A stretch of 64,000 nt of DNA from Acidimicrobiia bacterium. GTDB taxonomy: Bacteria; Actinomycetota; Acidimicrobiia; Spongiisociales; ZC4RG35. The translations under genes and the position numbers were made by a program. Positions 1-64,000 of this stretch are shown piece after piece. Under the pieces are notes generated by a model. The model worked only from the letters and a program-made list of their open reading frames with translations, made no database searches and was not told the origin of the DNA. The first letter of the stretch is position 1. Each line of letters starts with the position of its first letter. The DNA is taken from the NCBI GenBank assembly GCA_028284765.1, contig JANQRA010000002.1, positions 101,061 to 165,060 of the forward strand. The letters run 5' to 3'.

Positions 1-205
1 GTGTCTCGTTCACAACCCTGGCCGACAGTTCTTCAGAGCCTTTGAATAGCAAATGCTCGAGGAAATGAGAGACCCCGGCTTCGTTGCCGTTCTCGTCGCG
101 GGTCCCGGTGTCCACCCAGCAACCGAGCGCCACCGAGCGAAGAGAAGGCATGGTCTCGGTGATGATCCGGAGGCCGTTGTCAAGTTGAGTCAAGTCGTAA
201 TGCAC
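1..205 (-). CDS. M16 (pitrilysin/insulinase) family zinc peptidase, N-terminal fragment; the gene continues past the left edge
   Basis: I translated the minus strand myself; this incomplete ORF is not in the ORF track. It reads VHYDLTQLDNGLRIITETMPSLRSVALGCWVDTGTRDENGNEAGVSHFLEHLLFKGSEELSARVVNET. The inverted zinc motif HxxEH (HFLEH) and the LDNGLRVI N-terminal signature of M16 peptidases are present. A GTG start lies near 205. Confidence 0.55.
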   Translation of the reverse strand, partial: MHYDLTQLDNGLRIITETMPSLRSVALGCWVDTGTRDENGNEAGVSHFLEHLLFKGSEELSARVVNET

Positions 206-276
206 GCCGCAAGCGTAAAGGCCACCTTGAGATGAACGAACTCGCGTTTGACAAGGCATGAGACAATGAACGGCTT

Positions 277-2364
277 GTGCGCGCACGTGAACAGACATTC
301 CTCACCGATCTGATAGGTCCGGAAGATCAGGCGATCGAGTCGGTCGTCGGTCGATATCAGAAGGTGGCTCCGGCAGTAACCCGACTCGCTCGGAGCCTTT
401 CTGACAACCCAAACCTGCGTGTCCGACTCGGGCCAGAGTCCTCGTCTTCGGAGAACGAAATCGTCGCAGACCCACGGATCTTCCAGGCTGCCTACACGCG
501 AAACGCACCGGTCACGCCCGACGAGGTTGCGCTTGCATCCGCACTGCACGAAGTCATGCATCTCGTGTCGACCAACCTCGATGAGACCAGGGAACTACCC
601 GAGGATTGGCCAATTGAAGGGGACCTCATGCCTGGGGTCGAGGTGGACCTTTTGACTGCTCTGGAGAAGACCGAGAAGCCGGTCGCCGAGGTCATGTTCT
701 TCTCCCTGGAGGACGCACGCCAAGAGGCCCAAGGGCTCTCGATTTACCCGGGTGCACGCTCCGTCCTTCAGGACCTCTATCTGTCTTCCCTGAGTCAGGC
801 GATCCAGCGCAGCGGCGCTTTGAGCCAGTTCGTTCTGGGGTGTTTCTTGCTGACTGCGGGCTATGTAGACCGGGACGTTCTCGAGCGCCGATTCGAGGCG
901 CGGGCGGCTGTCGCCCTCGACGACGCAACGGCACATTGCCAGATGGCGCGAGAATCAGATGATCCCTGGTACGTGGCCCAGCTTGCGATCGAGCTCGAAG
1001 CCATCGCCAGAGCCCACGGATTGATCAACGAGGCGCCTGAGACGGCCACCAACGCCCAACGCAAAGCACTTGAGAAGGTCGATGCGGAGAAGGCGGCCGA
1101 GGGAGTCGACACCGTCCGACTGACAACTCCGATCCTCTCCGATGCCGAGTCATATCAAGACACGAAACGAGCTTCCGACTCGCGGTCGGGTTCGTCGGAT
1201 CGCAAGGGAGCGTCGGACGTAGCCGACGAGGAGTCCACCAATCAGCTGCTCCGGGTCAGCCAGGCCCCGGAGGTCTTTCTGCCCACCGGTCAAGGCGGAA
1301 AGCTCGTCGTGACACCGATCCCTTCAGCATTTGCCGGGTTTGGCACAGAAGGTATGGAAGCGATCACCGAGGCAAGTCAGAAGTGGTCGGTTGATCAGCG
1401 GCACGTGTCGGGCGAGCTGTTTCCCCTATTTGCAGCGAACCAACGTCGCGGGCTTCGCAGCGGATTCGATCAGGGCGACGTGTCGCCGCACGCAGCTTTG
1501 TTCATCGGAGCAGGCTTGTATCAGCGTTTGTACGAGCGCCGAGCCTCCCGGTCTCGACGCCGGTACGCAGTCTCGCTGCTTGTTGACGGATCGGCGTCGA
1601 TGCTCAGTCCGGGCCGTTCGGCACAGGCGACAACACAGTGGGCGATGCCGGCGGCGATGCTTGGAGCGTGGACGATGGCCCGGCTTTGTGACGAGCTTCA
1701 AATCGATTTCGAGGTGGCACTGTTCAATCGTGGTTTTGCAGCCCGCGTGGACGACACCGAGCAGTCGTATGTCTCAGGACGCTCGGCCGCGACCGCAGGC
1801 CTGAAGAGGACTCAAGGGTCGGCTGCCGACCGGCTCACATCGACTGTGAACCACTACATGGTGAAGCCGTTCGATCGCCGGTGGCGAGACTCACAGCACA
1901 CGCTTGCTGGCCTGTTCTACACAGCCATGAATCCCCGTCGCGCAGCGACACTGGCTAGACGCGATTCTCGCTCCGCTCCTCCGGTTTCGCTCTTCGAGAA
2001 AGCGGCCAACGTCGACGAGTTCAACATCGTCCACGCCGGCGAGCGCATGGGCCGTCTCGGGGCGGACGTCCGGATCTTGATGGTTCTTGCCGACGGCATG
2101 ACCCGAGGATCCATCGACGCCCTGACCAAGTCCGTCGAGTCGGTTGAGGCGACCGGGACCACGGTCATCGGCATCGGGATTGGAGACCACACCGTGGACC
2201 AGGCGTATCGCCGCCATGAAGTCGTCGAGAAGCCACAACAACTAACCACCGCAATGGTCGACGGGGTACGAGGCGCTCTCCGTCGCAGCCTGGCCTTTTC
2301 CGGGATGGACACCTGGTGGCTACGCGCCTCAGAGTTTGCAAACAAGGAGATATCAGTTGCCTGA
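277..2364 (+). CDS. CobT-like / DUF2201-like VWA-domain protein (695 aa) with an N-terminal HExxH motif
   Basis: MIDAS motif DGSASM (LLVDGSASML) at about aa 430, and a second VWA signature LMVLADGMT. An HEVMH motif sits at about aa 92. The 3' end overlaps and is translationally coupled to the following AAA_5 ATPase gene. Confidence 0.6.
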   Translation: MRAREQTFLTDLIGPEDQAIESVVGRYQKVAPAVTRLARSLSDNPNLRVRLGPESSSSENEIVADPRIFQAAYTRNAPVTPDEVALASALHEVMHLVSTNLDETRELPEDWPIEGDLMPGVEVDLLTALEKTEKPVAEVMFFSLEDARQEAQGLSIYPGARSVLQDLYLSSLSQAIQRSGALSQFVLGCFLLTAGYVDRDVLERRFEARAAVALDDATAHCQMARESDDPWYVAQLAIELEAIARAHGLINEAPETATNAQRKALEKVDAEKAAEGVDTVRLTTPILSDAESYQDTKRASDSRSGSSDRKGASDVADEESTNQLLRVSQAPEVFLPTGQGGKLVVTPIPSAFAGFGTEGMEAITEASQKWSVDQRHVSGELFPLFAANQRRGLRSGFDQGDVSPHAALFIGAGLYQRLYERRASRSRRRYAVSLLVDGSASMLSPGRSAQATTQWAMPAAMLGAWTMARLCDELQIDFEVALFNRGFAARVDDTEQSYVSGRSAATAGLKRTQGSAADRLTSTVNHYMVKPFDRRWRDSQHTLAGLFYTAMNPRRAATLARRDSRSAPPVSLFEKAANVDEFNIVHAGERMGRLGADVRILMVLADGMTRGSIDALTKSVESVEATGTTVIGIGIGDHTVDQAYRRHEVVEKPQQLTTAMVDGVRGALRRSLAFSGMDTWWLRASEFANKEISVA

Positions 2365-3349
2365 AACAGTCACATTCATCGACCCCACCGGCGAGGGCGA
2401 ACCGATCGAGCTGGAAAAGTTCGAGCTCGACGGAACTCACGCCGACAGCGATCTGCGAGAGCGAAAGATCCCAACTCCGGACCCCCACTACGTGGATCTC
2501 GGAATGCTCTATCGGTTCGCACAGGTCGAACAAGCTCGACGAAGTGAGGCAGATGGCCTTGTCCCGCTACATGTGGCTGTCCGTGGCCACATGGGCACCG
2601 GCAAGGACCACGACATCGAGCAATTCGCAGCCCAGATGGGCCTCCCCTACTTCCGCATCCCCCTGACTGGTGAGGTTCGAGATGTAACCCTCATCGGTTC
2701 GACCCACCTCCATGGAGACGGCAAAGGTGGCACGGAGAGCCGCTGGGAAGACGGCGACATCACACGTGCTCTGCGGGGCCCGGCCCTCCTCAACCTCTCT
2801 GAGCTGAATGCCGCCGGCGCCGAGACTCTGTTCGCACTTCACGGACTGCTCGATCGGTATGGCGCACTCGATCTGCCGAATGGTGAGACGGTCAGCCTTC
2901 GACACGACGTCCGAGTCTTCGGAACGATGAACCCAACAGACATCCGGGACTACGCCGGGACCCAGACACTCAACAAGGCCTTCGCAGATCGCTGGGTGAT
3001 CTGGGAGAAGAGCTTCCCGGGAGAGGAACAAGTGCAAGCGATGCTCGAGCGTCGCTATCCGACCCTGAAGGAGGAGTACGTCCAAGCCATCGCGCGACTA
3101 ACAGTCGAGATCAATGCCTCGTTCGACGCCTCGGACACGGGGACGCGCGTGGAGACCCCCTTGTCACTCAGGTCGGTCCTAGACCGACTCCCAACAGGTC
3201 TGGTGATCTATGCCGATCGCGACGACCCGCTACGCAAAGCGTGGGAGGAGTTCGTCCTGCCCCAGGTCGATCGCTTTGATCGAGACCACTACGAGACAGT
3301 TTGGAACGCCGTCGTCCGCAAGGGCCCGGCTGAGCGTCCGTTCTCGTGA
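2357..3349 (+). CDS. CobS-like AAA_5 (MoxR/CobS class) ATPase with an atypical Walker A and B
   Basis: The alignment pattern is CobS-like: RGHMGTGKDHDIEQFAAQMGLPYFRIPL...DVTLIG...ALLNLSELNAAGAETLFALHGLL...VRVFGTMNP...GTQTLNKAFADRW. I chose the TTG at 2357 as the start: an AAGGAG RBS sits 7 nt upstream, inside the end of the preceding gene, and the sequence reads TTGCCTGA. The ORF track starts at 2336. Walker A reads GHMGTGKD (D where S/T is expected) and Walker B reads LLNLSE (S where D is expected). Confidence 0.6.
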   Translation: MPETVTFIDPTGEGEPIELEKFELDGTHADSDLRERKIPTPDPHYVDLGMLYRFAQVEQARRSEADGLVPLHVAVRGHMGTGKDHDIEQFAAQMGLPYFRIPLTGEVRDVTLIGSTHLHGDGKGGTESRWEDGDITRALRGPALLNLSELNAAGAETLFALHGLLDRYGALDLPNGETVSLRHDVRVFGTMNPTDIRDYAGTQTLNKAFADRWVIWEKSFPGEEQVQAMLERRYPTLKEEYVQAIARLTVEINASFDASDTGTRVETPLSLRSVLDRLPTGLVIYADRDDPLRKAWEEFVLPQVDRFDRDHYETVWNAVVRKGPAERPFS

Positions 3350-3370
3350 TCGGTACCCTCGTCTGACCTC

Positions 3371-4453
3371 ATGGCTTACGACTTAGGCAACGAAGAGCTC
3401 GACCAGAGGCTGCGGGACCTGGTCGCCGACGTCTCGGACAACGGCAACCAGGACATGATCGGTGAGCTGGTGACCACCGTCCTGAAACTCCATAGGGACG
3501 GCGCAACGCGTGGCGATCTCAAGATGATCAATACCGCGGTGAAGGAGATGCGCTACTCCAATCTGGTGTTCAGCCGGCATGACGAACCGAAGGTGACCAT
3601 CTATGGCTCAGCTCGCACCGATCCCGAAGAACCCAACTACAAGCTGACAGCTGAGTTCGCAGCGACGATGGCATCACACGGTTGGGGCGTGATCACAGGT
3701 GCCGGGCCGGGAGTAATGGAGGCCGGAAACAAGGGAGCCGGCATCGAGAGCTCCTACGGAGTGAACATTCGCCTCCCATTCGAAGCTTCTGCCAACGACT
3801 ATCTGGACCCAGACAAGACGGTCAATTTCAAGTACTTCTTCACCCGCAAGCTCGGCTTCGTGAAAGAGTCACACGCTTTTGTGATCATGCCGGGGGGATT
3901 CGGAACGCTCGACGAGTTATTCGAGCTGGTGACTCTCATCCAGACCGGGAAGTCTGACCTGCATCCAGTTGTGCTCCTGGAAGCTGACGGGACCAACTAT
4001 TGGCCGCCGTTGATCGACTACGTCAAGAACAACCTGCTCGGAAACGGAATGATCTCAGAATCAGACCTGGCGCTCTTCCTCCGCACTACCGACCCCAATG
4101 AAGCGTGCGAGCACATCTTCGAGTTCTATACGAACTACCACTCACAACGGTATGCGGGGGGTCGACTGGTGCTTCGAGTGCGGAAGGCCCCGACCGACAT
4201 AGAACTCGAGGTACTCAGCGAGGAATTCAGCGACATCATCGTCGAAGGAAAGATCGAGAGAACCGAAGCTTCGTCAGCCGAAGTCCAAGATGGAGACGCC
4301 CTTGATCTGGAACGGATCAGCTTCAGATTTGATCGCCGGCACTTTGGCCGGCTCCGTCAGTTGATCGACCGCCTCAACGACCTGGCAAGTCTCCCCGAGA
4401 CCACTGAGATACCCGCGCCCATGAGCGAGGAACAGGCGGAAAGACCCTGGTAG
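3371..4453 (+). CDS. LOG family protein (TIGR00730 Rossmann fold; nucleotide 5'-monophosphate nucleosidase / cytokinin riboside 5'-monophosphate phosphoribohydrolase-like), long form with N- and C-terminal extensions
   Basis: The hallmark motif PGGFGTLDELFE, plus GAGPGVMEAGNKGA. 360 aa. Confidence 0.75.
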   Translation: MAYDLGNEELDQRLRDLVADVSDNGNQDMIGELVTTVLKLHRDGATRGDLKMINTAVKEMRYSNLVFSRHDEPKVTIYGSARTDPEEPNYKLTAEFAATMASHGWGVITGAGPGVMEAGNKGAGIESSYGVNIRLPFEASANDYLDPDKTVNFKYFFTRKLGFVKESHAFVIMPGGFGTLDELFELVTLIQTGKSDLHPVVLLEADGTNYWPPLIDYVKNNLLGNGMISESDLALFLRTTDPNEACEHIFEFYTNYHSQRYAGGRLVLRVRKAPTDIELEVLSEEFSDIIVEGKIERTEASSAEVQDGDALDLERISFRFDRRHFGRLRQLIDRLNDLASLPETTEIPAPMSEEQAERPW

Positions 4454-4502
4454 CCCCTACTCGGCTTGGTCGTTTCGCCAGACTGGCTATTAGAATTGGC
4501 GG

Positions 4503-5234
4503 GTGCGTGACATCCTCTCTGACCTGGTAGCTGAGCAGCAATTTCTCGATCAGTCTTTGCAACGCATCCCGATCAAGGTTTGGGATCTGGTGACCCCAAA
4601 CAAGCCTTGGACGGTGCGTGACACGATCGCCCATCTCGCCGATTTCGAAGATCTCGGCGCCGATGCGATACAAAACGGAGACCGCATCAAGAAGTGGCAG
4701 GCTGCGACAGACCTCGACGCTCTCCGACAGGAGCCCATCAAGAAGGGCCGCAACATGCGCCCCCAGGACGTCATCGAGTGGTGGCGTGGAGGTCGGGCCA
4801 AGGTCGTTGAGCCCCTATCTCACATGAACGGCGAGGACCGTCTCCCGTGGATTGCAGGAGACATGAGCGCTCGCACGTTCGCGACCTTCCGTCTCAGCGA
4901 AACGTGGCTCCACGGACTCGACATCTACGAGACCCTTGGCATTGAGGTCGAAGACACACCGCGCATCAGGCACATTTCTTGGTTCGGATGGAAGACGCTG
5001 CCCTACGCCTTCAAACAGGCCGGCGAGCACTATGAGCCAGTGCGAGTAGAACTCATCGGACCGGGTTACTCGAAGTGGATATTCGGTCCGGAGGACACGG
5101 ATCAGCTGATCAAGGGATCGGCGTCCGATTGGGCGCGGCTCTCGGTTCGCCGCATCGAGTTCAAAGACACGAGGCTGAAAGTCACCGGCGAATACGCCGA
5201 AACAGCGGTCGAACTCGCACAGACCTTCCTGTGA
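4503..5234 (+). CDS. Mycothiol-dependent maleylpyruvate isomerase N-terminal domain / DinB-like family protein (TIGR03083-like)
   Basis: N-terminus ...WTVRDTIAHLADFEDLGADAI is typical of the DinB_2 / MDMPI_N family. GTG start. Confidence 0.55.
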   Translation: MRDILSDLVAEQQFLDQSLQRIPIKVWDLVTPNKPWTVRDTIAHLADFEDLGADAIQNGDRIKKWQAATDLDALRQEPIKKGRNMRPQDVIEWWRGGRAKVVEPLSHMNGEDRLPWIAGDMSARTFATFRLSETWLHGLDIYETLGIEVEDTPRIRHISWFGWKTLPYAFKQAGEHYEPVRVELIGPGYSKWIFGPEDTDQLIKGSASDWARLSVRRIEFKDTRLKVTGEYAETAVELAQTFL

Positions 5235-6019
5235 CCTCTCCCATTCCCGACCTGGTCGGGATGGTCCACCTGCTGCCCCTTCCTGGCTCGCCCTCGTATG
5301 GCGGGTCGATGGACCAGGTCCTGGAGACGGCTGTGTCAGACGCCCAGATCCTGACCGAAGCGGGAATGCCCGCTCTGATGGTCGAGAACTTCGGCGATGC
5401 CCCTTTCTTTGCCGATGACGTGCCCTCTGAGACTGTGGCCGCCCTCGCCCTGGCGGCTTCAACCGTTGCGGAGGCCGGCGTCCCGATCGGCGTCAACGTG
5501 CTCCGCAACGACGGTCTCGCCGCTCTGGGCATCGCATCATCGGTGAATGCCGGCTTCATAAGAGTGAACGTTCTCGCGGGACTGATGAACACGGACCAAG
5601 GACCGATCGTGGGTCGATCTGCCGAGATCGCTCGCAAGCGTGTTGCCCTCTGCCCTGACGTCGAGGTCTGGGCTGATGTCATGGTCAAACATGCCACACC
5701 ACCTGAAGGGCTGACCGCTCGGCAAGCTGCTCTCGACACGTTCGAACGTGGCGGAGCAGATGCGATCGTGGTTAGTGGAAGTGGCACCGGGTCTGAGCCG
5801 GACATGGAAGAGGCCAAGGAAGTGAGAGCAGCGGTACCCGAGGCGAGGATCGTCATCGGCAGCGGCGCCTCAGCATCCAATCTCCCTCAACTCATCGAGG
5901 TAGCCGACACCGTAATCGTTGGAAGCGACCTCAAGGTGGATGGGATCGCTACGAATCGTCCCGACCCTGAGCGAACATCGAGATTCATGTCGAAAGCAAT
6001 CGAAAGCGGGCTGATATGA
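5231..6019 (+). CDS. BtpA/SgcQ family protein (TIM-barrel membrane-complex biogenesis family)
   Basis: VHLLPLPGSP...ALMVENFGDAPF...GVNVLRND is a BtpA-family pattern. GTG start overlaps the upstream stop (GTGA). Confidence 0.55.
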   Translation: MTSPIPDLVGMVHLLPLPGSPSYGGSMDQVLETAVSDAQILTEAGMPALMVENFGDAPFFADDVPSETVAALALAASTVAEAGVPIGVNVLRNDGLAALGIASSVNAGFIRVNVLAGLMNTDQGPIVGRSAEIARKRVALCPDVEVWADVMVKHATPPEGLTARQAALDTFERGGADAIVVSGSGTGSEPDMEEAKEVRAAVPEARIVIGSGASASNLPQLIEVADTVIVGSDLKVDGIATNRPDPERTSRFMSKAIESGLI

Positions 6020-6807
6020 CCAACGTGAAATTCAGAGACGACGATGGGGTGCGGGTTGTCACACTCGATCGCCCGGAGATCCGAAACGCCATCACGGGTG
6101 TGGACATGCTCGACGAGTTGTTGGACACATTGGACGACGCCGAGCAGGATCCCGAGATAGTCGTCGCAGTTCTCGACGCCGAAGGCCCGGCGTTCTCAGC
6201 CGGCGGAAACGTCAAGGAGATGGCCGCCAAAGAGGGGCTATTTGCCGGAAACCCCGCAGAGATGACGGAGAACTACCGGGCGACAATCCAGCAGCTCACC
6301 CGCTTCATGTCGACAACCGATCTGGTCACGATCGCTCAGGTGAACGGTCCTGCAGTGGGTGCCGGATTCGATCTCGTTCTCGGATGTGACCTTCGCTATG
6401 GATCGCGAAATGCGCGATTCGCCCACACATTCATCGAGATGGGGATCATCCCGGGTGATGGCGGTGCGTGGCTGCTGCCACGAGTCGTCGGATGGCAGCG
6501 GGCAACGGAACTCGCACTCACCGCACGTTTCATCAATTCCGCAGAGGCGGAGAAATACGGAGTGCTGCTCGAGGTCGTCCCCGAGGACAAGCTATCGGCC
6601 CATGTCATGGCTGTGGCCCACGACATCACTTCCAAGCCCAAACCGGCCGTGGTCATGGCCAAGCGACTGCTCAGACAGGCAAAATCGATGTCTTTGGACG
6701 GTTTTCTCGAGCTTTCGGCGGCGATGCAGGCCGTGGCTCATGCCACTCCCGAGCATGAATCAGCCGTCGCTGAATACGTAGAACAGCTTCAGAACCGCTC
6801 GAACTGA
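6016..6807 (+). CDS. Enoyl-CoA hydratase/isomerase (crotonase) family protein
   Basis: Crotonase fold signatures ...AVLDAEGPAFSAGGNVKEM...GPAVGAGFDLVLGCDLRY.. are present. 4-bp overlap with the upstream gene. Confidence 0.8.
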   Translation: MTNVKFRDDDGVRVVTLDRPEIRNAITGVDMLDELLDTLDDAEQDPEIVVAVLDAEGPAFSAGGNVKEMAAKEGLFAGNPAEMTENYRATIQQLTRFMSTTDLVTIAQVNGPAVGAGFDLVLGCDLRYGSRNARFAHTFIEMGIIPGDGGAWLLPRVVGWQRATELALTARFINSAEAEKYGVLLEVVPEDKLSAHVMAVAHDITSKPKPAVVMAKRLLRQAKSMSLDGFLELSAAMQAVAHATPEHESAVAEYVEQLQNRSN

Positions 6808-6907
6808 GTCGACAGACCTACTCAGAGGAGGCTGTTTTCCCCAAATGGGACTATTGACTTATGCACAGGCTGTCTAGTCACGACGAAACTCCACTGGTGG
6901 AGTTGGT

Positions 6908-7483
6908 ATGAAAGAACTGTCTGACGAATTCCTCATCAGTGTGATGGAGGACGTGATCGAGGATCTCCACGGGCACGTCCACCGGGTCTCCAATCTCGCG
7001 GTGGATCTGGGTAGAGGTATCCACCTGGGCGACGACGACCTCGACCGACTCGCGCTTGCCGGAGTACTTCACGACGTCGGCAAGATCCACATGGACCCGG
7101 GAATCCTCGGCAAACCTGGGCCGCTCGACGAAGCCGAACGTGACCTCATGGAGCGACATCCCGAGTTGGGGTTCGCCATGACCCGGAACCGCCTCGATCC
7201 GAAGATCGCAGAAGCCATCCTCTATCACCATGAACGTTTCGACGGCCGCGGTTATCCCTTCGGCTTGGCCGGCGATGCCATCCCGATCCTGTCTCGCATC
7301 GTTCTCGTGGCCGACGCTTTCGACGCCATGACCTCCAAGCGCGCATATCAGCCGGCGCTTCCAGTCGACTTTGCGGTCCACGAGATTCGCAAGCACGCCG
7401 GTACCCAGTTTGATCCCCAGGTGGTCGACATCTTCCTCGAGCTCGCTGCGGTAGACGCGCTCCCCCTCGAAAAGACCGCCTGA
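6908..7483 (+). CDS. HD-GYP domain phosphohydrolase (stand-alone, 191 aa)
   Basis: The HD motif LHDVGKI plus HHERFDGRGYP (GYP motif) plus the ADAFDAMTS.RAYQ pattern. Confidence 0.8.
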   Translation: MKELSDEFLISVMEDVIEDLHGHVHRVSNLAVDLGRGIHLGDDDLDRLALAGVLHDVGKIHMDPGILGKPGPLDEAERDLMERHPELGFAMTRNRLDPKIAEAILYHHERFDGRGYPFGLAGDAIPILSRIVLVADAFDAMTSKRAYQPALPVDFAVHEIRKHAGTQFDPQVVDIFLELAAVDALPLEKTA

Positions 7484-7528
7484 TTCCCCCTGCGTGAGCA
7501 AATGATCCGCTGAGAGCGGTTTATCTGC

Positions 7529-7888
7529 TCACACTGGAGTCTCGAGAATCCTGACCTCGAGTCGGCTGATCCGGCCGCCGGTGATCTCGTAGTGGTCCTC
7601 TCCCCTCACCGGGCCCGGCAAAGCAGGTGACCGGCATTCCCAAGTCGACCGGGAACGGTCCCCGTCGACTTCGACCTCGAGAACGTCGAGTTCCATGTCA
7701 GGGAGAGGCTGCTCCCATCCACTGCGAAAACGATCTCGAATCTCATCAAGACCAACCGCCGGAGCCAACCCGCTAAAGGGCTCCACATAAACGGCACCGT
7801 CGGCGAAGAGGCTCATCAGGTCCTCTTCAGCGGCGGAGCCCCGGCGCATGGCCGAGAAGTACTTATCGACTAGCTGACTGTCGCTCAT
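7529..7888 (-). CDS. SnoaL-like / NTF2-fold small protein
   Basis: MSDSQLVDKYFSAMRRGSAAEEDLMSLFADDGAVYVEPFSG... is a SnoaL-like pattern. I picked the internal ATG; the ORF track extends to 7945. Confidence 0.45.
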   Translation of the reverse strand: MSDSQLVDKYFSAMRRGSAAEEDLMSLFADGAVYVEPFSGLAPAVGLDEIRDRFRSGWEQPLPDMELDVLEVEVDGDRSRSTWECRSPALPGPVRGEDHYEITGGRISRLEVRILETPV

Positions 7889-7912
7889 CTTCCCCGTGAT
7901 ACCTTTTCCATC

Positions 7913-8277
7913 TTGGTTGAACCCGAAACGAAGCGAAAGGTGCACGCACTACTCGACGCTCTGAAAGAGCGTCCCGCAGAGCTGCCAATTTCGGAAGTCC
8001 TCGATCTAGCACAGGGGCCCGTCTCGGTGACGGTCGACAGGGAGAGCGGTGACCCGGTGGTGTATGTCACACCCCGACCAGACCCGAGGTTCGACTCGCT
8101 CACCAAACGGAGTTCGAGGTGGCCACCCTGGTCGCAGCCGGGTTCACCAACGCCCAGATTGCAGACACGTTGTTCATCGGTGTTGCAACGGTGAAAGACC
8201 ATGTTCATTCGATCTTGAAGAAGACCGAGCTTCGGTCCAGGTCGGAAGTCGCAGCCTGCTGGTACGGCCAGCTCTAG
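7913..8277 (+). pseudogene. LuxR-family (GerE-type HTH) regulator, apparently frameshifted. The N-terminal part is in one frame. The C-terminal HTH (TEFEVATLVAAGFTNAQIADTLFIGVATVKDHVHSILKKTELRSRSEVAA) is in the +2 frame.
   Basis: I translated the alternative frame myself. A perfect LuxR C-terminal HTH ends at about 8277 with no start of its own. The upstream 63 codons (TTG start at 7913) run straight into it if one A is added in the run CACCAAACGG near 8104-8106. Confidence 0.45.
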
Positions 8278-8582
8278 ACACCTTTCGACCAGAGCGGAGT
8301 GGTCATCGCCACATCGGGCTCACCGGCCAGAAGGGGACCAGCCTTGCCCATGTACTCGGCAAAGAAATCCGCCTGAGCGTTGGCACCCATCGCCTGGAAG
8401 TCGCTGTAGATCTCGAACAAGTAGAAGGTGTCAGGGTCGTGTTGGTCGGCACACCAAACCACGACCTCTTGAGAGTCGTTTTCCATCGCACGCGGCGCCA
8501 TCAACTCGTCGTATAGGGCCTTGATCTCGTCTCGCTTGCCCGGCTGCGCCTTCGACTTCACGATGATTGCCAGTTCTCCCAC
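8274..8582 (-). CDS. Antibiotic biosynthesis monooxygenase (ABM/Dabb) family small protein
   Basis: VGELAIIVKSKAQPGKRDEIKALYDEL...VVVWCADQHDPDTFYLFEIYSDFQAM. I chose a GTG start preceded by an AAGGAG RBS (spacer CAATCA). The longer ORF-track start at 8813 is unlikely. Confidence 0.6.
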   Translation of the reverse strand: MGELAIIVKSKAQPGKRDEIKALYDELMAPRAMENDSQEVVVWCADQHDPDTFYLFEIYSDFQAMGANAQADFFAEYMGKAGPLLAGEPDVAMTTPLWSKGV

Positions 8583-8700
8583 TGATTGCTCCTTGCTCGG
8601 CTGGTTGGAACGTAAGGAGCCGCCGACCTGTTGTGTACCCATCGAAAGATGGGTTGCGCGTGGAGTGGCTTGCCGTTGACCCATGTCTAGGCTCGCAGCC

Positions 8701-8862
8701 ATGGAATGGTTTCGAAACATCAACATCGGTGTCCTCTCGATCATCGTGGGAACGATCTCAGTCCTCGGCTGGATCCTCTTCGACGGGACCTTCCCGTTGG
8801 TCATTTCGATCATCGCTGGCTCATTGATCGCCCTAAAGGGCGCTATGAGCGCCGCCGACTGA
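8701..8862 (+). CDS. Small hydrophobic protein (53 aa, predicted 2 TM). Not in the ORF track.
   Basis: I translated it myself: MEWFRNINIGVLSIIVGTISVLGWILFDGTFPLVISIIAGSLIALKGAMSAAD. ATG at 8701. RBS weak. Confidence 0.25.
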   Translation: MEWFRNINIGVLSIIVGTISVLGWILFDGTFPLVISIIAGSLIALKGAMSAAD

Positions 8863-8904
8863 GCGCGCTCGATTCTTGTCCTACGCCCCTGATACCTTCA
8901 GGGT

Positions 8905-11900
8905 GTGGCACTAGACCGATTCTCTGACGCGACTCGCACCTGGTTCGAAGCGTCTTTCGCGGCGCCCACCGCAGCCCAGGAGCTGGGCTGGCCTGCCATC
9001 GCCGATGGCGACAACACCCTCGTCCACGCACCCACCGGCTCGGGCAAAACTCTCGCCGCTTTCCTGTGGACCCTCGACCGCCTCCTCACGGAACCAGTGC
9101 CTGAGAAGTCGGAGCGCTGCAGAGTCCTTTACATATCGCCGCTGAAAGCCCTCGCCCACGACGTCGACCGCAATCTGAGGGCCCCGCTTGCCGGAATCAG
9201 GCATGCCGCCGAGCGGATCGGCAAAGGCCCCCTCCCTGAGCTCACCACGTTCCTTAGGACCGGCGATACTCCTCAGGAGGACCGTCGACGGATGGAACGC
9301 AACCCTCCCGACATCCTCATCACCACCCCGGAGTCCCTCTATCTGATGCTCACGAGCGCCGTGAGAAGTGTCTTCAAGAGCGTGCGCTGGGTGATCATCG
9401 ACGAAGTCCACGCCGTCGCCAACACCAAACGCGGCGCTCACCTAGCCCTCTCCCTCGAGCGACTCGAGGAAATCGCAGAGGAGGCTCCTCAGCGCATCGG
9501 GTTGTCGGCAACTCAGCGGCCCCTGGAAACCATCGCCGAGTTCATGTCTGGCGGGACTCACCAGGATGACCATTGGCAGCCGAGACCCACGACCATCATC
9601 GACGTTCCCTCCGATAGGAACATGGACCTGGAGATCATTGTCCCAGTCGAGGACATGAACGAGCCCGCTGAGCCCGACCCTCTGGATCCCGACCGAACGG
9701 CCAATCGCTCCATATGGCCTGCGATCTATCCACGTTTGCTCGAGCAGATCAATCAGCACACCTCCACCATCGTCTTCGCCAACTCACGACGGCTGGCTGA
9801 GCGCATCTGCTCCGAGATCAACAACCTTGCCGAGGCCGAGATTGCCCGGGCCCACCACGGCTCGGTAGCACGAGAGCAACGTCTCGAGATCGAGGAGGCT
9901 CTGAAGCGGGGAGACCTCAAAGCAGTCGTGGCGACATCGTCGCTCGAACTCGGAATCGACATGGGTGCGGTCGATCTCGTCCTTCAAATCGAAGCCCCAA
10001 CGTCGGTTGCCTCGGGTCTGCAACGCGTCGGCCGGGCGGGTCACCACGTCGGGGGCACTTCCCGAGCCAAGGTCTTCCCGAAGTACCGGGGCGACCTTCT
10101 GGTGGCCGCTGTCGTGGCGGAGGAAATGGAAGAGCGAAACGTCGAGAAGACGAGGATTCCCAAGAACCCCATCGACGTGCTCTGCCAACAGATCGTCGCA
10201 CGGGTGGTTGCCGCCGACGTCAACGCCGACGATCTATTCGACCTGGTCAGACAGGCAGCGCCGTATGCAGAGCTGAGCCGCTCAGTCTTCGACGAGACAC
10301 TCGACATGCTGTCGGGCAGGTACCCGTCGGATCTCTTCTCCGAACTCAGACCTAGAATCAACTGGGATCGAGCTTCCGGAGAGATCTCCGCACGGCCAGG
10401 GTCCAGACAGCTTGCGGTGACCAATGCCGGCACCATTCCCGATCGTGGGCTCTACCGAGTCGCACTACCTGATGGCAGTCGGGTCGGAGAGCTCGACGAG
10501 GAGATGGTCTACGAATCGCGTGAAGGGGACGTGTTCCTCTTGGGCTCGAGCGCGTGGCGGATCACTCAGATCACACACGACAAGGTCGAAGTCGTACCTG
10601 CTCCTGGCGAAGCTGGGGCGAAGATGCCGTTCTGGCACGGAGACATGTTGGGGCGGTCGCTGGAGACCGGCCAAGCCGTTGGCAAGTTCATACGCGAGAC
10701 AGCAGCCCTCGACCCCGATGACGCTGCGATAAGGCTGTCTCAGACCCACCGTCTGGATGAGTTGGCGGCTCAGAATCTGGTGCAGTACCTCGACGAGGAG
10801 CGTCAGGCCACGGGCCTCCTTCCCACCGACAAGACCATCGTCATTGAACGTTTCAGGGATGAAATCGGAGACTGGCGAGTTGTCCTCCTCTCACCACTGG
10901 GAGCTCGTGTTCACGCACCCTGGGCAATGGCTCTAAGACACAGATTCAGGGAGCGTTTCGGAACCGATGTAGATGTGATCTGGGCTGACGACGGAATCGC
11001 CTTCCGATTCCCCGACTCTGACGAACCACCCGAGCCTGAAGACTTGATATTGGAGGCCGAGGAGGTGGAACAGCTGCTCGTCGATCACGTGGCAGACACC
11101 GCTCTCTTTGCCGCAAGGTTCCGCGAAGCGGCTGGTCGCGCCCTCCTGTTGCCCAGAAGGAGACCAGGTGAACGCACCCCGCTGTGGCTACAGCGGCGAC
11201 GGTCTGCCGATCTACTTGGAGTGGCCAAGCAATTCGGCTCCTTTCCAATTCTGCTGGAGGTCTACCGCGAGATCCTCCAGGACGACTTCGACCTTCCGGC
11301 TTTGCAGGAAGTCCTGTCCTCAATCAGCCGCCGCAATATTCGAGTGGCGTCGGTCGACTTGCCTTCCCCAAGCCCGTTCGCATCGTCCCTGCTCTTCTCG
11401 TTCGTCGCCGCCTATCTCTACGAGGCGGACGCACCCCTCGCCGAGAGACGGGCCACAGCACTCACTCTCGACCGCGAGCTCTTACGTGAGCTTCTCGGGG
11501 AAGGTGAGCTCAGAGAACTGATCGATCCCGAAGTCGTCGCCGCTGTCGAGCTCGAACTGCAACATCTGACGGAGAACCGACGCGCCAAGAACCCGGACCG
11601 AATCCACGACCTCTTGAGGGATCTGGGTCCTTTGACCATCGAAGACTTGGAAGTGAGGTCCGCTTCGCTCGATCTCTCAGAGGCGCTGAACCAGCTCGAG
11701 GTTCAGAAACAGGTGGTGAAAGTCACAGTTGGTGGCGAAACGCGATGGGCGGCCATCGAAGACGTAGCCAGACTCCGTGACGGTCTCGGTGTCCAGCCTC
11801 CTCAAGGAGTGCCACACACATTCCTCGAACCGGTGCCTGACCCGCTCGGAGATGTCGTGGCGCGCTACGCACGAACCCACGGGCCCTTCACAGCAGGGGA

Positions 11901-13275
11901 AGCCGCGTCGGCGTTGCGCCTGCCCATCGGTGTCGTTGAGACTGCCCTGAAAACGCTCGAAGGTCATGGACGGGTGGTGGAAGGGGCGTTTCGACCGGGT
12001 GGGGAAGGCCGTGAGTGGATCGATGATTCCGTGCTTCGCCGCCTCAAGCGAAAGTCTCTTGCTGTCTTGCGCTCGGAGATCGAGCCGGTCGAGGCCGAGA
12101 CGATGGCCAGTTTCGAAATCGGATGGCAAGGAGTCAGCCCCCAACCTCCCCATGGAGTCAACGCGTTGACGACAGCGGTGGCAAGACTCGCCGGAGCTGC
12201 GATCCCTGCGTCTGTTCTCGAACGTGACGTTCTCAGCGCCCGAGTCGCCGATGCTGGCACTGCGATTGACCAACTGATGCTCTCGGGAGAGCTCGTATGG
12301 GTCGGTCGTGGGGGAATCGGCCAGCGGGACGGCCGTGTGGCTCTCTACCCCCGAGAGAGCTTGAGCGCCCTCTGGACAGGACCTGATCCAGACTACGAGC
12401 CGAATGGAGTCTCGACGGAGATTCTCACCGCGCTCGAGGCACGGGGCGCCAGCTTCTTCGCAGATATCTACGAAGCGACCGGAGGTGGGGACCCCGATCT
12501 CACGGTTGATGCCCTCTGGGATCTGGTTTGGGCTGGCTACCTGACGAACGACACGTTCGAACCTGTGAGGGCATTCACCCGGCGTCGCAGGTCGAAGTCG
12601 TCTGGCAGACGTGCGCTTTCAAGCCGGTTTCCTGCGCATGCAGGTGGCAGGTGGTCGCTCACCTCTTCTCTCATCCACACCCAGAGCCCCGTCACCGAAC
12701 GGCACGCGGCTTGGGCGCAACTGCTTTTGGACCGTCACGGTGTGGTCACCAGGTCAACCGTCCTCGCTGAGGGATACCTGGGAGGATTTGCGGCCTTGTA
12801 CCCGGTGTTCAGCCATCTGGAGGAAAGCGGACGGTTGAGGCGCGGTTACTTCGTCGAGGGTCTCGGAGGGTCCCAATTCGCACTTCCGGGAGCGGTCGAC
12901 CGTCTCCGCTCACCATCGGAGCCGGGGCTGATGGTGCTTGCCGCCACCGATCCGGCGAACCCCTATGGAGGGATTCTTCCCTGGCCCGAAAGCGACGAAG
13001 TCAGACTCGCCCGAGACGCCGGTGCTTACGTCCTGATCTACGAAGGCGGATTGATTGGCTACCTGGATAGGGGGCACAAGGGCCTGACGCTGCTCGACCG
13101 TTCTCCGGAGCGTCTCAGTGATATATCGAGAGCTCTTGCAGAAGTGGCTGCTCGATATCGCCGTTTGACGCTCCTCACTGTGAATGGTGAGCCGGCGACA
13201 TCGTCGCCGTTGGCCAGTCCTCTCTCCGAATGGGGCTTTACCACAGCCCCGAGGGGCCTCACCTACAGAGGCTGA
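8905..13275 (+). CDS. lhr: ATP-dependent helicase Lhr (large helicase-related protein), DEAD/DEAH superfamily 2
   Basis: 1456 aa. Walker A APTGSGKTLAAF, a DEVH box (VIIDEVHAV), and the long Lhr-type C-terminal extension. Confidence 0.85.
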   Translation: MALDRFSDATRTWFEASFAAPTAAQELGWPAIADGDNTLVHAPTGSGKTLAAFLWTLDRLLTEPVPEKSERCRVLYISPLKALAHDVDRNLRAPLAGIRHAAERIGKGPLPELTTFLRTGDTPQEDRRRMERNPPDILITTPESLYLMLTSAVRSVFKSVRWVIIDEVHAVANTKRGAHLALSLERLEEIAEEAPQRIGLSATQRPLETIAEFMSGGTHQDDHWQPRPTTIIDVPSDRNMDLEIIVPVEDMNEPAEPDPLDPDRTANRSIWPAIYPRLLEQINQHTSTIVFANSRRLAERICSEINNLAEAEIARAHHGSVAREQRLEIEEALKRGDLKAVVATSSLELGIDMGAVDLVLQIEAPTSVASGLQRVGRAGHHVGGTSRAKVFPKYRGDLLVAAVVAEEMEERNVEKTRIPKNPIDVLCQQIVARVVAADVNADDLFDLVRQAAPYAELSRSVFDETLDMLSGRYPSDLFSELRPRINWDRASGEISARPGSRQLAVTNAGTIPDRGLYRVALPDGSRVGELDEEMVYESREGDVFLLGSSAWRITQITHDKVEVVPAPGEAGAKMPFWHGDMLGRSLETGQAVGKFIRETAALDPDDAAIRLSQTHRLDELAAQNLVQYLDEERQATGLLPTDKTIVIERFRDEIGDWRVVLLSPLGARVHAPWAMALRHRFRERFGTDVDVIWADDGIAFRFPDSDEPPEPEDLILEAEEVEQLLVDHVADTALFAARFREAAGRALLLPRRRPGERTPLWLQRRRSADLLGVAKQFGSFPILLEVYREILQDDFDLPALQEVLSSISRRNIRVASVDLPSPSPFASSLLFSFVAAYLYEADAPLAERRATALTLDRELLRELLGEGELRELIDPEVVAAVELELQHLTENRRAKNPDRIHDLLRDLGPLTIEDLEVRSASLDLSEALNQLEVQKQVVKVTVGGETRWAAIEDVARLRDGLGVQPPQGVPHTFLEPVPDPLGDVVARYARTHGPFTAGEAASALRLPIGVVETALKTLEGHGRVVEGAFRPGGEGREWIDDSVLRRLKRKSLAVLRSEIEPVEAETMASFEIGWQGVSPQPPHGVNALTTAVARLAGAAIPASVLERDVLSARVADAGTAIDQLMLSGELVWVGRGGIGQRDGRVALYPRESLSALWTGPDPDYEPNGVSTEILTALEARGASFFADIYEATGGGDPDLTVDALWDLVWAGYLTNDTFEPVRAFTRRRRSKSSGRRALSSRFPAHAGGRWSLTSSLIHTQSPVTERHAAWAQLLLDRHGVVTRSTVLAEGYLGGFAALYPVFSHLEESGRLRRGYFVEGLGGSQFALPGAVDRLRSPSEPGLMVLAATDPANPYGGILPWPESDEVRLARDAGAYVLIYEGGLIGYLDRGHKGLTLLDRSPERLSDISRALAEVAARYRRLTLLTVNGEPATSSPLASPLSEWGFTTAPRGLTYRG

Positions 13276-14195
13276 GCGGCTTCCAGCTCTTTGACTCCTA
13301 GAGCTTCGCGTCCGCGGTTCGCCGCTCGTGTCATCACGACAATCGTTGCCGACAACAGGATGATGCCAGCCCATTCAGAGCCCGAAAGAACTCGATCGAA
13401 CGCAACCCACCCGATGAGTATCGAGGTCAACGGGAAGGCCAATTCGGCAAGTGTGGCGCTTGAAGCCGGAGTGGTCTTCAGACCGCGGTAGTAGAGCATG
13501 AGCGCGGCAAGGCCAGGAACCAGTGAGAGCAGGATCAGGGCGCCGAAGTCGCTGAAAGTCAGGTTCATGGCGTCACCCGCCTCGCCACGCACTACAAGGA
13601 TGATGAAGGCTGTCGGCAGACCCACAGCAAAACGCACGGACGTCAACTCGTTCGGTGGGACCTTCTTGGTCAGGTGCTTGCCCAGCACAGTTCCCATGGC
13701 CCATAGAGCCGCTGCACCGAATGCGTAGAGGGCTGGGGCAACCTGGCTAACGCCCACGTCGAATGGATCGGGGAAGGCAATAAGCCATCCACCGGTGACA
13801 GCCGCGAGGAAATACCACCCGTATCGGGGCAGCAGCCTTTCCCCCAAGAGCAAATACGCACCGAGAACTGCGACTACGGGCTGAATCTTCTGTATGAGAA
13901 GTGGGGTGGTGGGATCTCCATAGGTAAAGGCCTGGGTGAACAAGATCGTGGCCACCGCGGAGGCACCTGCGCCAACGAACAGAATTGCAGCCATGTCTTT
14001 GCCGGTGAGTTGGGGCCGATTTCGCCAGAAGCGAATGAGCAAGGGCAGTGTGACTGCCACCAGGATCACGTGTTCCCAGAACACCACCTTGGTTGCTGGC
14101 ATTTCAAATGCCAGGGCCCGTCTGAACAATCCGTCGGTGCCCCAAAGCGCCGCACCCGCGGCGACGAGCAAGAACCCGGATCCAAGTCTCTTCAT
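13263..14195 (-). CDS. EamA/DMT superfamily transporter
   Basis: 310 aa, about 10 TM, with the duplicated EamA-type hydrophobic organisation. Confidence 0.65.
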   Translation of the reverse strand: MKRLGSGFLLVAAGAALWGTDGLFRRALAFEMPATKVVFWEHVILVAVTLPLLIRFWRNRPQLTGKDMAAILFVGAGASAVATILFTQAFTYGDPTTPLLIQKIQPVVAVLGAYLLLGERLLPRYGWYFLAAVTGGWLIAFPDPFDVGVSQVAPALYAFGAAALWAMGTVLGKHLTKKVPPNELTSVRFAVGLPTAFIILVVRGEAGDAMNLTFSDFGALILLSLVPGLAALMLYYRGLKTTPASSATLAELAFPLTSILIGWVAFDRVLSGSEWAGIILLSATIVVMTRAANRGREALGVKELEAAQPL

Positions 14196-14204
14196 CTCAG
14201 CCTT

Positions 14205-14981
14205 TCACGAGATTCCGGACGAACCGGCCCCGGTCACGCCACCATCGATTGGGATGGTTGTGCCCGTCATCCAGTCCGACGCGTCTGAACCCAAGTAAAC
14301 AATCAAACGAGCAACATCTTCCGGCTCGCCCACTCGACCTAACGGATGCATTGCGGCGGTGGCGTCCTCATCGACAAGCAAGGCACCAGCCAACCTCGTT
14401 TTAACAACGGCTGGGGCGACGGCGTTCACGCGGACCGACGGTGCCAACTCGAGCGCAAGTTGACGGGTCATGTGGATCAGCCCGGCTTTCGAGATGTTGT
14501 AAGCGCCCATAATCGGGCTCGGCTTGAGGCCGGCGATGGACGCAACGTTGACTATCGACCCGCCCTTGTCCCCCATCCACTGCCGATACGCCGCCCGTAC
14601 CCAAAGCAGAGGGGCACGAAGATTGACCGCCCAAGTCTTGTCCAGTGCTCCAAGATCGACGTCAACGAGGTTTCCGGGTGCGGGATTGGTTCCGGCGTTA
14701 TTCACGAGGATGTCGCATGCCCCGAAGAACTCGATGGTGTCGGCGACCGCCCCGTCGGCTGCATCCTCGTCATCGGCACGCGCTGCCAACGCAAGTACTC
14801 GACTCGGCTCGACTCCGGCCGAAACGAGTTCAGCCTTTGCCGCTTCGATGTTCTCGGCCTTGCGTGAGGTGATTGCCACTCCGGCCGCGCCAGATCTGGC
14901 GAATTCGAGAGCTGTCGCGAGCCCGATGCCACGACTGCCACCTGTGACCAACGCCACCTTGCCTTCGACCGAAACATCCAT
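14205..14981 (-). CDS. SDR family oxidoreductase
   Basis: GKVALVTGGSRGIGLA (TGxxxGxG) and YNISKAGL (YxxxK). Confidence 0.85.
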   Translation of the reverse strand: MDVSVEGKVALVTGGSRGIGLATALEFARSGAAGVAITSRKAENIEAAKAELVSAGVEPSRVLALAARADDEDAADGAVADTIEFFGACDILVNNAGTNPAPGNLVDVDLGALDKTWAVNLRAPLLWVRAAYRQWMGDKGGSIVNVASIAGLKPSPIMGAYNISKAGLIHMTRQLALELAPSVRVNAVAPAVVKTRLAGALLVDEDATAAMHPLGRVGEPEDVARLIVYLGSDASDWMTGTTIPIDGGVTGAGSSGIS

Positions 14982-14983
14982 TC

Positions 14984-15481
14984 TCAGTGACCTCCACGCT
15001 TCACGCCGCCGTATTTCATCCTGGTATCAGACATGGCTGCCGCTCGAGACTCGTCATCGTTGATCCCGGCATCAACGATCTCACCGATGAACAGCGTGTG
15101 GGTGCCCAGGTCGATTGCCTGCCGCACTTCGCAGTCCATCCAGGCTATGCACTCATCGAATACAGGTGCACCCGTCGTCTTCAGCGACACCGGTCGTCCG
15201 TTGAGTGTCAAGCCATCGCGCACCGCTGGTTTGGAGAACTTGACGAAAGGCCTTGTGTCTTCGGATGACCAGAGATTCACCGTAAATGAGCCTCCGTCGG
15301 TGATGAGGCGATGGGTCACCGCCTTGTTGTCCACACCAATCCCTATCAGGACCGGCTCCATCGAGAGTTGGGTGATCCAACTCGTGGTCATCCCGTTCCA
15401 CTCTTCGCCATGCGCCGACCCGACCAGGGCCAGCGCATTTGGGATCTTCCAGGTGACTTTGTTGATCAGTTCAGAGTCCAC
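14984..15481 (-). CDS. Flavin reductase-like (FMN-binding split-barrel) domain protein
   Basis: ...ALVGSAHGEEWNGMTTSWITQLSMEPVLIGIGV... is a flavin reductase family pattern. Only 3 bp separate it from the SDR gene. Confidence 0.7.
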   Translation of the reverse strand: MDSELINKVTWKIPNALALVGSAHGEEWNGMTTSWITQLSMEPVLIGIGVDNKAVTHRLITDGGSFTVNLWSSEDTRPFVKFSKPAVRDGLTLNGRPVSLKTTGAPVFDECIAWMDCEVRQAIDLGTHTLFIGEIVDAGINDDESRAAAMSDTRMKYGGVKRGGH

Positions 15482-15516
15482 GATCTCGTCCGCTTAGTTG
15501 GGCAGGCCACCCTAAT

Positions 15517-16035
15517 GTGCCTGCGGTGCGGATCCTCATTGCGACAACGGGCGTCCTGCCCGCCGCTCCCGCAGCCGAATTCTGCTCGCAGTTGATAGGC
15601 GAGGAATCTTCGGTTTCGGTCATGACCGTGATTCAGATCCCTCGTTCCTTCCTCGAAGCCCTGGACGACGACGTTCGACGTTCGTTCCTCGATGATGCGC
15701 CTGATCAGACTTCGAGCGCGGAAGAGAAGGCTGCTACCTACCTTGAAGAGCGGGGCCGACGAGCGGTCGATCCCATCTGTGCGGCCCTCGCCGCTCATGA
15801 GATCGAATGCGACATCCACTTCGTTGAAGGCGATGACCCGGCGGAGGCCATCATTCAAACCGCCCAGGAGGTTGGGGCAGAACTGGTTGTCATGGGTGCT
15901 ACTCGGCGTCTCTTCACCGAAGAGGCCTGGCGAAGCGTCTCAGCAAGAGTCATGCTCAATTCACATCTTCCAGTGCTCCTCGTCCCCGGGTCGAAGATCG
16001 AGGACACTATCGAGATGCCGATCATCGAGCTCTAG
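15517..16035 (+). CDS. Universal stress protein (UspA family)
   Basis: VRILIATTG...ELVVMGATRRLFTEEAWRSVSARVMLNSHLPVLLVPG is the USP C-terminal ATP-binding-type motif. Confidence 0.75.
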   Translation: MPAVRILIATTGVLPAAPAAEFCSQLIGEESSVSVMTVIQIPRSFLEALDDDVRRSFLDDAPDQTSSAEEKAATYLEERGRRAVDPICAALAAHEIECDIHFVEGDDPAEAIIQTAQEVGAELVVMGATRRLFTEEAWRSVSARVMLNSHLPVLLVPGSKIEDTIEMPIIEL

Positions 16036-16130
16036 ATCTGGGTGCGGCAGAAGGCCAGGTTCGAGGTGCGGCCCTCGTACGAGGCGAGGACCTCGCGGGA
16101 AAAGACCCCGGTTCTCGTTGTGGAGTCGGC

Positions 16131-16799
16131 TTAGCCCCAGTCCTCAGGCGGCTCTGCGTCGGATCTCTCCGCCTTGACCCTTGCCACATGGGCGGCAGCC
16201 TCGGTACGCCTGCTCATGCCCATCTTTGCCAGCACATTGGATACGTAGTTCTTCACCGTCTTCTCGGCGAGGAACATCTCTTCGGCAATCTGTTTGTTCG
16301 TGAGCCCGTCGGCGATGAGCTCGACGATGGTCCTCTCCTGACCGGTCAGCCTTCCGAGCAGTGGGTCTTCACTCTTCCCACCGCGAATTCGAGCGAATAG
16401 CCGATCGGTCATCTCGGGGTCGAGCAGCGACTCGCCGGCACCGACACGCCGAATGTCACTCACCAAGTCTTCGGTCTTGATTCGCTTCAGCACATAGCCA
16501 GATGCGCCGGCCAGGATGGCTGCCATCAGTGCCTCGTCATCAGCAAACGAAGTCAACATCAGGACTTTCACATCCGGGAAACGCTCCCTTATTTGCCGGC
16601 ACGCATCAACACCGCTGCCGTCGGGAAGCCTCACGTCCAAGACAACGACATTCGGCTCATCCAAACCAACTCTGCGGACTCCGTCCTCGACGGTTCCGGC
16701 CTCTCCGACCACAGTCATGTCATCTTGAGCATCGACGAGCGCCCTGAGACCCGCGCGCACCACTTCGTGGTCGTCTATCAACACGATTTTCAGTGCCAT
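16131..16799 (-). CDS. Two-component response regulator, NarL/FixJ family (REC + LuxR HTH)
   Basis: IVLIDDHEVVRAGL...DVRLPDGSG...LTGQERTIVELIADGLTNKQIAEEMFLAEKTVKNYVSNVLAKMG. Confidence 0.9.
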   Translation of the reverse strand: MALKIVLIDDHEVVRAGLRALVDAQDDMTVVGEAGTVEDGVRRVGLDEPNVVVLDVRLPDGSGVDACRQIRERFPDVKVLMLTSFADDEALMAAILAGASGYVLKRIKTEDLVSDIRRVGAGESLLDPEMTDRLFARIRGGKSEDPLLGRLTGQERTIVELIADGLTNKQIAEEMFLAEKTVKNYVSNVLAKMGMSRRTEAAAHVARVKAERSDAEPPEDWG

Positions 16800-16827
16800 C
16801 GGACCTCACCGTAGCCATGGTTATGTT

Positions 16828-17937
16828 GTGCCCATGACACAGAGACCGGGGTTGACCCGACTCACGCCTCTCATTGCCGAGGCTGCGGCAGTAACAGGAG
16901 AGGACGACCTCGCGCGCGTCCTCAGAACGCTGGTGCAAGAAGCCAAGAGAGCAACCGGTGCGCCGTTCGTAGCCCTTGGACTTCTCGGGGAGCATGGAGT
17001 GCTGTCCGAATTCATATACGCCGGGATGAGCGAATCAGAGGCCGAAGCGATAGGCCATCCCCCTTCCGGGCGAGGAGTGCTCGGAACGGTGATCAGAGAG
17101 AACGAGACCATTCTCCTGGATTCCATCTCCGAGCACCCAGATTCCGTGGGATTCCCGCCAAACCATCCTCCCATGGAGACTTTCCTCGGAGTCCCGGTGG
17201 CTGTCGGAGCTGAGGCGTTTGGCAACTTGTACCTGGCAAACAAGGACACTCCATTCACCGAGAGCGATGCACTGGTGGTCGAAGCGCTGAGCCGAATAGC
17301 AGGGGCTGCCGTCCACAAAGCGCGGCTCGAAGCTCGACTCAGAAAGGTTGCTGTTGTGGAGGACCGTCAGCGAATCGCGCGGGACCTGCACGACTCGGTG
17401 ATCCAAGATCTGTTCGCGGTGGGTCTCACCCTCCAGAGCCTTCAGGGAAAAGTGTCCGAAGACACGGCGGAGATCCTTGCTACCGCAATCGACTCGCTCG
17501 ACGAGTCAGTGACATCGCTCAGGCACTACGTGTTCGAGCTTCGGGAGAGCACTACCGGGCTGCCGGACTTCGATCAGCGTGTTCAAGAACTCGTTTCTCG
17601 GATGGGCTCCGCTTATCCGTCGCGAGTGGAGCTCTCGATTGAGGCACTGGCCGATGCTCCCTGGCATGAAGAGTTGCTCCTGTGGATTGCAGAAGCCCTC
17701 TCCAATGCTCTTCGTCACTCCAACTCCGAAACGATTCGGGTGAAAGTCAAGAGCGAAGACGATCATGTCGTTGCTTCCGTCGTTGACAAAGGGATCGGGT
17801 TCGAGAGGTCTGTCACCAAAGGAGGGATGGGACTGGCCAACATGCATACGCGCGCTCAAGCCATGGCAGGTGAATTGAACATCGAGACCTCGCCGTCGAC
17901 AGGGACGTCTGTGTCTATTCGGATTCCGATTCAATAG
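16828..17937 (+). CDS. GAF-domain sensor histidine kinase (HisKA_3 + HATPase_c), the partner of the divergent NarL-type regulator
   Basis: The N-terminal GAF reads ...FGNLYLANKD. The H-box reads RIARDLHDSVIQDLFAV, and a C-terminal ATPase domain (G box DKGIGF) follows. Confidence 0.8.
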   Translation: MPMTQRPGLTRLTPLIAEAAAVTGEDDLARVLRTLVQEAKRATGAPFVALGLLGEHGVLSEFIYAGMSESEAEAIGHPPSGRGVLGTVIRENETILLDSISEHPDSVGFPPNHPPMETFLGVPVAVGAEAFGNLYLANKDTPFTESDALVVEALSRIAGAAVHKARLEARLRKVAVVEDRQRIARDLHDSVIQDLFAVGLTLQSLQGKVSEDTAEILATAIDSLDESVTSLRHYVFELRESTTGLPDFDQRVQELVSRMGSAYPSRVELSIEALADAPWHEELLLWIAEALSNALRHSNSETIRVKVKSEDDHVVASVVDKGIGFERSVTKGGMGLANMHTRAQAMAGELNIETSPSTGTSVSIRIPIQ

Positions 17938-18373
17938 GAACCAGGGCTTCGATCAACTGATCGAGCCAGTGGCGCACCGTCGCATCGGCCACGTTGTGCA
18001 AACCCGCACGATCGGCAACCCTGCCTACGAACCCGAGCGGTGGCTCATAGGTGCCGTTCAATGTCAGCAGAGTGCTCGAGTTGCCCTGCTTCGACAAAAC
18101 CAGATCGCCCACCAGCTCTGGGAACAGAATGGTCGCTCCTGGAGCCCGCCATTTCACCGGATAGGCAATGCCAGACTTGAGAATCTGAGGGACACCGATG
18201 TCTAGGTGGACTTCCTTTGCCAACCCGCGCCCTGGTCCCACCTTTGCCGAGAGATTCTCTCCGCGCCGGTATGCAACGTCTGCGAGATCATCGAGGCTTC
18301 GCCGAATGTCCAGCAGACGGGACTCGACCTCGGCCAGTCCGAGCTCCACGGAACCGGTTGCTGTGACGAACAT
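17915..18373 (-). CDS. Hypothetical protein (possibly SRPBCC-like fold)
   Basis: 152 aa, with no motif I can name confidently. It sits between the histidine kinase and the PNPOx gene. Confidence 0.35.
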   Translation of the reverse strand: MFVTATGSVELGLAEVESRLLDIRRSLDDLADVAYRRGENLSAKVGPGRGLAKEVHLDIGVPQILKSGIAYPVKWRAPGATILFPELVGDLVLSKQGNSSTLLTLNGTYEPPLGFVGRVADRAGLHNVADATVRHWLDQLIEALVPIESESE

Positions 18374-18838
18374 TTACAAACGCCCGGGACGGGTCCTTCT
18401 CGACCAACCCTTGCCGGAGGCCATGCCGGAGACTTCCTCGATCGGAACCTCCACAACGTGAGGATCGGTTGGAAGGGACTGCAAGCCCCCTCCCCTGCTC
18501 AGTGGCGAGCCCATCACCTTCTCGTACTTCCTGAACAAGCGACCGATCATTTCACTACGGGTATTCGTATCTTCGACGATCGATGCTCGACCATTGACTA
18601 TGACGCTCGCCCATTCGCCGGAGTCGTCGTCGTAGATCGACACCTCGATACACACCTCAGGTGTCTCACGCAACGCGTCCAGCTTTCTGCCTGGCATCGT
18701 CCGGAAGAGGATCCGGTTGTCGCTGACCACGAACGACATTGGCGTCACATACGGGCGACCCTCGTCAATCATTCCGATGTGGGCCACTGGTGCCTCTTCG
18801 AGCACCTTCAACGATTCATCGTGGCTCAGCTGCTCCAT
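18374..18838 (-). CDS. Pyridoxamine 5'-phosphate oxidase-like FMN-binding split-barrel protein (PPOX/NimA class, possibly F420-dependent)
   Basis: MEQLSHDESLKVLEEAPVAHIGMIDEGRPYVTPMSFVVSDNRILFRT.. is the classic PNPOx-like N-terminus. I used the internal ATG; the ORF track extends to 18949. Confidence 0.65.
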   Translation of the reverse strand: MEQLSHDESLKVLEEAPVAHIGMIDEGRPYVTPMSFVVSDNRILFRTMPGRKLDALRETPEVCIEVSIYDDDSGEWASVIVNGRASIVEDTNTRSEMIGRLFRKYEKVMGSPLSRGGGLQSLPTDPHVVEVPIEEVSGMASGKGWSRRTRPGRL

Positions 18839-19215
18839 CAGCCAGACTCCTCCGTTAGGGCCCAGAGGATGTCTTTGATCGAGGCCATGCCTACCAAGCC
18901 GGTTCGGTCGATAACCGGGAGATGTCGATACCCCGCAGCCAACATCCACCGAGCTGCATCGTGAACCTCGGTTTCAGCATCAACGCTGTCGGGATACGGA
19001 GTCATCCAATCGTTGACCTGCTCAGCTGAAGGATCCGCCTGCTGAGCAATGACTTTGACCAAGTCGCGTTCCGTGAAGATTCCAATGACGTCGTCGCCAT
19101 CCGTCACGGCCAAGGCTCCGACTCCGGTTGCACTCATCTGCTCAGCCGCAGAAGAAACTGAAGCTGAGCTGCTCAGCTTCTCGACCTCACCTGCGACCAG
19201 GTCCCTGAGTTCCAT
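18838..19215 (-). CDS. CBS-domain pair protein (Hrp1-like)
   Basis: MELRDLVAGEV...GVGALAVTDGDDVIGIFTERDLVKV...RHLPVIDRTGLVGMASIKDIL gives two CBS motifs. A GGGAG RBS sits 6 nt upstream of the ATG. ATGA overlap with the PNPOx gene. Confidence 0.75.
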   Translation of the reverse strand: MELRDLVAGEVEKLSSSASVSSAAEQMSATGVGALAVTDGDDVIGIFTERDLVKVIAQQADPSAEQVNDWMTPYPDSVDAETEVHDAARWMLAAGYRHLPVIDRTGLVGMASIKDILWALTEESG

Positions 19216-19358
19216 AAACACTCCCACTTCTTGGTGTGTCCTTGATGATTCAGGACGTCGTGAGACGCGGACATGGCCATTGGTCACATGGCTTCGGGAC
19301 TTCCGTTTCTACTAACTGCCCACCCCTGCAGAATCTGTCACACCCTCCCCGTACGTTG

Positions 19359-19730
19359 ATGGCCATGGAAAAGAACGCTTGGTGTGACCACAAACCTGCG
19401 TGGGTCGGACGCATCGCCGTGACGGCGTGCGACGACTGCGGACGGATCGACTGGATGTCATCCGAGGGTGTCGTCGACTCATCGGAAGCGATCGCCGCCC
19501 TATTCGGATCGTATGACCTGGTGGGTGCCATCGACGCCTTAGGAGCGCCGTCGCCCGAGGTTTTGGTCTACGCCCCTCCATCGGGACGTAAGCGGAGACA
19601 CCTCGACACTCTTCCCCGTCACGCATGGATGAAAGCCGGCCCGCACATCTGGCTATCAACCGACGGTGAGACACTGCTTCTGAGCACCACTCAACAGCTG
19701 ATGTTCGAGAACCTCAACCGGGGTGCCTAG
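19359..19730 (+). CDS. Hypothetical protein
   Basis: A long ORF with reasonable composition in the roughly 440-bp gap between the CBS gene and the ABC transporter. The start is uncertain. Its 3' end overlaps the convergent ABC gene. Confidence 0.3.
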   Translation: MAMEKNAWCDHKPAWVGRIAVTACDDCGRIDWMSSEGVVDSSEAIAALFGSYDLVGAIDALGAPSPEVLVYAPPSGRKRRHLDTLPRHAWMKAGPHIWLSTDGETLLLSTTQQLMFENLNRGA

Positions 19731-21545
19731 ACCTCGACCAGTCTCGAACTGGGTCCGGTAGAGCTCCGCATACAAACCTTCGTCGGCAATCAAAGAGTCG
19801 TGGGTGCCACTTTCTACGATCACGCCATCATCGATTACCAGAATCTGATCGGCCGCCCTCACTGTGGAAAGCCGGTGGGCGATGACGATCGAGGTCCTTC
19901 CCTGCATCAGACTCTCCAGAGCCTGTTGAATGAGTGCTTCCGATCTCGAGTCGAGATGTGATGTCGCTTCGTCGAGGATCAGCACATCCGGGTCCTTCAA
20001 TACCACCCGAGCAATGGCGATTCGTTGCTTCTCGCCACCGGAGAGGCGGTATCCACGCTCCCCTACGAGGGTCTCGTATCCGTCCGGCAGTTTCTCGATC
20101 ATCTCCGCGATGTTCGCTGCCTGAGCCGCATGGCGGATCTCCTCAAGAGAGGCATCAGGTTTGGCGTACCTGAGGTTCGCGGAAATCGTGTCGTGGAACA
20201 GATAGCTCTCCTGTGTCACGACTCCGACCTTGCCGGCGAGCTCCCTCAGATCCGCATTCCGAACGTCGACATCGTCTACCCGGACTTGACCCTCAGTGAC
20301 GTCATAGAGGCGAGGGATCAGATACGAGATAGTGGTCTTGCCTGCCCCAGAGGGGCCAACGAGAGCAGTGAGTGTCCCCGGCTCCGCAACGAAGCTGACG
20401 TTCTCTAGCGCCCACTCACGAGTTGAGGCCTGTGGGACAACATCCCCGTCATCTCGGTCCCGACGCCAGGAGAATCGTTTTACCGCCTCGAGCCCTTCGG
20501 GTTCGTCACTCTGATAGCGGAACGACACATCATCGAACTCCACCTTCCCCGCTCCGCCGGAGAGAGGCACCGGGCTCTCAGGCTCTGGAACGTCGGTTTC
20601 GAGATCCAGAACCTCGAACACCCTCTCGAAGGAGACCAAAGAAGTGGCGAACTCGACACGAGAGTTGCTGATGGCTGACAGCGGTCCGTAGAGCTGAGTC
20701 AGGAGCACTGAGAACATCACCAAAGTGCCGTCGGTGATGATGTCGTTGATCTCCATGAACCCACCAAGCCAGAACACTCCGGCGGTGCCAATTGCAGATA
20801 CGAGTCCCAAGGCAGCGAAGAAACCCCGCCCGACCATCGCTCTTCTGATGCCGTAGTCTCGGACGTTTGTCGCCGCATCCGAGAATTTGCCCTTCTCTTC
20901 ATCCCATCGACCAAACAGACGAATCAGCTGGGCACCTGAGACATTGAACGACTCCTGGAGAATGCCGGACATGCGAGCCTCATGCTCCATTTGCTGCTGA
21001 GTGATCCGTCTCAGGACTTTGGCGACTCGGCGGGCTGGAATGACGAACAACGGCAGCGCGGCGATCGCGATGAGTGTCAAGAGCCATTGTGCGTTGAACA
21101 TCACGATGAGGATCACTGTGACTGACACCACGTTGGAGACGATGGAGACGAACGTTCCCGTGATCGCCTGCTGCGCACCCACCACGTCGGAGTTGAGGCG
21201 ATTCATCAGCTCACCAGTCTTGGTGGCTGTGAAGAATCGGAGTGACATCCCCTGCAGATGGGCGTAAAGCTCGTTTCTGAGATCGAAGATGATCCCCTCG
21301 CCCACTCTCGACGAGAACCAGCGCTGGGCGATGCCCACGACGGCGTTGACCAGTGGGACGAGGATCATCGCGACCCCCAGGACCGTCAGCTGGCCAAGGT
21401 CCTCGTTGGGAAGCGCCTCATCGAGAAGAGACCGGACGAGAATCGCTGGAACCACCGAAAGCGAGCTGATAACGACAATCGTCGCCAGAATCCCAGCGAG
21501 ACCTCGCTTGTACGGTCGGCCGTAGCTCCAAACCCTCTTGAGCAA
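19656..21545 (-). CDS. ABC transporter, fused permease/ATP-binding protein (MsbA-like exporter)
   Basis: A 6-TM N-terminal domain; Walker A GPSGAGKTT; the signature LSGGEKQRIAIAR; and Walker B ILILDEATS. Confidence 0.9.
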   Translation of the reverse strand: MLKRVWSYGRPYKRGLAGILATIVVISSLSVVPAILVRSLLDEALPNEDLGQLTVLGVAMILVPLVNAVVGIAQRWFSSRVGEGIIFDLRNELYAHLQGMSLRFFTATKTGELMNRLNSDVVGAQQAITGTFVSIVSNVVSVTVILIVMFNAQWLLTLIAIAALPLFVIPARRVAKVLRRITQQQMEHEARMSGILQESFNVSGAQLIRLFGRWDEEKGKFSDAATNVRDYGIRRAMVGRGFFAALGLVSAIGTAGVFWLGGFMEINDIITDGTLVMFSVLLTQLYGPLSAISNSRVEFATSLVSFERVFEVLDLETDVPEPESPVPLSGGAGKVEFDDVSFRYQSDEPEGLEAVKRFSWRRDRDDGDVVPQASTREWALENVSFVAEPGTLTALVGPSGAGKTTISYLIPRLYDVTEGQVRVDDVDVRNADLRELAGKVGVVTQESYLFHDTISANLRYAKPDASLEEIRHAAQAANIAEMIEKLPDGYETLVGERGYRLSGGEKQRIAIARVVLKDPDVLILDEATSHLDSRSEALIQQALESLMQGRTSIVIAHRLSTVRAADQILVIDDGVIVESGTHDSLIADEGLYAELYRTQFETGRGLGTPVEVLEHQLLSGAQKQCLTVG

Positions 21546-21740
21546 CTGGCGATCGAGATCGGGTTTGTCTTGTTCTTCGTCGTACTTCAGGTACGACCAC
21601 CAACCACCGGAATGAAAGATGGGGTGACTCCTCTCAGGAACGGACCGAGGCTATCCGGTGAAGGCTTCTACCGGAGGGCCCGTTCGGCTGAATAGTGGTA
21701 AGGCTACGACGCAGCGAGATATTCCCGAATCGAAGCCAAC

Positions 21741-22499
21741 TCAGCCTTCGACGGGGACGGAGCTGAGCGGAACCATGCTCTGTCGCATCTCATAGAGACT
21801 CGATGTGGTCACGAAGTCTCGTCCAAAGAGCTCGTACCGAAAGCCAGAGTCGAACCAAACAAGCGTGGTTCCCGCCGCAGACCTCAGCTCCCACGTATCA
21901 GTTGAGTCTTCCGAGACGTATTCGCAACGTTGCGTGGTCTGGTCAGAGAGCTGAGCGCAACCGGCACCCGGGTCCTCTGCCGTCGATGTTGCGCCATCGG
22001 GATCGGTGGCGACTCTCAAGACGGCCATCTGTGCCACCGAGCGCGACCTGGTGTAGGGCTCTGCGGACCACACCCCAAAGGCAGCAGTGGGCTCTGCGCT
22101 GAGGGTGCCGTCATTGTCGAAAATGAGCTGAGACGAAACCCATTCCGCTGTTGGCGGGAGCATTCCCGGGAACATGACGCCGGGGAGCGCAAAGGAGATT
22201 TCTGTGCGGCTGGACTGGATGAAGCTATCTCCGTCCCGCCTGGCGAACACCTCGGCGAGGAACTCGTCGGTATTGTCGAATTGTGTGTTGAGGATGTCAT
22301 CGTTCGCCCACAGCAGAGCCTCTGCCGAGACAGGTTTGGGTGCTTCAAACACTCGAGGCTGAGTCGAGGGAACGGTGGGTTCGTTGATCCAGGCTGAACT
22401 GCGATTGCCCAGGGTCCCCAGAGGTTGATCACCACATGCACTCAGAACCAGGCCTACAACAACACAGCCCAGCGCTACCCGCTTACTCATCTCGTCCAC
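21741..22499 (-). CDS. Putative secreted lipoprotein
   Basis: Signal peptide plus lipobox, MSKRVALGCVVVGLVLSACG. Confidence 0.55.
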   Translation of the reverse strand: MDEMSKRVALGCVVVGLVLSACGDQPLGTLGNRSSAWINEPTVPSTQPRVFEAPKPVSAEALLWANDDILNTQFDNTDEFLAEVFARRDGDSFIQSSRTEISFALPGVMFPGMLPPTAEWVSSQLIFDNDGTLSAEPTAAFGVWSAEPYTRSRSVAQMAVLRVATDPDGATSTAEDPGAGCAQLSDQTTQRCEYVSEDSTDTWELRSAAGTTLVWFDSGFRYELFGRDFVTTSSLYEMRQSMVPLSSVPVEG

Positions 22500-22515
22500 A
22501 AACGCTCATTGCGAA

Positions 22516-23322
22516 TTGTTGGTTCCTCGCATGTGCACCAATGTCATTGTCGCCATCCTTATGCTCAATCACGTGAATTCGCTGGGCTTGATCCGAGACA
22601 GCTTCGGAGGCGCACTCGATGTTGCAGTGAGCCATGAGGTGCTCAACGCTGTCTCTCGAGGCCAAATGGGGCCCACCATGCGACTCCATGTTGCAGATCC
22701 GCTCGTGGCCTTTGGTCGAGCCGATCGCGCCGCTCCCGGCTACCCAAGAGCGGTTATGGCTGCGAGAGCTCACGGGTACGAGGCGATCGAGAGGCTTGCC
22801 GGAGGTAGGGCAGCGGTCTTTCACGAATCCACGCTTGCATTTGCGATTGCGCTTCCGACTTTGGAGCCCCGCGCCGGGATCGAGGAGCGGTTTCGGATGA
22901 TCTCCGACGTCATGGTGAACGCGTTCAGGTCACTGGCGATCGACGCACAGATCGGCGAGGTCCCTGGTGAGTATTGCCCCGGAGAATGGTCAGTGAATGT
23001 TGGGGGACACACCAAGGTCATGGGAGTCGGGCAACGATTGGTCAGGGGAGCCGCTCACGTCGGTGGTGTTGTCGTCGTCGACGAAGGGGAACGGATCAGA
23101 GACGTGCTCATCCCCGTCTACCGAGCACTGGGACTCGATTGGGACCCGAGGACGGCCGGTGCATTGGCTGACCGTGCGCCCGGTGTCCGCAAAGCTGACG
23201 TGGTTCGAGCGATCGAAGACGCGGTCGCCGAGTATTTCACCCTGACCGAAAGCTCACTGTCGTCCGACTTGATCGCGTCGGCCGGGACTCTGGTGCCCAG
23301 TCATCTCCCGAAGGTTGCCTAA
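22516..23322 (+). CDS. Lipoate-protein ligase / BPL_LplA_LipB catalytic-domain family protein
   Basis: GGRAAVFHES (compare LplA GGGAVFHD) and KVMGVGQRL...HVGGVVVV (compare KVSGSAYR...HHGTLLL). The true start is probably internal. Confidence 0.6.
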   Translation: MLVPRMCTNVIVAILMLNHVNSLGLIRDSFGGALDVAVSHEVLNAVSRGQMGPTMRLHVADPLVAFGRADRAAPGYPRAVMAARAHGYEAIERLAGGRAAVFHESTLAFAIALPTLEPRAGIEERFRMISDVMVNAFRSLAIDAQIGEVPGEYCPGEWSVNVGGHTKVMGVGQRLVRGAAHVGGVVVVDEGERIRDVLIPVYRALGLDWDPRTAGALADRAPGVRKADVVRAIEDAVAEYFTLTESSLSSDLIASAGTLVPSHLPKVA

Positions 23323-24399
23323 ATGCGGGTCTTGGTGATAAATGGGCCGAATCTGAACATGCTCGGAACGCGAGAGCCGGAGGTCTATGGCTCGACGACG
23401 CTCCCCGAGCTGGAGTCCCGGATGAACGGATGGGCGGAAGCTTTGGGCGTCTCTTTGGATTGGCGCCAGTCAAATAGTGAGGGCGAGATCATCGACTGGC
23501 TACAGAGTGTGGATGCTGCTGGCGTGATCATCAATCCCGCAGCTCTTTCTCATACATCTCGAGCCGTAGCCGATGCCATCCAGGCGATTACTGCACCGGT
23601 TGTGGAGGTCCACATCTCAAACATCAAGGCGCGCGAAGCCTGGAGAGCAGAGTCATTTGTCTCGGGAGCATGTGCTCACACAATCTTCGGTCGAGGTGTC
23701 GTGGGGTACCGAGACGCACTACTGCATCTCGTCAACAGCTCAACGCTGCCAACCGCTCCGGTTCGCTACGGCCCACATGAAGACAACATCGGCGACCTTC
23801 GCGTGACCGGCAGCCATCTGGTGGTGTTGGTTCACGGAGGGTTCTGGCGAGAGGAATACGCGAGCGACACGATGGAATCGATAGCTGTCGACCTTGCTCA
23901 ATCCGGGCTCACGACTTGGAACCTCGAGTACAGACGGGCCGGAGGTTGGCCCGGATCGGGTCACGACGTGCTCACCGCCCTGGACTTCATCCCCCAGTTA
24001 GAGCGGACATTTGACGACGTGACGGTTATCGGGCATTCAGCCGGGGCCTACCTAGCGATGTGGGCGATCCCCCGAACCTCCACGACTGTCGGCCGGAGTC
24101 TTCAGATGGCTGGCATCTTCGACCTTCGATCGGCAGGCACCACCGGCACGGTTGGAGCGAGGGACTGCTTGAAGATGATCGAGTCGGGTGCGCCAGCCAT
24201 CCTCACTCCAGGTGCTGAGCGAACTGTTCTGTTCCACGGACTCGCCGACGAAGTGGTCGACCCCGGGCAGTCTTCGGACCTCGCTTCGCGATCTTCGGCA
24301 GAATTGGTCACCACCGAATCGGGGCACTTTCAATGGCTAGACCCATCCAAGGAGGAGTGGCAGTTGGTCAAGTCCAGGATTCCGGCGGAATCGCCGTGA
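23323..24399 (+). CDS. aroQ: Type II 3-dehydroquinate dehydratase (AroQ) fused to a C-terminal alpha/beta-hydrolase (esterase-like) domain
   Basis: N-terminus MRVLVINGPNLNMLGTREPEVYG...VVEVHISNIKAREAWR is canonical type II DHQase, about 145 aa. The C-terminus has HGGFW and a GHSAG nucleophile elbow. Confidence 0.75.
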   Translation: MRVLVINGPNLNMLGTREPEVYGSTTLPELESRMNGWAEALGVSLDWRQSNSEGEIIDWLQSVDAAGVIINPAALSHTSRAVADAIQAITAPVVEVHISNIKAREAWRAESFVSGACAHTIFGRGVVGYRDALLHLVNSSTLPTAPVRYGPHEDNIGDLRVTGSHLVVLVHGGFWREEYASDTMESIAVDLAQSGLTTWNLEYRRAGGWPGSGHDVLTALDFIPQLERTFDDVTVIGHSAGAYLAMWAIPRTSTTVGRSLQMAGIFDLRSAGTTGTVGARDCLKMIESGAPAILTPGAERTVLFHGLADEVVDPGQSSDLASRSSAELVTTESGHFQWLDPSKEEWQLVKSRIPAESP

Positions 24400-25520
24400 G
24401 CGCCGAACAGCCGGGAGGCCTGAAATGGACTTACTTCGACCCTGATGTCGTGCCGGCTTGGGTTGCCGAGATGGACTATCCGCTGGCCCCTGAAATCTCT
24501 AATGCTCTGCACGCAGCGATAGATCTCAACCTCACCGGCTACCCGTATCCGCAGATCGAGCAGGCAGCATTTGAAGCTGCGACCGATTTCTGGCACAGCG
24601 AGCTGGGATGGCAGGTAGACCAGTCTTGGGTCTTCTCGGTGCCGGACGTCATCGAAGGTACGAAGAGAGCAATTGAGCGGTTGACGAAACCCGGCTCCCC
24701 TGTCGTGTTGCATACCCCGGTCTACTTCCCCTTCTTCGGTATGGTCGGACGGGCCGGGCGCCAGTTGGTCGAAGTCCCCAGCCACGTCGACGACGACGGC
24801 ACTTATCGACTCGACCTCGACGGAATCGAACGTGCATTCTCACATGGCGCCGGATCGATAGTGCTTTGCAACCCATGGAATCCGACCGGACGAGTTTTTG
24901 AGCGGTCCGAGCTAGAGAATCTCATCCAGCTGGCCGAGCGCTACGAGTCTCGTGTGATTTCGGACGAGATTCATGCCCCAATCGTCTACGAAGGTCATGA
25001 ACACGTCCCGGCCGCCTCCATAGCGCCAGAGGTCGTGGTGACGGTCACGTCTGCCTCGAAGACCTTCGACCTTCCCGGGCTCAAGTGCGCACAGGTCGTA
25101 CTGACCAACGGGAATGACCGTGAGAATTGGGCAAGCTATTTCACGCCGGAAACAGTGGGTGTTGGCACCCTGGGCCTCATCGCTGCCGAAGCGGCATACG
25201 GACGAAGCAAGGATTGGTACCGAGATCTCGTCGCAGGGCTCCAAACCAACAAGGATCTCTTGGTCCGAGAGCTTCCTGACGTTCTGCCGGAAGTCAAACT
25301 CAATGAGACCCAGGGCACGTACTTGGCTTGGCTCGACTTCTCGGCTTATGAGCTCGATGACCCGGCCGCATACCTGCTCGAGCACGCACGAGTGGCCCTG
25401 ACGGGTGGAGCGCAGTTCAGGGGGAGTTCATCGCATTTCGGGCGGCTCAACTTCGCAACGACGCCTGACCGACTCAACGAAATCTTGGCCAGAATCAGGG
25501 GCGCATTGCTGGCACTCTGA
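24396..25520 (+). CDS. Aminotransferase class I/II, MalY/PatB-like C-S lyase (cystathionine beta-lyase-like)
   Basis: ...VLCNPWNPTGRVF...SDEIHAPIVYEG...SASKTFDLPGLK is a PatB/MalY pattern. The GTG start overlaps the upstream stop (GTGA). Confidence 0.75.
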   Translation: MSAEQPGGLKWTYFDPDVVPAWVAEMDYPLAPEISNALHAAIDLNLTGYPYPQIEQAAFEAATDFWHSELGWQVDQSWVFSVPDVIEGTKRAIERLTKPGSPVVLHTPVYFPFFGMVGRAGRQLVEVPSHVDDDGTYRLDLDGIERAFSHGAGSIVLCNPWNPTGRVFERSELENLIQLAERYESRVISDEIHAPIVYEGHEHVPAASIAPEVVVTVTSASKTFDLPGLKCAQVVLTNGNDRENWASYFTPETVGVGTLGLIAAEAAYGRSKDWYRDLVAGLQTNKDLLVRELPDVLPEVKLNETQGTYLAWLDFSAYELDDPAAYLLEHARVALTGGAQFRGSSSHFGRLNFATTPDRLNEILARIRGALLAL

Positions 25521-25617
25521 AGCGAACTGTGCATTCTGGGATGCGCATCTATCCACATTTGGGTAGTGTTTTGATCCCTGGGTGTGGGCTCAGACCCCAC
25601 ATGGAGTCACTTCTGTA

Positions 25618-26214
25618 ATGCGTTCCAGACGTTTGTCGTCATTCGCCGGATGGGCCGCGCTGGCCCTCGTAGCTGCCGTTGGCTTCGCCGCGTTCGGAGG
25701 TTCTGATGAGCCATCGGCGGAGGTCCAGCTCGAGGCGGCAGCAGCGTCTCTCGGGCACGACGCTGGGGCATACGCCGGACTCAGCTTCGCCACTCTCGGC
25801 GGTGCCGCATCGGCTGACGTGGTCATCGCTGAGCCCGAACTGGAGGCCGTCGACCAGCCCGAGACGGAGGAAAGCGCATCAACGGAGAGCTCGGCGCCTG
25901 GGACTAGTGCATCACCGGCTTCTGGGTGGCTATCACAGGTCGAGGTTCGGGCGCTGGTCGGTCTCTATTTCGAACCGACAGACATCAACCGGGCCGTACG
26001 AGTGGCATGGTGTGAGTCCAAATTCGATCCCGAGCACAAAGACCTCCGCACCGGTGGCGAGGGATTGTTCAATCATCTCCCCAGGTACTGGGATGAACGC
26101 TCCTCCAACGCAGGATTTGCTGGTCATCCCGCCACCGACCCCGAGGCCGCTACGGCGGCCGCCGCCTGGGAGGTCTACAACGGCGCAGGCTGGGAGATCT
26201 TCAACTGCCGCTAG
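25618..26214 (+). CDS. Secreted protein with a C-terminal transglycosylase-like domain
   Basis: Signal peptide MRSRRLSSFAGWAALALVAAVGFAAFG, a low-complexity Ala/Ser/Glu linker, and a C-terminal VRVAWCESKFDPEHKD...GLFN...W domain resembling transglycosylase-like domains. Confidence 0.5.
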   Translation: MRSRRLSSFAGWAALALVAAVGFAAFGGSDEPSAEVQLEAAAASLGHDAGAYAGLSFATLGGAASADVVIAEPELEAVDQPETEESASTESSAPGTSASPASGWLSQVEVRALVGLYFEPTDINRAVRVAWCESKFDPEHKDLRTGGEGLFNHLPRYWDERSSNAGFAGHPATDPEAATAAAAWEVYNGAGWEIFNCR

Positions 26215-26217
26215 CGC

Positions 26218-29200
26218 CTAGCGGAAATCGCGAGAACGGATGGTTTGGACGCCGATCGGCTCGAAATCGCGGGCAACGATGTTGGTGACGCCGTCGTAGA
26301 ACTCCAGACGACCGTGGATGATGAGTGCCGGGCTCTTCCTGACCACATGCCTGTGTTTCGCCCAAACATCGGGAAGTACGACGATGTTGAGGAGACCTGT
26401 CTCGTCTTCGAGATTCAAGAAATAGACACCTTTCGCCGTGCCCGGTCGTTGACGATGGGTTATCACCCCCGCCACTTTGATCCGCGACTTGTTCCGTCCG
26501 ACCTCCAAGGCCTCGGCCGCGGTGAGACAGCCATCCAACTGATCCCTGACGAATCTCATCGGGTGGGAAGACGAAACCGATGTGGCCCAAAGGTCAGCCC
26601 GGTGCTCCTCTTCAGGAGACATACCCGGCAACTCGGGTGCTTCCACCCCTGGCGAAAGAGCCAGACGCTCAGGATCGATCTCAGCCAGGGCACCAGCAGC
26701 CCACATTCCCTCACGTCTGCCGAGACCCAGGGACTCCAGAGCACCCGCTCCAGCCAAACCCTCGAGTGAATCGACATCGAGTCCGGTACGTGCAGCCAGA
26801 TCTTCAGGAGATCTGAAATCACCGCCGAGAATCCGTGCTGCTTCGATCCGCGTCACCTCTTTCTCACCGAGATTGCGCACATATCGAAGTCCCATTCGAA
26901 CTCCGACTGCAGGTCTTATCGGATCGTCTACATGGCCCCGGCCTCTTCTCCAGGATTGACCTAGATAGGAGACGATGTCCGCGGGGTCAGCCTGTATCGG
27001 CTCAATGGTGCAGTCGTGCCATGAGAGATTCACGTCGGGGCCGAGGACCACAACTCCGTGTCGCTGCGCATCCTGCGTCAAAGAGTTGGGACTGTAGAAA
27101 CCCATTGGTTGGGCGTTGAGGAGGCCAGCAAGGAACTCCGCTGGATAGTGAAATCGCAGCCACGCTGACATGTAGACGATGTAAGCGAAGCTCACCGAAT
27201 GGCTCTCGGGAAAGCCGAAGCTTGCAAAACCCTGAAGTTTCTCCCATATCTCCTCGGCAGCCGCACCGACAATGCCGTTGTTCCTCATGCCCTCGAAGAC
27301 CTCATCTTTCAAACGCCCCATGGCCTCGTCTGAACGCTTGTGAGTCATCGCCTGCCGAAGGCGATCGGCTTGTGAACCGTTGAACCCGGCACAGATCCGA
27401 GCCAACTCCATGAGTTGTTCTTGAAAGATGGGGACACCGAGCGTCTTCTTGAGAACCACCTCGGTTGACGGGTGTGGATAGCGGACAGGTTCCTCGCCGT
27501 TGCGACGCCGCAGGTACGGATGAACCGAGCGACCTTGAATAGGCCCGGGACGAATGAGAGCTACCTCGACTGCCAGGTCATAGAAGGTCTTCGGCTTCAT
27601 CTTGGGAAGCGTGGCCATCTGAGCGCGTGATTCGATTTGGAACAGCCCAACGGTGTCGGCCCTGGTCATCGACTCATACAGAGCCGGCTCCTGAGGGATA
27701 CGGGCGAGGTCTATCTCGACACCATGGGCATCTTCGATCAAGTCAGTTGCCAGATGGAGCGCGTTGAGCATTCCGAGACCAAGTAGATCGAACTTCACGA
27801 TCCCAACGGCTGCAGAGTCGTCTTTGTCCCACTGAATAACCGTGCGACCTTCCATCCGCCCCCATTCGACTGGCACCACTTGCCACAGCGGACGATCGGC
27901 AATGACCATCCCACCCGAGTGGATTCCCAGATGTCGTGGATAGCCGTCGAGACGCCAGCAGATGTCGTAGATCATCTCGGCTGTCATTCCCTCGGGTAGT
28001 GACGTGTCCATGTCGCGCAGTTGTGCTGGATCGCGAGTGTCCACGTACTTGGAAAGACCGTCGACCTGAGCCTGAGTGAATCCAAAAGTCTTGGCGACAT
28101 CTCGCAAGACCGATCGCGCTCGATAGGTGACGACGTTGGCCACCATTGCCGCGCGCTCCCGGCCATAACGTCGATAGCAATACTGGATTACCTCTTCGCG
28201 ACGATCTGCCTCGAAGTCGACGTCAATGTCGGGTGGCTTGCCTCTCTCCTCGGACAGAAAACGCTCAAAAGGCAAATGAAGACGGATTGGGTCGACACGG
28301 GTGAGCCCGATGCAACGACAGACAGCCGAATCTGCACCCGACCCTCGTATCTGACAGTAGATGTCCTGTTCCCGCGCAAAATCGACGAGGTCCTTCACCA
28401 CCAAGAAGTAGCCGGCAAAACCGAGACGCTCGATGATGTCCAGCTCATGTTCGAGGCGACGCCTGGCGGCGGGTTCTATCCCATCTTCTGACCCCGGATA
28501 GACATCACGTGCCCCCTCCCAGGTGAGGTGTCTCAGATACTCCATCTCATCCCGGAAATGGCCTGGCATTGGGAAGTCGGGAAGCTGTGGTGCCACCAGG
28601 CCGAGGTCAAAGGCCAGCCTGCTTCCGATATCGGCAGCTCGGGTAACCACACCCGGATACCGGGCGAAGCGCACTGCCATCTCCGCAGGGTGTTTCAGAT
28701 ATCGCTCATCAGTTGCTGGCCGAAAACCGTCAGCCTCCGCAAGGGTTCGACGTCCGCCGATGGCGGCCAAAGCTTCCGACAGGTAGGCATCGCGACGATC
28801 GTGATAGTGGACCTGGTTGGTAGCCACAGTCGACACCCCGAGTTTCTGAGATACCTCCCACATCAGGTCGTTTCGCCCGTCGTCCTCTGGCATACCGTGA
28901 TGCCACAACTCCATGTGCAATCTCGTGCCAAAGATCTCACGCAATCGAGAGGTCTCACGCATCACCGCCGACAGGTCTCCCCGGACCGCTGCCTTGGGAA
29001 CAGCTCCGGCATGACACCCGGTCAAGACATGGACGTCTTTATTGGTTGCGGCTACCGCCAGGTCGTCCCACGAATAGATCGGGAGATCCTTCTCACCTCT
29101 CATCTGGGCTTTGGTGACGAGGTGAGAGAGTGTCCGATAGCCGCTGGGTGAACCAGCGAGAAGAACTAGATGGTCGGTCTCAGGGAGATCAGTTGGCTTC

Positions 29201-29580
29201 ACCCCGTGAGAGCGGACCGAACGCCCTCGACGCAGTCTCCCCTGGCCACCCTTGACACGTGCGTACCTCTGACGGTCCCACTCTTCAGCATCGGAGATGG
29301 GATCCCTTGACCCGGCCGGTGAGACCTCGAGTCCAATCTCTACCCCGTAGATCACGGGCAAACCCGTTGCCTTGGCAGCCTGCCATAGACGCGAAGTCCC
29401 ATAGAAGCCGTGGTGGTCGGTGACGGCCAGAGCCTCGTATCCCAACTCGATAGCGCGAACTACTAGATCCTCAGGATGTGATGCCCCGTCCAGGAACGAG
29501 AAGTTGGTGTGGCAATGAAGCTCGGCATAACGGTGACTCAGAGACACTGTCGGCACTATATCGAACATATGTTCGATCAC
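26218..29580 (-). CDS. dnaE2: Error-prone DNA polymerase DnaE2 (PHP + Pol III alpha core)
   Basis: 1120 aa, with the YAELHCHTNFSFLDGAS PHP N-terminus. An alternative ATG at 29566-29568 lies inside the LexA box. Confidence 0.9.
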   Translation of the reverse strand: MIEHMFDIVPTVSLSHRYAELHCHTNFSFLDGASHPEDLVVRAIELGYEALAVTDHHGFYGTSRLWQAAKATGLPVIYGVEIGLEVSPAGSRDPISDAEEWDRQRYARVKGGQGRLRRGRSVRSHGVKPTDLPETDHLVLLAGSPSGYRTLSHLVTKAQMRGEKDLPIYSWDDLAVAATNKDVHVLTGCHAGAVPKAAVRGDLSAVMRETSRLREIFGTRLHMELWHHGMPEDDGRNDLMWEVSQKLGVSTVATNQVHYHDRRDAYLSEALAAIGGRRTLAEADGFRPATDERYLKHPAEMAVRFARYPGVVTRAADIGSRLAFDLGLVAPQLPDFPMPGHFRDEMEYLRHLTWEGARDVYPGSEDGIEPAARRRLEHELDIIERLGFAGYFLVVKDLVDFAREQDIYCQIRGSGADSAVCRCIGLTRVDPIRLHLPFERFLSEERGKPPDIDVDFEADRREEVIQYCYRRYGRERAAMVANVVTYRARSVLRDVAKTFGFTQAQVDGLSKYVDTRDPAQLRDMDTSLPEGMTAEMIYDICWRLDGYPRHLGIHSGGMVIADRPLWQVVPVEWGRMEGRTVIQWDKDDSAAVGIVKFDLLGLGMLNALHLATDLIEDAHGVEIDLARIPQEPALYESMTRADTVGLFQIESRAQMATLPKMKPKTFYDLAVEVALIRPGPIQGRSVHPYLRRRNGEEPVRYPHPSTEVVLKKTLGVPIFQEQLMELARICAGFNGSQADRLRQAMTHKRSDEAMGRLKDEVFEGMRNNGIVGAAAEEIWEKLQGFASFGFPESHSVSFAYIVYMSAWLRFHYPAEFLAGLLNAQPMGFYSPNSLTQDAQRHGVVVLGPDVNLSWHDCTIEPIQADPADIVSYLGQSWRRGRGHVDDPIRPAVGVRMGLRYVRNLGEKEVTRIEAARILGGDFRSPEDLAARTGLDVDSLEGLAGAGALESLGLGRREGMWAAGALAEIDPERLALSPGVEAPELPGMSPEEEHRADLWATSVSSSHPMRFVRDQLDGCLTAAEALEVGRNKSRIKVAGVITHRQRPGTAKGVYFLNLEDETGLLNIVVLPDVWAKHRHVVRKSPALIIHGRLEFYDGVTNIVARDFEPIGVQTIRSRDFR
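29561..29576. promoter_or_regulatory. LexA (SOS/Cheo-type) box TCGAACATATGTTCGA overlapping the dnaE2 start
   Basis: A perfect GAAC-N4-GTTC palindrome. The 22-mer CGAACATATGTTCGATCACAAG is identical to the one upstream of imuA' at 61033-61054. Confidence 0.8.
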
Positions 29581-29595
29581 AAGAGGGCGCCGAAC

Positions 29596-30186
29596 TCAAC
29601 CGTTGGCCAAGACCCTCACTCTGCTCATCACTGATTCATACGTCGGGATAATGCGGATGTGAGGCTCGATTTCGTGCCGGCCCTGAAGCTGCAACTCGAC
29701 CTCCGACCAGTCGGCAGTCGCTAGCACCGCCAAGCACAATCGCACGGCCTCGCCATAAGTGACATCACTTCCATCCGTTGCCTGCGCAATTCGATCGACA
29801 ACGAGCGACTCTCTAGAGATGGCGGTGAGCTCATCGGAGGGCCCCAACCGAATCTGCATGGTCGTACCGTCAACCCTGGTGCCTGGAAACTCAACCAGCC
29901 AGACTTCACCGTCAGGCATCGTGTACTTGAAGTGGTCGCCTTGGACTTGAGCGAACCCGACGGCCTTCATTGACTCTCTGTCTTCTGCGTCCAGGTAGGC
30001 GCAGAGATCTACGTCAGTCGGTCGATATTGCTGCGTATGAAGATTCACCGCCGACCCCCCGACAAGAACGGCTCGATCTGTGATGGCATAGTCGGCAGCT
30101 TTGGCCAGCCAAACACTGCGCTCCGTCTCGTTCGAGGCTCGTTCAGCCTGCTTGATGGCATGGCGCGCTCGGTTCAGATCCGTCAT
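29596..30186 (-). CDS. Nucleotidyltransferase-fold protein (minimal NTase-like GS...DxD motif), 196 aa
   Basis: LVGGSAVNLHTQQYRPTDVDL fits hG[GS]-x(9-13)-DhD. 4-bp overlap with the upstream XRE gene. Its stop lies 15 bp from the dnaE2 start. Confidence 0.45.
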   Translation of the reverse strand: MTDLNRARHAIKQAERASNETERSVWLAKAADYAITDRAVLVGGSAVNLHTQQYRPTDVDLCAYLDAEDRESMKAVGFAQVQGDHFKYTMPDGEVWLVEFPGTRVDGTTMQIRLGPSDELTAISRESLVVDRIAQATDGSDVTYGEAVRLCLAVLATADWSEVELQLQGRHEIEPHIRIIPTYESVMSRVRVLANG

Positions 30187-30569
30187 AGGCGCGTGGCGAG
30201 CGCCTCGATCTCAGCGGTTGTGTCGATGCCGAGCTCAGACTTCCGGTTGAGCCTTTCTAGAGGATCGGACGGTTCCAAACCGGAACTAGCCAGGATCTGC
30301 GAAGCCTCAGAAGCCTGATCCATCAAGTTCCAAAGGCCGATGGACGCAGGAGCTCTCCTTTCCAGATCACTGAAAGATGCTCCATAACAAGTGAGGAGCC
30401 GCGCAACCGTGGACATCCTGGGGTCGACCTTTCCGTTCTCAACGTTCGATATCTGCGCTCGGCTGATGCCAGTCAGCTGGTACACATCACTGATGGTCAA
30501 GCGCTGTCTTTTCCTCAGATTGCGCAGCACGACACCGTTGAAGTAACTCACATGAGTTATCTTATCCAC
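30183..30569 (-). CDS. XRE-family (Cro/C1-type HTH) transcriptional regulator with a C-terminal extension
   Basis: LRNLRKRQRLTISDVYQLTGISRAQISNVENGK. GTG start. Confidence 0.7.
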   Translation of the reverse strand: MDKITHVSYFNGVVLRNLRKRQRLTISDVYQLTGISRAQISNVENGKVDPRMSTVARLLTCYGASFSDLERRAPASIGLWNLMDQASEASQILASSGLEPSDPLERLNRKSELGIDTTAEIEALATRL

Positions 30570-30582
30570 TAACGTTTGTTAG
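30569..30582. promoter_or_regulatory. Inverted repeat CTAAC-N4-GTTAG at the XRE gene start (candidate autoregulatory operator)
   Basis: The repeat reads ctaacgtttgttag. It abuts or overlaps the GTG start of the XRE gene. Confidence 0.2.
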
Positions 30583-30633
30583 TCAAGAGAATAACGCATA
30601 CTGCGACATGCCCTTCCAAGAGACCAGTAGGCT

Positions 30634-31500
30634 GTGCCCGTGCGAGACGTCCATGTCCCAATCGAAGGTGGCGACCTGAACGTCTGGCATCGCCCAGGTA
30701 CCGACACCGCAGCAGTGTTGATACCCGGTCTGACCGGAAACAGCCGATGGTGGTCGCGGGTGATCGAGCACATCCCCGAGAGCACCGAAATCATGGCAAT
30801 CGACGTGCGCGGAAGAGCCGGTAGTGTCGACGCTCCCCCGCCTTACGACATGAAGACTCTGGCTTCAGATGTGGCAAAGGTCCTCGACCACTTCAACAGG
30901 GACAAGGCAACAATCGCTGGATATTCGATGGGTGCCTGGGTCGCGTCACAGTTCGGACTCATGTTCGCCAACCGAGCTACTCGCGTGGTGCTAGTGGACG
31001 GGGGCCTCGAGATACCGGCACCCGCCGACCTGGAGGAAGATGAGATTGCCGAAGCAGTCGTCGGCCCGTCGCTTGCGCGTCTCGGCCGCAGCTTCCGCAC
31101 GCGTTCTGAGTATGCGGAGTATTGGAAACAGCACCCTGCTCTCGCCAACTACTGGGACGAATCTATGGAGCCGCTGCTTGGCTACGAGCTTTCAGACACC
31201 TCAGGTGGGCTTGCGGTACGAGTGAATCCGGCTGCCGTTGCTGTTAGCGGGCGAGATATCACCATCGATCGAGAACTCGACGCGGCGGCACTCAAGACCA
31301 CCGTGCCGCTCCACATCGTCGTCGTCGAGCGGGGAACTGCCGACCAGGCAGGCGGGATGATCCCTCGAGCCTCCGCCGAGGCAGTCGCCTCGGCCAATCC
31401 GCTAATCACCTTTGAATATCTGGAGCATGTCAACCACTACACGCTGATGTTGGGTGCCGGCAGCGAAAGCGTGGCGGCAGCTATCTCAAATACGGGCTAG
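30634..31500 (+). CDS. Alpha/beta hydrolase fold protein
   Basis: ...AVLIPGLTGNS...GYSMGAWVA (GxSxG)... Confidence 0.7.
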   Translation: MPVRDVHVPIEGGDLNVWHRPGTDTAAVLIPGLTGNSRWWSRVIEHIPESTEIMAIDVRGRAGSVDAPPPYDMKTLASDVAKVLDHFNRDKATIAGYSMGAWVASQFGLMFANRATRVVLVDGGLEIPAPADLEEDEIAEAVVGPSLARLGRSFRTRSEYAEYWKQHPALANYWDESMEPLLGYELSDTSGGLAVRVNPAAVAVSGRDITIDRELDAAALKTTVPLHIVVVERGTADQAGGMIPRASAEAVASANPLITFEYLEHVNHYTLMLGAGSESVAAAISNTG

Positions 31501-31509
31501 CTTGGCCAC

Positions 31510-31734
31510 GTGTCTTCGATCACAAAAACCATCAGACTCTCCGGCAAGGCTGGAGAGAACATCGAGAACGCTGTGCGCACCGTCCTGGCGCGTGCAGCAA
31601 GCACCATTTCCGACATCCAGAGATTCGAGATCGTCAAGGTCGGAGGCGAAGTAGACCCCTCCGGCGCACCGACCGTGTTCACGGTGACACTTGACATAAC
31701 ATTTGGCATCAAGGACTCAGTCGAACACGGCTGA
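31510..31734 (+). CDS. Dodecin family flavin-binding protein
   Basis: 74 aa. KTIRLSGKAGENIENAVRTVLARAASTISDIQRFEIVKVGGEVDPSG..FTVTLDITFGIKDS matches the dodecin pattern. Confidence 0.65.
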   Translation: MSSITKTIRLSGKAGENIENAVRTVLARAASTISDIQRFEIVKVGGEVDPSGAPTVFTVTLDITFGIKDSVEHG

Positions 31735-31743
31735 CTCCGCCGT

Positions 31744-32328
31744 ATGGAACGCGAAAGCGACACGCGGTCGATGCGAGAGCGAATGCTCTCTGGAGACCTC
31801 TACATCGCGGACGACCCTGACCTGATCTCAGCCAGTCAGCAGGCTGCTGAACTGGCGCACCGCTACAACAATGCCCTCGATCCTTCAGAACGCCAGGAGC
31901 TGCTGAGTCAGCTACTGGCGGGCGTAGGTGAAGAAACGGTGATTCGGTCGCCACTGTTCGTGGACTACGGATCGAACCTCACCGTCGGTGCCAGAACGTT
32001 CGCCAACTTCGGGCTGGTGGCACTCGACGTAGCGCCTATCTCGATCGGTGACGATGTCCAAATTGGCCCCAACGTCCAACTCCTGACCGCAACCCACCCT
32101 GTGGACAAGGATCTCAGGCGAGACAAATGGGAGTCCGCCGACCCGATCGTCATTGGAAACAACGTTTGGCTCGGAGGCGGAGTGATCGTATTGGGTGGAG
32201 TGAGCATCGGCGACAACACAGTCGTCGGTGCAGGATCGGTGGTCAGCAGAGACCTGCCGGCGGACGTCGTCGCCGTCGGGACCCCGGCGCGAGCAGTGAG
32301 GTCCGTGGACCATCCCGCCGACCCTTGA
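31744..32328 (+). CDS. Sugar O-acetyltransferase (maltose/galactoside acetyltransferase-like; LbH hexapeptide repeat)
   Basis: MLSGDLY..., hexapeptide repeats (IGDDVQIGPNVQLL...IGNNVWLGGGVIVLGGVSIGDNTVVGAGSVV). Confidence 0.8.
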   Translation: MERESDTRSMRERMLSGDLYIADDPDLISASQQAAELAHRYNNALDPSERQELLSQLLAGVGEETVIRSPLFVDYGSNLTVGARTFANFGLVALDVAPISIGDDVQIGPNVQLLTATHPVDKDLRRDKWESADPIVIGNNVWLGGGVIVLGGVSIGDNTVVGAGSVVSRDLPADVVAVGTPARAVRSVDHPADP

Positions 32329-32409
32329 TCGGCGTCAGACGCCGCGGGCGTAACCCCGACACCCTCAGTTAGGGTCTGACCGGAGCAACACAACTCTCGA
32401 GGAGGAGAA

Positions 32410-32676
32410 ATGGGAGCAGTACTGGGAACCATCATTGGAGGCCTCATCGCGGGCATAATCATCGGGCCGTTGGCTCGTTTGGTGTTGCCCGGCAAGCAAG
32501 ATCTGTCTCTGGGTATGACCATCGTTCTTGGTGCCGTTGGTGCCATCGCCGGTGGATTCCTATACGAGGCGTTTGGCGGCACCGAGACCTCTGGCATCGA
32601 CTGGATCCGGCTCTTCGTACAGATCGGCGTCGCAGCAATCGTTGTTGTGATCTACAGCAACATGCGCAAGAACTGA
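32410..32676 (+). CDS. GlsB/YeaQ/YmgE family stress-response membrane protein
   Basis: 88 aa. MGAVLGTIIGGLIAGIIIGPLARLVLPGKQDLSLGMTIVLGAVGAIAGGFL is the family pattern. Strong RBS GAGGAGGAG. Confidence 0.75.
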   Translation: MGAVLGTIIGGLIAGIIIGPLARLVLPGKQDLSLGMTIVLGAVGAIAGGFLYEAFGGTETSGIDWIRLFVQIGVAAIVVVIYSNMRKN

Positions 32677-32719
32677 AGACTCAACCTCCCGATTTGGTCA
32701 CGGTCCGCAACAGCGGGCC

Positions 32720-33223
32720 GTGGCTTTCGTTTTAGGCTCATTTCAAATGGCAAGGTCTCTCACGCGCTCGGCACGACTCGCCGTCGCCTCCCTGATAGTG
32801 ACGGCTCTGGCGGCTCAGGCGTTGATCGGGGCCGCCAGCGACAACTACAGCCTCATGCGCCCCTTCTTCTGGTTCACGACAGTCGGAGGAGCAGTCACAG
32901 CCTTTTGCCTCACGATGCTGGCTATTCGACCAGACTCGGACTCGGCTCCAGCCTTCGCCACGTTTCGAGCGGCTACCACCGTCTACATGTTTGTTGTCGC
33001 TGTGACCTGGGTGTTTGCCCTTACTCAGACCGACATGGAGTTCGGCATTCCGGAAGCCTGGATCGACGTCTCGCTCCACGTCTTCGCCCCGCTATTCATG
33101 CTCGTTGATTGGCTCGTCAACCCTCCCCAGGCACCGCCGAACAAAGCGGCCATCGCAGGAACGGCCTTGATACCGGCTGTCTTCTTGATCTACGCCGTGG
33201 TCCTACCTGAGCAGGCACTGTGA
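32720..33223 (+). CDS. Hypothetical integral membrane protein (4-5 TM)
   Basis: Hydrophobic segments. Stop overlaps the next gene. Confidence 0.4.
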   Translation: MAFVLGSFQMARSLTRSARLAVASLIVTALAAQALIGAASDNYSLMRPFFWFTTVGGAVTAFCLTMLAIRPDSDSAPAFATFRAATTVYMFVVAVTWVFALTQTDMEFGIPEAWIDVSLHVFAPLFMLVDWLVNPPQAPPNKAAIAGTALIPAVFLIYAVVLPEQAL

Positions 33224-34191
33224 GCCTTCCACCACCACGCGATCTCGGGCATGGGATCTACACCATCGCTGCCCCTTTACCCTTCAAGTCACCGCCATGG
33301 GTGAACGTCTACATCGTCGAAGCTGGCGATGGGCTGCTGATGATCGACTGCGGCACCGATTGGGACGAGGGCCGGGACGCAATCAGGTCTGGATTTGCGT
33401 CACTTGGCCTAACCGAGTCGAGCGTTCACAGCTTGGTCGTCTCCCATCTCCACCTCGACCATGTGGGAATGTCGAAACGGCTCGTCGAGGAGTTGGGTTG
33501 CCGGTTCATCATGCACGAGAGGGCAAGCGAACTCGTCGATCGATACAACGACACCCCGGGATACATCCAAAGGCTGAGACAGATGGCAGTCGTCCACGGT
33601 ATCCCCGAGACGCTCGCCAACGCAGCGACCGACATCGAGCGTGCCCACTACATGCCGCTGATCGACAAGCCCGATCACGTTGTAGTCGACGGTGACCTGA
33701 TCGATCTCGGGGGCGGCCGATTCCTCGAAGTGCTGCACACGCCGGGACACGAGTCGGCCCACATCTGCCTCCGGGACAGTGCATCCGGCATTCTCTTCTC
33801 GGGCGACCATGTGTTGCCGCGAATCTCACCGGTCATCATGTACGACGGCGAGGGCGATCCGCTTGGCGACTACATGAACTCACTGCAGAGGCTCATTGAC
33901 ATCGGAATCCAACTTACGTACCCGGCCCATGGCCAGATCGTCGAACGTGGGGACGAGCGGGCGCGCCAGATCTTGCTTCACCATGTGCGGCGCCTTTCCG
34001 ATATGTCAGAGATGGTCCGAGAGGCCGATACAAATGCTTGGGAAGTCATGACGAAGTCGTTTCGACCGAATCTTGACCCCTTGCAGGCACGACTGGCCTT
34101 CTTGGAGACGATCTCACACCTCGAGCGACTGAGGCTCGACGGCCGAATCAACGGATACGACCGCGATGGCAAAGTGACATACGGTCGGTGA
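33220..34191 (+). CDS. MBL-fold metallo-hydrolase
   Basis: HLHLDHVG (HxHxDH motif)...HTPGHE.... Confidence 0.8.
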   Translation: MSLPPPRDLGHGIYTIAAPLPFKSPPWVNVYIVEAGDGLLMIDCGTDWDEGRDAIRSGFASLGLTESSVHSLVVSHLHLDHVGMSKRLVEELGCRFIMHERASELVDRYNDTPGYIQRLRQMAVVHGIPETLANAATDIERAHYMPLIDKPDHVVVDGDLIDLGGGRFLEVLHTPGHESAHICLRDSASGILFSGDHVLPRISPVIMYDGEGDPLGDYMNSLQRLIDIGIQLTYPAHGQIVERGDERARQILLHHVRRLSDMSEMVREADTNAWEVMTKSFRPNLDPLQARLAFLETISHLERLRLDGRINGYDRDGKVTYGR

Positions 34192-34264
34192 AAGGTTGGC
34201 ATGCGGCATGGTTTGGACGAATATGGGACACACGCGGTCAGATCGCGATCCCTGGGAAGGATGA

Positions 34265-34447
34265 TTGATGCTCTTTGGATATCTCGACGCAGGCTCCGGA
34301 AGCCTGATTCTTCAGGCCCTTCTGGGTGGCGCTGCCGGCATCCTCGTTGCTTTCAAGGCGTGGAAAGCACGCCTGATGGGCAAAGAAGCCATCGCAGAAG
34401 CCGAGGCCGAGGCCAACGCTGAAGAGTCAGTTCCGACCGACTCCTGA
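34265..34447 (+). CDS. Small membrane protein (60 aa, 1 TM, acidic Ala/Glu tail)
   Basis: MMLFGYLDAGSGSLILQALLGGAAGILVAFKAWKARLMGKEAIAEAEAEANAEE. Lies immediately upstream of the kinase/methyltransferase fusion. Confidence 0.3.
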   Translation: MMLFGYLDAGSGSLILQALLGGAAGILVAFKAWKARLMGKEAIAEAEAEANAEESVPTDS

Positions 34448-34455
34448 CCCGACCG

Positions 34456-35808
34456 TTGCCCTTGCGTGATCCGGGGTCCTTCCGCGATCCTGCATCTCAT
34501 GTCGTAGTCGAAGACGGGCGTGTTCTTCGTCTTCTAGACGAGCGGGGCCTCGAGGGATGGCAAGCCCTTGAACCTTCTAGCTTCTTTCGAGCTGCTGTCG
34601 CTGACGGTCGACTCGTCGCATCCAAGCTCATCGAAACCGAGACCGGCCCTGCCCTTGAGCATCCGAAGCTCCCATTTATCTCGTACCCCTATGAGTGGAC
34701 CTTTTCGATGTTGAAGGATGCCGCGCTTCTTCAACTCGACCTCCTCGAGGAGGCGCTGAAGGACGGCATCACAATCAAAGACGCCACTCCCTTCAACATT
34801 CAGTTTGTCGACGGCCGGCCCCTCTTCATCGACGTCGGCTCATTCGAGCGCTACAACCCCGGCGAACCCTGGTTGGGTTATCGACAGTTCACCCGACAGT
34901 TCCTCTTCCCGCTCATGCTGCACGCATGGGCAGGTGTTCCGTTCCAGCCATGGCTCCGAGGAAGCATGGAAGGGCCTTCGGCTGCCGACATGAAGCGTCT
35001 GCTCGGCTTCGGTAGAAGGGTTCGTCCGTCGGTGTTTCTCCACGTCTCTTTGCAGGCCCGAATGGAGCGAAATCTCGAAGGACAGTCGGTTCGCGACGGG
35101 CTCGAGAGCTCAGGTATGAACGCCGACCTCATACTCAACAACGTCCGGAAACTCCGGGCCCTTGTATCCAAGATCGAACTCGAGGTTGGCAACGAGGGAT
35201 GGATCTCATACGAGGAATGCACACACGTCGGTCGGGACCGGGAATCGAAAGCGGAGTTCCTCCGAGCTGCGATCAGCACCAACCCGCCTTCGAGGTTTCT
35301 CGACCTGGGTGCCAACGATGCCTACTTCTCGGAAATCGCATCCAGCGAGGGTGCGGTGGCAGTTGCGGTTGACGGTGACCAGCCAGTCCTCGATGCCGTT
35401 TATCGAAGAGGTAGCGATGTCAACATCGTGGTGTCGGACCTCACAAACCTGTCTCCGTCTCAAGGGTGGGCGGGAATCGAACGGCCCGATCTCGTCAGTC
35501 GCGCCAGCCCTGACATGGTCCTCGCCTACGGCATCATCCACCACCTCATATACACGGCGAGTGTTCCGCCCACTGCAGTTGTCGACTGGCTGTCTTCTTT
35601 CCGGTGCCCGGTGGTGGTTGAGTTCGTGGCACCTGACGACGAGATGGTTCAGACGCTGACCGCCAACAAACATGAAGACGAGCTGCACCCAAACCGCGAT
35701 AAGGACGCGTTCATCGCTCTGCTCCAAAGGGACTTCGAAGTGTTGGACACGCTGACGCTCGGCGACGGAACTCGTACCTTGTTCAGCCTTCAGCCGTCCT
35801 CGAGCTGA
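34456..35808 (+). CDS. Atypical kinase-like N-terminal domain fused to an FkbM-family SAM-dependent methyltransferase-like C-terminal domain (450 aa)
   Basis: N-terminus: ...KDATPFNIQFVDGRPLFIDVGSFERY, a catalytic-loop D..N and DVG in place of DFG. C-terminus: FLDLGANDAYFS, an FkbM-type DVGANxG motif. Confidence 0.45.
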   Translation: MPLRDPGSFRDPASHVVVEDGRVLRLLDERGLEGWQALEPSSFFRAAVADGRLVASKLIETETGPALEHPKLPFISYPYEWTFSMLKDAALLQLDLLEEALKDGITIKDATPFNIQFVDGRPLFIDVGSFERYNPGEPWLGYRQFTRQFLFPLMLHAWAGVPFQPWLRGSMEGPSAADMKRLLGFGRRVRPSVFLHVSLQARMERNLEGQSVRDGLESSGMNADLILNNVRKLRALVSKIELEVGNEGWISYEECTHVGRDRESKAEFLRAAISTNPPSRFLDLGANDAYFSEIASSEGAVAVAVDGDQPVLDAVYRRGSDVNIVVSDLTNLSPSQGWAGIERPDLVSRASPDMVLAYGIIHHLIYTASVPPTAVVDWLSSFRCPVVVEFVAPDDEMVQTLTANKHEDELHPNRDKDAFIALLQRDFEVLDTLTLGDGTRTLFSLQPSSS

Positions 35809-38287
35809 GACCTACTGAGTCGGCGACAGCCTTCTCACCGTATTCCGCAACCACGGTGACTCTGTCGACACCATCTGGGATGTCGTCACGCGAGATTTCG
35901 AGAGAGAACCCAGAACGGAGTAGATCTTCGCTGTCAAACCAACCAACGACGTTGCGGTTGTCTCGGTTGGGCTCAGTTGAGGCGATCAGCTGGTCTCCAA
36001 CAAAGACATAGAAGACGTCGGGCGGAACCTTGTTTCTCGTGTCAGCCCCCCACCCGATCATTTGATAGCCGTCGACAGTGGCCGTCACCTCGTCGACCTG
36101 GACCCTCAGACTTCCCTCGGTCACGACATCGATCTCACGTCCGTCCGGTGCTCTGAGCACGAGGTCGAGCTCCGTCGGAAGTCCCATTGTCAACGACTGG
36201 TCGGCATCAAGGCTGTACAGAGTGACCTGATTGGAACCGTCGAACACCCAGCTCTCACCCACGAGACCGATGAAGGACCCACCTTCGGTCGAGTCCCGAT
36301 TCAGCAGCGCCACGCCAGCGATCACGTCGTTAACTCCGATCAGCAGTGTGTCACCTACGTCTCCAGCCACGCGTCCGGTGAGCAGTGTCTGGACCTCACC
36401 TGACGACACCTCCACATCATTCAACGATGTACCCAGGTCGAGTGAATATGTGAATCCAGCTTCGCTGCTTGCTCCGATATCAGAGATCCTCATGCCAACA
36501 AACTGTGCGCCATCGCCCACTGCGGTCACCGACTCCCAAGACGACTGATCAGGCACCCGGGCATGGTTGGCTTCGACCTGGGCCAAGAGCGCGGCGATGT
36601 TGGTGTTCACGCCCGTTCCGTTGCAGCACCAGCGAATGGGCTCATGAGGTCTTTCCCGATCGAGGTCCAGCAAGGACGTTCCGTTGAACGACCAGTCGGT
36701 ATCTATATCCATGACGTCGACAATCGTTGGCATCAGGTCGACGCCGAATACCGGCAGGTCCACCGTCTCACCTACCGACTGATCCGGATACTTGATGAAC
36801 AGCGGCACGCGATACAAGTCGTCTCGATTGTCCTCGTATGGCCACCGCCGATGCTCGCCAGGCGTGAAAGATGCGCCGTGGTCGGCCACAACCACGATCA
36901 TTGTCTCGTCCCATGTGCTCGAGTCCTCGATGTGGTCGAGGAGCCTCAGCAGCATCGTGTCGAGAAAGCCGACCTGGTACAGATGTCGTTGAAAGCCGAG
37001 TAGTGCGGGGCCCGGATCGAGCGACCATCGACCGTCACCTTCCACCCCAAACACCTCCGTGTACTCCTCAGGTCGCTCGTAGTGAGTGCCTGAGGGGTTT
37101 GCCTCCCACGGCACATGCGGCGTCCGAAGGTGTGCGTAGCTGAGCGTTGGCTCCGTGCCTGCCTTGATTCCGTTGATCAGTCGCTGCACCCAGGTCACCC
37201 AATCCGGGCGCTGCCCCTCCGGTGGCACCGGAAGGCCTTCAATCTCCACGTCACTTCCCTCGACCTGGTTCGTCTGACCAAGAAAACCCTTCCATGCGTT
37301 CCCGATGCTCGGAAGCTGCTCCCTCGTGTCACCGGGCAGCGTCAGGTGTCCATACACCACCCCGACGTCGGCCAGAAGATTCCCAAATAGGGCAGGTGCG
37401 CGACCGGCGTAGTCAGGACAGATCTCTTCGGGGCAGAGCTCGGCGACCCATTCGATGACATGCATCTCGTGGCTGTCCTGGAGAAGAGTGAACAGGTTGT
37501 TCGGGTGGTCCAGGTAGGTCGGCTTCTTGTCTTCGTTGGACTTCGTCCCCGTCAGGATCGCGGGAACGCTCTGTGTAGTGGCGATCGAATCGGACAACGC
37601 ATTCCGATACCACGTGCCCAGTTCCGCAAGCCGGGCAAACCCGGGAAAGAGATCGTCATTGATACTGCCATCGGCCCGCATGATTGAGGCAACGGGCATC
37701 TCGTCGAGCTGAATCATCACCAAGTGGCTCGGCGCTTCTATCGCGACGGCTTCTCCGTCCTGTTCCGGCTCTTCCCAGATGAGACCTGCCGTGGGAGACG
37801 TTGCGAGGAACATCGCAATCAGCACAGGTACGGCTACAGCCGCCAACGCAAAGACGCTGTCGATGACGGTCGAAAGCCAGTAGAGCAGACCAGCGACAGC
37901 GAGCGCCATCCCAATCGCAAGCAACGTCTCGTCCGGCACGATCTGTCTCGCCACAACGAACCCGGTCGCTAGTGAAAGCACACCGATGAGAACCCGATAG
38001 GTGATCTTGAATGCCGTCGGCCCGACAAGCCTTGCAATCGCCAACGCGAGCAATGCCAGCGCCGGGATGAAGAGGCCGACGACGAAGGCGAAGAGGAACA
38101 GTTCGCTACCGGTCGTCCGATTGGCAACGAAGACCTCGGGGTTCCGGCCATAGATATCGAGAATCGGAGCAACAAAAGCAACCGCTGCCAGTCCTGTTAT
38201 GACCGCCAGCGGTTTCCAGATCGAAGTGGAGTCTTTGCTCGCCACGTGCCTGGAGAACGGTACAGGCACACCTTCCCAAACAGACAT
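35783..38287 (-). CDS. Sulfatase-like hydrolase/transferase (LtaS / alkaline phosphatase superfamily) membrane protein, 834 aa
   Basis: An N-terminal multi-TM region followed by a periplasmic catalytic domain with VVVADHGASF, ...TQSVPAILTG, and a long C-terminal beta-rich extension. Confidence 0.65.
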   Translation of the reverse strand: MSVWEGVPVPFSRHVASKDSTSIWKPLAVITGLAAVAFVAPILDIYGRNPEVFVANRTTGSELFLFAFVVGLFIPALALLALAIARLVGPTAFKITYRVLIGVLSLATGFVVARQIVPDETLLAIGMALAVAGLLYWLSTVIDSVFALAAVAVPVLIAMFLATSPTAGLIWEEPEQDGEAVAIEAPSHLVMIQLDEMPVASIMRADGSINDDLFPGFARLAELGTWYRNALSDSIATTQSVPAILTGTKSNEDKKPTYLDHPNNLFTLLQDSHEMHVIEWVAELCPEEICPDYAGRAPALFGNLLADVGVVYGHLTLPGDTREQLPSIGNAWKGFLGQTNQVEGSDVEIEGLPVPPEGQRPDWVTWVQRLINGIKAGTEPTLSYAHLRTPHVPWEANPSGTHYERPEEYTEVFGVEGDGRWSLDPGPALLGFQRHLYQVGFLDTMLLRLLDHIEDSSTWDETMIVVVADHGASFTPGEHRRWPYEDNRDDLYRVPLFIKYPDQSVGETVDLPVFGVDLMPTIVDVMDIDTDWSFNGTSLLDLDRERPHEPIRWCCNGTGVNTNIAALLAQVEANHARVPDQSSWESVTAVGDGAQFVGMRISDIGASSEAGFTYSLDLGTSLNDVEVSSGEVQTLLTGRVAGDVGDTLLIGVNDVIAGVALLNRDSTEGGSFIGLVGESWVFDGSNQVTLYSLDADQSLTMGLPTELDLVLRAPDGREIDVVTEGSLRVQVDEVTATVDGYQMIGWGADTRNKVPPDVFYVFVGDQLIASTEPNRDNRNVVGWFDSEDLLRSGFSLEISRDDIPDGVDRVTVVAEYGEKAVADSVGLSSRTAEG

Positions 38288-38374
38288 ACTCCCGACCCGT
38301 GCTTAACTCTCTCTAAGGCCGTCGGGAACCATCAACAGCCAGCTCAGCGTCTTACATCTCAGGGAGATGTCTCA

Positions 38375-39973
38375 TTGACCGACAAGCGACGAGGATTCCT
38401 GAATAGAATCCGATTTCGAATCAGGCTGGCATGGTTAGCGGCCACCGCGCAGCGCTACGCGCCACATGCGCTGACCGTCATCGTGCTGATTCTGGGCCTG
38501 GACTGGCTGACTCCTTTCGATCAAGGGCTCGTGGCTTCGATGGCTGTCGCCGTGGTCTTCGCTCTGGGCCTCCTGCTTCGCTCGGCGACTATGCGTATCT
38601 CCGATTGGGACGCATCCAGAGCCGCAGAACGGGGCCTCGAAGCCCGTGACACGCTGACCACTGCGCTTGAGTTCTCCGACCCATCCGATCCGGCACATAG
38701 ACAGATTCAGAGCCAAGCGGACAAAATCGCATCCAGTTCTCAGCCTGCGGCCGCCATTCCAATCCGTTCAGATCGCTCGTATCTGCGACGGTCAGCCTGG
38801 CTAGCTGCGCTGGTCCTGGCCCTTGCCCTCCTTCCCCCACTCGGCTCATCACCGGCCCTCTCCTCGAACCTGAAGACGGCCGTTGAAGCCGAAGCCGAGA
38901 AGATCGAGGAGCTGGCGGAGGCCGCACGTGAAACCGACGTTGAGAACGCGGATGAGATCGCCGCCGAACTCGAACGGCTGGCCGAGGAGCTGAGAAAGGC
39001 TGAGACCCTCGAAGACGCTTTTGAAGCCCTTGATAACTCCGATCAGCGGCTGGAGGCGCAAATCGATCCAACATTCCTCTCCCAAAAGGCCGCGGCGCAA
39101 GGACTCGCACGCGACCTCTCACTGAGACCTATCGCCGAAGGAGCACTCGATGCGTCTTCGCAGTTCGAACAGGCGGCCGACGAACTCGATGAGCTTTCCG
39201 AGCAAGAGTTGAGGGCTCTGCAGGATCGACTCCAGGATCTCGCCGAATCACAATCAGCTGGCAACTCGGCTCTGTCGAGTCAACTGTCCGAAGCGGCCCA
39301 AGCCCTGAACTCAGGCGACCTGTCAAGGGCCGCCGATGCTCTGCGCGAAGCGGCTGCAAGCCAGCAACAGGGCGTTTCCGACGCACGGGATCAGCAAGCA
39401 CTCTCAGAGACCCGCCGAGCACTCGATGGAGTGAGCGCCCGGCTCGGCGGCGCTGCACGCGAAGGCCAGGGAGAAGGCGAAGGCCAGGGAGAAGGCCAGG
39501 GCCAGGGAGAAGGTCAAGGTCAGGGTGAAGGTCAAGGTCAGGGAACCGGTGGTAGCGGTAGTAGTGGCGAAGGTGGTACTCCTGGTGCAGACGGCAGTCC
39601 GTCCGGGGCCATAGGTGGGGTCAATCCCGGTGATGGCAATGCCCAAGGCCAGGGCGGCCAAGGCAGCGTCTCCGGAAGGCAGGGCGAAGACCTGGGCACC
39701 GCACCCGACTCGGCCTCGGTCTATGACCCCATCGCGGAAGGCGGTTTCTCCGACCTCATCCAGGTGGGAATCGACGGAGGCACGGGTGACGGAGATGTGG
39801 TCGGACGTGGTGACGCTCCAACCACCCAGGGTGAGTCGGTCGTCCCGTACGCACAAGTTCTGCCCGAATACCTGAACCAGGCTGCAGACGCACTTGGCGA
39901 AGTTCAACTGCCGCCCTCGATGAGATCAATCGTCCAAAGCTATTTCGACCTCCTCGCAGACCAAGCGAGGTAA
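38375..39973 (+). CDS. Membrane-anchored coiled-coil protein with a Gly/Gln/Glu repeat; first gene of the MoxR-DUF58-VWA operon
   Basis: Two N-terminal TM helices, an Ala/Glu-rich coiled coil, and (GQGEGE)n low complexity. The C-terminus reads ...SMRSIVQSYFDLLADQAR. I chose the TTG start near 38375 (GGGAG RBS); the ORF track starts at 38246 and would overlap the divergent gene. Confidence 0.5.
   Translation: MTDKRRGFLNRIRFRIRLAWLAATAQRYAPHALTVIVLILGLDWLTPFDQGLVASMAVAVVFALGLLLRSATMRISDWDASRAAERGLEARDTLTTALEFSDPSDPAHRQIQSQADKIASSSQPAAAIPIRSDRSYLRRSAWLAALVLALALLPPLGSSPALSSNLKTAVEAEAEKIEELAEAARETDVENADEIAAELERLAEELRKAETLEDAFEALDNSDQRLEAQIDPTFLSQKAAAQGLARDLSLRPIAEGALDASSQFEQAADELDELSEQELRALQDRLQDLAESQSAGNSALSSQLSEAAQALNSGDLSRAADALREAAASQQQGVSDARDQQALSETRRALDGVSARLGGAAREGQGEGEGQGEGQGQGEGQGQGEGQGQGTGGSGSSGEGGTPGADGSPSGAIGGVNPGDGNAQGQGGQGSVSGRQGEDLGTAPDSASVYDPIAEGGFSDLIQVGIDGGTGDGDVVGRGDAPTTQGESVVPYAQVLPEYLNQAADALGEVQLPPSMRSIVQSYFDLLADQAR
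39461..39546 (+). repeat. In-frame hexanucleotide-based tandem repeat encoding GQGEGEGQGEGQGQGEGQGQGEGQGQG
   Basis: gaaggccagggagaaggcgaaggccagggagaaggccagggccagggagaaggtcaaggtcagggtgaaggtcaaggtcaggga. Imperfect GGNCARGGNGAR units. Confidence 0.8.
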
Positions 39974-39989
39974 CCGAGGAGATGATCAA

Positions 39990-40991
39990 GTGAACATGGA
40001 CCTGGACAGATATCAGCAGACAGCTCTATCGATCGAAGCAGCTGTTGGAGCCCGCATTGCCGGCCAACCTGAGCTCATTCGGCAAACCCTCGTAGGTCTT
40101 CTCGCTGAAGGTCACGTCCTACTGGAGGGCGTGCCTGGACTCGGCAAGACCGAACTGGTCAAGGCGTTCTCCGAGGCCATCGGTGTTGATTTTGCCAGGG
40201 TGCAATTCACTCCCGATCTGATGCCCGCAGATATCGTCGGGACCCAGGTTCTCTCGGAAGATGAGGCGGGCAGGCGAAAGTTTGAATACCAACCGGGACC
40301 GGTGTTCACCAATCTGCTGCTAGCAGACGAGATAAATCGAGCGACACCCAAGACTCAGGCCGCGCTGCTCGAAGCCATGCAGGAACGACAGGTGACTGTC
40401 GCTGGCAGGACTCGCGATCTCCCAAGACCCTTTCTCGTGTTGGCCACCCAGAATCCAATAGAACTGGAGGGGACCTACCCACTTCCGGAAGCACAGCTGG
40501 ACCGGTTCATGTTCAAAGTGACGGTCAGTCCCCCGACCTCCGAAGTCATGGAGGAGATCCTGCGGAGAACAACTGGTGGATTCGTTCCTGAGGTGCCTCT
40601 GGCCACAGATGTCGAGACAATTTCATCAATGATCGCGACCACTCCCGGACACCCAGTGGCGGGCCACCTTCTCACATATGTCTCACGAATCGTGGAGGCC
40701 TCTCAACCGGATGGGAACACTGCCACTCCTCCCGTGAAGCGCTATGTCAGGTGGGGCTCCTCCCCTCGTGGGGCACAAGCGATCGTGTTGGCGGCCAAGG
40801 CAGCTTCTCTCATCGAGGGCAGATCTCACGTGTCTGCCGAAGACATCCGCTGGGCGGCACCTGCAGCTCTGCGCCATCGGCTGGTTCTTGGCTATGAAGC
40901 GGCCGCCGAGGGAGTCAAGCCCGACGTGATCGTCGAGGAGATCTTGAACAGCACTCCCGAACCGAAACCCGACATTCGAGGAACTCCATGA
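39990..40991 (+). CDS. MoxR-family AAA+ ATPase
   Basis: GHVLLEGVPGLGKTELVKAFSEA (Walker A); LLADEINRATPKTQAALLEAMQE (Walker B / sensor); VLATQNP. Confidence 0.9.
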   Translation: MNMDLDRYQQTALSIEAAVGARIAGQPELIRQTLVGLLAEGHVLLEGVPGLGKTELVKAFSEAIGVDFARVQFTPDLMPADIVGTQVLSEDEAGRRKFEYQPGPVFTNLLLADEINRATPKTQAALLEAMQERQVTVAGRTRDLPRPFLVLATQNPIELEGTYPLPEAQLDRFMFKVTVSPPTSEVMEEILRRTTGGFVPEVPLATDVETISSMIATTPGHPVAGHLLTYVSRIVEASQPDGNTATPPVKRYVRWGSSPRGAQAIVLAAKAASLIEGRSHVSAEDIRWAAPAALRHRLVLGYEAAAEGVKPDVIVEEILNSTPEPKPDIRGTP

Positions 40992-41845
40992 CACTGCTCA
41001 GCCCGGCCTTGATGGCCAGGCTCGAGAGCTTGCAACTGATGAGTAGAAACCGGCTCCTCGGCCGATTCGGCGGTGAGCACAAGTCCAAGCGATATGGGAA
41101 CACCATCGACTTCGCCGACTTTCGCGAGTACCACCCTGGCGACGACTTCCGGCGAATCGACTACCACGTAATGGCACGGCTCGACCAAGTGTTGATCAAG
41201 CTCTTCGAAGCCGACGACGAAATCACAGTTCGGTTCCTCGTCGACACCTCCTCTTCAATGGACATCGGCGGGAAACTGCATCAGGCCAAGAAGCTCGTAG
41301 CTGCTCTTGGCTTCATCGCGCTCAGCGCTCACGACTCGGTCTCGGTTCACACATTTCCCAACGAGGGAATCAGCACCCGCTTTGCGGGGAGGGCTTCCAT
41401 CCCGTCGTTTCTGGGCCATACCGAGACCTTGACGGCCGATGGTGTCACGCCGTTTGCCGAGGCAGCCGGCCACCTCCTCAGCAGAGGCGGGCTGCCTGGA
41501 CTGACCGTGGTGGTATCCGACCTCTTGACGGAAGAGTGGGCGAGCCTCACAAAGCTCCGGTCTTCCGGATCGGACGTAACGGTGCTTCATGTTCTCTGTG
41601 AAGAGGACCTCAACCCGGATTACACCGGCGACCTCGAGTTGGTCGACACGGAGGTAGGTGACAGGCTCACTGTCAGCGTCACCGAAGACGTTGCTTCCTC
41701 GTACCGGGACCGTGTCGCCAGATGGCGAGATGATGTGGCCCGAACCGTGCGCGGCTCGGGATCGTCCTACGTCCCCGTTGACGCATCCGACGACGTCGAA
41801 GAACTCCTGCTCCAGACCTGGCTCAGCGAGGGCGTCCTGAGGTGA
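40988..41845 (+). CDS. DUF58 domain protein (VWA-like; MoxR partner)
   Basis: GEHKSKRYGNTIDFADFREYHPGDDFRRIDYHVMAR is the DUF58 signature. 4-bp overlaps with both neighbours. Confidence 0.85.
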   Translation: MTLLSPALMARLESLQLMSRNRLLGRFGGEHKSKRYGNTIDFADFREYHPGDDFRRIDYHVMARLDQVLIKLFEADDEITVRFLVDTSSSMDIGGKLHQAKKLVAALGFIALSAHDSVSVHTFPNEGISTRFAGRASIPSFLGHTETLTADGVTPFAEAAGHLLSRGGLPGLTVVVSDLLTEEWASLTKLRSSGSDVTVLHVLCEEDLNPDYTGDLELVDTEVGDRLTVSVTEDVASSYRDRVARWRDDVARTVRGSGSSYVPVDASDDVEELLLQTWLSEGVLR

Positions 41846-44800
41846 GTCTCCTCGCTCCGGCGGGTCTAGCCGCCGTCCTCCTTGCGGTGCCAATCCTCCT
41901 GTTGCACATGCTGACTCCTAGGCGGCCGGCCACGAAAGTGTCATCTCTCCTCCACTGGGATGGACTGAAGCACTCGATCACTGCTGCGGAGCCGTGGCAG
42001 AAGCTTCGATGGTCGATCCTTCTCATCTTGCAGCTTCTGGCGGTGGTGTTGTTCGCAATGATCCTCGCAAGACCGGCCGTCCTCGAGGAGGCCGAACTCG
42101 CCGAGCACACGGTCTTCATCGTCGACGCTTCAGGGTCGATGGCGGCCATCGACGGTGATCCCGATCGTCTGGGATCTGCCGTCGAGCAGGCCACACTACT
42201 CCGCAGCGAATTGCCAGACGCCGGCGTGGCATCGTTGGTCATAGCCTCCCCGGACCCGATCGTGCTGGTCACCCAGAGCTCCGATGAATCCGAGTTCGGA
42301 AGTGCTGTCGACACTGTCAGGACCAACGGAGGGGCTGCCGACTTCGAGGCTACGTTTGCACTGGCCGAATCGCTGGTGCTCCCTGATCGTGAGACTGACT
42401 TCGTTCTGATCAGCGACGGCCAGCTGACTGAGACCGAACAGAAGCTCGCTCCTCTCGGAACCAGATACGTGCCCATTGGCCTCACGGACACCAACCGCGC
42501 CGTGGCCGATCTGTCCGTCAACGCCGGCCCCGGTGGTCTGCAAGCCCGGGTTCGGGTGGAATCCACCGGAGGACCGGACGCAATCCAGACCCTTCGGCTG
42601 GACGTAGACGGCGTGACCGTCCTCTCACAGGAGATCGAGATTCCAGGTGGTGGCATCTTTGAAGACACCTTCGAACTCCCGGCAGGCACCAGGGTCGCCG
42701 CTTTCTTGGACGGGGACGACCTGCTGGCTTACGACAACCAGCGTTACGTTGGCGCACCAGTTCTCGGCCAGTTGAAGGCGAGGATCGTCGGCGAGTCGAC
42801 GTTCTTCGTCGAGCAACTCCTCAGTGCCATACCGGACGTCGACACCGACGTCGCTCTTGGCGAAGAGGTCGATTTCGAGATCTACGTCGGAGCTGCGGTC
42901 CCTGCGGAGCCGACCGTTCCTTTCATCGCCATCGACGCGCCGGGCGGCGCGCCCGGCGTCCTTTCAACCGGGAGAATCGAGAACCCGGTTCCTACTCTTG
43001 TTGCTGACCACCCGTTGCTCGACGAGGTAGATGTCAGCAGAATCGGGATCGCCGAAGCCCAGCAACTGCAGGTGACCAATGGGGAGGTCGTGCTTGGCGC
43101 ACCCGGCGCTCCCCTGATCGTCGAGAGCTCCTTTGGGGATGTCCCCTTCTACTACGTGGCCTTCACGCTGGAGCAATCCAACCTTCCGATCGACATCTCT
43201 TTCCCGATCATCGGCGCTCGCATGGTGGGCGGATTGGCAACCGCTGGTGGAGTAGCCGACGGGCTCACGGTCGGCGACAAGGTGCCCGTGGGCACCTTGG
43301 GTGGCATCGTCACAGATCCAAGGGGAGACCAGACAATCATCTCTACCGGCGACTCGGAACCTGTCGCCAACAAAGCCGGGTTCTGGATCGTCGAACCAAA
43401 TCAGGGCGATTCGTATGAAATCGCGGTGAACGCCTCCAACACCGAATCAGCACTGGAACCTAAATCTGAACTTGAGGCATTGCGACCCGATCCGGTGGGA
43501 CAAGGCGAGTTCGTTGATGCAACGACAACAATCGCCCGCACACTTCTCCCCTGGTTCGTAGGCGCACTTCTGATCGTTCTTGCGGTCGAGCTCTACTTCA
43601 GCTTCCGAGCACGAGGTGTCACACGTCGTCAATGGAATGTTGGTCTTGGAGTGCGTGCCTTGATCGTCGGGCTCTTGGTTCTGGGACTGGTCAATCCCGT
43701 CTTCCAGAGAAGCTCAGACGACGTGACAACGGTTTTTGTTGTGGACGTATCAGCCTCGGTTGGAGAGGCCAGCAGGCAACAGGCCGTCTCATGGGTTGAG
43801 GCTGCCCTGACTGATAACCAAGGCGGACAGTGGGCTGTTGTGGAATTCGGCGCCGACGCCAGAGTCGGCACTCCGATCGGCACCGATCCGTATCGTCGTG
43901 CGCGAGGCGTCGAAACCGAGTCGACGAACATCGCGCGAGGCCTGCGTCTCGGAGAATCGGTCCTCACCCCCGGCACGAAACAACGGCTGGTGCTCGTGTC
44001 AGACGGACGGGCCAACAACGGCGATCTCCAAGCTGAGCTCGACCGGCTCAAGACGCTGGGCGTCGTAGTGGATGTTCACACCATCGCCACCAGCAACACC
44101 ACCGATGCGGCCATCGCCGGGCTCGACATGCCATCGTCGGTGAACACGGGCGAAGCCTTCGACATCGAGGTCGAGGTTCTGGCGACAATCTCCGGCTCTG
44201 CCGTGGTGGATCTCAGCGACGCATCAGGTGTCATCTCCAGCCAAGATGTCCAACTCGCGCCCGGATCGAACTCAGTCGTGTTCTCAACCGTCGCCGGCGA
44301 ACCCGGACTCCAACAATTCGACGCAAAGGTGAGACTCAACGGTGACGGGGTGCCCGAGAATGACGAACTTCGCGCCGGGGTAGAGGTTCGGGGGCCCGCC
44401 AGCGTCCTGGTCATCGAAGGGGAACAAGACAACGGCGACGTCCTGGAAGGAGTACTCCGCTCAACCGGCTTGGAGGTCGATCGTGTCGTTGTCGATGAAA
44501 TGCCGGGAGTGCAGGAGATGTCGATCCATCGCGCGGTTGTGCTGGTCGACGTCAGCGCCCGCGACCTCAACGAAACCAAACTCAACAATCTGAACACTGT
44601 GGTGCGGGACCTCGGTCGAGGGCTGGTCGTCGTCGGGGGTACCCACTCCTACGGGCTAGGGGGGTATCGCGACACACCGTTGGAGGCTCTGCTGCCGGTC
44701 GATTCCGAAGCTCCCGACAAGGAACGCGAGGCATCAGTCGCCGAGGTTCTTCTGATCGACACCAGTGAGTCCATGGGGGCTTGTCACTGTGACGAGTCCG

Positions 44801-46194
44801 GCAGCAACAGTTTCGAGGGTGGTGTCAACAAGACGGACATCTCCAAGGCCGCCGCTGTCAAGGCGATCGAGGCGCTTGGCGCCAACGACGCTGTCGGAGT
44901 GCTGGCGTTTTCGGGCGACAGCCGATGGGTGGTTCCACTCCAGGAATTCCCGGACCGAGACACGATCGACGACGGCATAGGAAGCCTACGCCCCTTCGGC
45001 GAGACCCGGATAGTCCCAGCCATCGAGAAGGCAGCAGAAGAGCTTCTGGCTTCCGACAAGGAGCTGAAGCACATCATCTTGTTCACAGACGGGTTCACCG
45101 CGGAGTTGGAAATTGGGGCGGAGTTCGTCGGACAGCCCTTTGCCAAAGATCTGGTCGAAACCGTGGAACGAATTGCTGACCAGGGAGTCACGGTTTCGGT
45201 GGTGGGTACCGGCGAAGGTGCAACACCGGCCCTCGAAGTGGTGGCCGAGGCCGGCAACGGCCGCTTCTACCCCGGCAGAGACCTGAACGAGATCCCGGAG
45301 ATCTTCGTCAAAGAAGCACGGCTCGCGTCACGAAGCTACATCAACGAGGGCGAGTTCTTCCCAACCGTTACTTCCACTTCGGCCGCAGTGAGGAATCTTG
45401 CATCATCGCCGGCCCTCCTCGGATATGTGGCCACCACTCCGAAACCAACAGCTGACGTGCAGCTCCAGGTCGGAGAGCTGGCAGATCCGCTGTTGGCGTC
45501 GTGGCGGGTGGGTCTCGGCAAAGTCACCGCCTGGACCAGCGACGGTGGTGAGAAATGGGGTGCCCAGTGGGCGTCTTGGGACGGATACGGAGATTTCTGG
45601 TCCAACGTGGTGCGGGACACGTTCCCCCTCACTGGTTCGGACGGTCAGCGACTCGAGGCGTCGATCTCAGAAGAGTTGATGACCATTCGCCTCGAGGGCG
45701 CAGAAGTCTTCGAGTCAGGATTCGAACCGACAGTTCGCATCAGCTACCCAGACGGGACCTTCTCCGAGCTCCGCCTAGATCGCGTGTCGGACTTCGAGTT
45801 TCAAGCCGTTGCGCCGGCCCGACAGGGCGGCACCTACGCGATCGGTGCCAACGTGGCTGACTCCAGCGGAGAGACAGCGGTCATCTCAACCCTGGCGACC
45901 AGGTCGTTCGCCGCTGAGTTCCTACCGGGGCCCGCAGACGAAGACCTGATGAGCTCAATCTCCACGGCCACCGGCGGCCGAGGCGAGATCACATCCGCAC
46001 AGGCTTTCGATCCCGAAGGCCTCGAGGAGGGCGTTACCGAACGTCAGTACCGTTGGTGGTTCCTGCTGCTGGCGGCTTTGCTCTGGCCAATCGACGTCGC
46101 TCTGCGTCGACTCCGCCTTTCCCGAGGAGATAGGTCAGGCCAGCCACCGAAATCAGAAGCGCCCCAGCCCACACCCACCACACAAGCGGTCTGA
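41842..46194 (+). CDS. BatA-like membrane protein with an aerotolerance-regulator N-terminal double-TM domain and three VWA domains (1450 aa)
   Basis: N-terminus SLLAPAGLAAVLLAVPILLLHMLTPRRP is BatA_N-like. VWA MIDAS motifs occur at VFIVDASGSMA, VFVVDVSASVG and VLLIDTSESMG. The C-terminal TM is WWFLLLAALLWPIDVAL. Confidence 0.8.
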   Translation: MSLLAPAGLAAVLLAVPILLLHMLTPRRPATKVSSLLHWDGLKHSITAAEPWQKLRWSILLILQLLAVVLFAMILARPAVLEEAELAEHTVFIVDASGSMAAIDGDPDRLGSAVEQATLLRSELPDAGVASLVIASPDPIVLVTQSSDESEFGSAVDTVRTNGGAADFEATFALAESLVLPDRETDFVLISDGQLTETEQKLAPLGTRYVPIGLTDTNRAVADLSVNAGPGGLQARVRVESTGGPDAIQTLRLDVDGVTVLSQEIEIPGGGIFEDTFELPAGTRVAAFLDGDDLLAYDNQRYVGAPVLGQLKARIVGESTFFVEQLLSAIPDVDTDVALGEEVDFEIYVGAAVPAEPTVPFIAIDAPGGAPGVLSTGRIENPVPTLVADHPLLDEVDVSRIGIAEAQQLQVTNGEVVLGAPGAPLIVESSFGDVPFYYVAFTLEQSNLPIDISFPIIGARMVGGLATAGGVADGLTVGDKVPVGTLGGIVTDPRGDQTIISTGDSEPVANKAGFWIVEPNQGDSYEIAVNASNTESALEPKSELEALRPDPVGQGEFVDATTTIARTLLPWFVGALLIVLAVELYFSFRARGVTRRQWNVGLGVRALIVGLLVLGLVNPVFQRSSDDVTTVFVVDVSASVGEASRQQAVSWVEAALTDNQGGQWAVVEFGADARVGTPIGTDPYRRARGVETESTNIARGLRLGESVLTPGTKQRLVLVSDGRANNGDLQAELDRLKTLGVVVDVHTIATSNTTDAAIAGLDMPSSVNTGEAFDIEVEVLATISGSAVVDLSDASGVISSQDVQLAPGSNSVVFSTVAGEPGLQQFDAKVRLNGDGVPENDELRAGVEVRGPASVLVIEGEQDNGDVLEGVLRSTGLEVDRVVVDEMPGVQEMSIHRAVVLVDVSARDLNETKLNNLNTVVRDLGRGLVVVGGTHSYGLGGYRDTPLEALLPVDSEAPDKEREASVAEVLLIDTSESMGACHCDESGSNSFEGGVNKTDISKAAAVKAIEALGANDAVGVLAFSGDSRWVVPLQEFPDRDTIDDGIGSLRPFGETRIVPAIEKAAEELLASDKELKHIILFTDGFTAELEIGAEFVGQPFAKDLVETVERIADQGVTVSVVGTGEGATPALEVVAEAGNGRFYPGRDLNEIPEIFVKEARLASRSYINEGEFFPTVTSTSAAVRNLASSPALLGYVATTPKPTADVQLQVGELADPLLASWRVGLGKVTAWTSDGGEKWGAQWASWDGYGDFWSNVVRDTFPLTGSDGQRLEASISEELMTIRLEGAEVFESGFEPTVRISYPDGTFSELRLDRVSDFEFQAVAPARQGGTYAIGANVADSSGETAVISTLATRSFAAEFLPGPADEDLMSSISTATGGRGEITSAQAFDPEGLEEGVTERQYRWWFLLLAALLWPIDVALRRLRLSRGDRSGQPPKSEAPQPTPTTQAV

Positions 46195-47854
46195 CGAAGA
46201 TGCTGACATCGACAGTCTCGCCGTCGGGAAACAGCAAAGAAGTCGCCACGATCACATCCCGCGACGGCCCTGAGAGCAGGGCCGGTTCTGCGACCGGCAG
46301 GCTCTGATCCTCGAACGCTCTGATCTCGGGAGCCAACCCCCTCCCGTCGACATCGAAATCGGCTCTGACATACAGGTAGCGATCTTCCTCTCCACTGGAT
46401 ACCTCATTGAGCGTGATCGTGATGCCGGAGACTTCAACCGAGTCACCTACCTGCATTGGCCCCTCGAAGTCTTCTCCGAAGGAGCTGCCAGCCACCCCGA
46501 ATAGCAAGATTGCCATTCCCAGGTGCGCCATCCGCAGTGACAGCTGCCGCCGGCGTGGTCGCCGCCCCACCAGGTCTGCAACCAGAACCGCGATGCTGCC
46601 CACAGCCGGAGCGGTGAGCAACAGGCCAATGCCTGGTCCATAAACCCAAGCGGTCAGGGCCGCGCCAATCGCTCCGGACCAGCTGAATAGCGCCCAGCGC
46701 CGGCTCACCGCGAGACTCAAGAAAACGGCGATGAGGACTGCGATGGGAAGGATTGTCAGGACGAAGAAACGCGCATCGACGATCAACGTCTCCGCGAAGA
46801 ACACTGATCGGAATGCGGGATAAAGAGACCCAGCGGTGACAAACGCCAGCGCAGCCGACACAAGGATGGCACTCACGTTGAGCCAACCCCTCCTGCCCTT
46901 CCAAGCCACCGGTGCGCCTCTGGGTTCGCGAAGGGTCGCAATCGACAACACACCCAACACGAGAAGTGTCGAGACGAACAGGACGAGGCCGACTGACGGG
47001 TCTTCGGCGAACGAGTGGATCGACCCGGTGATCCCTGATCGCGTTAGATATACCCCGACGACCGTGAGGGCAAACGGAATTCCTGCCAGATAGGTGTTCG
47101 TGCGGACAAGAGAATTGGTGGCTTCCTCAACACGCGACGAGTGGAGGAAAACGGTCGCTGCGAGCCATGGCATCAACGAAGTGTTCTCCACCGGGTCCCA
47201 AGCCCAATAGCCGCCCCAACCGAGTTCAACGTATGCCCAACTGGCGCCGGCGACCATGCCGACGGTGAGGATGGTCCAAGAGAAGTAGAGCCAAGCTCTC
47301 GTTTCGACCAGCCAGCTGCTGAGCTCCAAGTCTCCGAACGACTTGTCCATGGTCTTGGCGAACGCGACGATCAGCGAGGTGAGCCCGAGGTAGAGAATCG
47401 GCGGGTGGTAGATCATCGCTGGATGCTGGAGGATGGCCAGAAGGCCCATGCCATCGACAGCGGGTACATCAAGAGTGGTGAATGGGTTGGCAAACACAGC
47501 CGTGATTCCCAACAGGGCGAGTCCTACCGCCGCGGCAGCGCGGACCCCAGCGCGGCCTAGCGAGGCGAAGGAGGCCACCGCCAAGGTCATGGCCGAGTAG
47601 AAGAGAATGGAGCCTTCCATGCCACCCCAAAGCGCAGCCATTCGGTACGGCCACGGTGTGGCCAGCGAAGTGGTGCGAACGACGTAGTCCAGGCTGAAAT
47701 CCGAACTGACCAGGGCATAGGCCAGGGCAAGAGTCGATAGGGCCGAGAGCAGCGCGGCCAGCCGAAGAGTGCCACGTCTCCCGGTGACGAGTCCGGCCAG
47801 CGCCACGCCGATCGCAGCCATGAGCAGTGCGCTACCGATCTCGGCGACCGTCAC
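46034..47854 (-). CDS. ccmF: Cytochrome c-type biogenesis heme lyase CcmF/NrfE family
   Basis: N-terminus VSSDFSLDYV...WGGMEGSILFY (compare CcmF NDFSVxYV...W..HEGS.LLW). The WWD motif is WGGYWAWDPVEN. About 13 TM. No other ccm genes are visible in the window. Confidence 0.7.
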   Translation of the reverse strand: MTVAEIGSALLMAAIGVALAGLVTGRRGTLRLAALLSALSTLALAYALVSSDFSLDYVVRTTSLATPWPYRMAALWGGMEGSILFYSAMTLAVASFASLGRAGVRAAAAVGLALLGITAVFANPFTTLDVPAVDGMGLLAILQHPAMIYHPPILYLGLTSLIVAFAKTMDKSFGDLELSSWLVETRAWLYFSWTILTVGMVAGASWAYVELGWGGYWAWDPVENTSLMPWLAATVFLHSSRVEEATNSLVRTNTYLAGIPFALTVVGVYLTRSGITGSIHSFAEDPSVGLVLFVSTLLVLGVLSIATLREPRGAPVAWKGRRGWLNVSAILVSAALAFVTAGSLYPAFRSVFFAETLIVDARFFVLTILPIAVLIAVFLSLAVSRRWALFSWSGAIGAALTAWVYGPGIGLLLTAPAVGSIAVLVADLVGRRPRRRQLSLRMAHLGMAILLFGVAGSSFGEDFEGPMQVGDSVEVSGITITLNEVSSGEEDRYLYVRADFDVDGRGLAPEIRAFEDQSLPVAEPALLSGPSRDVIVATSLLFPDGETVDVSIFVRPLVWWVWAGALLISVAGLTYLLGKGGVDAERRRLARAKPPAAGTTNGTDVR

Positions 47855-47935
47855 CGTCTGTTCTGCCTCCGGGCCATGGAGTCAAATTACCCCTGCCTTG
47901 ACCGAAGTCATCGAGGGGCAGGTACCGTCGCTCCG

Positions 47936-49270
47936 ATGACCGACCTCTTCGAGGCCCGCGCCGAGGCATTCGCCGCCCAGACCGCTCCCCTGGCGACCCG
48001 GATGCGCCCGCGGACACTCGATGAAGTTGCGGGCCAGACCCACTTGCTGGCATCCGATTCTGCCTTCCGACATATCGCAGCCTCATCCAACCCGATTTCG
48101 CTGCTGCTCTGGGGACCTCCCGGAACAGGCAAGACCACTCTTGCCTCGATCGTTGCCAAGAATGCCGAAGCCGCGTTCGAGACACTTTCTGCAACCTCAG
48201 CCGGGGTGAAAGACATTCGCGGCGTCCTGGCTGGCGCCAAACAGCGACTGGCTACCGAGGAACGGCGAACGGTCCTGTTTCTCGACGAGATCCACCGTTT
48301 CGCCAAGAACCAACAGGACGCACTGCTCCCCGGAGTCGAAGACGGGACGCTGATCCTGATCGGAGCAACTACCGAGAACCCCTACTTCGAAGTCAACTCG
48401 CCGTTGATGTCGCGCATGACGCTGTTCCGCCTCGAGTCGCTGACACCGGATGAGATCCATGCACTCTTGAATCGGGCCCTCGACGACCCTGAGCGAGGCC
48501 TCGGCGCCATGGGTCTCACCATCGACTCAGACGTCGCCACTGAACTCGCCACCCGAACCGGCGGCGACGCACGTCAGTCTCTCAACTCCCTGGAGGTCGC
48601 GGCCCGAATGGCCGAGGCCGCAGGCCGACAGGAGATCACATTCGACGACGTTTCCGAGGCGTTGCAACGGCGCTTGGTGCGCTACGACAAGACCGGCGAT
48701 TCTCACTACGACGTCATATCCGCGTTCATCAAGTCGATAAGGGGGTCAGACCCCGACGCAGCGATGTATTGGCTGATGCTCATGCTCGAAGGCGGTGAAG
48801 ACCCAGAGTTCATTGCCCGACGGCTGATCATCCTTGCCTCTGAGGACGTCGGCCTTGCAGATTCCGAAGGGATCAGTGTCGCGGTGTCGGCGGCTGAGGC
48901 TCTCGCCTACGTTGGCCTGCCCGAAGCCCGCTACCACCTGGCTCACGCCACCCTGTTTCTTGCAACTGCAGCGAAGTCCAACTCTGTGGGACGGGCGATG
49001 AGAGCAGCCCAAGAGCTCGTCGAAGGCGGTCCCACCCCATCGGTTCCTCCTCATCTCCGTTCCAGCAGTTACTCCGGTGCATCGGACCTTGGGCACGGAG
49101 AGGGATACGTATACCCCCACGACGACCCGCTGGGCGTCGCCAAGCAGCAGTACTTCCCAGACGGGGTTGACCCAAGGCCCATCTTTCGCCCTGGGCATCA
49201 TGGGCACGAGAAAGACATCGCCGACCGTCTTTCCAAGATCGACGAGATCTTGGGACGACGAGGTCGCTGA
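47936..49270 (+). CDS. rarA: Replication-associated recombination protein A (RarA/MgsA AAA+ ATPase)
   Basis: MRPRTLDEVAGQTHLL...LLLWGPPGTGKTTLA...VLFLDEIHRF. I used the internal ATG (MTDLFEARAE). Confidence 0.85.
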   Translation: MTDLFEARAEAFAAQTAPLATRMRPRTLDEVAGQTHLLASDSAFRHIAASSNPISLLLWGPPGTGKTTLASIVAKNAEAAFETLSATSAGVKDIRGVLAGAKQRLATEERRTVLFLDEIHRFAKNQQDALLPGVEDGTLILIGATTENPYFEVNSPLMSRMTLFRLESLTPDEIHALLNRALDDPERGLGAMGLTIDSDVATELATRTGGDARQSLNSLEVAARMAEAAGRQEITFDDVSEALQRRLVRYDKTGDSHYDVISAFIKSIRGSDPDAAMYWLMLMLEGGEDPEFIARRLIILASEDVGLADSEGISVAVSAAEALAYVGLPEARYHLAHATLFLATAAKSNSVGRAMRAAQELVEGGPTPSVPPHLRSSSYSGASDLGHGEGYVYPHDDPLGVAKQQYFPDGVDPRPIFRPGHHGHEKDIADRLSKIDEILGRRGR

Positions 49271-49281
49271 GACCTGCGTGC

Positions 49282-51807
49282 TCAGCTGGTAGGAGCTAAC
49301 ACCGCTTCGACGGATTGCTCGCCTTCGACATAGGCAACGGCATTGGCCCCGGCGGCCGCAAGCAGGTCGCCTTCAGCGGCTCTGACGGCGTCGAGTAGCG
49401 ATGAGTCACCACTCACAGACAAGGATTCGAGCTCAGCACGCATCGAGACCTTGGCCTCGGACTTGGTGCGGCGGACAACGGTAAGGACTTGGCTTGTCGA
49501 GTTGAGGACCGCGGCATCACCCTCGACACCGGCGAATTCGGACGGCGTTGGCCAGGTCTCTAGATGGACAGATCCTTCACGCCACCAACTCCAGACCTCC
49601 TCCGTCACGAAGGGCAGGAATGGGGCAAACAAGCGCAGGTAAACGCTCAGTGCGAACTGCAGTGCTCCGTGTGCCGATTCGGCTGCGGCACCGTCTCCGT
49701 ATGCACGAGCCTTGACCAACTCGAGATAGTCGTCGGTCCACGACCAGAACGACTTCTCGGCGACTTCCAACGCTCTGGCGTAGTCGTATTCCTCGAATGC
49801 CTTGGTGGCAGCTGAGACATCACTGGCGAGCCCACCCAACATCGACCTGTCGATCGGCTCGGTGATGGCAGCGATATCCACGTCCGAGTCCGTGAAGCCC
49901 AACGCGAAACGCGACGCGTTGAGGATCTTGATTGCCAATCTGCGGCCGATCTTCATCACCCCGAAGTCGACTGCTGTGTCGACCCCCGGTCGACCGTTGC
50001 AAGCCCAATAGCGGACGGCCTCTGCGCCGTACTCCTCAATGAGCGGCATAGGGGTGACGACGTTGCCCCTCGACTTGGACATCTTCTTCCGGTCGGGATC
50101 GAGGATCCAGCCGTTGATCGTGGCGGTGTGCCACGGAAGAACGCCGTGCTCCATATGGGCGCGAACCGTTGACCCGAACAGCCAGGTGCGGATGATCTCG
50201 GGACCCTGGGGCCTGATGTCCATGGGGAAGACGCGCTCGAAGAAGGAAGGGTCGTCGAGCCACCTGCCGGCAATCTGGGGCGTGAGAGAGGATGTCGCCC
50301 ACGTGTCCATCACGTCCGGATCGGCCATGAAGCCGCCAGGTTGGCCACGCTGTGACTCGTCATACCCACTCGGCGTGTGGCTCGTCGGATCGATGGGAAG
50401 CTGATCATCGCTGGGGACGATCGGGTTGTCGTAGTCAGGCTCGCCCGCCTCGTTCAGCGGATACCAGAGGGGTATGGCAACTCCGAAGAATCGCTGCCTC
50501 GAGATCAGCCAGTCGCCGGTCAGACCTTCGACCCAGTGCCGGTATCTGACACCCATGAACTCTGGAACCCAGTGCAGCTCTTCGCCACGTACAAGTAACT
50601 CCTTCTGCAGGTCGTCATCACGACCGCCATTGCGAATGAACCACTGGCGGCTGGAGACGATTTCGAGGGGCCTATCACCCTTCTCGTAGAACTTGACCGG
50701 ATGCATTATCTGACGCGGCTCGCCTTCGAGATCACCTGACTCGGCGAGCAGCTCAGCCATCTTGCGACGAGCTTGGTTCGGATAGAGCCCGGCAAGTTCG
50801 CCGTAGGCGTCAGCGTTGACCAACCAGTCCGGCGTCTCCGATGTGAAACGACCGTCCGGCTGGATGACTGTCCTCGTCGGGAGATCGAGCTCACGCCACC
50901 AGGTGACGTCCGTCGTGTCACCGAACGTGCAGATCATCGCTATCCCCGTCCCCTTGTCTGGCTCGGCTAGTTCATGGGGATGGACGGGCAGCTCGACACC
51001 GAAGATGGGCGAGGTGACCGTGGAGCCAAAGAGCGACTGATAGCGCTCATCGTCCGGGTGAGCAACAAGGGCGACACAGGAGCAGATCAGCTCGGGACGA
51101 GTGGTTTCGATGTAGACCTTCCCACGGTCTGCCGTGTGGAAGGCAACCTTGTGATACGCGCCGCCTTTCTCACGATCCTCGAGCTCGGCCTGGGCGACGG
51201 CAGTCTGGAAGTCGACATCCCAGAGCACTGGCGCCTCCTGCGAGTAGGCCTCTCCCCTGGCGAGGTTGTTGAGGAAGGCCTTCTGGCTCGTCTTCTGTGC
51301 GGTGTCATCGATTGTTGCGTAGGTCTGTTTCCAGTCGACCGAGAGCCCCATCGTGCGCCAAAGGTGCTCGAAGACTTGCTCATCCTCGTCGGTGAGTATG
51401 TGGCAGAGCTCGATGAAGTTGCGCCGACTTATCGAGATCGGCGGGTCATGTGCTTCGGCAGGCGGCTCAAAGCCCTCGTCGTACGGGAGTGAGGGGTCAC
51501 AACGGACCCCGTAATAGTTCTGCACCCGACGTTCCGTGGGCAGACCGTTGTCGTCCCAACCCATCGGGTAGAACACCTCTTTGCCCGACATCCGACGATA
51601 TCGAGCGTGGGCGTCGGTCTGGACGTAGCCGAAGACCGAGCCCATGTGCAGGGATCCGGAGACGGTCGGCGGCGGGGTGTCGATCGAGAAGATCTCGTCG
51701 CGTGTCTTGTTCGCGTCGAACCGGAAGACATCGTTGGACTCCCAGTAGGGGTCCCATTTGGCCTCTAGACCGTCGAGATTTGGCTTTTGGGGGATGTTTC
51801 TGCCCAT
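49282..51807 (-). CDS. valS: Valine--tRNA ligase
   Basis: PPPTVSGSLHMGS (HIGH-type motif), KMSKS, and a length of about 840-880 aa. The start is uncertain; I used the ATG MGRNIPQKPNL. Confidence 0.85.
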   Translation of the reverse strand: MGRNIPQKPNLDGLEAKWDPYWESNDVFRFDANKTRDEIFSIDTPPPTVSGSLHMGSVFGYVQTDAHARYRRMSGKEVFYPMGWDDNGLPTERRVQNYYGVRCDPSLPYDEGFEPPAEAHDPPISISRRNFIELCHILTDEDEQVFEHLWRTMGLSVDWKQTYATIDDTAQKTSQKAFLNNLARGEAYSQEAPVLWDVDFQTAVAQAELEDREKGGAYHKVAFHTADRGKVYIETTRPELICSCVALVAHPDDERYQSLFGSTVTSPIFGVELPVHPHELAEPDKGTGIAMICTFGDTTDVTWWRELDLPTRTVIQPDGRFTSETPDWLVNADAYGELAGLYPNQARRKMAELLAESGDLEGEPRQIMHPVKFYEKGDRPLEIVSSRQWFIRNGGRDDDLQKELLVRGEELHWVPEFMGVRYRHWVEGLTGDWLISRQRFFGVAIPLWYPLNEAGEPDYDNPIVPSDDQLPIDPTSHTPSGYDESQRGQPGGFMADPDVMDTWATSSLTPQIAGRWLDDPSFFERVFPMDIRPQGPEIIRTWLFGSTVRAHMEHGVLPWHTATINGWILDPDRKKMSKSRGNVVTPMPLIEEYGAEAVRYWACNGRPGVDTAVDFGVMKIGRRLAIKILNASRFALGFTDSDVDIAAITEPIDRSMLGGLASDVSAATKAFEEYDYARALEVAEKSFWSWTDDYLELVKARAYGDGAAAESAHGALQFALSVYLRLFAPFLPFVTEEVWSWWREGSVHLETWPTPSEFAGVEGDAAVLNSTSQVLTVVRRTKSEAKVSMRAELESLSVSGDSSLLDAVRAAEGDLLAAAGANAVAYVEGEQSVEAVLAPTS

Positions 51808-51898
51808 CGCGGTCGATGGTAACGGTGGTTGTGTCGAGATCAGGAACCCTTTTGCTGCCCGAGCGCTTCTGTCGGCGGCGGGACGTAAGTTCTCTGAG

Positions 51899-52321
51899 AT
51901 GGAACAGAGAGTGAGTGTCATCAGCCTCGGTGTGGCCGATCTAGATCGGGCGCGTGCCTTCTATCAAGCGATGGGTTGGACCGAGGGATCGGGCTCCACC
52001 GACGACATCGCCTTCTTCCAGGCGGGTGGTCTCGTCTTGGGGCTGTGGGATCGAACGAAACTGGCTGAAGACAGTGCCGTCACGAACTCCGAAGGCTGGG
52101 GTGGCGTGACACTTGCCTACAACACCAGGTCCCGAGATGAAGTCGATGAGGTGATGGAACAAGCTCGTGCCGCTGGCGCCGCCGTCGGGAGATCTCCCGC
52201 GGAGACCTTCTGGGGTGGCTACTCGGGTGTCTTCATCGACACTGAAGGGAACCCGTGGGAGGTTGCCCACAACCCGTATTGGGTGATCGACGACGATGGA
52301 AACACCCTGCTCGGCGTCTAG
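51899..52321 (+). CDS. VOC (glyoxalase/bleomycin-resistance) family protein
   Basis: MEQRVSVISLGVADLDRARAFYQAMGW.. is the VOC N-terminus. I used the internal ATG. Confidence 0.65.
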   Translation: MEQRVSVISLGVADLDRARAFYQAMGWTEGSGSTDDIAFFQAGGLVLGLWDRTKLAEDSAVTNSEGWGGVTLAYNTRSRDEVDEVMEQARAAGAAVGRSPAETFWGGYSGVFIDTEGNPWEVAHNPYWVIDDDGNTLLGV

Positions 52322-52343
52322 GACCACGGCCTGCGCTCCCATC

Positions 52344-52556
52344 ATGGGAATCTTCAAGACAGATCCGTCAAAGCACGTCGTGGTGGGCAATGAGATGAAC
52401 TGCGAGATCTGCGGCCACAACCTCTTCTTCAAGCGCAAGGGACAGATCAACACCGCGGGGCTGAGTTTCTTCGAACTGGACTGGTTGAACGCAACCGCGA
52501 ACTGCGTCGTGTGCGCCCAACGTGGATACGTGCATTGGTTTCTACCGACAGGTTGA
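52344..52556 (+). CDS. Small Cys4 (CxxC...CxxC) zinc-ribbon-like protein, about 70 aa
   Basis: MGIFKTDPSKHVVVGNEMNCEICGHNLFFKRKGQINTAGLSFFELDWLNATANCVVCAQRGYVHWFLPTG. Confidence 0.35.
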   Translation: MGIFKTDPSKHVVVGNEMNCEICGHNLFFKRKGQINTAGLSFFELDWLNATANCVVCAQRGYVHWFLPTG

Positions 52557-52580
52557 ACCCGACGCCGCTCAGATCCAGCC

Positions 52581-52743
52581 CTCAATAAGGGCCGCCGCCG
52601 CCCCAATCCCCCATCTGCGACGGGTCTTTGTACTCACGCTCGTAGTACTCGTCAGCCTCGGCAGCCTTACGACGCAACCACCACGCCAAACCACCCGTTA
52701 TACCGATGGCAAGCACTGCCGAAAACCAGTTCCAGAATGGCAT
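52581..52743 (-). CDS. Small membrane protein (53 aa), translationally coupled downstream of icmF. Not in the ORF track.
   Basis: I translated it myself: [53 protein letters not shown]. Its ATG overlaps the icmF stop (ATGA). Confidence 0.35.
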
Positions 52744-55700
52744 CACATGTTCCGCCGGTACTGGCCTCCAACGTCGTACAGGGCGCGACTCATCTCACCC
52801 AGTGAGGCCACCTTCGAAGTCGCCATGAGTTGCTCGAAGATGTTGTCGCCATGGACCGCCGAGCGTTGCAGCTCGGCCAGCGAACTACCCGCCGCGTCCG
52901 CATTTCGGTCCTGGAAGGACCTCAGATTCCGTATCTGACGATCTTTGTCGTCATCTGACGAGCGGATCAGCTCCTTGGGCATCTCGAATGGCGAGCCCTC
53001 CTTGGACAAGAAAGTGTTCACCCCGACGATCGGATACTCACCCGATTCCTTCTGCTGCTCGTAGTAGAGCGACTCCTCCTGGATCTTCGTCCGCTGGTAC
53101 TGACGCTCCATCGCACCCAGCACGCCTCCCCGCGAGTTCAGACGCTCGAACTCGGCCAGGACAGCCTCTTCGACCAGGTCGGTCAGCTCCTCGATGATGA
53201 AACTCCCCTGGAGCGGGTTCTCGTTCTTGTTCAGCCCGAGCTCTTTGTTGATGATCAGCTGAATCGCTAGCGCACGTCGCACCGACTCCTCGGTAGGCGT
53301 GGTTATCGCCTCGTCGTACGCATTCGTGTGGAGACTGTTCGCATTGTCGTAGAGGGCATACAGGGCCTGGAGGGTGGTCCGGATGTCGTTGAAGCTGATC
53401 TCTTGAGCGTGCAGAGAACGTCCCGAGGTCTGGATGTGGTACTTGAGCTTCTGGGAGCGCTCGTTACCTCCGTACTTGTGCTTGATCGCTTTGGACCAGA
53501 TGCGTCGCGCCACGCGCCCTATCACCGCGTACTCAGCGTCGATGCCGTTGGAGAAGAAGAAGGAGAGGTTTGGCGCAAAGTCGTCGATGTCCATCCCCTT
53601 GGCCAGGTAGTTCTCTACAAACGTGAAGCCGTTGGCGAGTGTGAACGCCAACTGGGTAATCGGGTTCGCTCCGGCTTCGGCCATGTGATACCCGCTGATC
53701 GAGACTGAGTAGAAGTTGCGAACCTCCTGGTCAACGAAGTACTGCTGAATGTCTCCCATCATCCGCAATGCGAACTCAGTGGAGAAGATGCACGTGTTCT
53801 GCGCCTGATCCTCCTTGAGGATGTCAGCCTGCACCGTGCCCCTCACCGTCGACAGGGTCTCCGCCTTCAGTTCCTCGTAGACATCCGCCGGCAACACCTG
53901 GTCTCCGGTCACCCCCAACAATCGCAATCCGAGCCCGTCGTGCCCGTCAGGAAGTTCGCCGTGATATTCCGGCCGCGGACGATCGCCGTAGATGGTGTTG
54001 ACCTTCGCCTCGACTTCATCCCACATGTCGTGCTCAGTGATGTACTTCTCACATGCCTGATCAATGGCAGCGTTCATGAAGAAGGCCAGGATCATCGGCG
54101 CCGGGCCGTTGATCGTCATGGATACCGAGGTCGTGGGGTCTGCGAGATCGAATCCTGAGTACAGCTTCTTGGCGTCGTCCAATGTGGCGATGGACACACC
54201 TGAGTTCCCAACCTTCCCATAGATGTCTGGTCGCTCATTCGGTTCATCGCCATACAACGTGACCGAATCAAAGGCAGTGGAGAGCCTCTTCGCTGGCATC
54301 CCTTCCGCTAGGTAGTGGAAGCGGGCATTTGTCTGCTCGGGTGGGCCTTCACCGGCGAACATCCGCGCCGGGTCTTCGGCCTGTCGTCGGAATGGAAAGA
54401 CACCTGCGGTGAACGGAAACTCCCCAGGAACGTTCTCCTGCAGCAACCAGTGCAGCCGATCTCCCCAAGACCGATATCGGGGCAACGCCACTTTGGGCAC
54501 CTTGGTGTGCGACAAGGTCTCATGATGTAGAGGTAGTCGTATCTCGCGGCCCCTCACGTGGTAGATGAACTCTTCGCCTGAGTATTCGGCGACGAGGCCA
54601 TCCCAACGTTCCAACGCACGCCGATTCTCCGGGTTCAGGTCCGGCTCGGGTGCCCCCTTGGTTTCGACACCCGCCTCGGCTGCTCCCTCCAACCGGTATG
54701 CCAGCTCAGCGGCATCGGCCTGCTCGGCAGCCCATGTGTCGTATCTTTTGATCTCCTCCACGATCTCAGCGAGGTATCTGGCTCGCTCCGGTGGGACAAC
54801 ATGCTGCTTGGCATGGTCACTGACCGGAATGTCCAAGTCCGAGGTGAGCCCAAGCCGAGCGGCGAGCGCCTTGTAGAAACGATTGGTGCCGGGATCGTTG
54901 AAGTCGGATGCAACGGTCGTGTGAATCGGCAACGATTCATCACCTGCGTCAAATAGCTGATGGTTGCGTTTGTATTGCTTGCGGACGTCACGCAATGCAT
55001 CGAGCGCACCCTGTTTGTCGGCTTTGTTGATGACGACCATGTCGGCGAAATCGAGCATGTCGATTTTCTCGAGCTGAGTGGCCGCTCCGTACTCCGGCGT
55101 CATCACGTAGAGGCTGTGGTCGCTGAAGTCGACGATTTCCGTGTCCGACTGCCCGATACCCGAAGTCTCCAAGATCACAAGGTCGTATCCAGCCGCTTTG
55201 ACGATGTTCAACGCGTGATTGATGTGAGGTGAGAGCGCAAGGTTGGCCTGCCGAGTCGCCAACGAGCGCATGTAGGCCCGGGGATGAGGAAGGGAGTTCA
55301 TCCTGATCCGATCGCCGAGCAAGGCGCCACCGGAGCGCCGCTTGGATGGATCAACGGACACCACGGCAACTGTTAGATCATCGAAGTCCGCCAGAAACCG
55401 ACGCACGATCTCGTCCACGAGGCTGCTCTTGCCCGAGCCGCCGGTCCCAGTCACGCCGAGAACAGGCGTTGTCGATTCAAGGGCTTTCAGCTCAACCTGT
55501 TCCCAGAGATCTGCGTACTTCTCTGTGTAGTTCTCAGCAGCCGATATCAACCTGGCGACGACGTCGGGCCGGTCTGCAGACAGCGAATCCAGTGAGAAGC
55601 CGTCCTCGAGCTCACCCGTGGCAAAGTCCGACATCGCGAGCATGTCGGCCACCATTCCGGTCAATCCGAGAGTTCGCCCATCGTCAGGCGAGTAGATCCT

Positions 55701-56063
55701 CGTGACTCCGTAGGCAGCTAGCTCCTCGCCCTCCGATGGGAGAATCGTCCCGCCACCGCCTCCGAAGAGGTTGATGTGCTCTGCCCCACGCTCGACGAGA
55801 AGGTCCCTGAGGTACTTGTAGAACTCCATGTGACCGCCCTGATACGAAGTCACAGCGATGGCATGGGCGTCCTCCTGGATCGCAGCATCCACGATGTCCT
55901 GGCCACTTCGGTTGTGGCCAAGATGGATGACTTCGGCCCCCGACGCCTGAAGAATCCGACGGAAGATGTTTATAGACGCGTCGTGGCCATCGAACAGAGT
56001 CGTGGCAGTCACGAACCTGACTTTGTGGGTCAGAGCCGCGTTTTGTCGAGTCGGATCGCTCAT
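52743..56063 (-). CDS. icmF: Fused isobutyryl-CoA mutase IcmF (B12-binding domain + MeaB-like GTPase + mutase substrate domain)
   Basis: 1106 aa. The N-terminal B12 domain reads ...[13 protein letters not shown].... The P-loop is [12 protein letters not shown]. The C-terminal region is a large mutase (MCM-type) domain. Confidence 0.85.
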
Positions 56064-56135
56064 AAGTGACTAGTTACAACTGTACAGGGCGTTTGACGCT
56101 TCCACCCTGTTCACCTTTGCGCGATTCCGACTAGA

Positions 56136-56456
56136 TTGGCCATCGGGATGGCGCAATTCACCGGGCGGCTTCAGGGGCCAGATCTAGAGCCCAGCAGCGT
56201 GCTGATAGATATCGGCGACGGCAGGTTCAGGGTGTCCGCAGGACGACTGCATGTCGGCTCTTGGGCGCTGGAACGGATCGAGGCGGAGCGAGTATCGATC
56301 TACAAGTTCGCACTCAAGGTCGCCGGAGACCCGTTTGAGTTCTATCCAGATGACCCGTCGACATTCTCTGATGAGATAGGCGCATTCATCGATCTCACCG
56401 GTTCCAAGGCACGGTTCGGGCTCAAGGAACGAATCCAGAAGGCTGCCAACGGCTGA
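56136..56456 (+). CDS. Hypothetical protein
   Basis: 106 aa, no recognisable motif. Confidence 0.35.
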   Translation: MAIGMAQFTGRLQGPDLEPSSVLIDIGDGRFRVSAGRLHVGSWALERIEAERVSIYKFALKVAGDPFEFYPDDPSTFSDEIGAFIDLTGSKARFGLKERIQKAANG

Positions 56457-56483
56457 ACTCCGCCGCTCTGGCAAAATACTTGG

Positions 56484-57230
56484 ATGGTTCGACAGATCAT
56501 TCGCAGGGGTGCCGCGACCGCCGTCGCTGTGGTCGGACTCGAAGCTGCTTACGCCGTACTGAAACCTGCACCCGAGTTGGACGACTTCGACCCTTCCGGT
56601 GAATTTGGGAGTCCCGAGAATCCGACCCTTCGTGTCGTTGTGATGGGTGACTCCTCGGTCACGGCTCCGGGTGTCAGCGGACCGGAGGAGATCTGGGTCT
56701 CGATCGTATGTCAGCGGCTCGCTGATACAGGCCACCATGTCGTCCTGCGATCAGTCGCCGTTGGTGGCTCGATGGCACACAACCTGATCTCCGACCAACT
56801 GGACGACACTCTGTCCTTCGACCCGCATTTAATCCTTGTTTCGGTAGGGGCGAACGACGTGATCAAAGCCGTTCCTCGAGCTGTCTTCGAGTCCAATCTC
56901 GACTTCTTGATCGGCGAACTCGCCAAGACCGACGCTGTCATCGTCCAAAGTGGAGTTGGCGTCCTGGGCACGATCCCCCGGTTGCATCCCCCACTCAGCC
57001 AGATGGTCTCCCGTCGATCTCGCCGCTTCGACGATGCGCACTGGCGTGTGGCTCAGAAACACGGCACGGCTGTGGTGCACCAGAGAAGTGACGACCCAAA
57101 GGCGTGGTCGCACCGAGAGCTTTGGGCGGCCGACCAGTTCCACGTAAGTGCCGCTGGCCACGCCCGATGGGCGGAGACTGCCTGGAGAACGATCGAGCCG
57201 CTGGTCGCGGCGGTTGATGGACAGCGCTGA
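56484..57230 (+). CDS. SGNH/GDSL hydrolase family protein
   Basis: VVVMGDSSV (GDS block) and VSVGANDV. Confidence 0.7.
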   Translation: MVRQIIRRGAATAVAVVGLEAAYAVLKPAPELDDFDPSGEFGSPENPTLRVVVMGDSSVTAPGVSGPEEIWVSIVCQRLADTGHHVVLRSVAVGGSMAHNLISDQLDDTLSFDPHLILVSVGANDVIKAVPRAVFESNLDFLIGELAKTDAVIVQSGVGVLGTIPRLHPPLSQMVSRRSRRFDDAHWRVAQKHGTAVVHQRSDDPKAWSHRELWAADQFHVSAAGHARWAETAWRTIEPLVAAVDGQR

Positions 57231-57630
57231 GGCTCTGGTCAAGCTGACCAGCAAGCCCACAGGCCATCTCGCAACTGTTGACCGCAATGGACTTCCTCAT
57301 GTGGTCGTTGTGACCTATGCGGTGGTCGGAGGCAATGTCGTCACAGCGGTCGACCAGAAGCCCAAGTCAACCCGAACGTTGAAGCGCCTGAGAAATGTCG
57401 AAGCAACCCGAAAAGCCTCCTTTCTCGTCGATCACTACGAGGAAGATTGGAGTCAGCTGTGGTGGGTTCGAGTCGACGGCCCAGCGTCGATCATCCGAGA
57501 TGGGGCAACCTTCGAGGATGCTCTAGATGCCCTGGTCGAGAAGTACCCGCAGTACCGGCAGAACCGTCCCCAAGGACCGGTGATCTACCTAAGTCAGTCG
57601 AGAGTCACGGGTTGGAGCGCGGCTGGATGA
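57217..57630 (+). CDS. PPOX-class probable F420-dependent enzyme (TIGR03668/Rv0121-like)
   Basis: ...GHLATVDRNGLPHVVVVTYAVVGGNVVTAVDQKPKSTRTLKRLRNVEATRKASFLVDHYEEDWSQLWWVRVDG. Confidence 0.65.
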   Translation: MDSAEALVKLTSKPTGHLATVDRNGLPHVVVVTYAVVGGNVVTAVDQKPKSTRTLKRLRNVEATRKASFLVDHYEEDWSQLWWVRVDGPASIIRDGATFEDALDALVEKYPQYRQNRPQGPVIYLSQSRVTGWSAAG

Positions 57631-58150
57631 CTCCCGATTCGGTCACAAGAAGATCTACTGGTTGATCGTGATCGGCCATCGGAATGTCGGTTCGGATTCG
57701 ATCTGACCATGTGACACCCACCGCAAGCGAGTCAGCCCGCCTGTCTGCAAGAATCCGATCGTAGAAGCCGCCTCCGCGACCTAGCCGAGCACCTTCCGCG
57801 GAGAATGCGAGGCCGGGAACCAGGAAGATGTCTATTTCCCATGGCGCGACCACGGCACCCGTGCCCCGCGGCTGGTACATCCCGAACCGATGCTTCTCGA
57901 GAGGCACTGCCCGATCCCGAAACGTAACGGCGCCGTCGTCTTCGACACGAACCAAAACCCACCGCCAGCCCGGCAAATCCTCAAACAGTTCGGTCACCGA
58001 GACCTCGTCGTCCATAGGCACATAAGCAGCGACCGTCCCTGGTAGTTGCGATGCAAGCCAGTCTCTGAGCGCTCTGCGGACGCTTTGAGCTACCTGCTCA
58101 CCTGGCACAGCCGATGACCGCATTTCCGCTCGCAACGAGTTCTTGTCCAT
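57605..58150 (-). CDS. 5-formyltetrahydrofolate cyclo-ligase
   Basis: MDKNSLRAEMR... N-terminus; the GRGGGFYDR motif. I used the internal ATG. Confidence 0.75.
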   Translation of the reverse strand: MDKNSLRAEMRSSAVPGEQVAQSVRRALRDWLASQLPGTVAAYVPMDDEVSVTELFEDLPGWRWVLVRVEDDGAVTFRDRAVPLEKHRFGMYQPRGTGAVVAPWEIDIFLVPGLAFSAEGARLGRGGGFYDRILADRRADSLAVGVTWSDRIRTDIPMADHDQPVDLLVTESGVIQPRSNP

Positions 58151-58928
58151 GAAGCCAGCGTATCCGGGCATCGCTAGCCTCGATCTCGTGACAGTGCTCA
58201 AGATTGGCTTCCGCACGATCCTCACCTGGACCGTGGGTGTAACCGTCACGTTTCTTGGTGCAATCGCTGTGCTCACCATCGCGTTGTTCAGTCAGACCTC
58301 GCCACTTATCGAAAAGGTGATTTGGGCGTGGAGCAAAGCTTGGCTGTGGGCTTCAGGGACCACCCTCGAAATCGAAGGCCAGGAGCACATCGATCCCGAG
58401 CGCTCGTATGTGATCGTCGCCAACCATCTCTCCACACTCGACATCATGGTGTGCTTCCTTACCGTCCGACTCCCCATCCGCTACCTAGCGAAGAAGGAGC
58501 TCTTCAGAATCCCGGTGTTCGCGCAGGCGATGCGGCGTGTCGGAATGATCGAGGTCGATCGCGCGGCGCGCGGCGCAATTCATGCATCTGTCAACCGACA
58601 GGCAAAGGACCTCATCGAGCACAACCGCAGCCTCATCATCTACGCGGAGGGGACCAGACCACGCGATGGTGTGATGAAGCCATTCAAAAAGGGCGCGTTC
58701 ACCATGGCCGTCGCCGCACAGTTGCCAGTTCTCCCCTTGTCCATCCACGGGACATACGAAGCAGCAGTTCCAGGCCGACCATGGTTTCGAGGCGGCCCTG
58801 TAAAGGCGATCGTCGACCCCGCAATCGAGACTGCTGGCCTCACACCTACAGACGTCAACTCATTGCGGGATCAAACTCGGGAAATCATCGCCGGCAACGT
58901 GAGTCGCCTCGGCGGGCCCGTCGGGTGA
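58149..58928 (+). CDS. 1-acyl-sn-glycerol-3-phosphate acyltransferase (PlsC family)
   Basis: VANHLSTLD (NHxxxxD) and YAEGTR. Its ATG (58149-58151) and the divergent 5-FCL ATG (58148-58150) share the palindrome CATG, so one of the two starts is probably elsewhere. Confidence 0.7.
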   Translation: MKPAYPGIASLDLVTVLKIGFRTILTWTVGVTVTFLGAIAVLTIALFSQTSPLIEKVIWAWSKAWLWASGTTLEIEGQEHIDPERSYVIVANHLSTLDIMVCFLTVRLPIRYLAKKELFRIPVFAQAMRRVGMIEVDRAARGAIHASVNRQAKDLIEHNRSLIIYAEGTRPRDGVMKPFKKGAFTMAVAAQLPVLPLSIHGTYEAAVPGRPWFRGGPVKAIVDPAIETAGLTPTDVNSLRDQTREIIAGNVSRLGGPVG

Positions 58929-58929
58929 G

Positions 58930-60408
58930 TCAGTCGTAGACACCAGCCAAGAAGGCTTTGCCTTGAGCCACCACACATAGAAACGCTCCGGCTGAAGTCA
59001 CGATCTGAAAGCGATCTGCGTCCTTCTCACCTGACCACCATCGACCACTCAGCCTCCACGGGCCACTCCACGTGAGAACCGGCTCCCATCTCGTCCCGAG
59101 ACGAATCCGCGACGGAAGCCCTTCATCCCATTCGATTTCGATAGGCCGTAGCTTCGAGTGGACCAGAGCGGGGGCAGGAGAGGGTGTCGCACCTGGCCAG
59201 GGAGCTTCTTCGTCACGTTCCGGTGAAACAGGCTCTTCACCCCATCGCGACCACGACACTTTCTCAGCAGGCATACGCCCACCCTGGGGAGCAGACTGGA
59301 GGACTGCGTCGGGACCAAGAAGTGCCTGGGCACGCACCAGAGCACGCTCGGTCTCAACAGCAGAGGACTCGTCGCTGAGCAAACCCATCTGACGGCCTTC
59401 GCCAGATAGATCATGTGGAGAGACTCTGAGTGCGGTAACTCCCCCCACCACTCCCGCTGTTTCAACCCAGGCACTCAACTGCCATCGAACCCGGTCGTAG
59501 AGAGCACGCTCGGTCAGAGGTTCCGCGGAGCGCCAAACTCGAACTCTCGGTTTTCCTGTCAGCGGAGTGGCCGCGATCTCAACGGCATGAGGAGCGACTC
59601 CGCTCGACCGCAGACGGGCCAGCAAACGCTCGACAATGTTCCGTCCCGCGAACAGCACGGCATCCATCGCCTCCAGAGGATCTTCGAACTCCATCGAAAC
59701 GGACAACTCTTGTGGGATATCTCTGGGGTCAAGCGCCCGATCCTCACCGCTGGCGAGGCGATGGGCGAGGATCCCTTGATTGCCAAACCTCGAAGCCAGC
59801 GTCTCTCGGGGGAGATTCGTGACTTCTCCAAGAGTCGATATCCCCAGCCATCGGAAAGTGTCGATCATCTCTGTGCCACCCATCGACTCACGCAGCGTCT
59901 CGAGATCGAGACGGGACAGAAAGCCAAGAGTGTCGTCAACGATGTTGGGGTGCCCTGGTTTGGCGACGGCTGCTGCCCAACGGGCAGCAAACGGCCCATC
60001 TGCGATGCCGACAAACTGAGGGGGCTCGGAATCAAGCTTCGTCAGCACACCATCGATGGTCGTCGCCAGCTTCTCCTCACCCCCGTAGTACCTGACTGCG
60101 CCGGCGACCGGCACGAAGAGCAACCCGGGCGAAACCACCTCCACCCTGGGCACCAGGTCTTCGACCGTAAGAACCACCTTCTCGAATCTCCGCGTCTCCT
60201 CTCCAAGGTCACGTATCAAGACCCTGGCGAAAGGCGCAAGGACTTCTGCTTCACGTCGCGGCATCCCCAACCGAACACCGGCTTCGAGCACATCGTCAGT
60301 CGCACCGGTGACACGCTCGTCGACTACGAGGACAGAGTCAGCTGACGAGACGTCCGGCCTGCCCAGTGACCACATCGGGTACCAGACGCAAAGGGCCCTT
60401 GCCTTCAT
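58930..60408 (-). CDS. imuB: ImuB (Y-family polymerase-like, catalytically inactive mutasome subunit)
   Basis: RALCVWYPMWSL... is the ImuB-type N-terminus. About 500 aa, immediately downstream of imuA'. The start is uncertain; the ORF-track start at 60444 and the later in-frame starts all overlap imuA'. Confidence 0.75.
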   Translation of the reverse strand: MKARALCVWYPMWSLGRPDVSSADSVLVVDERVTGATDDVLEAGVRLGMPRREAEVLAPFARVLIRDLGEETRRFEKVVLTVEDLVPRVEVVSPGLLFVPVAGAVRYYGGEEKLATTIDGVLTKLDSEPPQFVGIADGPFAARWAAAVAKPGHPNIVDDTLGFLSRLDLETLRESMGGTEMIDTFRWLGISTLGEVTNLPRETLASRFGNQGILAHRLASGEDRALDPRDIPQELSVSMEFEDPLEAMDAVLFAGRNIVERLLARLRSSGVAPHAVEIAATPLTGKPRVRVWRSAEPLTERALYDRVRWQLSAWVETAGVVGGVTALRVSPHDLSGEGRQMGLLSDESSAVETERALVRAQALLGPDAVLQSAPQGGRMPAEKVSWSRWGEEPVSPERDEEAPWPGATPSPAPALVHSKLRPIEIEWDEGLPSRIRLGTRWEPVLTWSGPWRLSGRWWSGEKDADRFQIVTSAGAFLCVVAQGKAFLAGVYD

Positions 60409-61021
60409 CTTCGACCTCAAAGCGCCGAGTAGCTCCCGACGCACCTTTTCCAGACGCTTCGACGACCAGGCGGCGCCTGGTCAACTTGCCATGACCTCGA
60501 TCAGCTCCCTCCCAGGTGACCCCCAACACTCTGAGCCGGACAAAGGCAACACCAGCTGGCAAACGACCTCCCATTGGTCTCATGGCGACTGCAACTCGTC
60601 GCGCACGGGCTATCGCCCCCAGCCTTCGCAACTCTCTTTCCTTGATGCCGGCGGGCACCTCTATGTACATCGCCTGCACACCTTCGAGAAGAGCTGACGC
60701 CACTTTGGGCCAGAGATGAGGTGAGCCACATCGGACCACGACCATGCGCTCCGAAACGACCCCCGTCTCCCATGCAGCCTCGGGTGAGATCAACCCTCTG
60801 CTGTCAACCACGACAACCGTGTGCGATCGAGAGAATGGTGCGAGTTGACCCAAACCCATCCGGGTCAGACCCGAGCCGGGATCACCCACCAGTTCAGTTA
60901 CCTGCCCCGATCGGAGCTGGAGCAGATCTCGCTGATCCCCCCACTCCACACCAGGTGAAGCGAGATCGATTTGACCGGTCGTTAGACCTTCGATGCCCAA
61001 AGTGACTCCAATTTCGGGCAA
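60338..61021 (-). CDS. imuA: ImuA' (RecA-fold SulA/ImuA-like mutasome subunit)
   Basis: 227 aa with ...VTELVGDPGSGLTRMGLGQL.. (a degenerate P-loop). It is preceded by a LexA box and followed by imuB. Confidence 0.65.
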   Translation of the reverse strand: MPEIGVTLGIEGLTTGQIDLASPGVEWGDQRDLLQLRSGQVTELVGDPGSGLTRMGLGQLAPFSRSHTVVVVDSRGLISPEAAWETGVVSERMVVVRCGSPHLWPKVASALLEGVQAMYIEVPAGIKERELRRLGAIARARRVAVAMRPMGGRLPAGVAFVRLRVLGVTWEGADRGHGKLTRRRLVVEASGKGASGATRRFEVEDEGKGPLRLVPDVVTGQAGRLVS

Positions 61022-61030
61022 TCCATCATA

Positions 61031-61046
61031 CCGAACATATGTTCGA
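61031..61046. promoter_or_regulatory. LexA (SOS/Cheo-type) box CCGAACATATGTTCGA 10 bp upstream of the imuA' start
   Basis: GAAC-N4-GTTC. The 22-mer is identical to the one at dnaE2. Confidence 0.8.
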
Positions 61047-61117
61047 TCACAAGTAGTGATGCCCGAAGCGCGAAAACCCGCTCTCTAGAATCGAATCGAC
61101 CTTCGAGGAGAACACAC

Positions 61118-61570
61118 TTGACCGACGAATACGGCGTCCCTGAACTGCCCGAGGACGAAAAGGCACTACCCGAGATCCAGGATGAGCACGACGATCAATC
61201 GGTGCTCGAAGGAGCCGGAGACTTCACCAGCGGAGAAGGCTTGGTCGCCTTTGCCGGCATGATCCTCATCGCGGTCTGGATCATCTTCGACCTCTTGATC
61301 AACAACTACGGCATGGACAACACCATTGCCGTCATTGCCTCACTGGCTGTGATACTCCCCCGGCTGGACCGTGAGAAACTAGAAAAGATCCAGCGTCTGC
61401 CCGTCCTCATGAAGATCGTCGGATGGGCTCTCGCCATATTCGGATTGATCGAGTTCGCCACTGATGTGCGTGGCGGTCAACTCGATGAGTTCGGAATTGT
61501 CATTGCGGCCCTCATCGCATACGCCGCCTACGTCATGGCATTCATAGGTGCCCGCCAGATCGAGATTTAA
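61118..61570 (+). CDS. Hypothetical membrane protein (acidic N-terminus, 3-4 TM)
   Basis: TTG start. Divergent from imuA'. Confidence 0.4.
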   Translation: MTDEYGVPELPEDEKALPEIQDEHDDQSVLEGAGDFTSGEGLVAFAGMILIAVWIIFDLLINNYGMDNTIAVIASLAVILPRLDREKLEKIQRLPVLMKIVGWALAIFGLIEFATDVRGGQLDEFGIVIAALIAYAAYVMAFIGARQIEI

Positions 61571-61650
61571 GTGAAGGCTTACGCCGCTCGATACATCAAA
61601 GGGATCTCGACTCCTCAGAGTCGAGGACCAAACCTCTGACATAGGCCCGA

Positions 61651-62022
61651 ATGCCGCGAATACTCGTCGCTGACGACACAGAGACCATCAGGATGTTGTT
61701 GTCCGTAGCCCTCCAAGCTGAGGGCTACTCAGTCGTGACAGCCCCCAACGGATCTGAGGCGTACTCCACCGGCATCGAACAAAAGATCGACCTGGCGATC
61801 CTCGACCATCTGATGCCCGGACTCCTGGGGCTAGAGGTACTCGAAAAGTGGGTCGCGGAAGGAATCACTTTCCCGGTGATAATGCTCAGCGGAGTCGACG
61901 AAGAGGCAACAGTCCTCGAGTGTCTTCGGATGGGCGCGACCGACTTCGTTCGAAAGCCGTTTCGCGTAAACGAACTGATCGCTCGCATCTCCCTAGCCCT
62001 GAGTCGCCAACACTCAATCTGA
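61651..62022 (+). CDS. Single-domain response regulator (CheY-like receiver)
   Basis: ILVADDTETIRMLL...DLAILDHLMPGLLG...ATDFVRKPF. Confidence 0.85.
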   Translation: MPRILVADDTETIRMLLSVALQAEGYSVVTAPNGSEAYSTGIEQKIDLAILDHLMPGLLGLEVLEKWVAEGITFPVIMLSGVDEEATVLECLRMGATDFVRKPFRVNELIARISLALSRQHSI

Positions 62023-62052
62023 CACCAGAACGTTCCGATAAACCAGGGACAA

Positions 62053-63195
62053 ATGACAGGCTTGGAGATTCTGCGTCTCACGGTCATCCTCATCTTCGCC
62101 AGCAACGCCGTCTTACTCACGGTGCTGCTGACGTACAAGGGACTCAACCGAAGACGGACCCTCGCGCACGCTCGTCGGCGAAGCGCCTACATCGCTGTGC
62201 TCAGCCAGCACCTGTCCGCATCGGGTGAGGGCGTGAGACTTGGCAAGCGTGTAGCCGAGGATGAGGCCTTCCTCGACGCGGTCATTGACCTTCGGACAGT
62301 CCTGGTCGGACAGGAGGCATCCGAGATCACGGACCTCGTCGACCGGTACGGAATCTCAGAACAACAGGCCGCCAAACTCGATGACAGCAGGAATGTGGGG
62401 CAGAGACTTCGCGCCGCGGTGGCTCTTGCGGAGCTCGCCGATGAGTCCGCAGCTCACGTTCTTCTTGATCATCTGACAGACAAAGAGCCAGAGATCCGAA
62501 TCCAATGCGCACGCGGCCTTGCACGCATGCGCTGGACCCCAGCCATCGGCGTGATCCTCAAACAACTCGAACACGAGACACCGTGGGTCAGGTCGAGATT
62601 TGCAGACAGTCTGATCACCTTCGGACCAAGTGCCACCTGGCCTCTGATCGCCTACATCAAGAGCAACCATCGACTGGGAAACCGAGGCGTTCCCACCGCA
62701 ATTAGGACCCTTGCTGCTATCGGCGACCCAGAAGCAATCGGCCCAACCATCGAAATACTGGACGACGCCAACGACATCGAGATCCAGCTAGCTGCGGTCG
62801 AAACCCTCGGAGTGTTGGGCGTCGGACCGGACATCTATCCGATAGAGAAAGCTGCTAGATCGGAGGATTGGAGACTACGAGCGAAGGCGTCCAAGGCACT
62901 AAGTGGCATCAACGACGAGGCGATACTGCCAACGCTCGCAATCGGGCTCCATGACATCAACTGGTGGGTGAGGCGGAACGCAGCCGGGGCGTTGGCATCC
63001 ACTCTCCAGGGCCGTGAGATCCTCTACTCGACAATCCTCGGGGACGACGCCCACGCCAGGGACGCGGCTGCCGAGGCCCTGGCTGACGCCGGGGAAGTCA
63101 TCGCCGCACGAGAGAGGATTGCCAATGGCCTTGGGGCCACACGAGACTTCGATCTGATCGAGTATGTGGAGGGCCGAAAGGTGCTGACAACCTGA
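62053..63195 (+). CDS. HEAT-repeat (PBS lyase-like) protein with an N-terminal TM anchor
   Basis: Repeated ...RLRAAVALAEL..D..A...L...L.D....VR..AA.AL... units. Its stop overlaps the next ATG. Confidence 0.65.
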   Translation: MTGLEILRLTVILIFASNAVLLTVLLTYKGLNRRRTLAHARRRSAYIAVLSQHLSASGEGVRLGKRVAEDEAFLDAVIDLRTVLVGQEASEITDLVDRYGISEQQAAKLDDSRNVGQRLRAAVALAELADESAAHVLLDHLTDKEPEIRIQCARGLARMRWTPAIGVILKQLEHETPWVRSRFADSLITFGPSATWPLIAYIKSNHRLGNRGVPTAIRTLAAIGDPEAIGPTIEILDDANDIEIQLAAVETLGVLGVGPDIYPIEKAARSEDWRLRAKASKALSGINDEAILPTLAIGLHDINWWVRRNAAGALASTLQGREILYSTILGDDAHARDAAAEALADAGEVIAARERIANGLGATRDFDLIEYVEGRKVLTT

Positions 63196-64000
63196 TGCTC
63201 ATCCACGTCATCAAGGTTCTTGGCATAGCCATCCTGGGGTACTTCGTACTGATGAACCTCTATGTCACCACGATCTCGATCCACTCTGCGCTTGCACTTA
63301 GACGAGGTCAGAACCTTCAGCGATACGGGCGGGTCACCGAGATGCTCTCCTCCCGAATGGCACCTCCAGTCTCGATCGTCATACCCGCATACAACGAGGC
63401 AGTCGGCATCGTTGACTCAGTCAGATCGATGTCCATTGTTGGGTACCCGAAGTTCGAGATAGTCATCGCCAATGACGGATCGAAGGACGAAACGCTCGAG
63501 AAGCTGATAGAAGCCTTCGACCTCTCGAAGGTAAAGGTTCCCTATCGGCCCGACATCGAGACCCAGCCGGTGAACGCGATCTACCGAGGCCGCGGAGGCG
63601 TCGAGATCACCGTTGTCGATAAGGAGAATGGCGGGCGTGCCGACGCCCTCAACGCTGGAATCAACGCCGCTCGATACCCGTACGTCCTGTGTACCGACGC
63701 CGACGTCGTCCTGGACGCCGAGTGCCTGATCCGATCGATGCAGCGTGTCGTCGAGGACCGTGAGCGAACAGTGGCAGTCGGAGGAAACATCCGACCGCTG
63801 AACGGCAGCGTCGTGCGCCATGGCCACCTGATCGAATCGCACGTCCCCCGCGGGCTAATCGCACGCTTCCAGGTGCTCGAGTATCTCCGGACCTTCATCG
63901 CCGCGCGACCCGGATGGTCATCGATCAACGCACTCCCCAACGTGTCAGGCGCCTTTGGAGTCTGGAAACGCTCTGCTGTGCTCGCAGTCGGAGGATTCAC
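63195..64000 (+). CDS. Glycosyltransferase family 2, PgaC/IcaA-like processive beta-glycosyltransferase; the 3' end is truncated by the window edge
   Basis: I translated it myself; this incomplete ORF is not in the ORF track. It reads MLIHVIKVLGIAILGYFVLMNLYV...VSIVIPAYNEAVGIVDSVRSM...VIANDGSKDETL...LCTDADVVLD... (DxD). Confidence 0.7.
   Translation, partial: MLIHVIKVLGIAILGYFVLMNLYVTTISIHSALALRRGQNLQRYGRVTEMLSSRMAPPVSIVIPAYNEAVGIVDSVRSMSIVGYPKFEIVIANDGSKDETLEKLIEAFDLSKVKVPYRPDIETQPVNAIYRGRGGVEITVVDKENGGRADALNAGINAARYPYVLCTDADVVLDAECLIRSMQRVVEDRERTVAVGGNIRPLNGSVVRHGHLIESHVPRGLIARFQVLEYLRTFIAARPGWSSINALPNVSGAFGVWKRSAVLAVGGF

Follow-up and report, generated by a model that had tools for sequence, protein, structure and literature searches.

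A 64,000-nucleotide stretch of Acidimicrobiia DNA (the window) carries two adjacent genes that likely encode a chromosomal, vertically inherited CobS/CobT-type machine with a role outside cobalamin synthesis, made of an AAA+ motor and a VWA adaptor, the motor likely being hydrolytic with a rearranged Mg2+ site. By profile comparison, the closest relatives of the pair are the 'CobS/CobT-like' pairs of phages, such as Gordonia phage Beaver gp90/gp92 and Vibrio phage ICP2 gp40/gp41 (phrog_5298, 17276, 1576 and 249). The features of the locus are as follows.

1-259, - strand: M16 (HxxEH) zinc peptidase truncated at the window edge, N-terminal part; HFLEH motif; the full gene, on L001, matches Pfam Peptidase_M16 and M16_C
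277-2364, + strand: CobT-like adaptor gene, GTG start, 695 aa; N-terminal HExxH domain, charged linker, shaft-like segment, C-terminal VWA with MIDAS (hhalign, PHROG)
277-1026, + strand: adaptor N-terminal domain, residues ~1-250, homologous to the phage CobT-like N-domain
547-561, + strand: HEVMH, residues 91-95 (H91, E92, H95), a candidate zinc-binding/catalytic motif read from the sequence
706-726, + strand: LEDARQE helix motif ('Glu helix'), with E150 at 724-726 (translation, alignment of both clades)
1027-1266, + strand: charged linker, residues ~251-330, a low-confidence model region
1423-1560, + strand: pre-VWA segment (PLFAANQRRGLRSGFDQGDVSPH...YERR), strongly conserved, putative counterpart of the CobT 'shaft'
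1564-2286, + strand: VWA domain of CobT_C type with complete MIDAS (hhalign to CobT, ICP2 CobT and the viral profile)
1585-1599, + strand: DGSAS of the MIDAS (D437, S439, S441); N578/D580 and D606 are further MIDAS candidates
2344-2364, + strand: coupling junction; AAGGAG at 2344-2349, 7-nt spacer, TTG at 2357 overlapping the adaptor TGA stop at 2362-2364
2357-3349, + strand: CobS-like AAA_5 (MoxR-clade) ATPase gene, TTG start, 330 aa (Pfam, PDB sequence and PHROG matches)
2585-2608, + strand: Walker A, GHMGTGKD (G77-D84); D84 in place of the Mg2+-ligating Ser/Thr, then H85 and D86
2786-2803, + strand: Walker B, LLNLSE (L144-E149); S148 replaces Asp, N146 replaces a hydrophobic residue, catalytic E149 is kept
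2930-3172, + strand: sensor-1 N192 (2930-2932), Arg finger R212 (2990-2992) and sensor-2 R272 (3170-3172), placed by alignment with CobS and phage ATPases
3371-4453, + strand: long LOG/TIGR00730 (SLOG) protein, 360 aa, 21 nt downstream of the ATPase (Pfam Lysine_decarbox, NCBIfam TIGR00730)
4503-5234, + strand: MDMPI_N/DinB_2 protein (Pfam)
5231-6019, + strand: BtpA-family protein (Pfam)

In 127 species-level Acidimicrobiia genomes the pair occurs once, in conserved synteny, and the locus is also found in 279 marine metagenome relatives (marine low-GC clade), whose adaptors are ~29% identical to those of the soil clade. Identity across both clades reaches 95% or more at 149 of the 330 positions of the ATPase and at 108 of the adaptor; these positions include H91, E92, H95, E150, the shaft motif and the MIDAS residues of the adaptor, and K83, D84, S148, E149, N192, R212 and R272 of the ATPase. 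The ratio dN/dS does not exceed 0.07 in the ATPase or 0.09 in the adaptor, with synonymous sites saturated; within its neighbourhood, the ATPase gene is under the strongest constraint.

The two genes share 8 nt (TTGCCTGA). Rereading of the sequence confirmed the reading frames and the AAGGAG 7 nt ahead of TTG that had been described in the initial annotation. The GTG and TTG start calls are backed by a public protein collection, in which P0121 and P0001 are identical in sequence and length to the adaptor and the ATPase, respectively. The proposed translational coupling holds up well, as the 8-nt overlap with AGGAG is kept in 79 of 79 orthologous loci (TTG start in 75); in the marine clade, the adaptor stop and the ATPase ATG adjoin or overlap.

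The adaptor has no match in Pfam (E <= 0.1), NCBIfam, PADLOC or the PDB sequences, and its kinship with CobT had therefore to be established by profile-profile comparison. The C-terminal half aligns, DxSxS column included, with the phage HExxH-VWA profile (hhalign Prob 99.8%, E 6e-30), and it also aligns with ICP2 CobT (Prob 96%) and with true CobT (Prob 93%, E 2.5e-7). For the N-domain, comparison with the viral profile gives Prob 95% and E 1-3e-8, the HExxH and EDxRxE columns being in register; direct comparison of this domain with authentic CobT gives E 0.15, so that the link between the two is transitive only. Matches to PHROGs 1576, 17276 and 5298 point in the same direction. The earlier label 'CobT-like VWA' is thus upheld by profile-profile comparison, though not by a Pfam search. 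A marine orthologue scores 20.9 bits against CobT_C, just below the cut-off of 21, and the viral CobT-like proteins match Pfam CobT_C in 10 of 10 cases and CobT in 7 of 10.

The HExxH motif is present in all 73 soil-clade adaptors and in 62 of 65 from the marine clade, and its column falls on the HExxH that is invariant in the viral CobT-like family; the motif lies, as had been supposed, in a conserved domain and not in a linker. E150 is conserved at 95% or more in each clade and aligns with the viral EDxRIE motif. Its surroundings align locally also with VETARIE of true CobT, a match that is not significant alone. Secondary structure prediction places HExxH in a helix at residues 81-98 and E150 in another at 135-153, and E150 is a candidate third zinc ligand. 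Structure-based matching of the N-domain retrieved no peptidase and no CobT_N, and the Pfam search gave no M48 and no DUF2201_N match; the Gordonia phage homologue has a weak M48 match (E 0.036). We infer a zincin/M48C-like fold. Authentic CobT has no HExxH; the motif is ancestral and was lost in authentic CobT. Given that the ancestral HExxH and the downstream Glu are both kept, the N-domain probably binds zinc, and it may be a working peptidase. The initial annotation had considered a zincin-like motif to be unexpected in a cobaltochelatase CobT. That view is at odds with the solved CobT N-domain, reported to resemble the M48C peptidase fold (preprint 10.64898/2026.07.21.739949), and with the pair of MoxR and metallopeptidase-vWA already described in jumbo phages (Iyer et al. 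2021, PMC7824862).

The remaining parts of the adaptor likewise follow the CobT plan. The linker, which overlaps a region of AF2 pLDDT <35 (residues 282-349), corresponds to the ~90-residue disordered linker of CobT. In the pre-VWA segment, identity over SGFDQGDxSPH is 95% or higher in the soil and marine clades, and the placement of the segment relative to the MIDAS matches that of the CobT shaft, Q373-R413, relative to D422; this segment appears to be the counterpart of the shaft that enters the CobS ring. The DxSxS signature occurs in 73 of 73 soil-clade and 62 of 65 marine-clade adaptors, and the MIDAS residues, conserved in both clades, align with the MIDAS region of CobT. A Foldseek search with the full-length adaptor model, which is of low confidence, has NorD and the MDN1 MIDAS domain as top matches.

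Phage CobT-like proteins are the best profile matches of the window adaptor and are built alike, with HExxH around residue 70-120 and the EDxRxE helix in the N-terminal part, an acidic linker, and a VWA with MIDAS at the C-terminal end. The adaptor is homologous to them over both halves and has an AAA_5 ATPase gene next to it, as in the phage modules, which places the pair within the phage-type HExxH-VWA plus AAA_5 group. The adaptor-first order, described earlier as the reverse of the canonical cobS-cobT order, is not special but common among the phage relatives, which use either order. The window pair, unlike them, belongs to a cellular core genome and is inherited vertically; its ATPase is no more than 40% identical to theirs, and all phage ATPases examined have canonical GK[ST] and [DE]E, unlike the window ATPase, which also lacks the N-terminal Zn-ribbon-like extensions often seen in the phage proteins.

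The likeness to the solved CobS/CobT of the CobNST system (9UJV, 9UKx) extends to the AAA_5 motor, which has inserts at helix 2 and ahead of sensor 1 as well as additional C-terminal helices, and to the adaptor with its N-domain, disordered linker, shaft and CobT_C-type VWA with MIDAS. CobS/CobT differ in the opposite gene order, in their CobN/cob context, in the absence of HExxH from CobT, and in the Walker motifs, where the window ATPase has S to D in Walker A and D to S in Walker B; neither window protein reaches the threshold of its curated model, CobS or CobT. With NorQ/NorD, CbbQ/CbbO, CoxD/CoxE, RavA/ViaA and BchI/BchD the pair has the general logic in common: in MoxR-clade AAA+/VWA pairs the VWA adaptor captures a client via its MIDAS and the AAA+ ring remodels it, often for insertion of a metal cofactor (PMC7159879). 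Those adaptors, however, lack an HExxH N-domain, and the Walker motifs of the partner ATPases are canonical.

The family of the ATPase is evident from direct searches. Pfam, which the initial annotation had suggested searching, gives AAA_5 (3.7e-12, 46.9 bits against a cut-off of 22); the PDB sequence search finds midasin, CobS (1.7e-12), NorQ and CbbQ; and phrog_249 matches at 1.5e-25. These matches, together with the hhalign matches of the adaptor, bear out the proposal of a CobS/CobT-like pair. The NCBIfam CobS equivalog (TIGR01650) is hit at 52 bits against a cut-off of 558.55, over residues 37-223 only. In a phmmer alignment with solved CobS (9ujv), GHMGTGKD pairs with GYHGTGKS and LLNLSE with LVFDE, and the pairing is unchanged in a MAFFT alignment that includes five further outgroups. 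GHMGTGKD and LLNLSE thus occupy the true Walker A and B sites, as the claim of Walker substitutions required. K83, E149, N192, R212 and R272 align with the Lys, E142, N186, R210 and R271 of CobS. They are invariant in both clades, as are D84, N146 and S148; the GKD and SE signatures are found in 75 of 75 soil-clade and 78 of 78 marine-clade ATPase genes. Among 523 Walker A motifs (best 150 representative matches), GKD is confined to this ATPase family.

Does such an enzyme hydrolyze ATP? The Walker A Ser/Thr and Walker B Asp that canonically organize Mg2+ are both absent, with D84 and S148 in their places, and N146 stands where the Walker B strand has a hydrophobic core residue. These substitutions would suit a pseudo-ATPase that binds nucleotide and essentially does not hydrolyze it, the pair then being a static or ATP-gated scaffold; our literature searches found no proven ATPase that combines a Walker A Asp with a Walker B Ser, which is also why impaired or very slow hydrolysis is possible. 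We nevertheless regard the scaffold as unlikely, though it deserves weight. E149, N192, R212 and R272, residues of the kind that pseudo-ATPases usually lose, are the same throughout deeply diverged clades; no other gene of the block is under such strong constraint as that of the ATPase; and the two swaps together keep one carboxylate and one hydroxyl, as though Walker A had gained (S/T to D84) the carboxylate that Walker B gave up (D to S148). An acidic residue right after the Walker A Lys is moreover present in the ATP-hydrolysing sigma-54 activators (Walker A GESGTGKE, Walker B LFLDE; PMC8871633), even if these belong to another AAA+ clade with another function, use Glu and not Asp, and retain the Walker B Asp. 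For the same reasons the earlier suggestion of a non-hydrolytic ATPase looks like a weak inference, and the enzyme most likely still hydrolyzes ATP with a rearranged Mg2+ site.

By analogy with CobST, NorQD and MoxR-vWA systems, the ATPase of such a hydrolytic motor would assemble into a hexameric ring, with the adaptor N-domain docked onto its lid and the SGFDQGDxSPH region of the shaft inserted into the pore. The MIDAS-bearing VWA domain would be presented to a client protein, and ATP turnover would remodel that client, with insertion of a metal or cofactor, or cleavage, as the outcome. A bolder variant, which we hold to be distinctly unlikely, is that D84/H85/D86 and N146/S148 go beyond a neutral, compensated swap and form a nucleotide site of altered metal chemistry, coupled to a catalytically active adaptor zincin. 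If so, one might expect direct carboxylate ligation, a preference for a transition metal or for Mg-free nucleotide, or very slow 'timer' hydrolysis; the pair would be a split, VWA-targeted, ATP-gated metalloprotease or metallochaperone with an Acidimicrobiia-specific housekeeping role, possibly in the maturation of the downstream DinB/MDMPI-like or BtpA proteins.

These downstream genes are the sole neighbours common to both clades: MDMPI/DinB_2 and BtpA are syntenic in, respectively, 64 and 59 of 81 soil-clade loci and 71 and 63 of 80 marine-clade loci, and we would speculate that their products are clients of the preferred CobS/CobT-type motor. The flanking M16 and LOG genes that had been pointed out are real in the soil clade, and this part of the claim stands, but neither is conserved in the marine clade. 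The M16 gene lies directly upstream, divergent, in 66 of 72 soil-clade loci and is not at this position in the marine clade; we treat its product as a neighbour of the pair, not as a demonstrated part of the system. The LOG gene adjoins the pair in the soil clade only and is absent from the marine-clade locus; in some genomes hydrolase genes sit between ATPase and LOG. The block around the marine locus includes dapB-dapA-ftsK, and in both clades the pair resides in a housekeeping block.

This setting bears on two further explanations. The pair might be a genuine cobaltochelatase CobS/CobT that works with a CobN encoded elsewhere, as its homology to both proteins, the IMG label of the marine ATPase ('cobaltochelatase CobS') and a B12-dependent IcmF-like mutase encoded in the window would allow. 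We find this very unlikely in view of the CobS equivalog score, the failure of the window adaptor to match Pfam CobT or CobT_C, the retention of the HExxH that authentic CobT lacks, and the phage modules as nearest relatives. The reported absence of cobalamin context was also borne out: there is no CobN among the four window ORFs of at least 1000 aa (Lhr, DnaE, a BatA-VWA protein and the IcmF-like mutase), and no cob genes were seen among the ORFs scanned in the 64 kb or the genes scanned in the marine clade. Alternatively, the pair could be what is left of a prophage, or else a conflict system of the NTP-dependent MoxR-vWA type; the nearest homologs of both proteins are phage-encoded, and such conflict systems are known (PMC7159879). 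An origin of this kind is most improbable, as every genome examined from two deeply diverged clades has one copy of the pair, always at the same housekeeping locus, with purifying selection strong and GC content uniform over the region. PADLOC gives no match at E <= 1 for either protein, no phage or effector genes were seen near the pair among the window and marine-locus genes scanned, and IMG/VR viral contigs contain no member of the GKD family. The likeness to conflict systems drawn in the initial annotation is set aside on the PADLOC result and the core-genome synteny.

The window separately carries, at 39990-46194, a canonical MoxR(AAA_3)-DUF58-BatA/VWA operon.

The ORFs, junction and motif positions of the gene pair were re-read from the sequence, and the description of the pair, its ribosome-binding site, motifs and neighbors in the initial annotation proved accurate; the finding is real and was correctly observed.

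277..2364, + strand: adaptor ORF (CobT-like HExxH and VWA protein), GTG start, 695 aa
2357..3349, + strand: ATPase ORF (CobS-like AAA_5 protein), TTG start, 330 aa
Adaptor residues 91-95: HEVMH
ATPase residues 77-84: GHMGTGKD (Walker A)
ATPase residues 144-149: LLNLSE (Walker B)

The public protein collection has an entry for each protein that is the same in sequence and in length (adaptor, P0121; ATPase, P0001). The ATPase TTG overlaps the adaptor stop codon (TTGCCTGA) and is preceded, at a distance of 7 nt, by AAGGAG at 2344-2349; the 8-nt overlap of the genes is kept in 79/79 orthologous loci of the soil clade, i.e., the closer orthologs including the window pair. This junction indicates that adaptor and ATPase are translationally coupled. 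The rare TTG is the ATPase start in 75 of the 79 soil-clade species (junctions of loci L001-L081), so that translation of the motor appears to depend on ribosomes terminating at the adaptor gene, which is unexpected if the stoichiometry is six motor to two adaptor subunits, as in CobST.

The adaptor has no match in Pfam, NCBIfam or PADLOC by hmmscan, and nothing specific was found among PDB sequences by phmmer or by profile hmmsearch. The AF2 model of the full-length protein is poor (pLDDT 52), and Foldseek returned generic VWA matches only. The phage collection gave 22 weak tblastn matches, every one of them to a gene annotated as CobT-like, and in PHROGs the adaptor matches phrog_1576 (3e-10) and phrog_17276, 'CobT' (7e-8), and its N-terminus phrog_5298 (4e-7). 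The family profile was aligned by hhalign with authentic CobT from a Sphingomonas plasmid over the VWA half (Prob 93%, E 2.5e-7), with CobT of Vibrio phage ICP2 over the C-terminal half (Prob 96%, E 1e-9), and, by the N-domain alone, with gp90 of Gordonia phage Beaver (Prob 90%, E 1.5e-6), where HEVMH is placed over HEIGH. A profile of ten aligned viral HExxH-DxSxS proteins (A4), all ten of which have Pfam CobT_C and seven the CobT N-domain model, matches the C-terminal half at Prob 99.8%, E 6e-30, and the N-domain at Prob 95%, E 1-3e-8, with HExxH and EDxRxE in register. Against single authentic CobT or ICP2 sequences the N-domain gives no significant direct hhalign match (E 0.15), in contrast to this multi-sequence viral profile, and a homolog search started from the N-domain of the Gordonia phage protein had no matches.

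CobT is reported to be built of an N-domain resembling the M48C peptidase fold, a disordered linker of ~90 residues, a 'shaft' inserted into the ring of CobS, and a VWA domain with MIDAS (10.64898/2026.07.21.739949); the window adaptor matches this layout in AF2 secondary structure and disorder pattern. We regard the 695-aa protein as a putative divergent adaptor of the CobT superfamily. Authentic CobT is without HExxH; we conclude that HExxH is ancestral in the superfamily and that authentic CobT is a degenerate form that lost it; the window family thus presents the 'CobT' adaptor as ancestrally an HExxH (zincin-like) protein. The motif had initially been called unexpected for cobaltochelatase CobT; given this ancestry and the M48C-like N-domain of CobT, it is no surprise in the window adaptor. 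The adaptor sequence retains HExxH, along with E150, and an intact MIDAS. That the HExxH domain cleaves some substrate is possible, if on balance doubtful.

The Walker A Ser/Thr and the Walker B Asp rank among the most conserved residues of P-loop NTPases: the former is a direct Mg2+ ligand, and the latter contacts Mg2+ via water and hydrogen-bonds the former. A phmmer search of PDB sequences matched the window ATPase to the solved CobS (9UJV; E 1.7e-12), with GHMGTGKD over GYHGTGKS and LLNLSE over LVFDE. In CobS, Walker A is G71-S78, Walker B is D141-E142, sensor-1 is N186, the arginine finger is R210, and sensor-2 is R271 (10.64898/2026.07.21.739949). The same Walker register is given by a MAFFT alignment including CobS, two phage ATPases and the two nearest relatives outside the family (P0297 and P0355), in which Ser/Thr is replaced by D84 and Asp by S148, the Walker B strand has N146 where a hydrophobic residue would stand, Walker A runs on as D-H-D, and K83, E149, N192, R212 and R272 are kept. 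The two alignments agree that the substitutions lie at the true Walker positions, as the initial annotation had it, and all catalytic residues are retained save the two that organize Mg2+. GKD is absent from all other families among 523 Walker A motifs (150 best representative hits), and literature searches turned up neither GKD in Walker A nor non-canonical Walker motifs in MoxR; the invariant site with Walker A Asp and Walker B Ser (plus Asn), for which no described counterpart was found, is new. Another non-canonical state of the position of D84 is seen in P0260 of the representative library, a giant protein (2600 aa) made up in part of four AAA_5 repeats, all of them having Walker A GERGTGKN, with Asn in place of Ser/Thr.

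Loss of the two Mg2+ residues could mean that the ATP site is dead and hydrolysis has been lost; the initial annotation had suggested an ATPase either non-hydrolytic or of unusual mechanism, and the substitutions on which it relied stand. However, the exchange still leaves a carboxylate and a hydroxyl at the two Mg2+-shell positions, the other catalytic residues are kept, and the sigma-54 activators, AAA+ proteins with ATPase activity, have Walker A GESGTGKE (PMC8871633), so that an acidic residue after the Walker A Lys is compatible with hydrolysis. We therefore think a dead site unlikely, and incline to a compensated Mg2+ site that is still active. An Asp/Ser exchange under strong purifying selection, with the other catalytic residues kept, amounts to a natural experiment on rebuilding the AAA+ Mg2+ site.

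Exhaustive representative search yielded essentially one full-length cluster at 50% identity, beyond which scores jump to midasins and phage-type ATPases (37-40% identity). The adaptor was found in 127 species-representative genomes; the 80 best are 71-86% identical and nearly all deposited as Acidimicrobiia/Actinomycetota MAGs, a minority being recorded under other names. A second clade came to light when metagenomes were scanned from a 56%-identical fragment; it is marine and of low GC (about 33%), likewise Acidimicrobiia/Actinomycetota in NCBI records, with ATPases 54-60% and adaptors 28-30% identical to those of the window. Soil-clade loci have GKD and SE in 75/75 each, and HExxH and DxSxS in 73/73 each; marine ones have GHMGTGKDHD and NLSELNAA in 78/78 each, and HE[AS]IH and DGSGS in 62/65 each. 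Across both clades, 149/330 ATPase positions (among them K83, D84, H85, D86, N146, S148, E149, N192, R212 and R272) and 108 adaptor positions (including H91, E92, H95, E150, the shaft-like motif SGFDQGDxSPH and the MIDAS residues) are at least 95% identical. Synonymous sites have reached saturation between soil-clade orthologs (pS about 0.67-0.70), with dN at 0.13 (ATPase) and 0.18 (adaptor), and dN/dS, given this saturation, is at most 0.07-0.09; the ATPase is the most constrained among six neighboring genes. Both genes are under strong purifying selection. A single exact marine ATPase sequence occurs on 342 contigs; since the marine clade is very abundant, the client of the pair may be of physiological relevance in uncultured Acidimicrobiia, marine and soil alike.

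Database labels for the family ('hypothetical protein', 'MoxR family ATPase', 'cobaltochelatase CobS') tell little or mislead, and frameshifted or chimeric gene calls (P0246, P0247 and P0252, the last joining an adaptor C-terminus to an ATPase N-terminus through an out-of-frame stretch) inflate its apparent diversity. Contigs of the nearest outgroup, P0297, and of P0241 and P0250, are too short for gene context.

Scanning IMG/VR with the ATPase gave 13 viral loci, in nearly all of which an AAA_5 ATPase adjoins a 600-750-aa protein with N-terminal HExxH and C-terminal DxSxS. Both gene orders are found there, and the VWA-then-ATPase order, initially noted as the reverse of the canonical cobS-cobT order, is ordinary in the CobT superfamily. 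Pairs of MoxR with metallopeptidase-vWA proteins had been noted in jumbo phages (Iyer et al. 2021, PMC7824862). The HExxH-VWA fusion, the gene order and the general AAA+/VWA logic are not new. The window pair has the features of this phage-type module, and both its proteins are, by sequence comparison, evidently homologous to the CobS/CobT-type module. Phage-type ATPases, however, have canonical GKT/GKS and are 37-40% identical to the window ATPase with its GKD; no GKD-family protein turned up in IMG/VR, and the window lineage is cellular and core-genome. What is new is this Acidimicrobiia-specific lineage, in which a module known elsewhere from phages apparently has a housekeeping role.

By analogy with CobST, NorQD and general MoxR-vWA logic (PMC7159879), the ATPase would assemble into a hexameric ring, with the adaptor N-domain docked on the ATPase lid and the conserved pre-VWA segment forming a shaft in the ring pore; the adaptor MIDAS would capture the client, and ATP turnover would drive its remodeling.

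The pair is not to be called a cobaltochelatase, because it falls short of the curated CobS and CobT models and CobN context is absent. The latter had been stated at the outset and holds: the four largest window ORFs, encoding Lhr, DnaE, a BatA-VWA protein and an IcmF-like mutase, are not CobN, and there are no cob genes at the locus. A 1456-aa ORF considered as CobN is the Lhr helicase.

8905-13275, + strand: full-length Lhr-type large helicase (DEAD, Helicase_C, DEAD_assoc, four Lhr winged-helix domains)
39990-46194, + strand: canonical MoxR (AAA_3 plus AAA_lid_2) - DUF58 - BatA/VWA operon
52743-56063, - strand: 1105-aa fused IcmF-like protein (B12-binding, MeaB G-protein and methylmalonyl-CoA-mutase domains)

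The IcmF-like protein means that the organism uses cobalamin; no cob biosynthesis genes were seen in the window. The MoxR operon means that the genome has another MoxR-VWA system besides the pair, of conventional type and with motif families that are normal; its BatA/VWA protein (1450 aa) has a GATase1_like domain, and a 575-aa ORF just upstream (38246-39973) has no Pfam match.

The locus is a housekeeping block of uniform GC, without phage, defense or cob genes. A divergent M16 peptidase gene lies upstream of the adaptor, and a 360-aa LOG/TIGR00730 protein is encoded 21 nt downstream of the ATPase. The soil-clade order is M16(-) / adaptor > ATPase > LOG > MDMPI/DinB > BtpA > (ECH) > HD, and the marine one ftsK-dapA-dapB(-) / adaptor > ATPase > 745-nt gap > MDMPI/DinB > BtpA > SbtA, only MDMPI/DinB and BtpA being common to both. 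LOG and M16 as obligate partners were rejected, since marine-clade loci have neither gene next to the pair. The ATPase-LOG adjacency is broken in some soil-clade genomes (L003, L004, L005, L009, L015 and L075) by the insertion, at about 13000-15000 or 3200-5200, of one or two genes for alpha/beta-hydrolases, which by their sequence motifs resemble haloalkane dehalogenase and proline iminopeptidase. The ATPase-MDMPI gap of the marine locus L104 (8988-9732, ~745 nt) has no ORF of more than 75 aa, is unusually long for streamlined low-GC marine genomes, and could hold a small protein or RNA. The called M16 start is an ATG at 259 (-), 17 nt from the adaptor GTG (window 199-276); the first ~19 residues of the call are not conserved, and orthologs start near 'HYDLT', so the true start is probably a GTG about 57 nt further in. 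The divergent M16 and adaptor genes may both be leaderless.

Follow-up and report, generated by a model that had tools for sequence, protein, structure and literature searches.

Predicted LexA-repressed promoters of one design upstream of dnaE2 and imuA'-imuB in an uncultured Acidimicrobiia bacterium

The window, that is, the whole 64,000-nt stretch of DNA analysed (G+C content of about 60%), carries the genes dnaE2, imuA' and imuB, all of which are located on the minus strand, with predicted LexA boxes upstream of dnaE2 and of imuA'-imuB. The homologues of ImuA' and DnaE2 that were found all belong to uncultured Acidimicrobiia (Actinomycetota), represented by MAGs and metagenomes. A search for RNA elements returned no Rfam families and no tRNAs in the window, and a known RNA element at the two sites was rejected as a candidate on the former ground.

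The dnaE2 gene (26218..29547, minus strand) is predicted to encode a protein of 1109 aa starting with GTG at 29547-29545. The open reading frame at this locus (26218-29580, minus strand) is assigned to error-prone DNA polymerases by the NF004225 model (1262 bits, with a cut-off of 939), and its product contains the full set of Pfam domains, namely, PHP, DNA_pol3_alpha, finger, HHH_6 and OB. The imuA' gene (60338..61000, minus strand) codes for a protein of 220 aa with a TTG start codon at 61000, and a 220-aa database protein (P0001) is 100% identical to it. The corresponding open reading frame (60338-61021, minus strand) matches the ImuA' model NF058630 with E=2.7e-13 and 50 bits, which is below the 65-bit cut-off. 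A Pfam search with the window's ImuA' gave no match, and homologues at 61-100% identity have a precomputed assignment to PF27531 (MT3502_N). The N-terminus of the protein, MGIEG, is conserved in relatives.

The imuB gene (58930..60375, minus strand) probably starts at ATG 60375 and overlaps imuA' by 38 nt, the longest open reading frame extending to 60444. The product of 58930-60444 (minus strand) is a Y-family, IMS-like protein in which the IMS domain scores 26 bits, far under all Pol IV cut-offs; judged from the sequence, such low scores are as expected for ImuB, a protein with the Y-family fold but without catalysis. Its N-terminus, MWSLGRPDV, agrees with the gene call in a close relative (locus L163). 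The identities of the three genes given in the original prediction hold, those of imuA' and imuB as probable assignments, with the ImuA' match lying below the curated cut-off.

The imuA' gene is preceded by a short 5' leader (61001..61024, minus strand), in which the segment GGAtTGCCCGA is conserved and a GGAG Shine-Dalgarno sequence (61006-61009) is positioned 5 nt ahead of the TTG codon. The block TGGAGyGCCCGA...GGAGTCAGtTTGG downstream of the imuA' promoter is conserved across 73 loci, and relatives also retain the leader, the GGAG sequence and the start at TTG. The imuA'-imuB transcript would begin with this leader of about 20 nt and would be translated from the TTG codon with the help of the GGAG ribosome site.

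The predicted LexA operator of dnaE2 (29561..29576), TCGAACATATGTTCGA, is a perfect 16-bp palindrome of the actinobacterial/Cheo type with no mismatches to TCGAAC-N4-GTTCGA, in agreement with the original prediction of a perfect Cheo-type LexA box at this position. The predicted operator of imuA' (61031..61046), which reads TCGAACATATGTTCGG on the gene strand, has a single mismatch at the last base (CCGAAC on the plus strand). An extended 22-mer, CGAACATATGTTCGATCACAAG, is present in exactly two copies in the window, at 29562-29583 and 61032-61053, while none is expected from 100 shuffles; its exact recurrence in front of imuA'-imuB had been predicted correctly, although with coordinates (61033-61054) that were off by one. 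The 22-mer is composed of 15 near-consensus operator bases, an A at position -1, and the -35 hexamer described below with one preceding C. Within the 64 kb, GAAC-N4-GTTC cores occur only at the dnaE2 and imuA' boxes. Since 1.2 such bare 12-mers are expected by chance versus the two seen, the core as such is not rarer than chance, and the significance comes from the full 16-mer and 22-mer and from their position. The two boxes are 31,470 nt apart, and the predicted split of the mutasome into imuA'-imuB and dnaE2 loci, as in mycobacteria, was supported. In a tblastn search of the window and of 166 loci, no match to lexA was found, which is a weak negative result obtained with an approximate sequence of E. 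coli LexA as the query.

When read on the gene strand, the two sites share one layout, with cTTGTGA followed by TCGAACATATGTTCGr and then by TATAGT or TATGAT. The dnaE2 promoter reads ccctCTTGTGA TCGAACATATGTTCGA TATAGT gccgaca GTG and comprises a -35 hexamer TTGTGA (29577..29582, minus strand), the operator, and a -10 hexamer TATAGT (29555..29560, minus strand) that abuts the LexA box. The imuA' promoter reads actaCTTGTGA TCGAACATATGTTCGG TATGAT ggattgcccgaaattGGAGtcactTTG, with the -35 hexamer TTGTGA at 61047..61052, preceded by C at 61053, and the -10 hexamer TATGAT at 61025..61030 (minus strand). These hexamers were recognised in an independent consensus promoter scan, which found exactly one promoter-like site per 500-nt region, TTGTGA-16-TATAGT and TTGTGA-16-TATGAT, respectively, where about 0.2 are expected by chance. 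At both promoters a TAnnnT -10 element and a TTGnnn -35 element are separated by 16 nt, within the 16-18 nt range of sigma-70-type promoters, and the operator occupies the whole spacer. The hexamer positions, like the sequences, the gene identities and the conservation patterns described here, are direct observations. When 260 nt around each site were aligned, no similarity was detected outside the block cTTGTGA-box-TAT..T, and a recent segmental duplication is excluded because the two upstream regions fail to align beyond this block.

The shared sequence beside the LexA core, ATCACAAG, was regarded in the original prediction as not explained by LexA binding alone, and its conservation in relatives would have been taken to point to another regulator or to duplication of the promoter. 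Read in the direction of the genes, it is the TTGTGA hexamer which, together with the C at 29583, reads cTTGTGA and lies exactly 16 nt from the -10. Judged from its sequence and spacing, the flank at both loci is a -35 hexamer plus one base, and neither of these two assumptions is needed. Both sites can accordingly be described, with a probability of about 0.8, as LexA-repressed sigma-70-type (housekeeping) promoters of one design.

The LexA box had been thought to overlap the dnaE2 start, for which GTG 29580 and ATG 29568 were the candidate codons. Both are in-frame codons of the longest open reading frame, but GTG 29580 falls within the -35 hexamer and ATG 29568 belongs to CATATG, the centre of the palindrome, and they are artefacts of these two elements rather than real starts. 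The DnaE2 proteins of relatives begin 2-5 residues ahead of the motif YAELHCH, and position 4 of the NF004225 profile aligns to residue 16 of the long dnaE2 open reading frame; both lines of evidence point to GTG 29547 as the true start, so that the box does not overlap it. In several database DnaE2 proteins the first residues are IEHMFD or MFD, a translation of the LexA box, and a 1120-aa NCBI entry (P0241) is identical to the product of the window's long open reading frame. Many database DnaE2 entries, including the 1120-aa one, would thus be too long, with the translated LexA box as their N-termini.

The GTG codon at 29547 lies only 7 nt downstream of TATAGT, which leaves no room for a Shine-Dalgarno sequence. 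In 35 of 46 dnaE2 loci the first in-frame ATG or GTG is likewise found 6-7 nt past the box-adjacent -10 element, a peak that was counted as the first in-frame start after the -10 and hence somewhat favours short distances. With a start codon this close to the -10 and no space for a ribosome-binding site, dnaE2 looks leaderless, and its mRNA is probably translated directly from GTG 29547.

Conservation was compared over about 130 related imuA' and dnaE2 loci, the counts of which do not represent independent events because the relatives share ancestry. For imuA', the comparison included 80 species-representative Acidimicrobiia genomes and was anchored on the ImuA' protein rather than on the motif. 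A box with no more than one mismatch is located within 350 nt of imuA' in 75 of the 80 genome loci; the remaining five are cut by contig ends, or have no such box in the short upstream stretch covered. Addition of the two closest relatives, L162 and L163, gave 77 imuA' loci, among which the box is perfect in 66 and N4 is ATAT in 63. The TAnnnT element adjoins the box in all 77 loci, and TTG is present at a spacer of 16-18 nt in 64. The -35 element varies, with TTGCTA in 13 loci, TTTACA in 11, TTGCCA in 7, TTGTCA in 6 and TTGTGA in 3, and it is sometimes displaced by 1-2 nt among relatives. Of 73 loci, 68 have retained the T at -6, and positions -20 to -12 hold no information. This variation and shifting of the hexamer indicate a -35 element, not a fixed second operator. 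In loci L162 and L163, where ImuA' is 78-82% identical, the sequence ccaCTTGTGA-TCGAACATATGTTCGG-TATGAT of the window recurs unchanged, the final G included. The A at -1 is conserved in both gene families (information content of 0.97 and 0.70) and probably extends the palindrome to ATCGAAC...GTTCGAT (18 bp).

Outside the imuA' promoter, eight boxes with no more than one mismatch were found in imuA' loci totalling about 1.2 Mb, and four of these precede DUF222/HNH genes. No dnaE2 gene was found within 10 kb of imuA' in the loci of the 80 relatives. The motif TGTCGG, the core of the PafBC site, was observed 21 times within 300 nt of 74 imuA' boxes versus 29 expected, and a PafBC-type regulator was rejected in view of this lack of enrichment; the lone TGTCGG near dnaE2 is antisense and not conserved. 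A CRP-like site was also rejected, as the TGTGA of the flank has no TCACA half-site at a distance of 6 nt.

The dnaE2 loci were obtained from a metagenome scan and individual look-ups. In 50 loci of the clade with a short DnaE2 N-terminus the box is found at the same place, 17-33 nt (most often 22 nt) ahead of the Y codon of YAELHCH, and it is perfect in 37. A TAnnnT element, mostly TATAGT or TAGAGT, adjoins the box in 45 of the 50 loci, while TTG at a spacer of 16-18 nt is present in only four, and the flank is free of information except for the A at -1. The -35 element is therefore dispensable for this promoter, being absent from 46 of the 50 loci of the wider clade. A DnaE2 search with a 300-aa N-terminal query had returned only fragments of up to 521 aa, the closest relatives not being among them, and a search with the full-length protein revealed closer relatives at 89-90% identity. 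Their promoters read ctctCTTGTGA-box-TATAGT (L167), TTTGGCA-box-TAGAGT (L168) and CTTGCGA-box-TAGAGT (L170), and the -35 element is absent in L169. As far as these sequences go, a TTGnnA -35 at a spacer of 16 nt is a feature of the narrow subclade to which the window belongs, with the middle bases free to vary. An XRE/NTase-like gene pair upstream of dnaE2 was considered as the source of the -35 element and rejected, since L167 lacks this insertion and has the same CTTGTGA.

The two promoters were also compared in pairs from the same genome. Three of five pairs (L029/L164, L066/L161 and L012/L171) have different flanks, and the first two of these also have a different N4; on this comparison, the 22-mer is not generally the same at both loci of a genome. 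Loci L167 (dnaE2) and L163 (imuA') originate from the same metagenome sample, ERZ25072999, and both have CTTGTGA, so that the 22-mer is probably identical at the two loci of this organism too, if L163 and L167 represent one organism. The window, and probably the ERZ25072999 organism, thus show identity of flank and operator, which is absent in three more distant genomes. The proposed coordination of the two loci by identical operators is supported insofar as both operators are near-consensus (0 and 1 mismatch), but their identity together with the flank does not extend to most of the pairs. The distance between imuA' and dnaE2 is 31.5 kb in the window and 19.6 and 29.3 kb in two relatives.

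Promoter function alone does not fully account for the dnaE2 and imuA' hexamers being exactly the same in this genome. It is possible, though unlikely, that the 22-nt identity was produced by copying between the loci, either as a gene-conversion patch or as a duplicated promoter module, and that the -35 element of dnaE2 was imported from imuA'. Such copying would be consistent with the absence of the -35 from dnaE2 promoters outside the narrow subclade and its clade-wide presence at imuA', with the occurrence of CTTGTGA at imuA' within the window's own subclade (L162 and L163), with the resemblance of the dnaE2 upstream sequence CCCTCTTG to the imuA' family consensus CCcTCTTG, and with the identical flanks, seen in the window and probably also in the organism of ERZ25072999. 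However, the sequences cease to match at -8 and share no homology further upstream on which a conversion tract could be anchored, and the last base of the box and the -10 element are typical of their loci, namely, A with TATAGT at dnaE2 and G with TATGAT at imuA'. Moreover, sister sequences at 90% identity have TTGGCA and TTGCGA, as expected of point mutation under selection for a -35 element. Given TTGnnA, only about three free positions must coincide (roughly 1/64), and the case was picked in the original prediction for its identity.

A concerted evolution of the promoter-operator cassette may also be envisaged, in which the 22-nt unit of -35 and operator would be kept identical within a genome by selection for equal competition between LexA and RNA polymerase, or by gene conversion of short patches over a distance of 31 kb. 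If this were true, a single, exactly shared threshold of damage would apply to the release of the three mutasome subunits; we consider it improbable.

It is very unlikely that the identity of the flanks is a coincidence without function, in which TTGTGA would be neutral and both promoters would work by the -10 element alone, as many actinobacterial promoters do. Most dnaE2 relatives indeed keep the box and the -10 without a recognisable -35, but at imuA' the T at -6 (68/73) and TTG (64/77) stand out against the lack of information at -20 to -12, two organisms have kept CTTGTGA at both loci although the sequence next to it upstream has diverged, and the probability of a chance match of 7 nt is about 6e-5. 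Very unlikely as well is the reading of the flank as an extended operator or as the site of a second regulator, such as a PafBC-like activator or a CRP-like protein recognising a TGTGA half-site, by which the loci would be tied by more than LexA: the 7-nt flank is identical at both window loci, and probably in the L163/L167 organism, and conservation of the A at -1 extends to promoters that lack the -35, but among relatives, where conservation of the flank had been proposed as a check, it is no fixed word, varying as TTGnnA at imuA' and being absent at 46 of the 50 dnaE2 promoters, the two candidate motifs failed as described above, and the mycobacterial PafBC site is not adjacent to the LexA site (PMC8682763).

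The preferred reading is thus that of two housekeeping promoters of one design, each repressed by LexA. By occupying the spacer, between the two contacts of sigma, a dimer of LexA would deny RNA polymerase access to both promoters. Upon DNA damage, RecA-stimulated self-cleavage of LexA would free dnaE2 and imuA'-imuB together, and the three mutasome subunits would then appear together. Co-regulation by LexA is the natural inference from the near-consensus operators at both loci, and their perfect or near-perfect sequences imply tight repression, as for the top LexA ChIP peaks at the M. tuberculosis orthologues. This steric mechanism, as well as LexA binding, the transcription starts and leaderless translation, is deduced from the sequence and from knowledge of LexA. 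The flank puzzle thus has an ordinary answer, and its scientific value is modest. At the same time, the conserved design may be used for the prediction of SOS regulons and start codons in these genomes.

In E. coli, the mutagenic polymerase encoded by umuDC is controlled by a strong LexA operator that overlaps the promoter, which would result in tight repression and late induction. The umuDC promoter, with its strong overlapping operator, may be regarded as a functional analogue of the window's mutasome promoters, although the polymerase belongs to an unrelated family (Pol V) and the LexA motif is different (CTGT-N8-ACAG). Graded SOS induction has been discussed (PMC9380542).

The Cheo box of B. 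subtilis, the operator of DinR (LexA) with the sequence CGAAC-N4-GTTCG, has the GAAC-N4-GTTC core in common with the window's boxes, and it was through similarity to the B. subtilis motif that the mycobacterial motif was recognised (PMC3381160). The actinobacterial site differs in being a 16-bp form with flanking T/A, and in the present case it is probably an 18-bp ATCGAAC..GTTCGAT palindrome. B. subtilis is not known to have an imuA'-imuB-dnaE2 mutasome.

In Streptomyces venezuelae, dnaE2 belongs to the core targets of LexA, its SOS boxes are bound tightly, and the site was annotated as 'intragenic' (PMC9380542); the window's dnaE2 resembles it as a predicted LexA target with an apparently intragenic site. 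Unlike the single perfect box that abuts the -10 element in the window, the Streptomyces gene is preceded by two or three degenerate boxes, located some 68 nt ahead of the predicted start, and it is paired with dinP.

The closest parallels are found in M. tuberculosis, where Rv3395c (imuA') and Rv3394c (imuB) form an overlapping operon, dnaE2 (Rv3370c) is encoded separately, and the genes are LexA-regulated; the same three genes, imuA' and imuB by probable assignment, are present in the window, on the same strand and in the same order, with 31.5 kb between the boxes versus about 26.8 kb between the LexA ChIP peaks. The consensus TCGAAC(N4)GTTCGA was defined experimentally in M. tuberculosis (PMC3381160), and the window's operators deviate from it by 0-1 mismatches. 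The M. tuberculosis sites are among the strongest LexA sites of its genome, Rv3395c being the top peak in LexA ChIP-seq and dnaE2 the fifth (PMC3381160). LexA boxes that seemed to lie inside open reading frames were traced there to mis-annotated starts (PMC3381160), as is apparently the case at the window's dnaE2, and for several of the LexA-regulated genes translation starts at the transcription start (PMC3381160).

The two systems differ in that the imuA' transcription start of M. tuberculosis lies inside the SOS box, whereas in the window the box fills the spacer between the -35 and -10 elements. In mycobacteria imuA'/B is co-regulated by PafBC through a TGTCGG-core site located 166 nt from the LexA box (PMC8682763), while no PafBC-like motif was found here. 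DnaE2 has a short N-terminus in the window and is probably translated without a leader, while more distant DnaE2 proteins (40-46% identity) are extended at the N-terminus by about 70 residues, the box lying immediately ahead of this extension. Finally, the host is an uncultured Acidimicrobiia bacterium, outside Mycobacteriales. In the clade studied the design appears compact, the operator representing the whole spacer at imuA' and abutting the -10 element of a putatively leaderless dnaE2. On the sequence evidence, the window's system is a mycobacterial-type split mutasome in another actinobacterial class, apparently controlled by an ordinary SOS switch, so that the predicted LexA control of the split ImuA'-ImuB/DnaE2 system would extend from mycobacteria to uncultured Acidimicrobiia, with gene order, strand and a spacing of about 20-31 kb being kept.

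The genes imuA'-imuB are followed by dnaE2 on the same strand, at a spacing of 20-31 kb, in three Acidimicrobiia genomes: the distance is 31.5 kb in the window (29561 to 61046), 19.6 kb between the imuA' and dnaE2 loci of a second genome (L012 and L171), and 29.3 kb between those of a third (L066 and L161). The intervening region of the window is occupied by housekeeping genes, which comprise those for a sulfatase, MgsA/RarA, a class I tRNA synthetase and an IcmF-like mutase, and a MoxR/DUF58/BatA-VWA operon.

Conservation at imuA' runs well past the promoter into the leader (60998-61024, minus strand), where the sequence is conserved as TGGAGyGCCCGA...GGAGTCAGtTTGG among the window and the related imuA'-anchored loci L001-L080. 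The GCCCGA block lies just 3' of the expected transcription start, and the TTG start codon of imuA' falls within the conserved leader block. At dnaE2, database gene calls often begin too early, so that the LexA box is translated as IEHMFD or MFD; such calls (window 29545-29580, minus strand) are represented by the database proteins P0241, P0124, P0132, P0147 and P0165, and include a 1120-aa NCBI entry identical to the long ORF of the window.

With up to two mismatches allowed, the LexA box TCGAAC-N4-GTTCGA is matched 17 times in the window, versus 4.7 matches expected from dinucleotide shuffles. The excess concerns the matches with exactly two mismatches, nearly all of which have a broken GAAC/GTTC core or lie within coding sequence. 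A site with one mismatch (61775-61790, GATC for GTTC) is located within the response-regulator ORF. The surplus of degenerate matches is probably an effect of codon usage or TCGA composition.

Immediately 5' of dnaE2, and on the same strand, the window carries a gene pair (29596-30569, minus strand). One gene (30183-30569) encodes an XRE-type HTH protein, matched by HTH_31 at 49 bits; the product of the other (29596-30186) is 196 aa long and has a nucleotidyltransferase-like motif, but only a weak PADLOC match to AbiEii was obtained for it (E=0.003). The pair resembles a toxin-antitoxin or abortive-infection module and was found in none of the 84 related dnaE2 loci compared. In its place, the related dnaE2 locus L167 has an alpha/beta-hydrolase gene directly divergent from dnaE2, L171 contains an RHH+PIN (VapBC-like) pair, and other relatives carry a Peptidase_M15_4 gene. 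Given this variable gene content, the position just 5' of the dnaE2 promoter seems to be an insertion hot spot.

Four relatives also have perfect LexA boxes 5' of genes that encode DUF222+HNH endonucleases and lie about 5 kb from imuA' (L070:15266-15281, L071:13332, L077:13013 and L079:14228). These boxes are not followed by TAnnnT, and the promoter layout is thus unlike that of imuA' and dnaE2. A further DUF222/HNH gene is located 3' of dnaE2 (L161:6386-7035). These genes are reminiscent of the REP13E12-type genes of M. tuberculosis, which are inducible by DNA damage.

On the divergent side of imuA', the window encodes a predicted membrane protein of 150 aa that matches no family (61118-61570, plus strand) and a stand-alone response-regulator receiver protein (61651-62022, plus strand), both of which are kept beside imuA' in about 22 related loci. 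The M. tuberculosis gene rv3395a, whose function is unknown, likewise lies divergent from imuA' (PMC8682763). The M. tuberculosis genome also matches the three Acidimicrobiia genomes in the order of imuA'-imuB and dnaE2, in their shared strand and in their spacing, with about 26.8 kb separating the LexA ChIP peaks of imuA' and dnaE2 (PMC3381160).

Follow-up and report, generated by a model that had tools for sequence, protein, structure and literature searches.

Two small overlapping genes lie directly upstream of the error-prone DNA polymerase gene dnaE2 in the stretch of Acidimicrobiia DNA analysed here (64 kb, hereafter the window), one encoding an XRE-family helix-turn-helix (HTH) protein and the other a 196-aa nucleotidyltransferase (NTase). 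The sequence-only reading of this DNA had placed the pair in the position that imuA-imuB would occupy in a canonical mutasome cassette, and had also likened it to HTH-antitoxin/NTase-toxin modules. The locus therefore raises the question of whether the pair belongs with the damage-response gene beside it or forms a unit of its own. We lean towards the latter, reading the pair as a self-contained, autoregulated, two-gene toxin–antitoxin (TA)-type module that stands beside dnaE2 here by chance. The features on which this argument turns are collected in Table 1.

Table 1 Features of the XRE-NTase pair, its control region and the mutasome genes in the window
Feature	Coordinates	Strand	Remarks
dnaE2 (error-prone DNA polymerase)	26218..29580	(-)	1120-codon ORF; neighbour outside the module
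dnaE2 promoter, TTGTGA-N16-TATAGT	29555..29582	(-)	Promoter scan; outside the module
Pol-beta-superfamily NTase (putative toxin)	29596..30186	(-)	196 aa; MenT1-like fold
ATGA start/stop overlap of XRE and NTase	30183..30186	(-)	Predicted translational coupling
XRE-family HTH gene (putative antitoxin/repressor)	30183..30551	(-)	122 aa
Operator O2, GTTAGTGGATAAGATAAC	30556..30573	(-)	Holds -10 TAAGAT (30564..30559)
Operator O1, GTTATTCTCTTGACTAAC	30578..30595	(-)	GTTAG-N8-CTAAC type; holds -35 TTGACT (30586..30581)
ImuB-like ORF, divergent Y-family-like	58930..60444		504 aa; follows imuA'; Pfam IMS 9.7e-6
imuA' ORF	60338..61021	(-)	227 aa; NCBIfam NF058630, E 2.7e-13, 50 bits, below cut-off 65

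The XRE open reading frame matches Pfam HTH_31 (E 7.6e-13), which identifies its product as an XRE/Cro-C1 HTH protein. At its longest, the frame spans 30183..30569 on the minus strand and reaches a GTG at 30569. The real start is almost certainly the GTG at 30551, because relatives begin with M-S-Y-F-N there, 6-7 nt past a conserved -10 element. The same five residues open the XRE protein in 22 related loci, the protein is 120-122 aa long across the 22 loci with an intact gene, and the public gene call of 122 aa agrees with GTG 30551. In the structural model, an N-terminal five-helix Cro/C1 HTH domain (residues 1-63) is joined by a linker to a C-terminal three-helix extension (residues 73-119), bearing out the earlier description of a Cro/C1-type regulator with an extra C-terminal domain. 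This extension is conserved and carries the motifs GLGPSDP..RL..K and ER.ALATR. TA antitoxin models of NCBIfam match the protein weakly (Y4mF/HipB-type, 1.6e-8; PezA, 0.009). Structure comparison matched the HTH domain to HipB structures and found no match for the C-terminal extension among solved antitoxin domains.

The second gene ends with a TGA at 29598-29596. Its product carries G43-G44-S45, 12 residues and D58-V-D60, so the GGS-x11-DVD motif of the sequence-only reading is present, although its spacing is 12 and most relatives have GGA in place of GGS; the relevant signature is hG[GS]-x13-Dh[DE]h. The Pol-beta-like superfamily is recognised by hG[GS]-x9-13-Dh[DE]h on a beta-alpha-beta unit, and the window protein has L41-V-G43-G44, 13 residues and D58-V-D60-L. 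In the AlphaFold2 model (pLDDT 94.7, pTM 0.87), the motif is laid out as a strand (residues 40-42), a helix (43-51) and a second strand (58-62), and the beta-alpha-beta NTase core is accompanied by an N-terminal helical hairpin and a four-helix C-terminal lobe. The model resembles solved NTases in overall fold, as membership of the superfamily demands. Across an alignment of 29 family members, about 43-45 columns are invariant, many of them aromatic, and the invariant aromatic or histidine positions include W26, Y54, H85, F86, F100 and W160. V42 and G44 are likewise invariant, and G43, D58 and D60 are conserved to 90% or more, D60 being replaced by Glu in two sequences. E99, at least 90% conserved (Asp in one sequence) and located on a predicted strand (95-102), is a candidate third carboxylate. 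R132 and either E146 or D138, on helices 125-138 and 141-153, are candidate counterparts of MenT1 K137 and D152.

Sequence searches link this protein to known families only indirectly. Neither Pfam nor NCBIfam gave anything above threshold for the 196-aa protein; the Pfam AbiEii model (PF08843) did not match it at E≤1, and a match to DUF6932 (E 0.047) was disregarded as below threshold. The AbiEii model of PADLOC matches weakly (E 0.0029, 15 bits). Searches of PDB chains with the single sequence and with a profile returned noise only. A word-indexed search recovered 181 homologues at 50-75% identity, none with a Pfam domain; wherever a source is named, it is a MAG of Acidimicrobiia or Actinomycetota. 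With a profile, an exhaustive search through 1.84 billion cluster representatives yielded only 234 clusters at E≤1e-3. More distantly, profile A1 finds three proteins (P0239, P0209 and P0191) at E 1e-7 to 1e-10, which in turn exceed the gathering cut-off for DUF6036, NTP_transf_5 and AbiEii; distant members thereby tie the family, through an indirect link, to Pfam DUF6036, DUF2204, NTP_transf_5 and AbiEii. No description of the family or of DUF6036 was found in the literature.

Structural ranking places MenT toxins above resistance enzymes, with ANT(2'') and LnuA as close neighbours and AbiEi also among the matches. Since motif, structure and transitive homology agree, the assignment of the 196-aa protein to a Pol-beta-like NTase fold, already proposed from its motif, is supported by sequence and model. 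The evidence does not extend to membership of the DUF1814/MenT family proper, because PF08843 does not match and the phosphoacceptor position is taken by an invariant proline.

Comparison with characterised systems helps to place both proteins. MenT1 has been shown by experiment to be a tRNA NTase toxin: it adds nucleotides to the acceptor ends of tRNAs, and its antitoxin MenA1, a helical peptide of 68 aa that lacks a DNA-binding domain, blocks it (PMC10435456). In MenAT1 of Mycobacterium tuberculosis (MenA1 Rv0078B, MenT1 Rv0078A), the MenT1 chains of 189-195 aa are similar in size to the window NTase, but identity between the two is only 13% and sequence searches detected no match, and the 68-aa MenA1 contrasts with the 122-aa XRE repressor of the window. 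In MenT toxins, the phosphoacceptor is a conserved Ser or Thr at position -2 relative to the first catalytic Asp (T39 in MenT1, S78 in MenT3; PMC11375011). T39 precedes D41 of MenT1 in this way, whereas the window NTase has Pro56 at that position and Thr57 at -1, directly before D58, both invariant in the family; this replacement, like the low identity to MenT1, speaks against the TA reading.

The toxins of AbiE, MenAT3 and MenAT4 are ~290 aa long and carry the DUF1814-specific motif IV, in contrast to the 196-aa window protein, and where the window has an XRE HTH, their antitoxins, of COG5340, combine a winged HTH with a large C-terminal domain. The earlier remark that the window protein is much shorter than AbiEii/MenT thus holds against MenT3/4 and AbiEii, but not against MenT1. 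HipBA, HigBA, PezAT and MqsRA share with the window pair an XRE HTH protein (in the window a putative antitoxin), coupled genes and palindromic operators over their own -35 and -10, but as toxins they have a kinase, an RNase or a UNAG kinase, none of them related to an NTase.

To ask how the pair is inherited, we drew on 83 related loci from a one-genome-per-species scan (22 loci among 185,579 species representatives), a metagenome scan (43) and exact-protein look-ups (further loci). At 90% identity they form 31 other lineages (32 with the window's own), of which 23 have at least 1 kb of downstream sequence; flanks extended up to 5-10 kb. In tblastn with the window proteins, the XRE gene lies directly upstream of the NTase gene in every related locus with upstream sequence. 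The 4-bp overlap noted earlier is an ATGA in the window, and an overlap of exactly 4 nt (NTGA) recurs in 19 of the 20 related loci examined. Pairwise identities of the NTase correlate with those of both XRE-N and XRE-C (r ~0.8). The unit of conservation is the XRE-NTase pair.

Two copies of the pair occur within single MAGs (L003 with L020; L009 with L022). The NTase gene is interrupted by an in-frame nonsense codon in L017 and frameshifted in L020, with XRE intact in both, and L021 carries a degenerate NTase copy; since these are MAGs, assembly error is possible in each case. The anatomy is that of a type II TA system: both genes are small, run in the same direction and are coupled, and one encodes a DNA-binding domain. 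The inheritance as a unit, with patchy distribution and variable genomic context, fits such a system as well.

The region upstream of XRE provides a further line of evidence. The ~45 nt 5' of the XRE start are far better conserved than the proteins (~50% identical) and follow the consensus CGTTAGTGTATTGACTAAC-N4-GTTAGTGAATACACTAAC-N3-4-ATG/GTG. In the window, O1 and O2 are tandem 18-bp imperfect palindromes, 22 bp apart centre to centre. This double operator is kept in 42 of the 47 distinct upstream regions of all fetched loci (at most 3 substitutions over 16 fixed positions), and no further instance of its pattern exists in the window (0.00 expected by chance). A promoter scan independently calls TTGACT-16-TAAGAT at the operators, and across loci the second operator holds a -10 of the form TAnnnT. 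The -10 ends 6-7 nt before the XRE start in all loci, and 7 nt before GTG 30551 in the window, for which reason a leaderless XRE-NTase mRNA is predicted. The CTAAC-N4-GTTAG repeat earlier proposed as an autoregulatory operator does exist at the XRE promoter (CTAAC-AAAC-GTTAG, 30582..30569), but it is really the junction of O1 and O2. Palindromes over the operon's own -35 and -10, as in type II TA operons, are evident from sequence conservation, which supports their assignment as autoregulatory operators.

These observations suggest a mechanism for the proposed TA module. A sigma-A-type promoter (TTGACT-N16-TAAGAT) would produce a leaderless bicistronic mRNA starting at the XRE start codon. The XRE protein would bind through its HTH to the two tandem 18-bp GTTAG-N8-CTAAC operators and, because these cover the -35 and -10, would repress its own operon. 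The NTase would be translated by coupling through the ATGA overlap and kept inactive by the three conserved helices at the C terminus of XRE. Upon antitoxin depletion, the MenT1-like NTase would extend RNAs at their 3' ends with added nucleotides, the acceptor ends of tRNAs being the likeliest target, and stall translation. Here we infer four points, partly by analogy with MenT1: the toxicity, the tRNA or RNA 3'-end substrate, the neutralisation by the C-terminal helices and the operator binding. The likeness to HTH-antitoxin/NTase-toxin modules is otherwise upheld by anatomy, overlap, operators and fold together. The multiple copies, the NTase disruptions, the shifting contexts and the occasional TA or defence neighbours point the same way, towards a TA-like population behaviour.

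The most serious alternative, although one we consider rather unlikely, is an operon of a repressor and a benign enzyme, in which the NTase nucleotidylates a protein or a small molecule, such as an aminoglycoside- or lincosamide-like cationic compound, and XRE is a dedicated autoregulating repressor whose C-terminal helices serve dimerisation or signal sensing. The NTase family is acidic (pI 4.3-5.0, median net charge -14), unlike a typical RNA-binding toxin, and aminoglycoside-modifying enzymes are acidic as well. This objection to the TA reading is down-weighted because the whole window proteome is acidic (median pI 5.0), and an acidic pI is thus the norm here. The invariant, often aromatic positions could form the walls of a ligand pocket, the phosphoacceptor position of MenT toxins is not retained, and ANT(2'') and LnuA are close structural neighbours, all of which would suit such an enzyme; MenT toxins, however, outrank the resistance enzymes structurally, and ANT(2'')-Ia and LnuA have no sequence-level match to the window NTase. 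We know of no case in which the gene of either is strictly coupled to an XRE gene that overlaps it.

Conservation and distribution can be argued both ways. With a mean identity of ~55%, conservation within the family is unusually high; the family occurs in a single class, Acidimicrobiia, and the pair was found neither on plasmids or phages (tblastn) nor in IMG/VR (pattern scan). One abundant lineage keeps it in a stable housekeeping context, with dxr, rseP, ispG and an aldo-keto reductase gene on one side and CoA-transferase and rmuC on the other. High conservation, a narrow taxonomic range and absence from plasmid, phage and IMG/VR collections favour a benign enzyme and count against the TA reading, as does a neighbourhood made up mostly of housekeeping rather than mobile or defence genes. 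Against the benign enzyme stand the 4-nt overlap, the fixed 122-aa two-domain XRE and the co-varying identities, which are typical of TA pairs, together with the loci in which the NTase is disrupted and XRE intact (L017, L020) and the genomes with several copies.

An AbiE-type abortive-infection system, in which phage infection would free the NTase and shut the cell down, appears improbable. The weak PADLOC AbiEii match and the AbiEi and MenT structural matches are consistent with it, and so are the surroundings of the pair in two loci: a type III R-M system, GmrSD and an integrase lie downstream in L023, and HTH-Fic, an NB-ARC/TPR STAND protein and an Mrr-helicase in L024. These two loci, on two contigs of one sample, encode an identical protein in two downstream contexts. 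A CcdA-PIN lies directly downstream of the pair in L001. However, no more than one or two lineages have defence genes beside the pair. PADLOC, run over 93 neighbours, detected no general defence enrichment, its matches coming from a few proteins, and metabolic or housekeeping genes make up the majority of neighbours. The XRE protein, moreover, is not an AbiEi-type antitoxin of COG5340.

Phage, plasmid and viral contigs yielded no pair, which also counts against the AbiE-type system; as the plasmid, phage and IMG/VR searches were all empty, there is no sign that the pair is carried by known mobile elements. When flanking ORFs were clustered all against all, no widely shared gene emerged besides the pair, and a search for flanking direct or inverted repeats marking an insertion found only short, chance-level matches. 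GC over the pair is slightly low (0.55-0.57, against about 0.60).

We then return to the neighbour that raised the question. The dnaE2 frame matches NF004225 (1262 bits against a cut-off of 939) and has the Pfam domains PHP, DNA_pol3_alpha, finger, HHH_6 and OB. The NTase stop lies 15 nt from the first GTG (29580) of this frame, and 29300-30800 holds no terminator-like site, so the short distance stands as first described, and the strong terminator between the pair and dnaE2 that would have told against the earlier reading was not found. The LexA box TCGAACATATGTTCGA (29576..29561), in contrast, does not lie within the 15-bp gap of the junction, as had been claimed; it lies within the dnaE2 ORF at its longest, at the 5' end, and forms exactly the 16-nt spacer of the dnaE2 promoter, whose -35 starts 13 nt past the NTase stop. 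The true dnaE2 start is likely the leaderless GTG 29547, which falls 7 nt past the -10; the NCBIfam alignment starts at ORF residue 16, and no Shine-Dalgarno-like sequence precedes the candidate dnaE2 starts. Because the spacer of its own promoter is a LexA box and GTG 29547 follows closely behind the -10, dnaE2 is independently LexA-gated and probably leaderless. Read-through from the autorepressed XRE promoter, conceivable given the missing terminator, would, we infer, have to pass a LexA-occupied site.

A genuine LexA-boxed imuA'-imuB operon (58930-61046) is located ~31 kb from the pair in the same window, contrary to the suggestion that the pair takes the imuA-imuB position of a canonical cassette. 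GAAC-N4-GTTC occurs only twice in the window, with an identical core, GAACATATGTTC, at 29563-29574 (dnaE2) and at 61033-61044 (imuA'). NF058630, the model matched by the imuA' product, is named 'DnaE2-dependent mutagenesis accessory factor ImuA''. The 504-aa ORF scores far below the cut-off of Pol IV models, and we read it as ImuB-like from its sequence. In Actinobacteria such as M. tuberculosis, imuA'-imuB (Rv3395c-Rv3394c) is unlinked from dnaE2 (Rv3370c), and the window shows the same split layout. The pair resembles an imuA-imuB-dnaE2 cassette in its dnaE2 adjacency and nearby LexA box only: in Pfam and NCBIfam searches neither protein shows similarity to ImuA or ImuB, and no LexA box is present in the XRE promoter of the window or of any related locus.

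Comparative data bear most directly on a functional tie to dnaE2. In tblastn with the window proteins, dnaE2 was found near the pair in none of the 83 other loci (flanks up to 5-10 kb); the closest relative (P0003, 74% identity, 22 contigs) has an adenylate cyclase gene downstream. Relatives therefore carry the pair at unrelated loci rather than only next to dnaE2, and since the linkage is absent in all other loci, the adjacency in the window is incidental.

In one lineage (L011 and four identical metagenome contigs, L056-58 and L062), the pair divergently adjoins a dinB-like gene with the same LexA box, which lies at dinB, ~110 bp from the XRE start. A recurrent trend was considered on account of this second SOS adjacency and set aside, since it remained a single lineage after metagenome loci were added. 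With the window left out to avoid ascertainment, SOS-adjacent lineages number 1 of 31 (p ~0.06, a rough estimate compatible with chance). That the module is recurrently captured beside translesion polymerase genes under LexA control (dnaE2 in the window and dinB in the lineage of L011) and modulates damage tolerance is a distant prospect; it could do so by LexA-independent read-through into dnaE2 or by coordinating NTase-driven translational stasis with mutagenic repair. Least probable of all is a damage-linked role proper, either as a mutasome accessory replacing imuA-imuB or by SOS-coupled read-through into dnaE2, for, notwithstanding the 15-nt spacing, the missing terminator and the dinB neighbour, the comparative data have already largely refuted it, and the separate imuA'-imuB, the LexA-gated and probably leaderless dnaE2 with no Shine-Dalgarno-like sequence for read-through translation, the XRE promoter free of a LexA box, the want of ImuA or ImuB similarity and the rarity of SOS adjacency all tell against it.

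As the dnaE2 adjacency is incidental, the pair has little import for mutagenesis biology, yet the locus supplies a useful negative: this genome has an ordinary split actinobacterial mutasome, with a LexA-boxed dnaE2 and a LexA-boxed imuA'-imuB. If the toxicity predicted for the TA module is true, the NTase would represent an unannotated, Pfam-less branch of MenT1-like NTase toxins, and its partner a new class of antitoxin, in which an XRE repressor neutralises through a tail of three helices. The system would bring a clearly defined double operator and a leaderless promoter to light in the poorly studied, mostly uncultured Acidimicrobiia, and the double operator would offer a ready-made test case for conditional cooperativity.

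The mutasome of the window is split. A canonical actinobacterial imuA'-imuB operon lies ~31 kb from dnaE2, the error-prone DNA polymerase gene. Its ImuA' is a 227-aa protein with a sub-threshold match (E 2.7e-13) to NF058630, the NCBIfam family for the DnaE2-dependent mutagenesis accessory factor ImuA', and is followed downstream by a divergent Y-family-like protein of 504 aa. The LexA box 5' of the operon, CCGAACATATGTTCGATC, has a core identical to that of the dnaE2 box. The intergenic region that carries it is shared with a divergent ORF, which encodes a very acidic product (pI 4.1) without any family match and is possibly another SOS-regulated gene.

At dnaE2 itself, transcription appears to start from a promoter whose 16-nt spacer coincides exactly with the LexA box. 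The start codon is probably the GTG at 29547, giving a leaderless mRNA, and the annotated or longest-ORF start at 29580 is probably 11 codons too long. For both window promoters that were analysed closely, the indications are of leaderless mRNAs. The window as a whole has a GC content of 59.8% and a markedly acidic proteome, with a median pI of ~5.0 (n = 42 ORFs, each of at least 150 aa).

Coordinates of features in the window and in related loci (L-numbers) carrying the XRE-NTase pair
Feature	Sequence	Position	Strand	Remarks
dnaE2 promoter/start region	window	29545-29582		LexA box is whole promoter spacer
imuA'-imuB operon	window	58930-61046	-	family match and LexA box
LexA box of imuA'-imuB	window	61031-61046		
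150-aa ORF	window	61118-61570	+	divergent from imuA'
XRE-NTase pair and dinB-like gene	L011	6251-7566		divergent neighbours; also L056, L057, L058, L062
NTase with in-frame stop	L017	8184		
NTase with frameshift	L020	8001-8562		
Fragmented NTase and truncated XRE	L021	4860-6271		
Cargo	L023	8803-16427		GmrSD, type III R-M system, integrase
Cargo	L024	1808-9618		HTH-Fic, NB-ARC/TPR STAND protein, HATPase_c_3 protein, Mrr-helicase

In one lineage (five loci), the XRE-NTase pair, a putative toxin-antitoxin module, is divergently adjoined by the gene of a catalytically intact dinB-like Y-family polymerase. A LexA box, TCGAACATATGTTCGT, overlaps the start codon of this gene and lies ~110 bp from the XRE start. 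After dnaE2 in the window, this is the second case of the pair beside an SOS translesion polymerase gene, which may be coincidence or may be meaningful.

The NTase is disrupted in three loci, which could reflect either toxin decay or MAG assembly errors; in L017 and L020 the XRE gene is intact. In P0191 and P0239 (~290-375 aa), two of the distant proteins matched by the NTase profile, a DUF6036-like NTase domain is followed at the C-terminus by a helical domain that resembles RepB_primase_C. Three much larger proteins, P0140 (2166 aa), P0148 (2529 aa) and P0219 (1524 aa), contain 11-30 discrete short segments that match the profile (its positions ~57-102), and look like either repeat proteins from a beta-2 to beta-5-like fragment or a low-complexity artefact.

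Two contigs from one sample, L023 and L024, carry an identical XRE-NTase pair, whereas the cargo downstream of it is wholly unlike. This comparison suggests that a strain-variable defence hotspot adjoins the pair in these loci.

Follow-up and report, generated by a model that had tools for sequence, protein, structure and literature searches.

Here we report that positions 38375-46194 of a 64,000-nt stretch of DNA from an Acidimicrobiia bacterium (the window) hold a real four-gene operon, which is an Acidimicrobiia-specific form of the MoxR ATPase/VWA cell-envelope systems. The operon encodes a lead membrane protein, a MoxR AAA+ ATPase, a DUF58 protein, and a large protein with three VWA domains (Table 1), and is a lineage-specific form of an already known kind of system, the category of which is unchanged. 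To our knowledge, few bacterial gene clusters that lack a known mechanism are as widespread as MoxR-DUF58-VWA operons. New here is a conserved motif of the ECF promoter type upstream of the lead gene. The lead family itself emerges as a conserved extra component, with a TALEF motif, a tether and a YF hairpin, encoded upstream of MoxR in several phyla. We estimate a probability of about 60% that this chromosomal, vertically inherited operon encodes a MoxR-driven cell-envelope complex that works by the mechanism proposed below.

Table 1. Features of the operon and its proteins (nt, window coordinates; aa, residues of the respective protein)
Feature	Location	Strand	Description
Divergent sulfatase/LtaS-like gene	nt 35783-38287	-	
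Candidate ECF-sigma-type promoter motif	nt 38324-38354	+	GGGAACC (-35), 17-nt spacer, CGTCTTA (-10)
Lead gene	nt 38375-39973	+	532-aa membrane protein, TTG start
Lead: TM hairpin (predicted)	aa 21-72		
Lead: cytosolic conserved segment (predicted)	aa 73-139		WDASRAAERGLxARDxLTTALEF
Lead: TM3 (predicted)	aa 140-158		
Lead: acidic helical ectodomain (predicted)	aa 159-363		
Lead: disordered tether (predicted)	aa 364-491		Gly/Gln/Glu-rich
Lead: C-terminal helical hairpin (predicted)	aa 492-532		invariant Y-F-[D/E]
MoxR gene	nt 39990-40991	+	333-aa AAA+ ATPase
DUF58 gene	nt 40988-41845	+	285 aa
Large gene	nt 41842-46194	+	1450 aa, GTG start, BatA_N and three MIDAS VWA domains
Large gene: N-module	nt 41842-43524	+	BatA_N, VWA1, unassigned region of ~350 aa
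Large gene: C-module	nt 43525-46194	+	TM3/TM4, VWA2, VWA3, GATase1_like, C-terminal TM
Large protein: BatA_N double-TM	aa 1-78		PF07584, 5e-08 (full protein), 3.4e-09 (aa 1-300 segment)
Large protein: VWA1 (VWA_2)	aa 90-194		MIDAS DASGS at aa 95
Large protein: TM3/TM4	aa 567-620		
Large protein: VWA2	aa 630-722		MIDAS DVSAS at aa 635; beta-sandwich and alpha/beta domain after
Large protein: VWA3	aa 969-1155		MIDAS DTSES at aa 973, then conserved MGACHC
Large protein: GATase1_like, C-terminal half	aa 1168-1257		followed by second beta-sandwich
Large protein: C-terminal TM	aa 1403-1423		

Organization and conservation of the operon

The four co-oriented genes and the divergent LtaS-like gene of the original prediction were all recovered as open reading frames. 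The 4-bp overlaps claimed to join MoxR, DUF58, and the BatA-like gene were read directly in the sequence at two junctions, as ATGA between MoxR and DUF58 and as GTGA between DUF58 and the large gene, and support a tightly packed operon; the lead and MoxR genes are separated by 16 nt, with a GAGGAG ribosome-binding site inside the gap. The gene order lead-MoxR-DUF58-fused protein is identical in all of the more than 30 Acidimicrobiia species loci with sufficient sequence, and throughout the class the operon is embedded in a conserved core-genome synteny with housekeeping genes around it. The lead open reading frame adjoins moxR in all relatives examined, so the prediction, which had made this pairing one of its tests, stands in this respect. 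The ccmF gene, encoding the CcmF haem lyase, is convergent with the operon and overlaps the large gene at its 3' end, an arrangement that is syntenic in the clade.

The TTG codon at 38375, conserved together with its ribosome-binding site, is the right start of the lead gene. A 575-aa call from GTG 38246 in a public assembly was rejected as over-extended across the promoter region and the sulfatase start.

Candidate ECF-type promoter

The operon appears to be preceded by a promoter of a stress sigma factor of the ECF type, GGGAACC-N17-CGTCTTA, located some 23 nt ahead of the start codon of the lead gene. Alignment A5 shows GGGAACC and CGTC without variation and the stretch between them free of indels. 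Of the 47 loci, 44 have a G[GA]AAC-N17/18-CGT[CT] pattern at a distance of 15-25 nt (mostly 19-25) upstream of the lead start, and the strict motif occurs once per locus. ECF promoters are known for 'AAC' in the -35 element, 'CGT' in the -10 element, and a rigid spacer (PMC5758882, PMC6411747), and the candidate combines AAC and CGT at 17/18-nt spacing just 5' of the lead gene. The generic ECF motif is no more frequent in the window than expected (5 observed versus 6.95 expected), which leaves the phylogenetic footprint as the basis of the promoter call. No gene for an ECF sigma factor (Sigma70_r2/r4) was called in the 10 kb flanking the operon on each side. The strongly footprinted promoter would link the operon to a regulon for envelope stress, and it predicts the recognition sequence of the sigma factor.

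MoxR and DUF58 proteins

The MoxR protein matches AAA_3 (PF07726, 3.7e-64), AAA_lid_2 (PF17863, 4.1e-17), and the structure 2r44 in PDB (1.8e-68). With this ATPase core and lid, Walker A (GVPGLGKT) and Walker B (LLADE) motifs, and directly adjacent DUF58/VWA partner genes, it has the hallmarks of the MoxR Proper type. The product of the next gene contains the DUF58 domain (PF01882, 3.3e-26); it is soluble and VWA-like, with a DxSxS motif of its own (DTSSS).

Fusion origin of the triple-VWA protein

Pfam domains and DxSxS motifs confirm that the terminal protein carries a BatA_N double-TM domain and three MIDAS-containing VWA domains; the N-terminal double-TM (PF07584) followed by a MIDAS VWA is the BatA-type arrangement. 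The architecture of the C-module was also obtained from the AlphaFold model. Foldseek places its VWA fold near solved structures, among them BatB (3ibs) and a B. fragilis protein (4jdu).

Two origins had been put forward for this protein, internal triplication and fusion. Sequence comparisons favour the latter, with adjacent genes for a BatA-like one-VWA protein and a two-VWA/GATase1-like membrane protein as the sources, and argue against triplication. The C-terminal 889 aa match end to end a very large family of stand-alone two-VWA proteins: a representative search with the C-module returned 3487 clusters at E<=1e-30, and most top matches are stand-alone proteins of 850-1010 aa aligned over query residues 8-870. 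The N-module counterpart in relatives is a stand-alone BatA-VWA protein of ~670-690 aa, as seen in locus L048, where the 671-aa BatA-VWA gene is matched by tblastn (E 5e-25), and in locus L052, where a 688-aa protein also matches. In both loci the BatA-VWA and two-VWA proteins are encoded by adjacent separate genes with 4-bp overlaps. The three VWA domains are mutually distant by BLASTP (E of at least 0.003), and hhalign comparisons among them (1e-11 to 1e-13) single out no closest pair. From this natural gene fusion it can be argued that the BatA-like and two-VWA/GATase1-like proteins act as one unit.

The lead membrane protein

As judged from its homologues, the lead protein is a member of a conserved family without a Pfam or NCBIfam model; all 304 homologues are named 'hypothetical', and none has a Pfam domain. 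It had been proposed to be of the DUF4175 or DUF4129 type. DUF4175/TIGR02302 proteins of alphaproteobacteria have two to three N-terminal TM helices and a long extracytoplasmic Gln/Gly-rich low-complexity region, and by this family description they resemble the lead protein. However, neither the window protein nor any of the 18 lead-family members searched matched DUF4175 or DUF4129 in Pfam at E<=1, so homology between the lead and DUF4175 families is unproven; NCBIfam, including TIGR02302/DUF4175, gave no match to the lead protein at E<=0.01, and DUF4129 or transglutaminase HMMs matched none of the four operon proteins.

The architecture of the lead protein (Table 1) was derived from alignment A1, the AlphaFold model, and charge counts. 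The AlphaFold models are of moderate confidence (pTM ~0.4), and the topology is based on hydropathy and positive-inside charge counts only, TM1 of the lead being weakly hydrophobic. Instead of the two TM helices of the original prediction, the N-terminus probably has three, according to the model and the charge counts, and in place of a long Ala/Glu coiled coil AlphaFold predicts a compact helical domain. The C-terminal SIVQSYFDLLADQAR proved conserved, as anticipated, with Y523 and F524 invariant in 18 homologues.

Profile and motif comparisons show that members of the lead family also occur upstream of MoxR in lineages with split genes and in Deinococcus. By hhalign, the Deinococcus gene upstream of MoxR aligns with the lead over aa 75-162 (probability 95.5%, E 1.6e-8), and the distant lead of L052 has the TALEF motif, Gly-X repeats, and C-terminal YF in common with the window protein. 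Unlike that in the window, the ectodomain is a Lys/Glu coiled coil in L052, and in Deinococcus it is disordered and rich in Ser/Thr/Pro.

Proposed function and alternative readings

We propose that MoxR, as a cytoplasmic AAA+ hexamer, and DUF58, as a soluble VWA-like MIDAS adaptor, act from the cytoplasmic side, where they would contact the few cytoplasm-exposed conserved elements, namely the conserved segment of the lead protein after its TM hairpin and aa 25-56 of the large protein, a BatA_N loop that is almost invariant. From hydropathy and charge, and from the BB0173 precedent described below, we infer that the VWA domains and the lead ectodomain lie outside the membrane. The outward-facing parts would be the three MIDAS VWA domains and two beta-sandwiches of the large protein, together with the acidic helical domain, the flexible (Gly-Gln/Glu)n tether, and the Y-F-[D/E] hairpin of the lead. 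The MIDAS sites outside the cell may bind acidic ligands through a metal ion, either on the lead protein or on wall-associated partners, and MoxR would use ATP to remodel the assembly or conformation of the resulting scaffold. Both the contacts of MoxR and DUF58 with the membrane proteins and those of the MIDAS sites with the lead C-terminus are conjecture. The output would be envelope integrity under stress, as in the rhizobial RL3499-RL3502 and Bacteroides Bat systems, a function carried over by analogy from these distant systems: an important role in membrane integrity and cell morphology has been reported for RL3499 (PMC3893208). Against this transfer, Bat mutants of Leptospira are reported to have given no clear function (PMC3557215).

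A more ambitious version, which we regard as unlikely, is that the lead and the fused three-VWA protein form a new ECF-controlled trans-wall apparatus of monoderm Actinomycetota. MoxR and DUF58 would then send ATP-driven changes across the membrane, (Gly-Gln/Glu)n would be a tether or ruler of tunable length by which the Y-F-[D/E] hairpin can reach and plug a MIDAS site, and the Cys-His-Cys by the VWA3 MIDAS would be a redox or metal sensor. If true, the lead family would be a missing, unannotated core component of the very widespread MoxR-BatA systems.

The in-frame repeat predicted at 39461-39546 was recovered by Tandem Repeats Finder at 39462-39544 on the plus strand (period 18, also 6/12; 4.6 copies, 89% matches, score 117) and is one of just two tandem arrays in 8.5 kb. 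It encodes (G-Q/E)15 within the disordered tether, where AlphaFold pLDDT is ~30. Slipped-strand variation had been suspected here, and the lead gene could on this reading be a contingency locus producing length variants of a surface-exposed protein, with antigenic or functional variation. In its favour, 12- and 18-nt sub-duplications are visible inside the predicted extracytoplasmic tract, whose length changes quickly from species to species, with a marked difference even for close relatives (30 aa in the window versus 46 aa in L006, the large proteins of the two being 82% identical). However, a (Gly-X)n tract is constant in the family, as almost all homologues at species level have one (in 42 species-level loci, 8-70 aa with a median of 34), and the overall length of the protein remains within 514-554 aa; an identical repeat is found in Logan L005, the sole independent assembly from this organism; and these lineages are free-living environmental MAGs with no known host immune pressure. 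Long perfect repeats that shift the frame or lie in a promoter, as expected of phase-variable SSRs, were not found in the tract, where the longest perfect stretch is 23 nt and the 6/12/18-nt units, being multiples of 3, make a frameshift switch impossible. Being imperfect and in frame, the repeat does not act as a phase switch, and the contingency reading appears improbable. By its sequence, the hexanucleotide repeat is instead a family-wide low-complexity linker; within the envelope complex it would form part of the disordered tether, the length of which replication slippage may alter over evolution with no on/off switching.

Two further readings set the proposed envelope complex aside. A metal-chelatase or cofactor-insertion system (cf. 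ChlI/ChlD and CobS/CobT), delivering metal or haem into an extracytoplasmic client and perhaps linked to CcmF, would accord with weak NCBIfam matches to BchD/ChlD and cobaltochelatase, with the name 'Mg-chelatase subunit ChlD' used by JGI, with the activation of metalloenzymes by MoxR family members (PMC3893208), with the conserved Cys-His-Cys directly after the VWA3 MIDAS, and with the ccmF neighbour. We consider it quite unlikely, as the matches reach 21-36 bits against NCBIfam family cut-offs of 499-780 (e.g., 36 versus 499), the locus has no ChlH/CobN-like catalytic subunit, the Cys-His-Cys is missing in 74 of 100 stand-alone homologues, and the ccmF link is absent in L004, the split loci, and the Deinococcus loci. 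Very improbable is a biological-conflict (anti-phage) MoxR-VWA system of the NTP-dependent ternary type: the ATPase does match PF20030 (bpMoxR) at 1.9e-9, but its AAA_3 match is far stronger, the operon proteins have no beta-propeller or effector domain, PADLOC gave only weak generic P-loop matches, and the class-wide synteny among housekeeping genes is unlike mobile defence islands.

Comparison with known systems

The Bat (Bacteroides aerotolerance) operon and its counterparts in spirochaetes (Borrelia BB0170-BB0176) share with the window the succession of MoxR, DUF58, and BatA double-TM/MIDAS VWA membrane proteins. The VWA domain of the BatA-like BB0173 is experimentally periplasmic (PMC5700661), in line with the location outside the membrane predicted for the window protein. 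In contrast to Bat operons, the window adds the lead membrane protein before MoxR, its VWA proteins are fused into one protein with three VWA, GATase1-like, and beta-sandwich domains, and its host is a monoderm actinobacterium. TPR, BatD, and SH3 domains, which would point to BatC/BatD/BatE partners, were found neither in the four genes nor in their flanks.

By gene content, the operon can also be likened to RL3499-RL3502 of Rhizobium leguminosarum, in which four genes combine MoxR and DUF58 with two large membrane proteins and in which RL3499, of the MoxR Proper (MRP) group, is required for an intact membrane (PMC3893208). The L052 and L048 loci encode two large membrane proteins after DUF58, the same count as in RL3499-RL3502, whereas the window has both as one fused ORF and starts with the lead gene. 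These loci, from uncultured lineages, represent a split five-gene version (lead-like, MoxR, DUF58, BatA-VWA, and two-VWA/GATase1-like) with the order of the window, from which it differs by the separate genes for the last two proteins. Fused versions also occur on plasmids of Deinococcus aetherius and Ketogulonicigenium; in Deinococcus, a 477-aa hypothetical protein with the cytosolic motif of the lead is encoded upstream of MoxR, and the BatA-VWA protein has 1334 aa. ABC-transporter genes, none of which lies there in the window, are often located 5' of the cassette in the split and Deinococcus loci and in Acidimicrobiales.

Organization and conservation of the operon

The operon under study (window 38375-46194) encodes a 532-aa membrane protein with a hexanucleotide repeat (here called the lead protein), a MoxR ATPase, a DUF58 protein, and a 1450-aa protein with three VWA domains (the large protein). 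ORF calling, Pfam, and Tandem Repeats Finder bore out the original prediction on all its main points, namely four co-oriented ORFs, their domains, the repeat, and the divergent LtaS-like gene. The lead and MoxR genes are separated by 16 nt holding a GAGGAG ribosome-binding site, and the MoxR/DUF58 and DUF58/large-gene junctions are 4-bp overlaps (ATGA and GTGA). The large gene and the CcmF-like gene converge and share 161 nt at their 3' ends (window 46034-46194); in this stretch the large gene codes for a conserved C-terminal TM helix, and comparable overlaps of ~100-170 nt occur in relatives L001, L006, L009, and L010. Elsewhere in the window, which yielded no Rfam families or tRNAs, a further AAA_5-type ATPase gene (2336-3349) lies between a 695-aa ORF (277-2364) that has no Pfam match and a LOG/lysine-decarboxylase-like gene (3371-4453).

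Features of the operon, its proteins, and related loci. Gene, promoter, and repeat positions are window coordinates; protein features are in residues; ABC-transporter rows use the coordinates of the respective locus.
Feature	Position	Strand	Evidence or remarks
Sulfatase/LtaS-like membrane protein gene, divergent upstream	35783-38287	-	Pfam/NCBIfam
Putative ECF-type promoter motif	38324-38354	+	23 nt before TTG 38375
Lead gene, 532 aa	TTG 38375 to 39973	+	ORF call
Tandem repeat	39462-39544	+	Tandem Repeats Finder: period 18 (also 6, 12), 4.6 copies, 89% matches
MoxR gene, 333 aa	39990-40991	+	Pfam AAA_3 3.7e-64, AAA_lid_2
DUF58 gene, 285 aa	40988-41845	+	Pfam DUF58 3.3e-26; own MIDAS DTSSS
Large gene, 1450 aa	41842-46194	+	Pfam BatA_N, three VWA, GATase1_like
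CcmF gene, convergent downstream of large gene		-	Pfam/NCBIfam
Lead, N-terminus			Arg-rich
Lead, TM hairpin	aa 21-72		
Lead, ~65-aa segment	aa 73-139		most conserved motif of the family, WDASRAAERGLxARDxLTTALEF; positively charged flanks
Lead, third TM helix	aa 140-158		
Lead, acidic all-helical domain	aa 159-363		pLDDT above 90, pI 4.2
Lead, disordered region, ~130 aa, repeat inside			pLDDT ~30; 34% Gly
Lead, C-terminal helical hairpin			invariant Tyr-Phe then Asp or Glu
Large protein, BatA_N	aa 1-78		Pfam
Large protein, three separate VWA stretches	aa 90-194, 630-722, 969-1155		Pfam
Large protein, DxSxS MIDAS motifs	aa 95, 635, 973		
Large protein, GATase1_like, C-terminal half	aa 1168-1257		Pfam
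ABC-transporter genes preceding the cassette	L002 5931-9990; L004 5769-10004; L051 1-3632; L048 402-1517; L049 517-3020		

Named homologues come nearly all from Acidimicrobiia MAGs. We compared 41 species-level loci with a lead protein, as well as the loci of individual homologues; the genome scan was run with alignment A2 in place of A1, because A1 was too diverse. The order lead-MoxR-DUF58-fused large protein is kept in every locus having enough downstream sequence, so that the lead ORF, on whose persistence beside moxR the original prediction hinged, is conserved there in relatives. The closer clade also keeps the divergent sulfatase gene and convergent ccmF. The large protein has a 100% identical counterpart on a 604,644-bp NCBI contig, and an independent Logan assembly of the same organism (L005) is 100% identical to window 31842-51574 across 19,733 bp.

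Lead protein family

The lead protein has 304 homologues of 505-560 aa, all of them unnamed and without Pfam domains. An assignment to DUF4175 or DUF4129, originally raised as a question, found no support: the Pfam scan of 18 diverse members (the lead protein and 17 homologues) at E<=1 returned scattered spurious coiled-coil matches only, neither DUF among them, and the NCBIfam scan of the lead protein gave no match. We drew its architecture from the alignment, an AlphaFold model, and charge counts; by the positive-inside rule, residues 73-139 are predicted to be cytoplasmic and everything after TM3 to lie outside.

A search with the N-terminal lead profile A4, whose sensitivity was limited by the word index, gave scarcely any matches beyond Acidimicrobiia. 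Deinococcus aetherius plasmid pDAETH-2 encodes, directly upstream of its MoxR, a 477-aa hypothetical protein that matches the lead profile (aa 75-162; hhalign probability 95.5%, E 1.6e-8) and has the terminus ...VSAYF... In another locus, L052, the lead-like protein shares the TALEF motif and also has GQ/GKD dipeptide repeats, with ..RYFQL.. at the C-terminus. On these similarities, the family reaches beyond Acidimicrobiia.

Origin and domain structure of the large protein

The original prediction left it to be decided whether the three VWA domains arose by internal triplication or by fusion, and the comparisons came out for fusion. A search of the C-terminal 889 aa (aa 562-1450, the C-module) against 1.8 billion cluster representatives returned 9032 clusters at E<=1e-3, of which 3487 stayed within E<=1e-30; the best matches are mostly stand-alone proteins of 850-1010 aa aligned end-to-end (query ~8-870) at 31-42% identity, and fused forms (1450-1640 aa) make up only ~35 of the best 150. 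Split arrangements were found in L052, where genes for lead-like (613 aa), MoxR, DUF58, BatA-VWA (688 aa), and two-VWA/GATase1-like (899 aa) proteins follow one another with 4-bp overlaps, and in L048, with MoxR, DUF58, BatA-VWA (671 aa), and two-VWA (986 aa) genes. Pairwise BLASTP detected nothing significant among the three VWA domains or among the three modules, the VWA profiles are equally distant in hhalign (E 1e-11 to 1e-13, a superfamily-level similarity), and profile comparison found the two TM hairpins mutually unrelated. Taken together, these lines of evidence argue that two genes that were once neighbours fused to give the 1450-aa protein, and internal triplication was rejected.

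The C-module was modelled with AlphaFold (mean pLDDT 72). In the model a TM hairpin leads into VWA2; a beta-sandwich and then an alpha/beta domain separate VWA2 from VWA3, which is followed by a low-confidence stretch, another beta-sandwich, and a C-terminal TM helix. Foldseek retrieved VWA structures, among them BatB (3ibs) and an aerotolerance-related protein of B. fragilis (4jdu). The low-confidence stretch coincides with the Pfam GATase1_like match, which covers just profile positions 151-242 of 247 (window 45343-45612), and the unassigned alpha/beta domain stands right before VWA3 (window 44401-44709, aa ~854-956). As modelled, VWA3 may be inserted into the GATase1-like domain. Directly after the VWA3 MIDAS comes an invariant Met-Gly-Ala-Cys-His-Cys (DTSESMGACHC, window 44758-44790, aa 973-983), whose Cys-x-Cys is retained in 21 of 29 fused representative homologues versus 26 of 100 stand-alone ones. 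Beside the MIDAS, this Cys-His-Cys may serve as an additional metal site or as one that is sensitive to redox state.

A conserved putative ECF-type promoter upstream of the lead gene

The 87-nt intergenic region is alignable across 12 species whose lead proteins share just 55-65% identity, with GGGAACC and CGTC invariant and zero indels between them. In 44 of 47 loci the pattern G[GA]AAC-N17/18-CGT[CT] precedes the start codon of the lead gene by 15-25 nt (nearly always 19-25), and the three others are Acidimicrobiales loci where the lead gene abuts an ABC-2 permease gene; the strict form GGGAACC-N14-18-CGTCNTA occurs once per locus. ECF sigma promoters typically have AAC in the -35 element, CGT in the -10 element, and a rigid spacer (PMC5758882), and M. 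tuberculosis SigH recognizes GGAACA (PMC6411747). Because the loose motif is not enriched inside the window (5 occurrences versus 6.95 expected), the evidence consists of the phylogenetic footprint and the fixed position, which point to a conserved ECF-type promoter, newly recognised here. No sigma-factor gene was called within 10 kb on either side of the operon, and sigma-70 and terminator scans gave counts at chance level.

In a public annotation the lead gene begins at GTG 38246 (575 aa; extension at window 38246-38374, L005 6405-6533) and would thus cross the promoter and the sulfatase start. The footprint, together with the homologue alignment and the conserved ribosome-binding site and start position, confirms TTG 38375 as the predicted start. 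A second conserved intergenic motif, TGCTT(A/T)ACT (window 38300-38308), is placed at 13 nt from the sulfatase start codon. It probably belongs to the expression signals of this divergent gene, since its spacing from the ECF-like motif differs among species.

Repeat tract and alternative readings

A (Gly-X)n tract, chiefly Gly-Gln/Glu, is present in nearly all lead homologues; its length is 8-70 residues (median 34; 42 species-level loci with the tract measured), the whole lead length being constant at 514-554 aa. With 30 residues the window tract is ordinary for the family. The tract has 46 residues in L006, the closest relative, whose large protein is 82% identical, and the window tract holds recent-looking sub-duplications of 12 and 18 nt, so that slippage is plausible as the source of length change. 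A codon-degenerate repeat-flank pattern had zero matches in JGI metagenomes; the protein collection contained neither the exact lead protein nor another same-species sequence, and the large protein's 90% cluster there has one member.

On/off switching is not possible, because the repeat units are multiples of three and imperfect; with a tract that is a regular feature of the family and identical in L005, the one independent assembly, the lead gene is unlikely to be a contingency locus. A chelatase or cofactor-insertion system is suggested by weak ChlD/CobT matches, the Cys-His-Cys adjoining the VWA3 MIDAS, and ccmF as neighbour, but the ChlD/CobT scores are far under the cut-offs, the locus is without a catalytic subunit, and the ccmF linkage is confined to a clade. 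Nor is a defence system supported: PADLOC gave no meaningful matches, and the core synteny is conserved amid housekeeping genes, on which grounds this identity was rejected.

Proposed function and relation to known systems

For the account of the operon's structure and evolution, comprising its organization, domains, fusion, conservation, and promoter footprint, we put the probability at about 0.85. The envelope-maintenance mechanism outlined here is more tentative, at somewhat under even odds, and draws on analogy. MoxR proteins are AAA+ chaperone-like ATPases working with VWA partners. The large protein would have five TM helices, N-out/C-in by charge counts. The three VWA domains would then lie outside along with the beta-sandwiches and the GATase1-like domain, and exposure to the cytoplasm would be limited to the BatA_N loop (aa 25-56), which is nearly invariant, a loop of 9-11 residues, and the C-terminal tail. 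DUF58/MoxR would likely dock at these cytoplasmic elements and at lead residues 73-139. On the outer side, cations bound by the MIDAS motifs could bind acidic ligands, the candidates being the acidic lead ectodomain or the tethered Y-F-[D/E] hairpin, and MoxR would remodel the membrane assembly upon envelope stress relayed through an ECF sigma factor. The rhizobial MoxR Proper member RL3499 is required for membrane integrity and morphology (PMC3893208), and in Borrelia the BatA-like protein BB0173 has its VWA domain on the periplasmic side (PMC5700661).

The Bat and RL3499-type MoxR-DUF58-VWA operons are relatives of this locus, which would work in a similar way; it differs in having no TPR partners, a defining trait of the Bat operon, in the added unannotated lead protein, and in the fusion of two membrane proteins. 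Our literature search brought up no account of either the lead family or the fused architecture, and databases name the lead 'hypothetical protein' and large-protein homologues 'VWA domain-containing protein'.

In the distant Acidimicrobiales loci L002 and L004, three same-strand genes directly precede the cassette, encoding a 740-770-aa domainless protein, an ABC ATPase, and an ABC-2 permease; neither the ABC genes nor the 740-aa gene has a counterpart next to the window cassette. Such ABC-transporter genes recur directly before the lead-MoxR cassette in Acidimicrobiales and other lineages, often as an ABC ATPase, an ABC-2 permease, and a domainless 560-770-aa protein, and in Deinococcus as an SBP/permease/ATPase set. 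A permuted version of the system is found on a Ketogulonicigenium robustum plasmid (L050 5497-12649), where genes for two hypothetical proteins (157 aa, and 441 aa with ALTTAL as the motif at the equivalent position) are followed by those for a 1181-aa BatA-vWA protein and, lastly, the AAA ATPase and DUF58.
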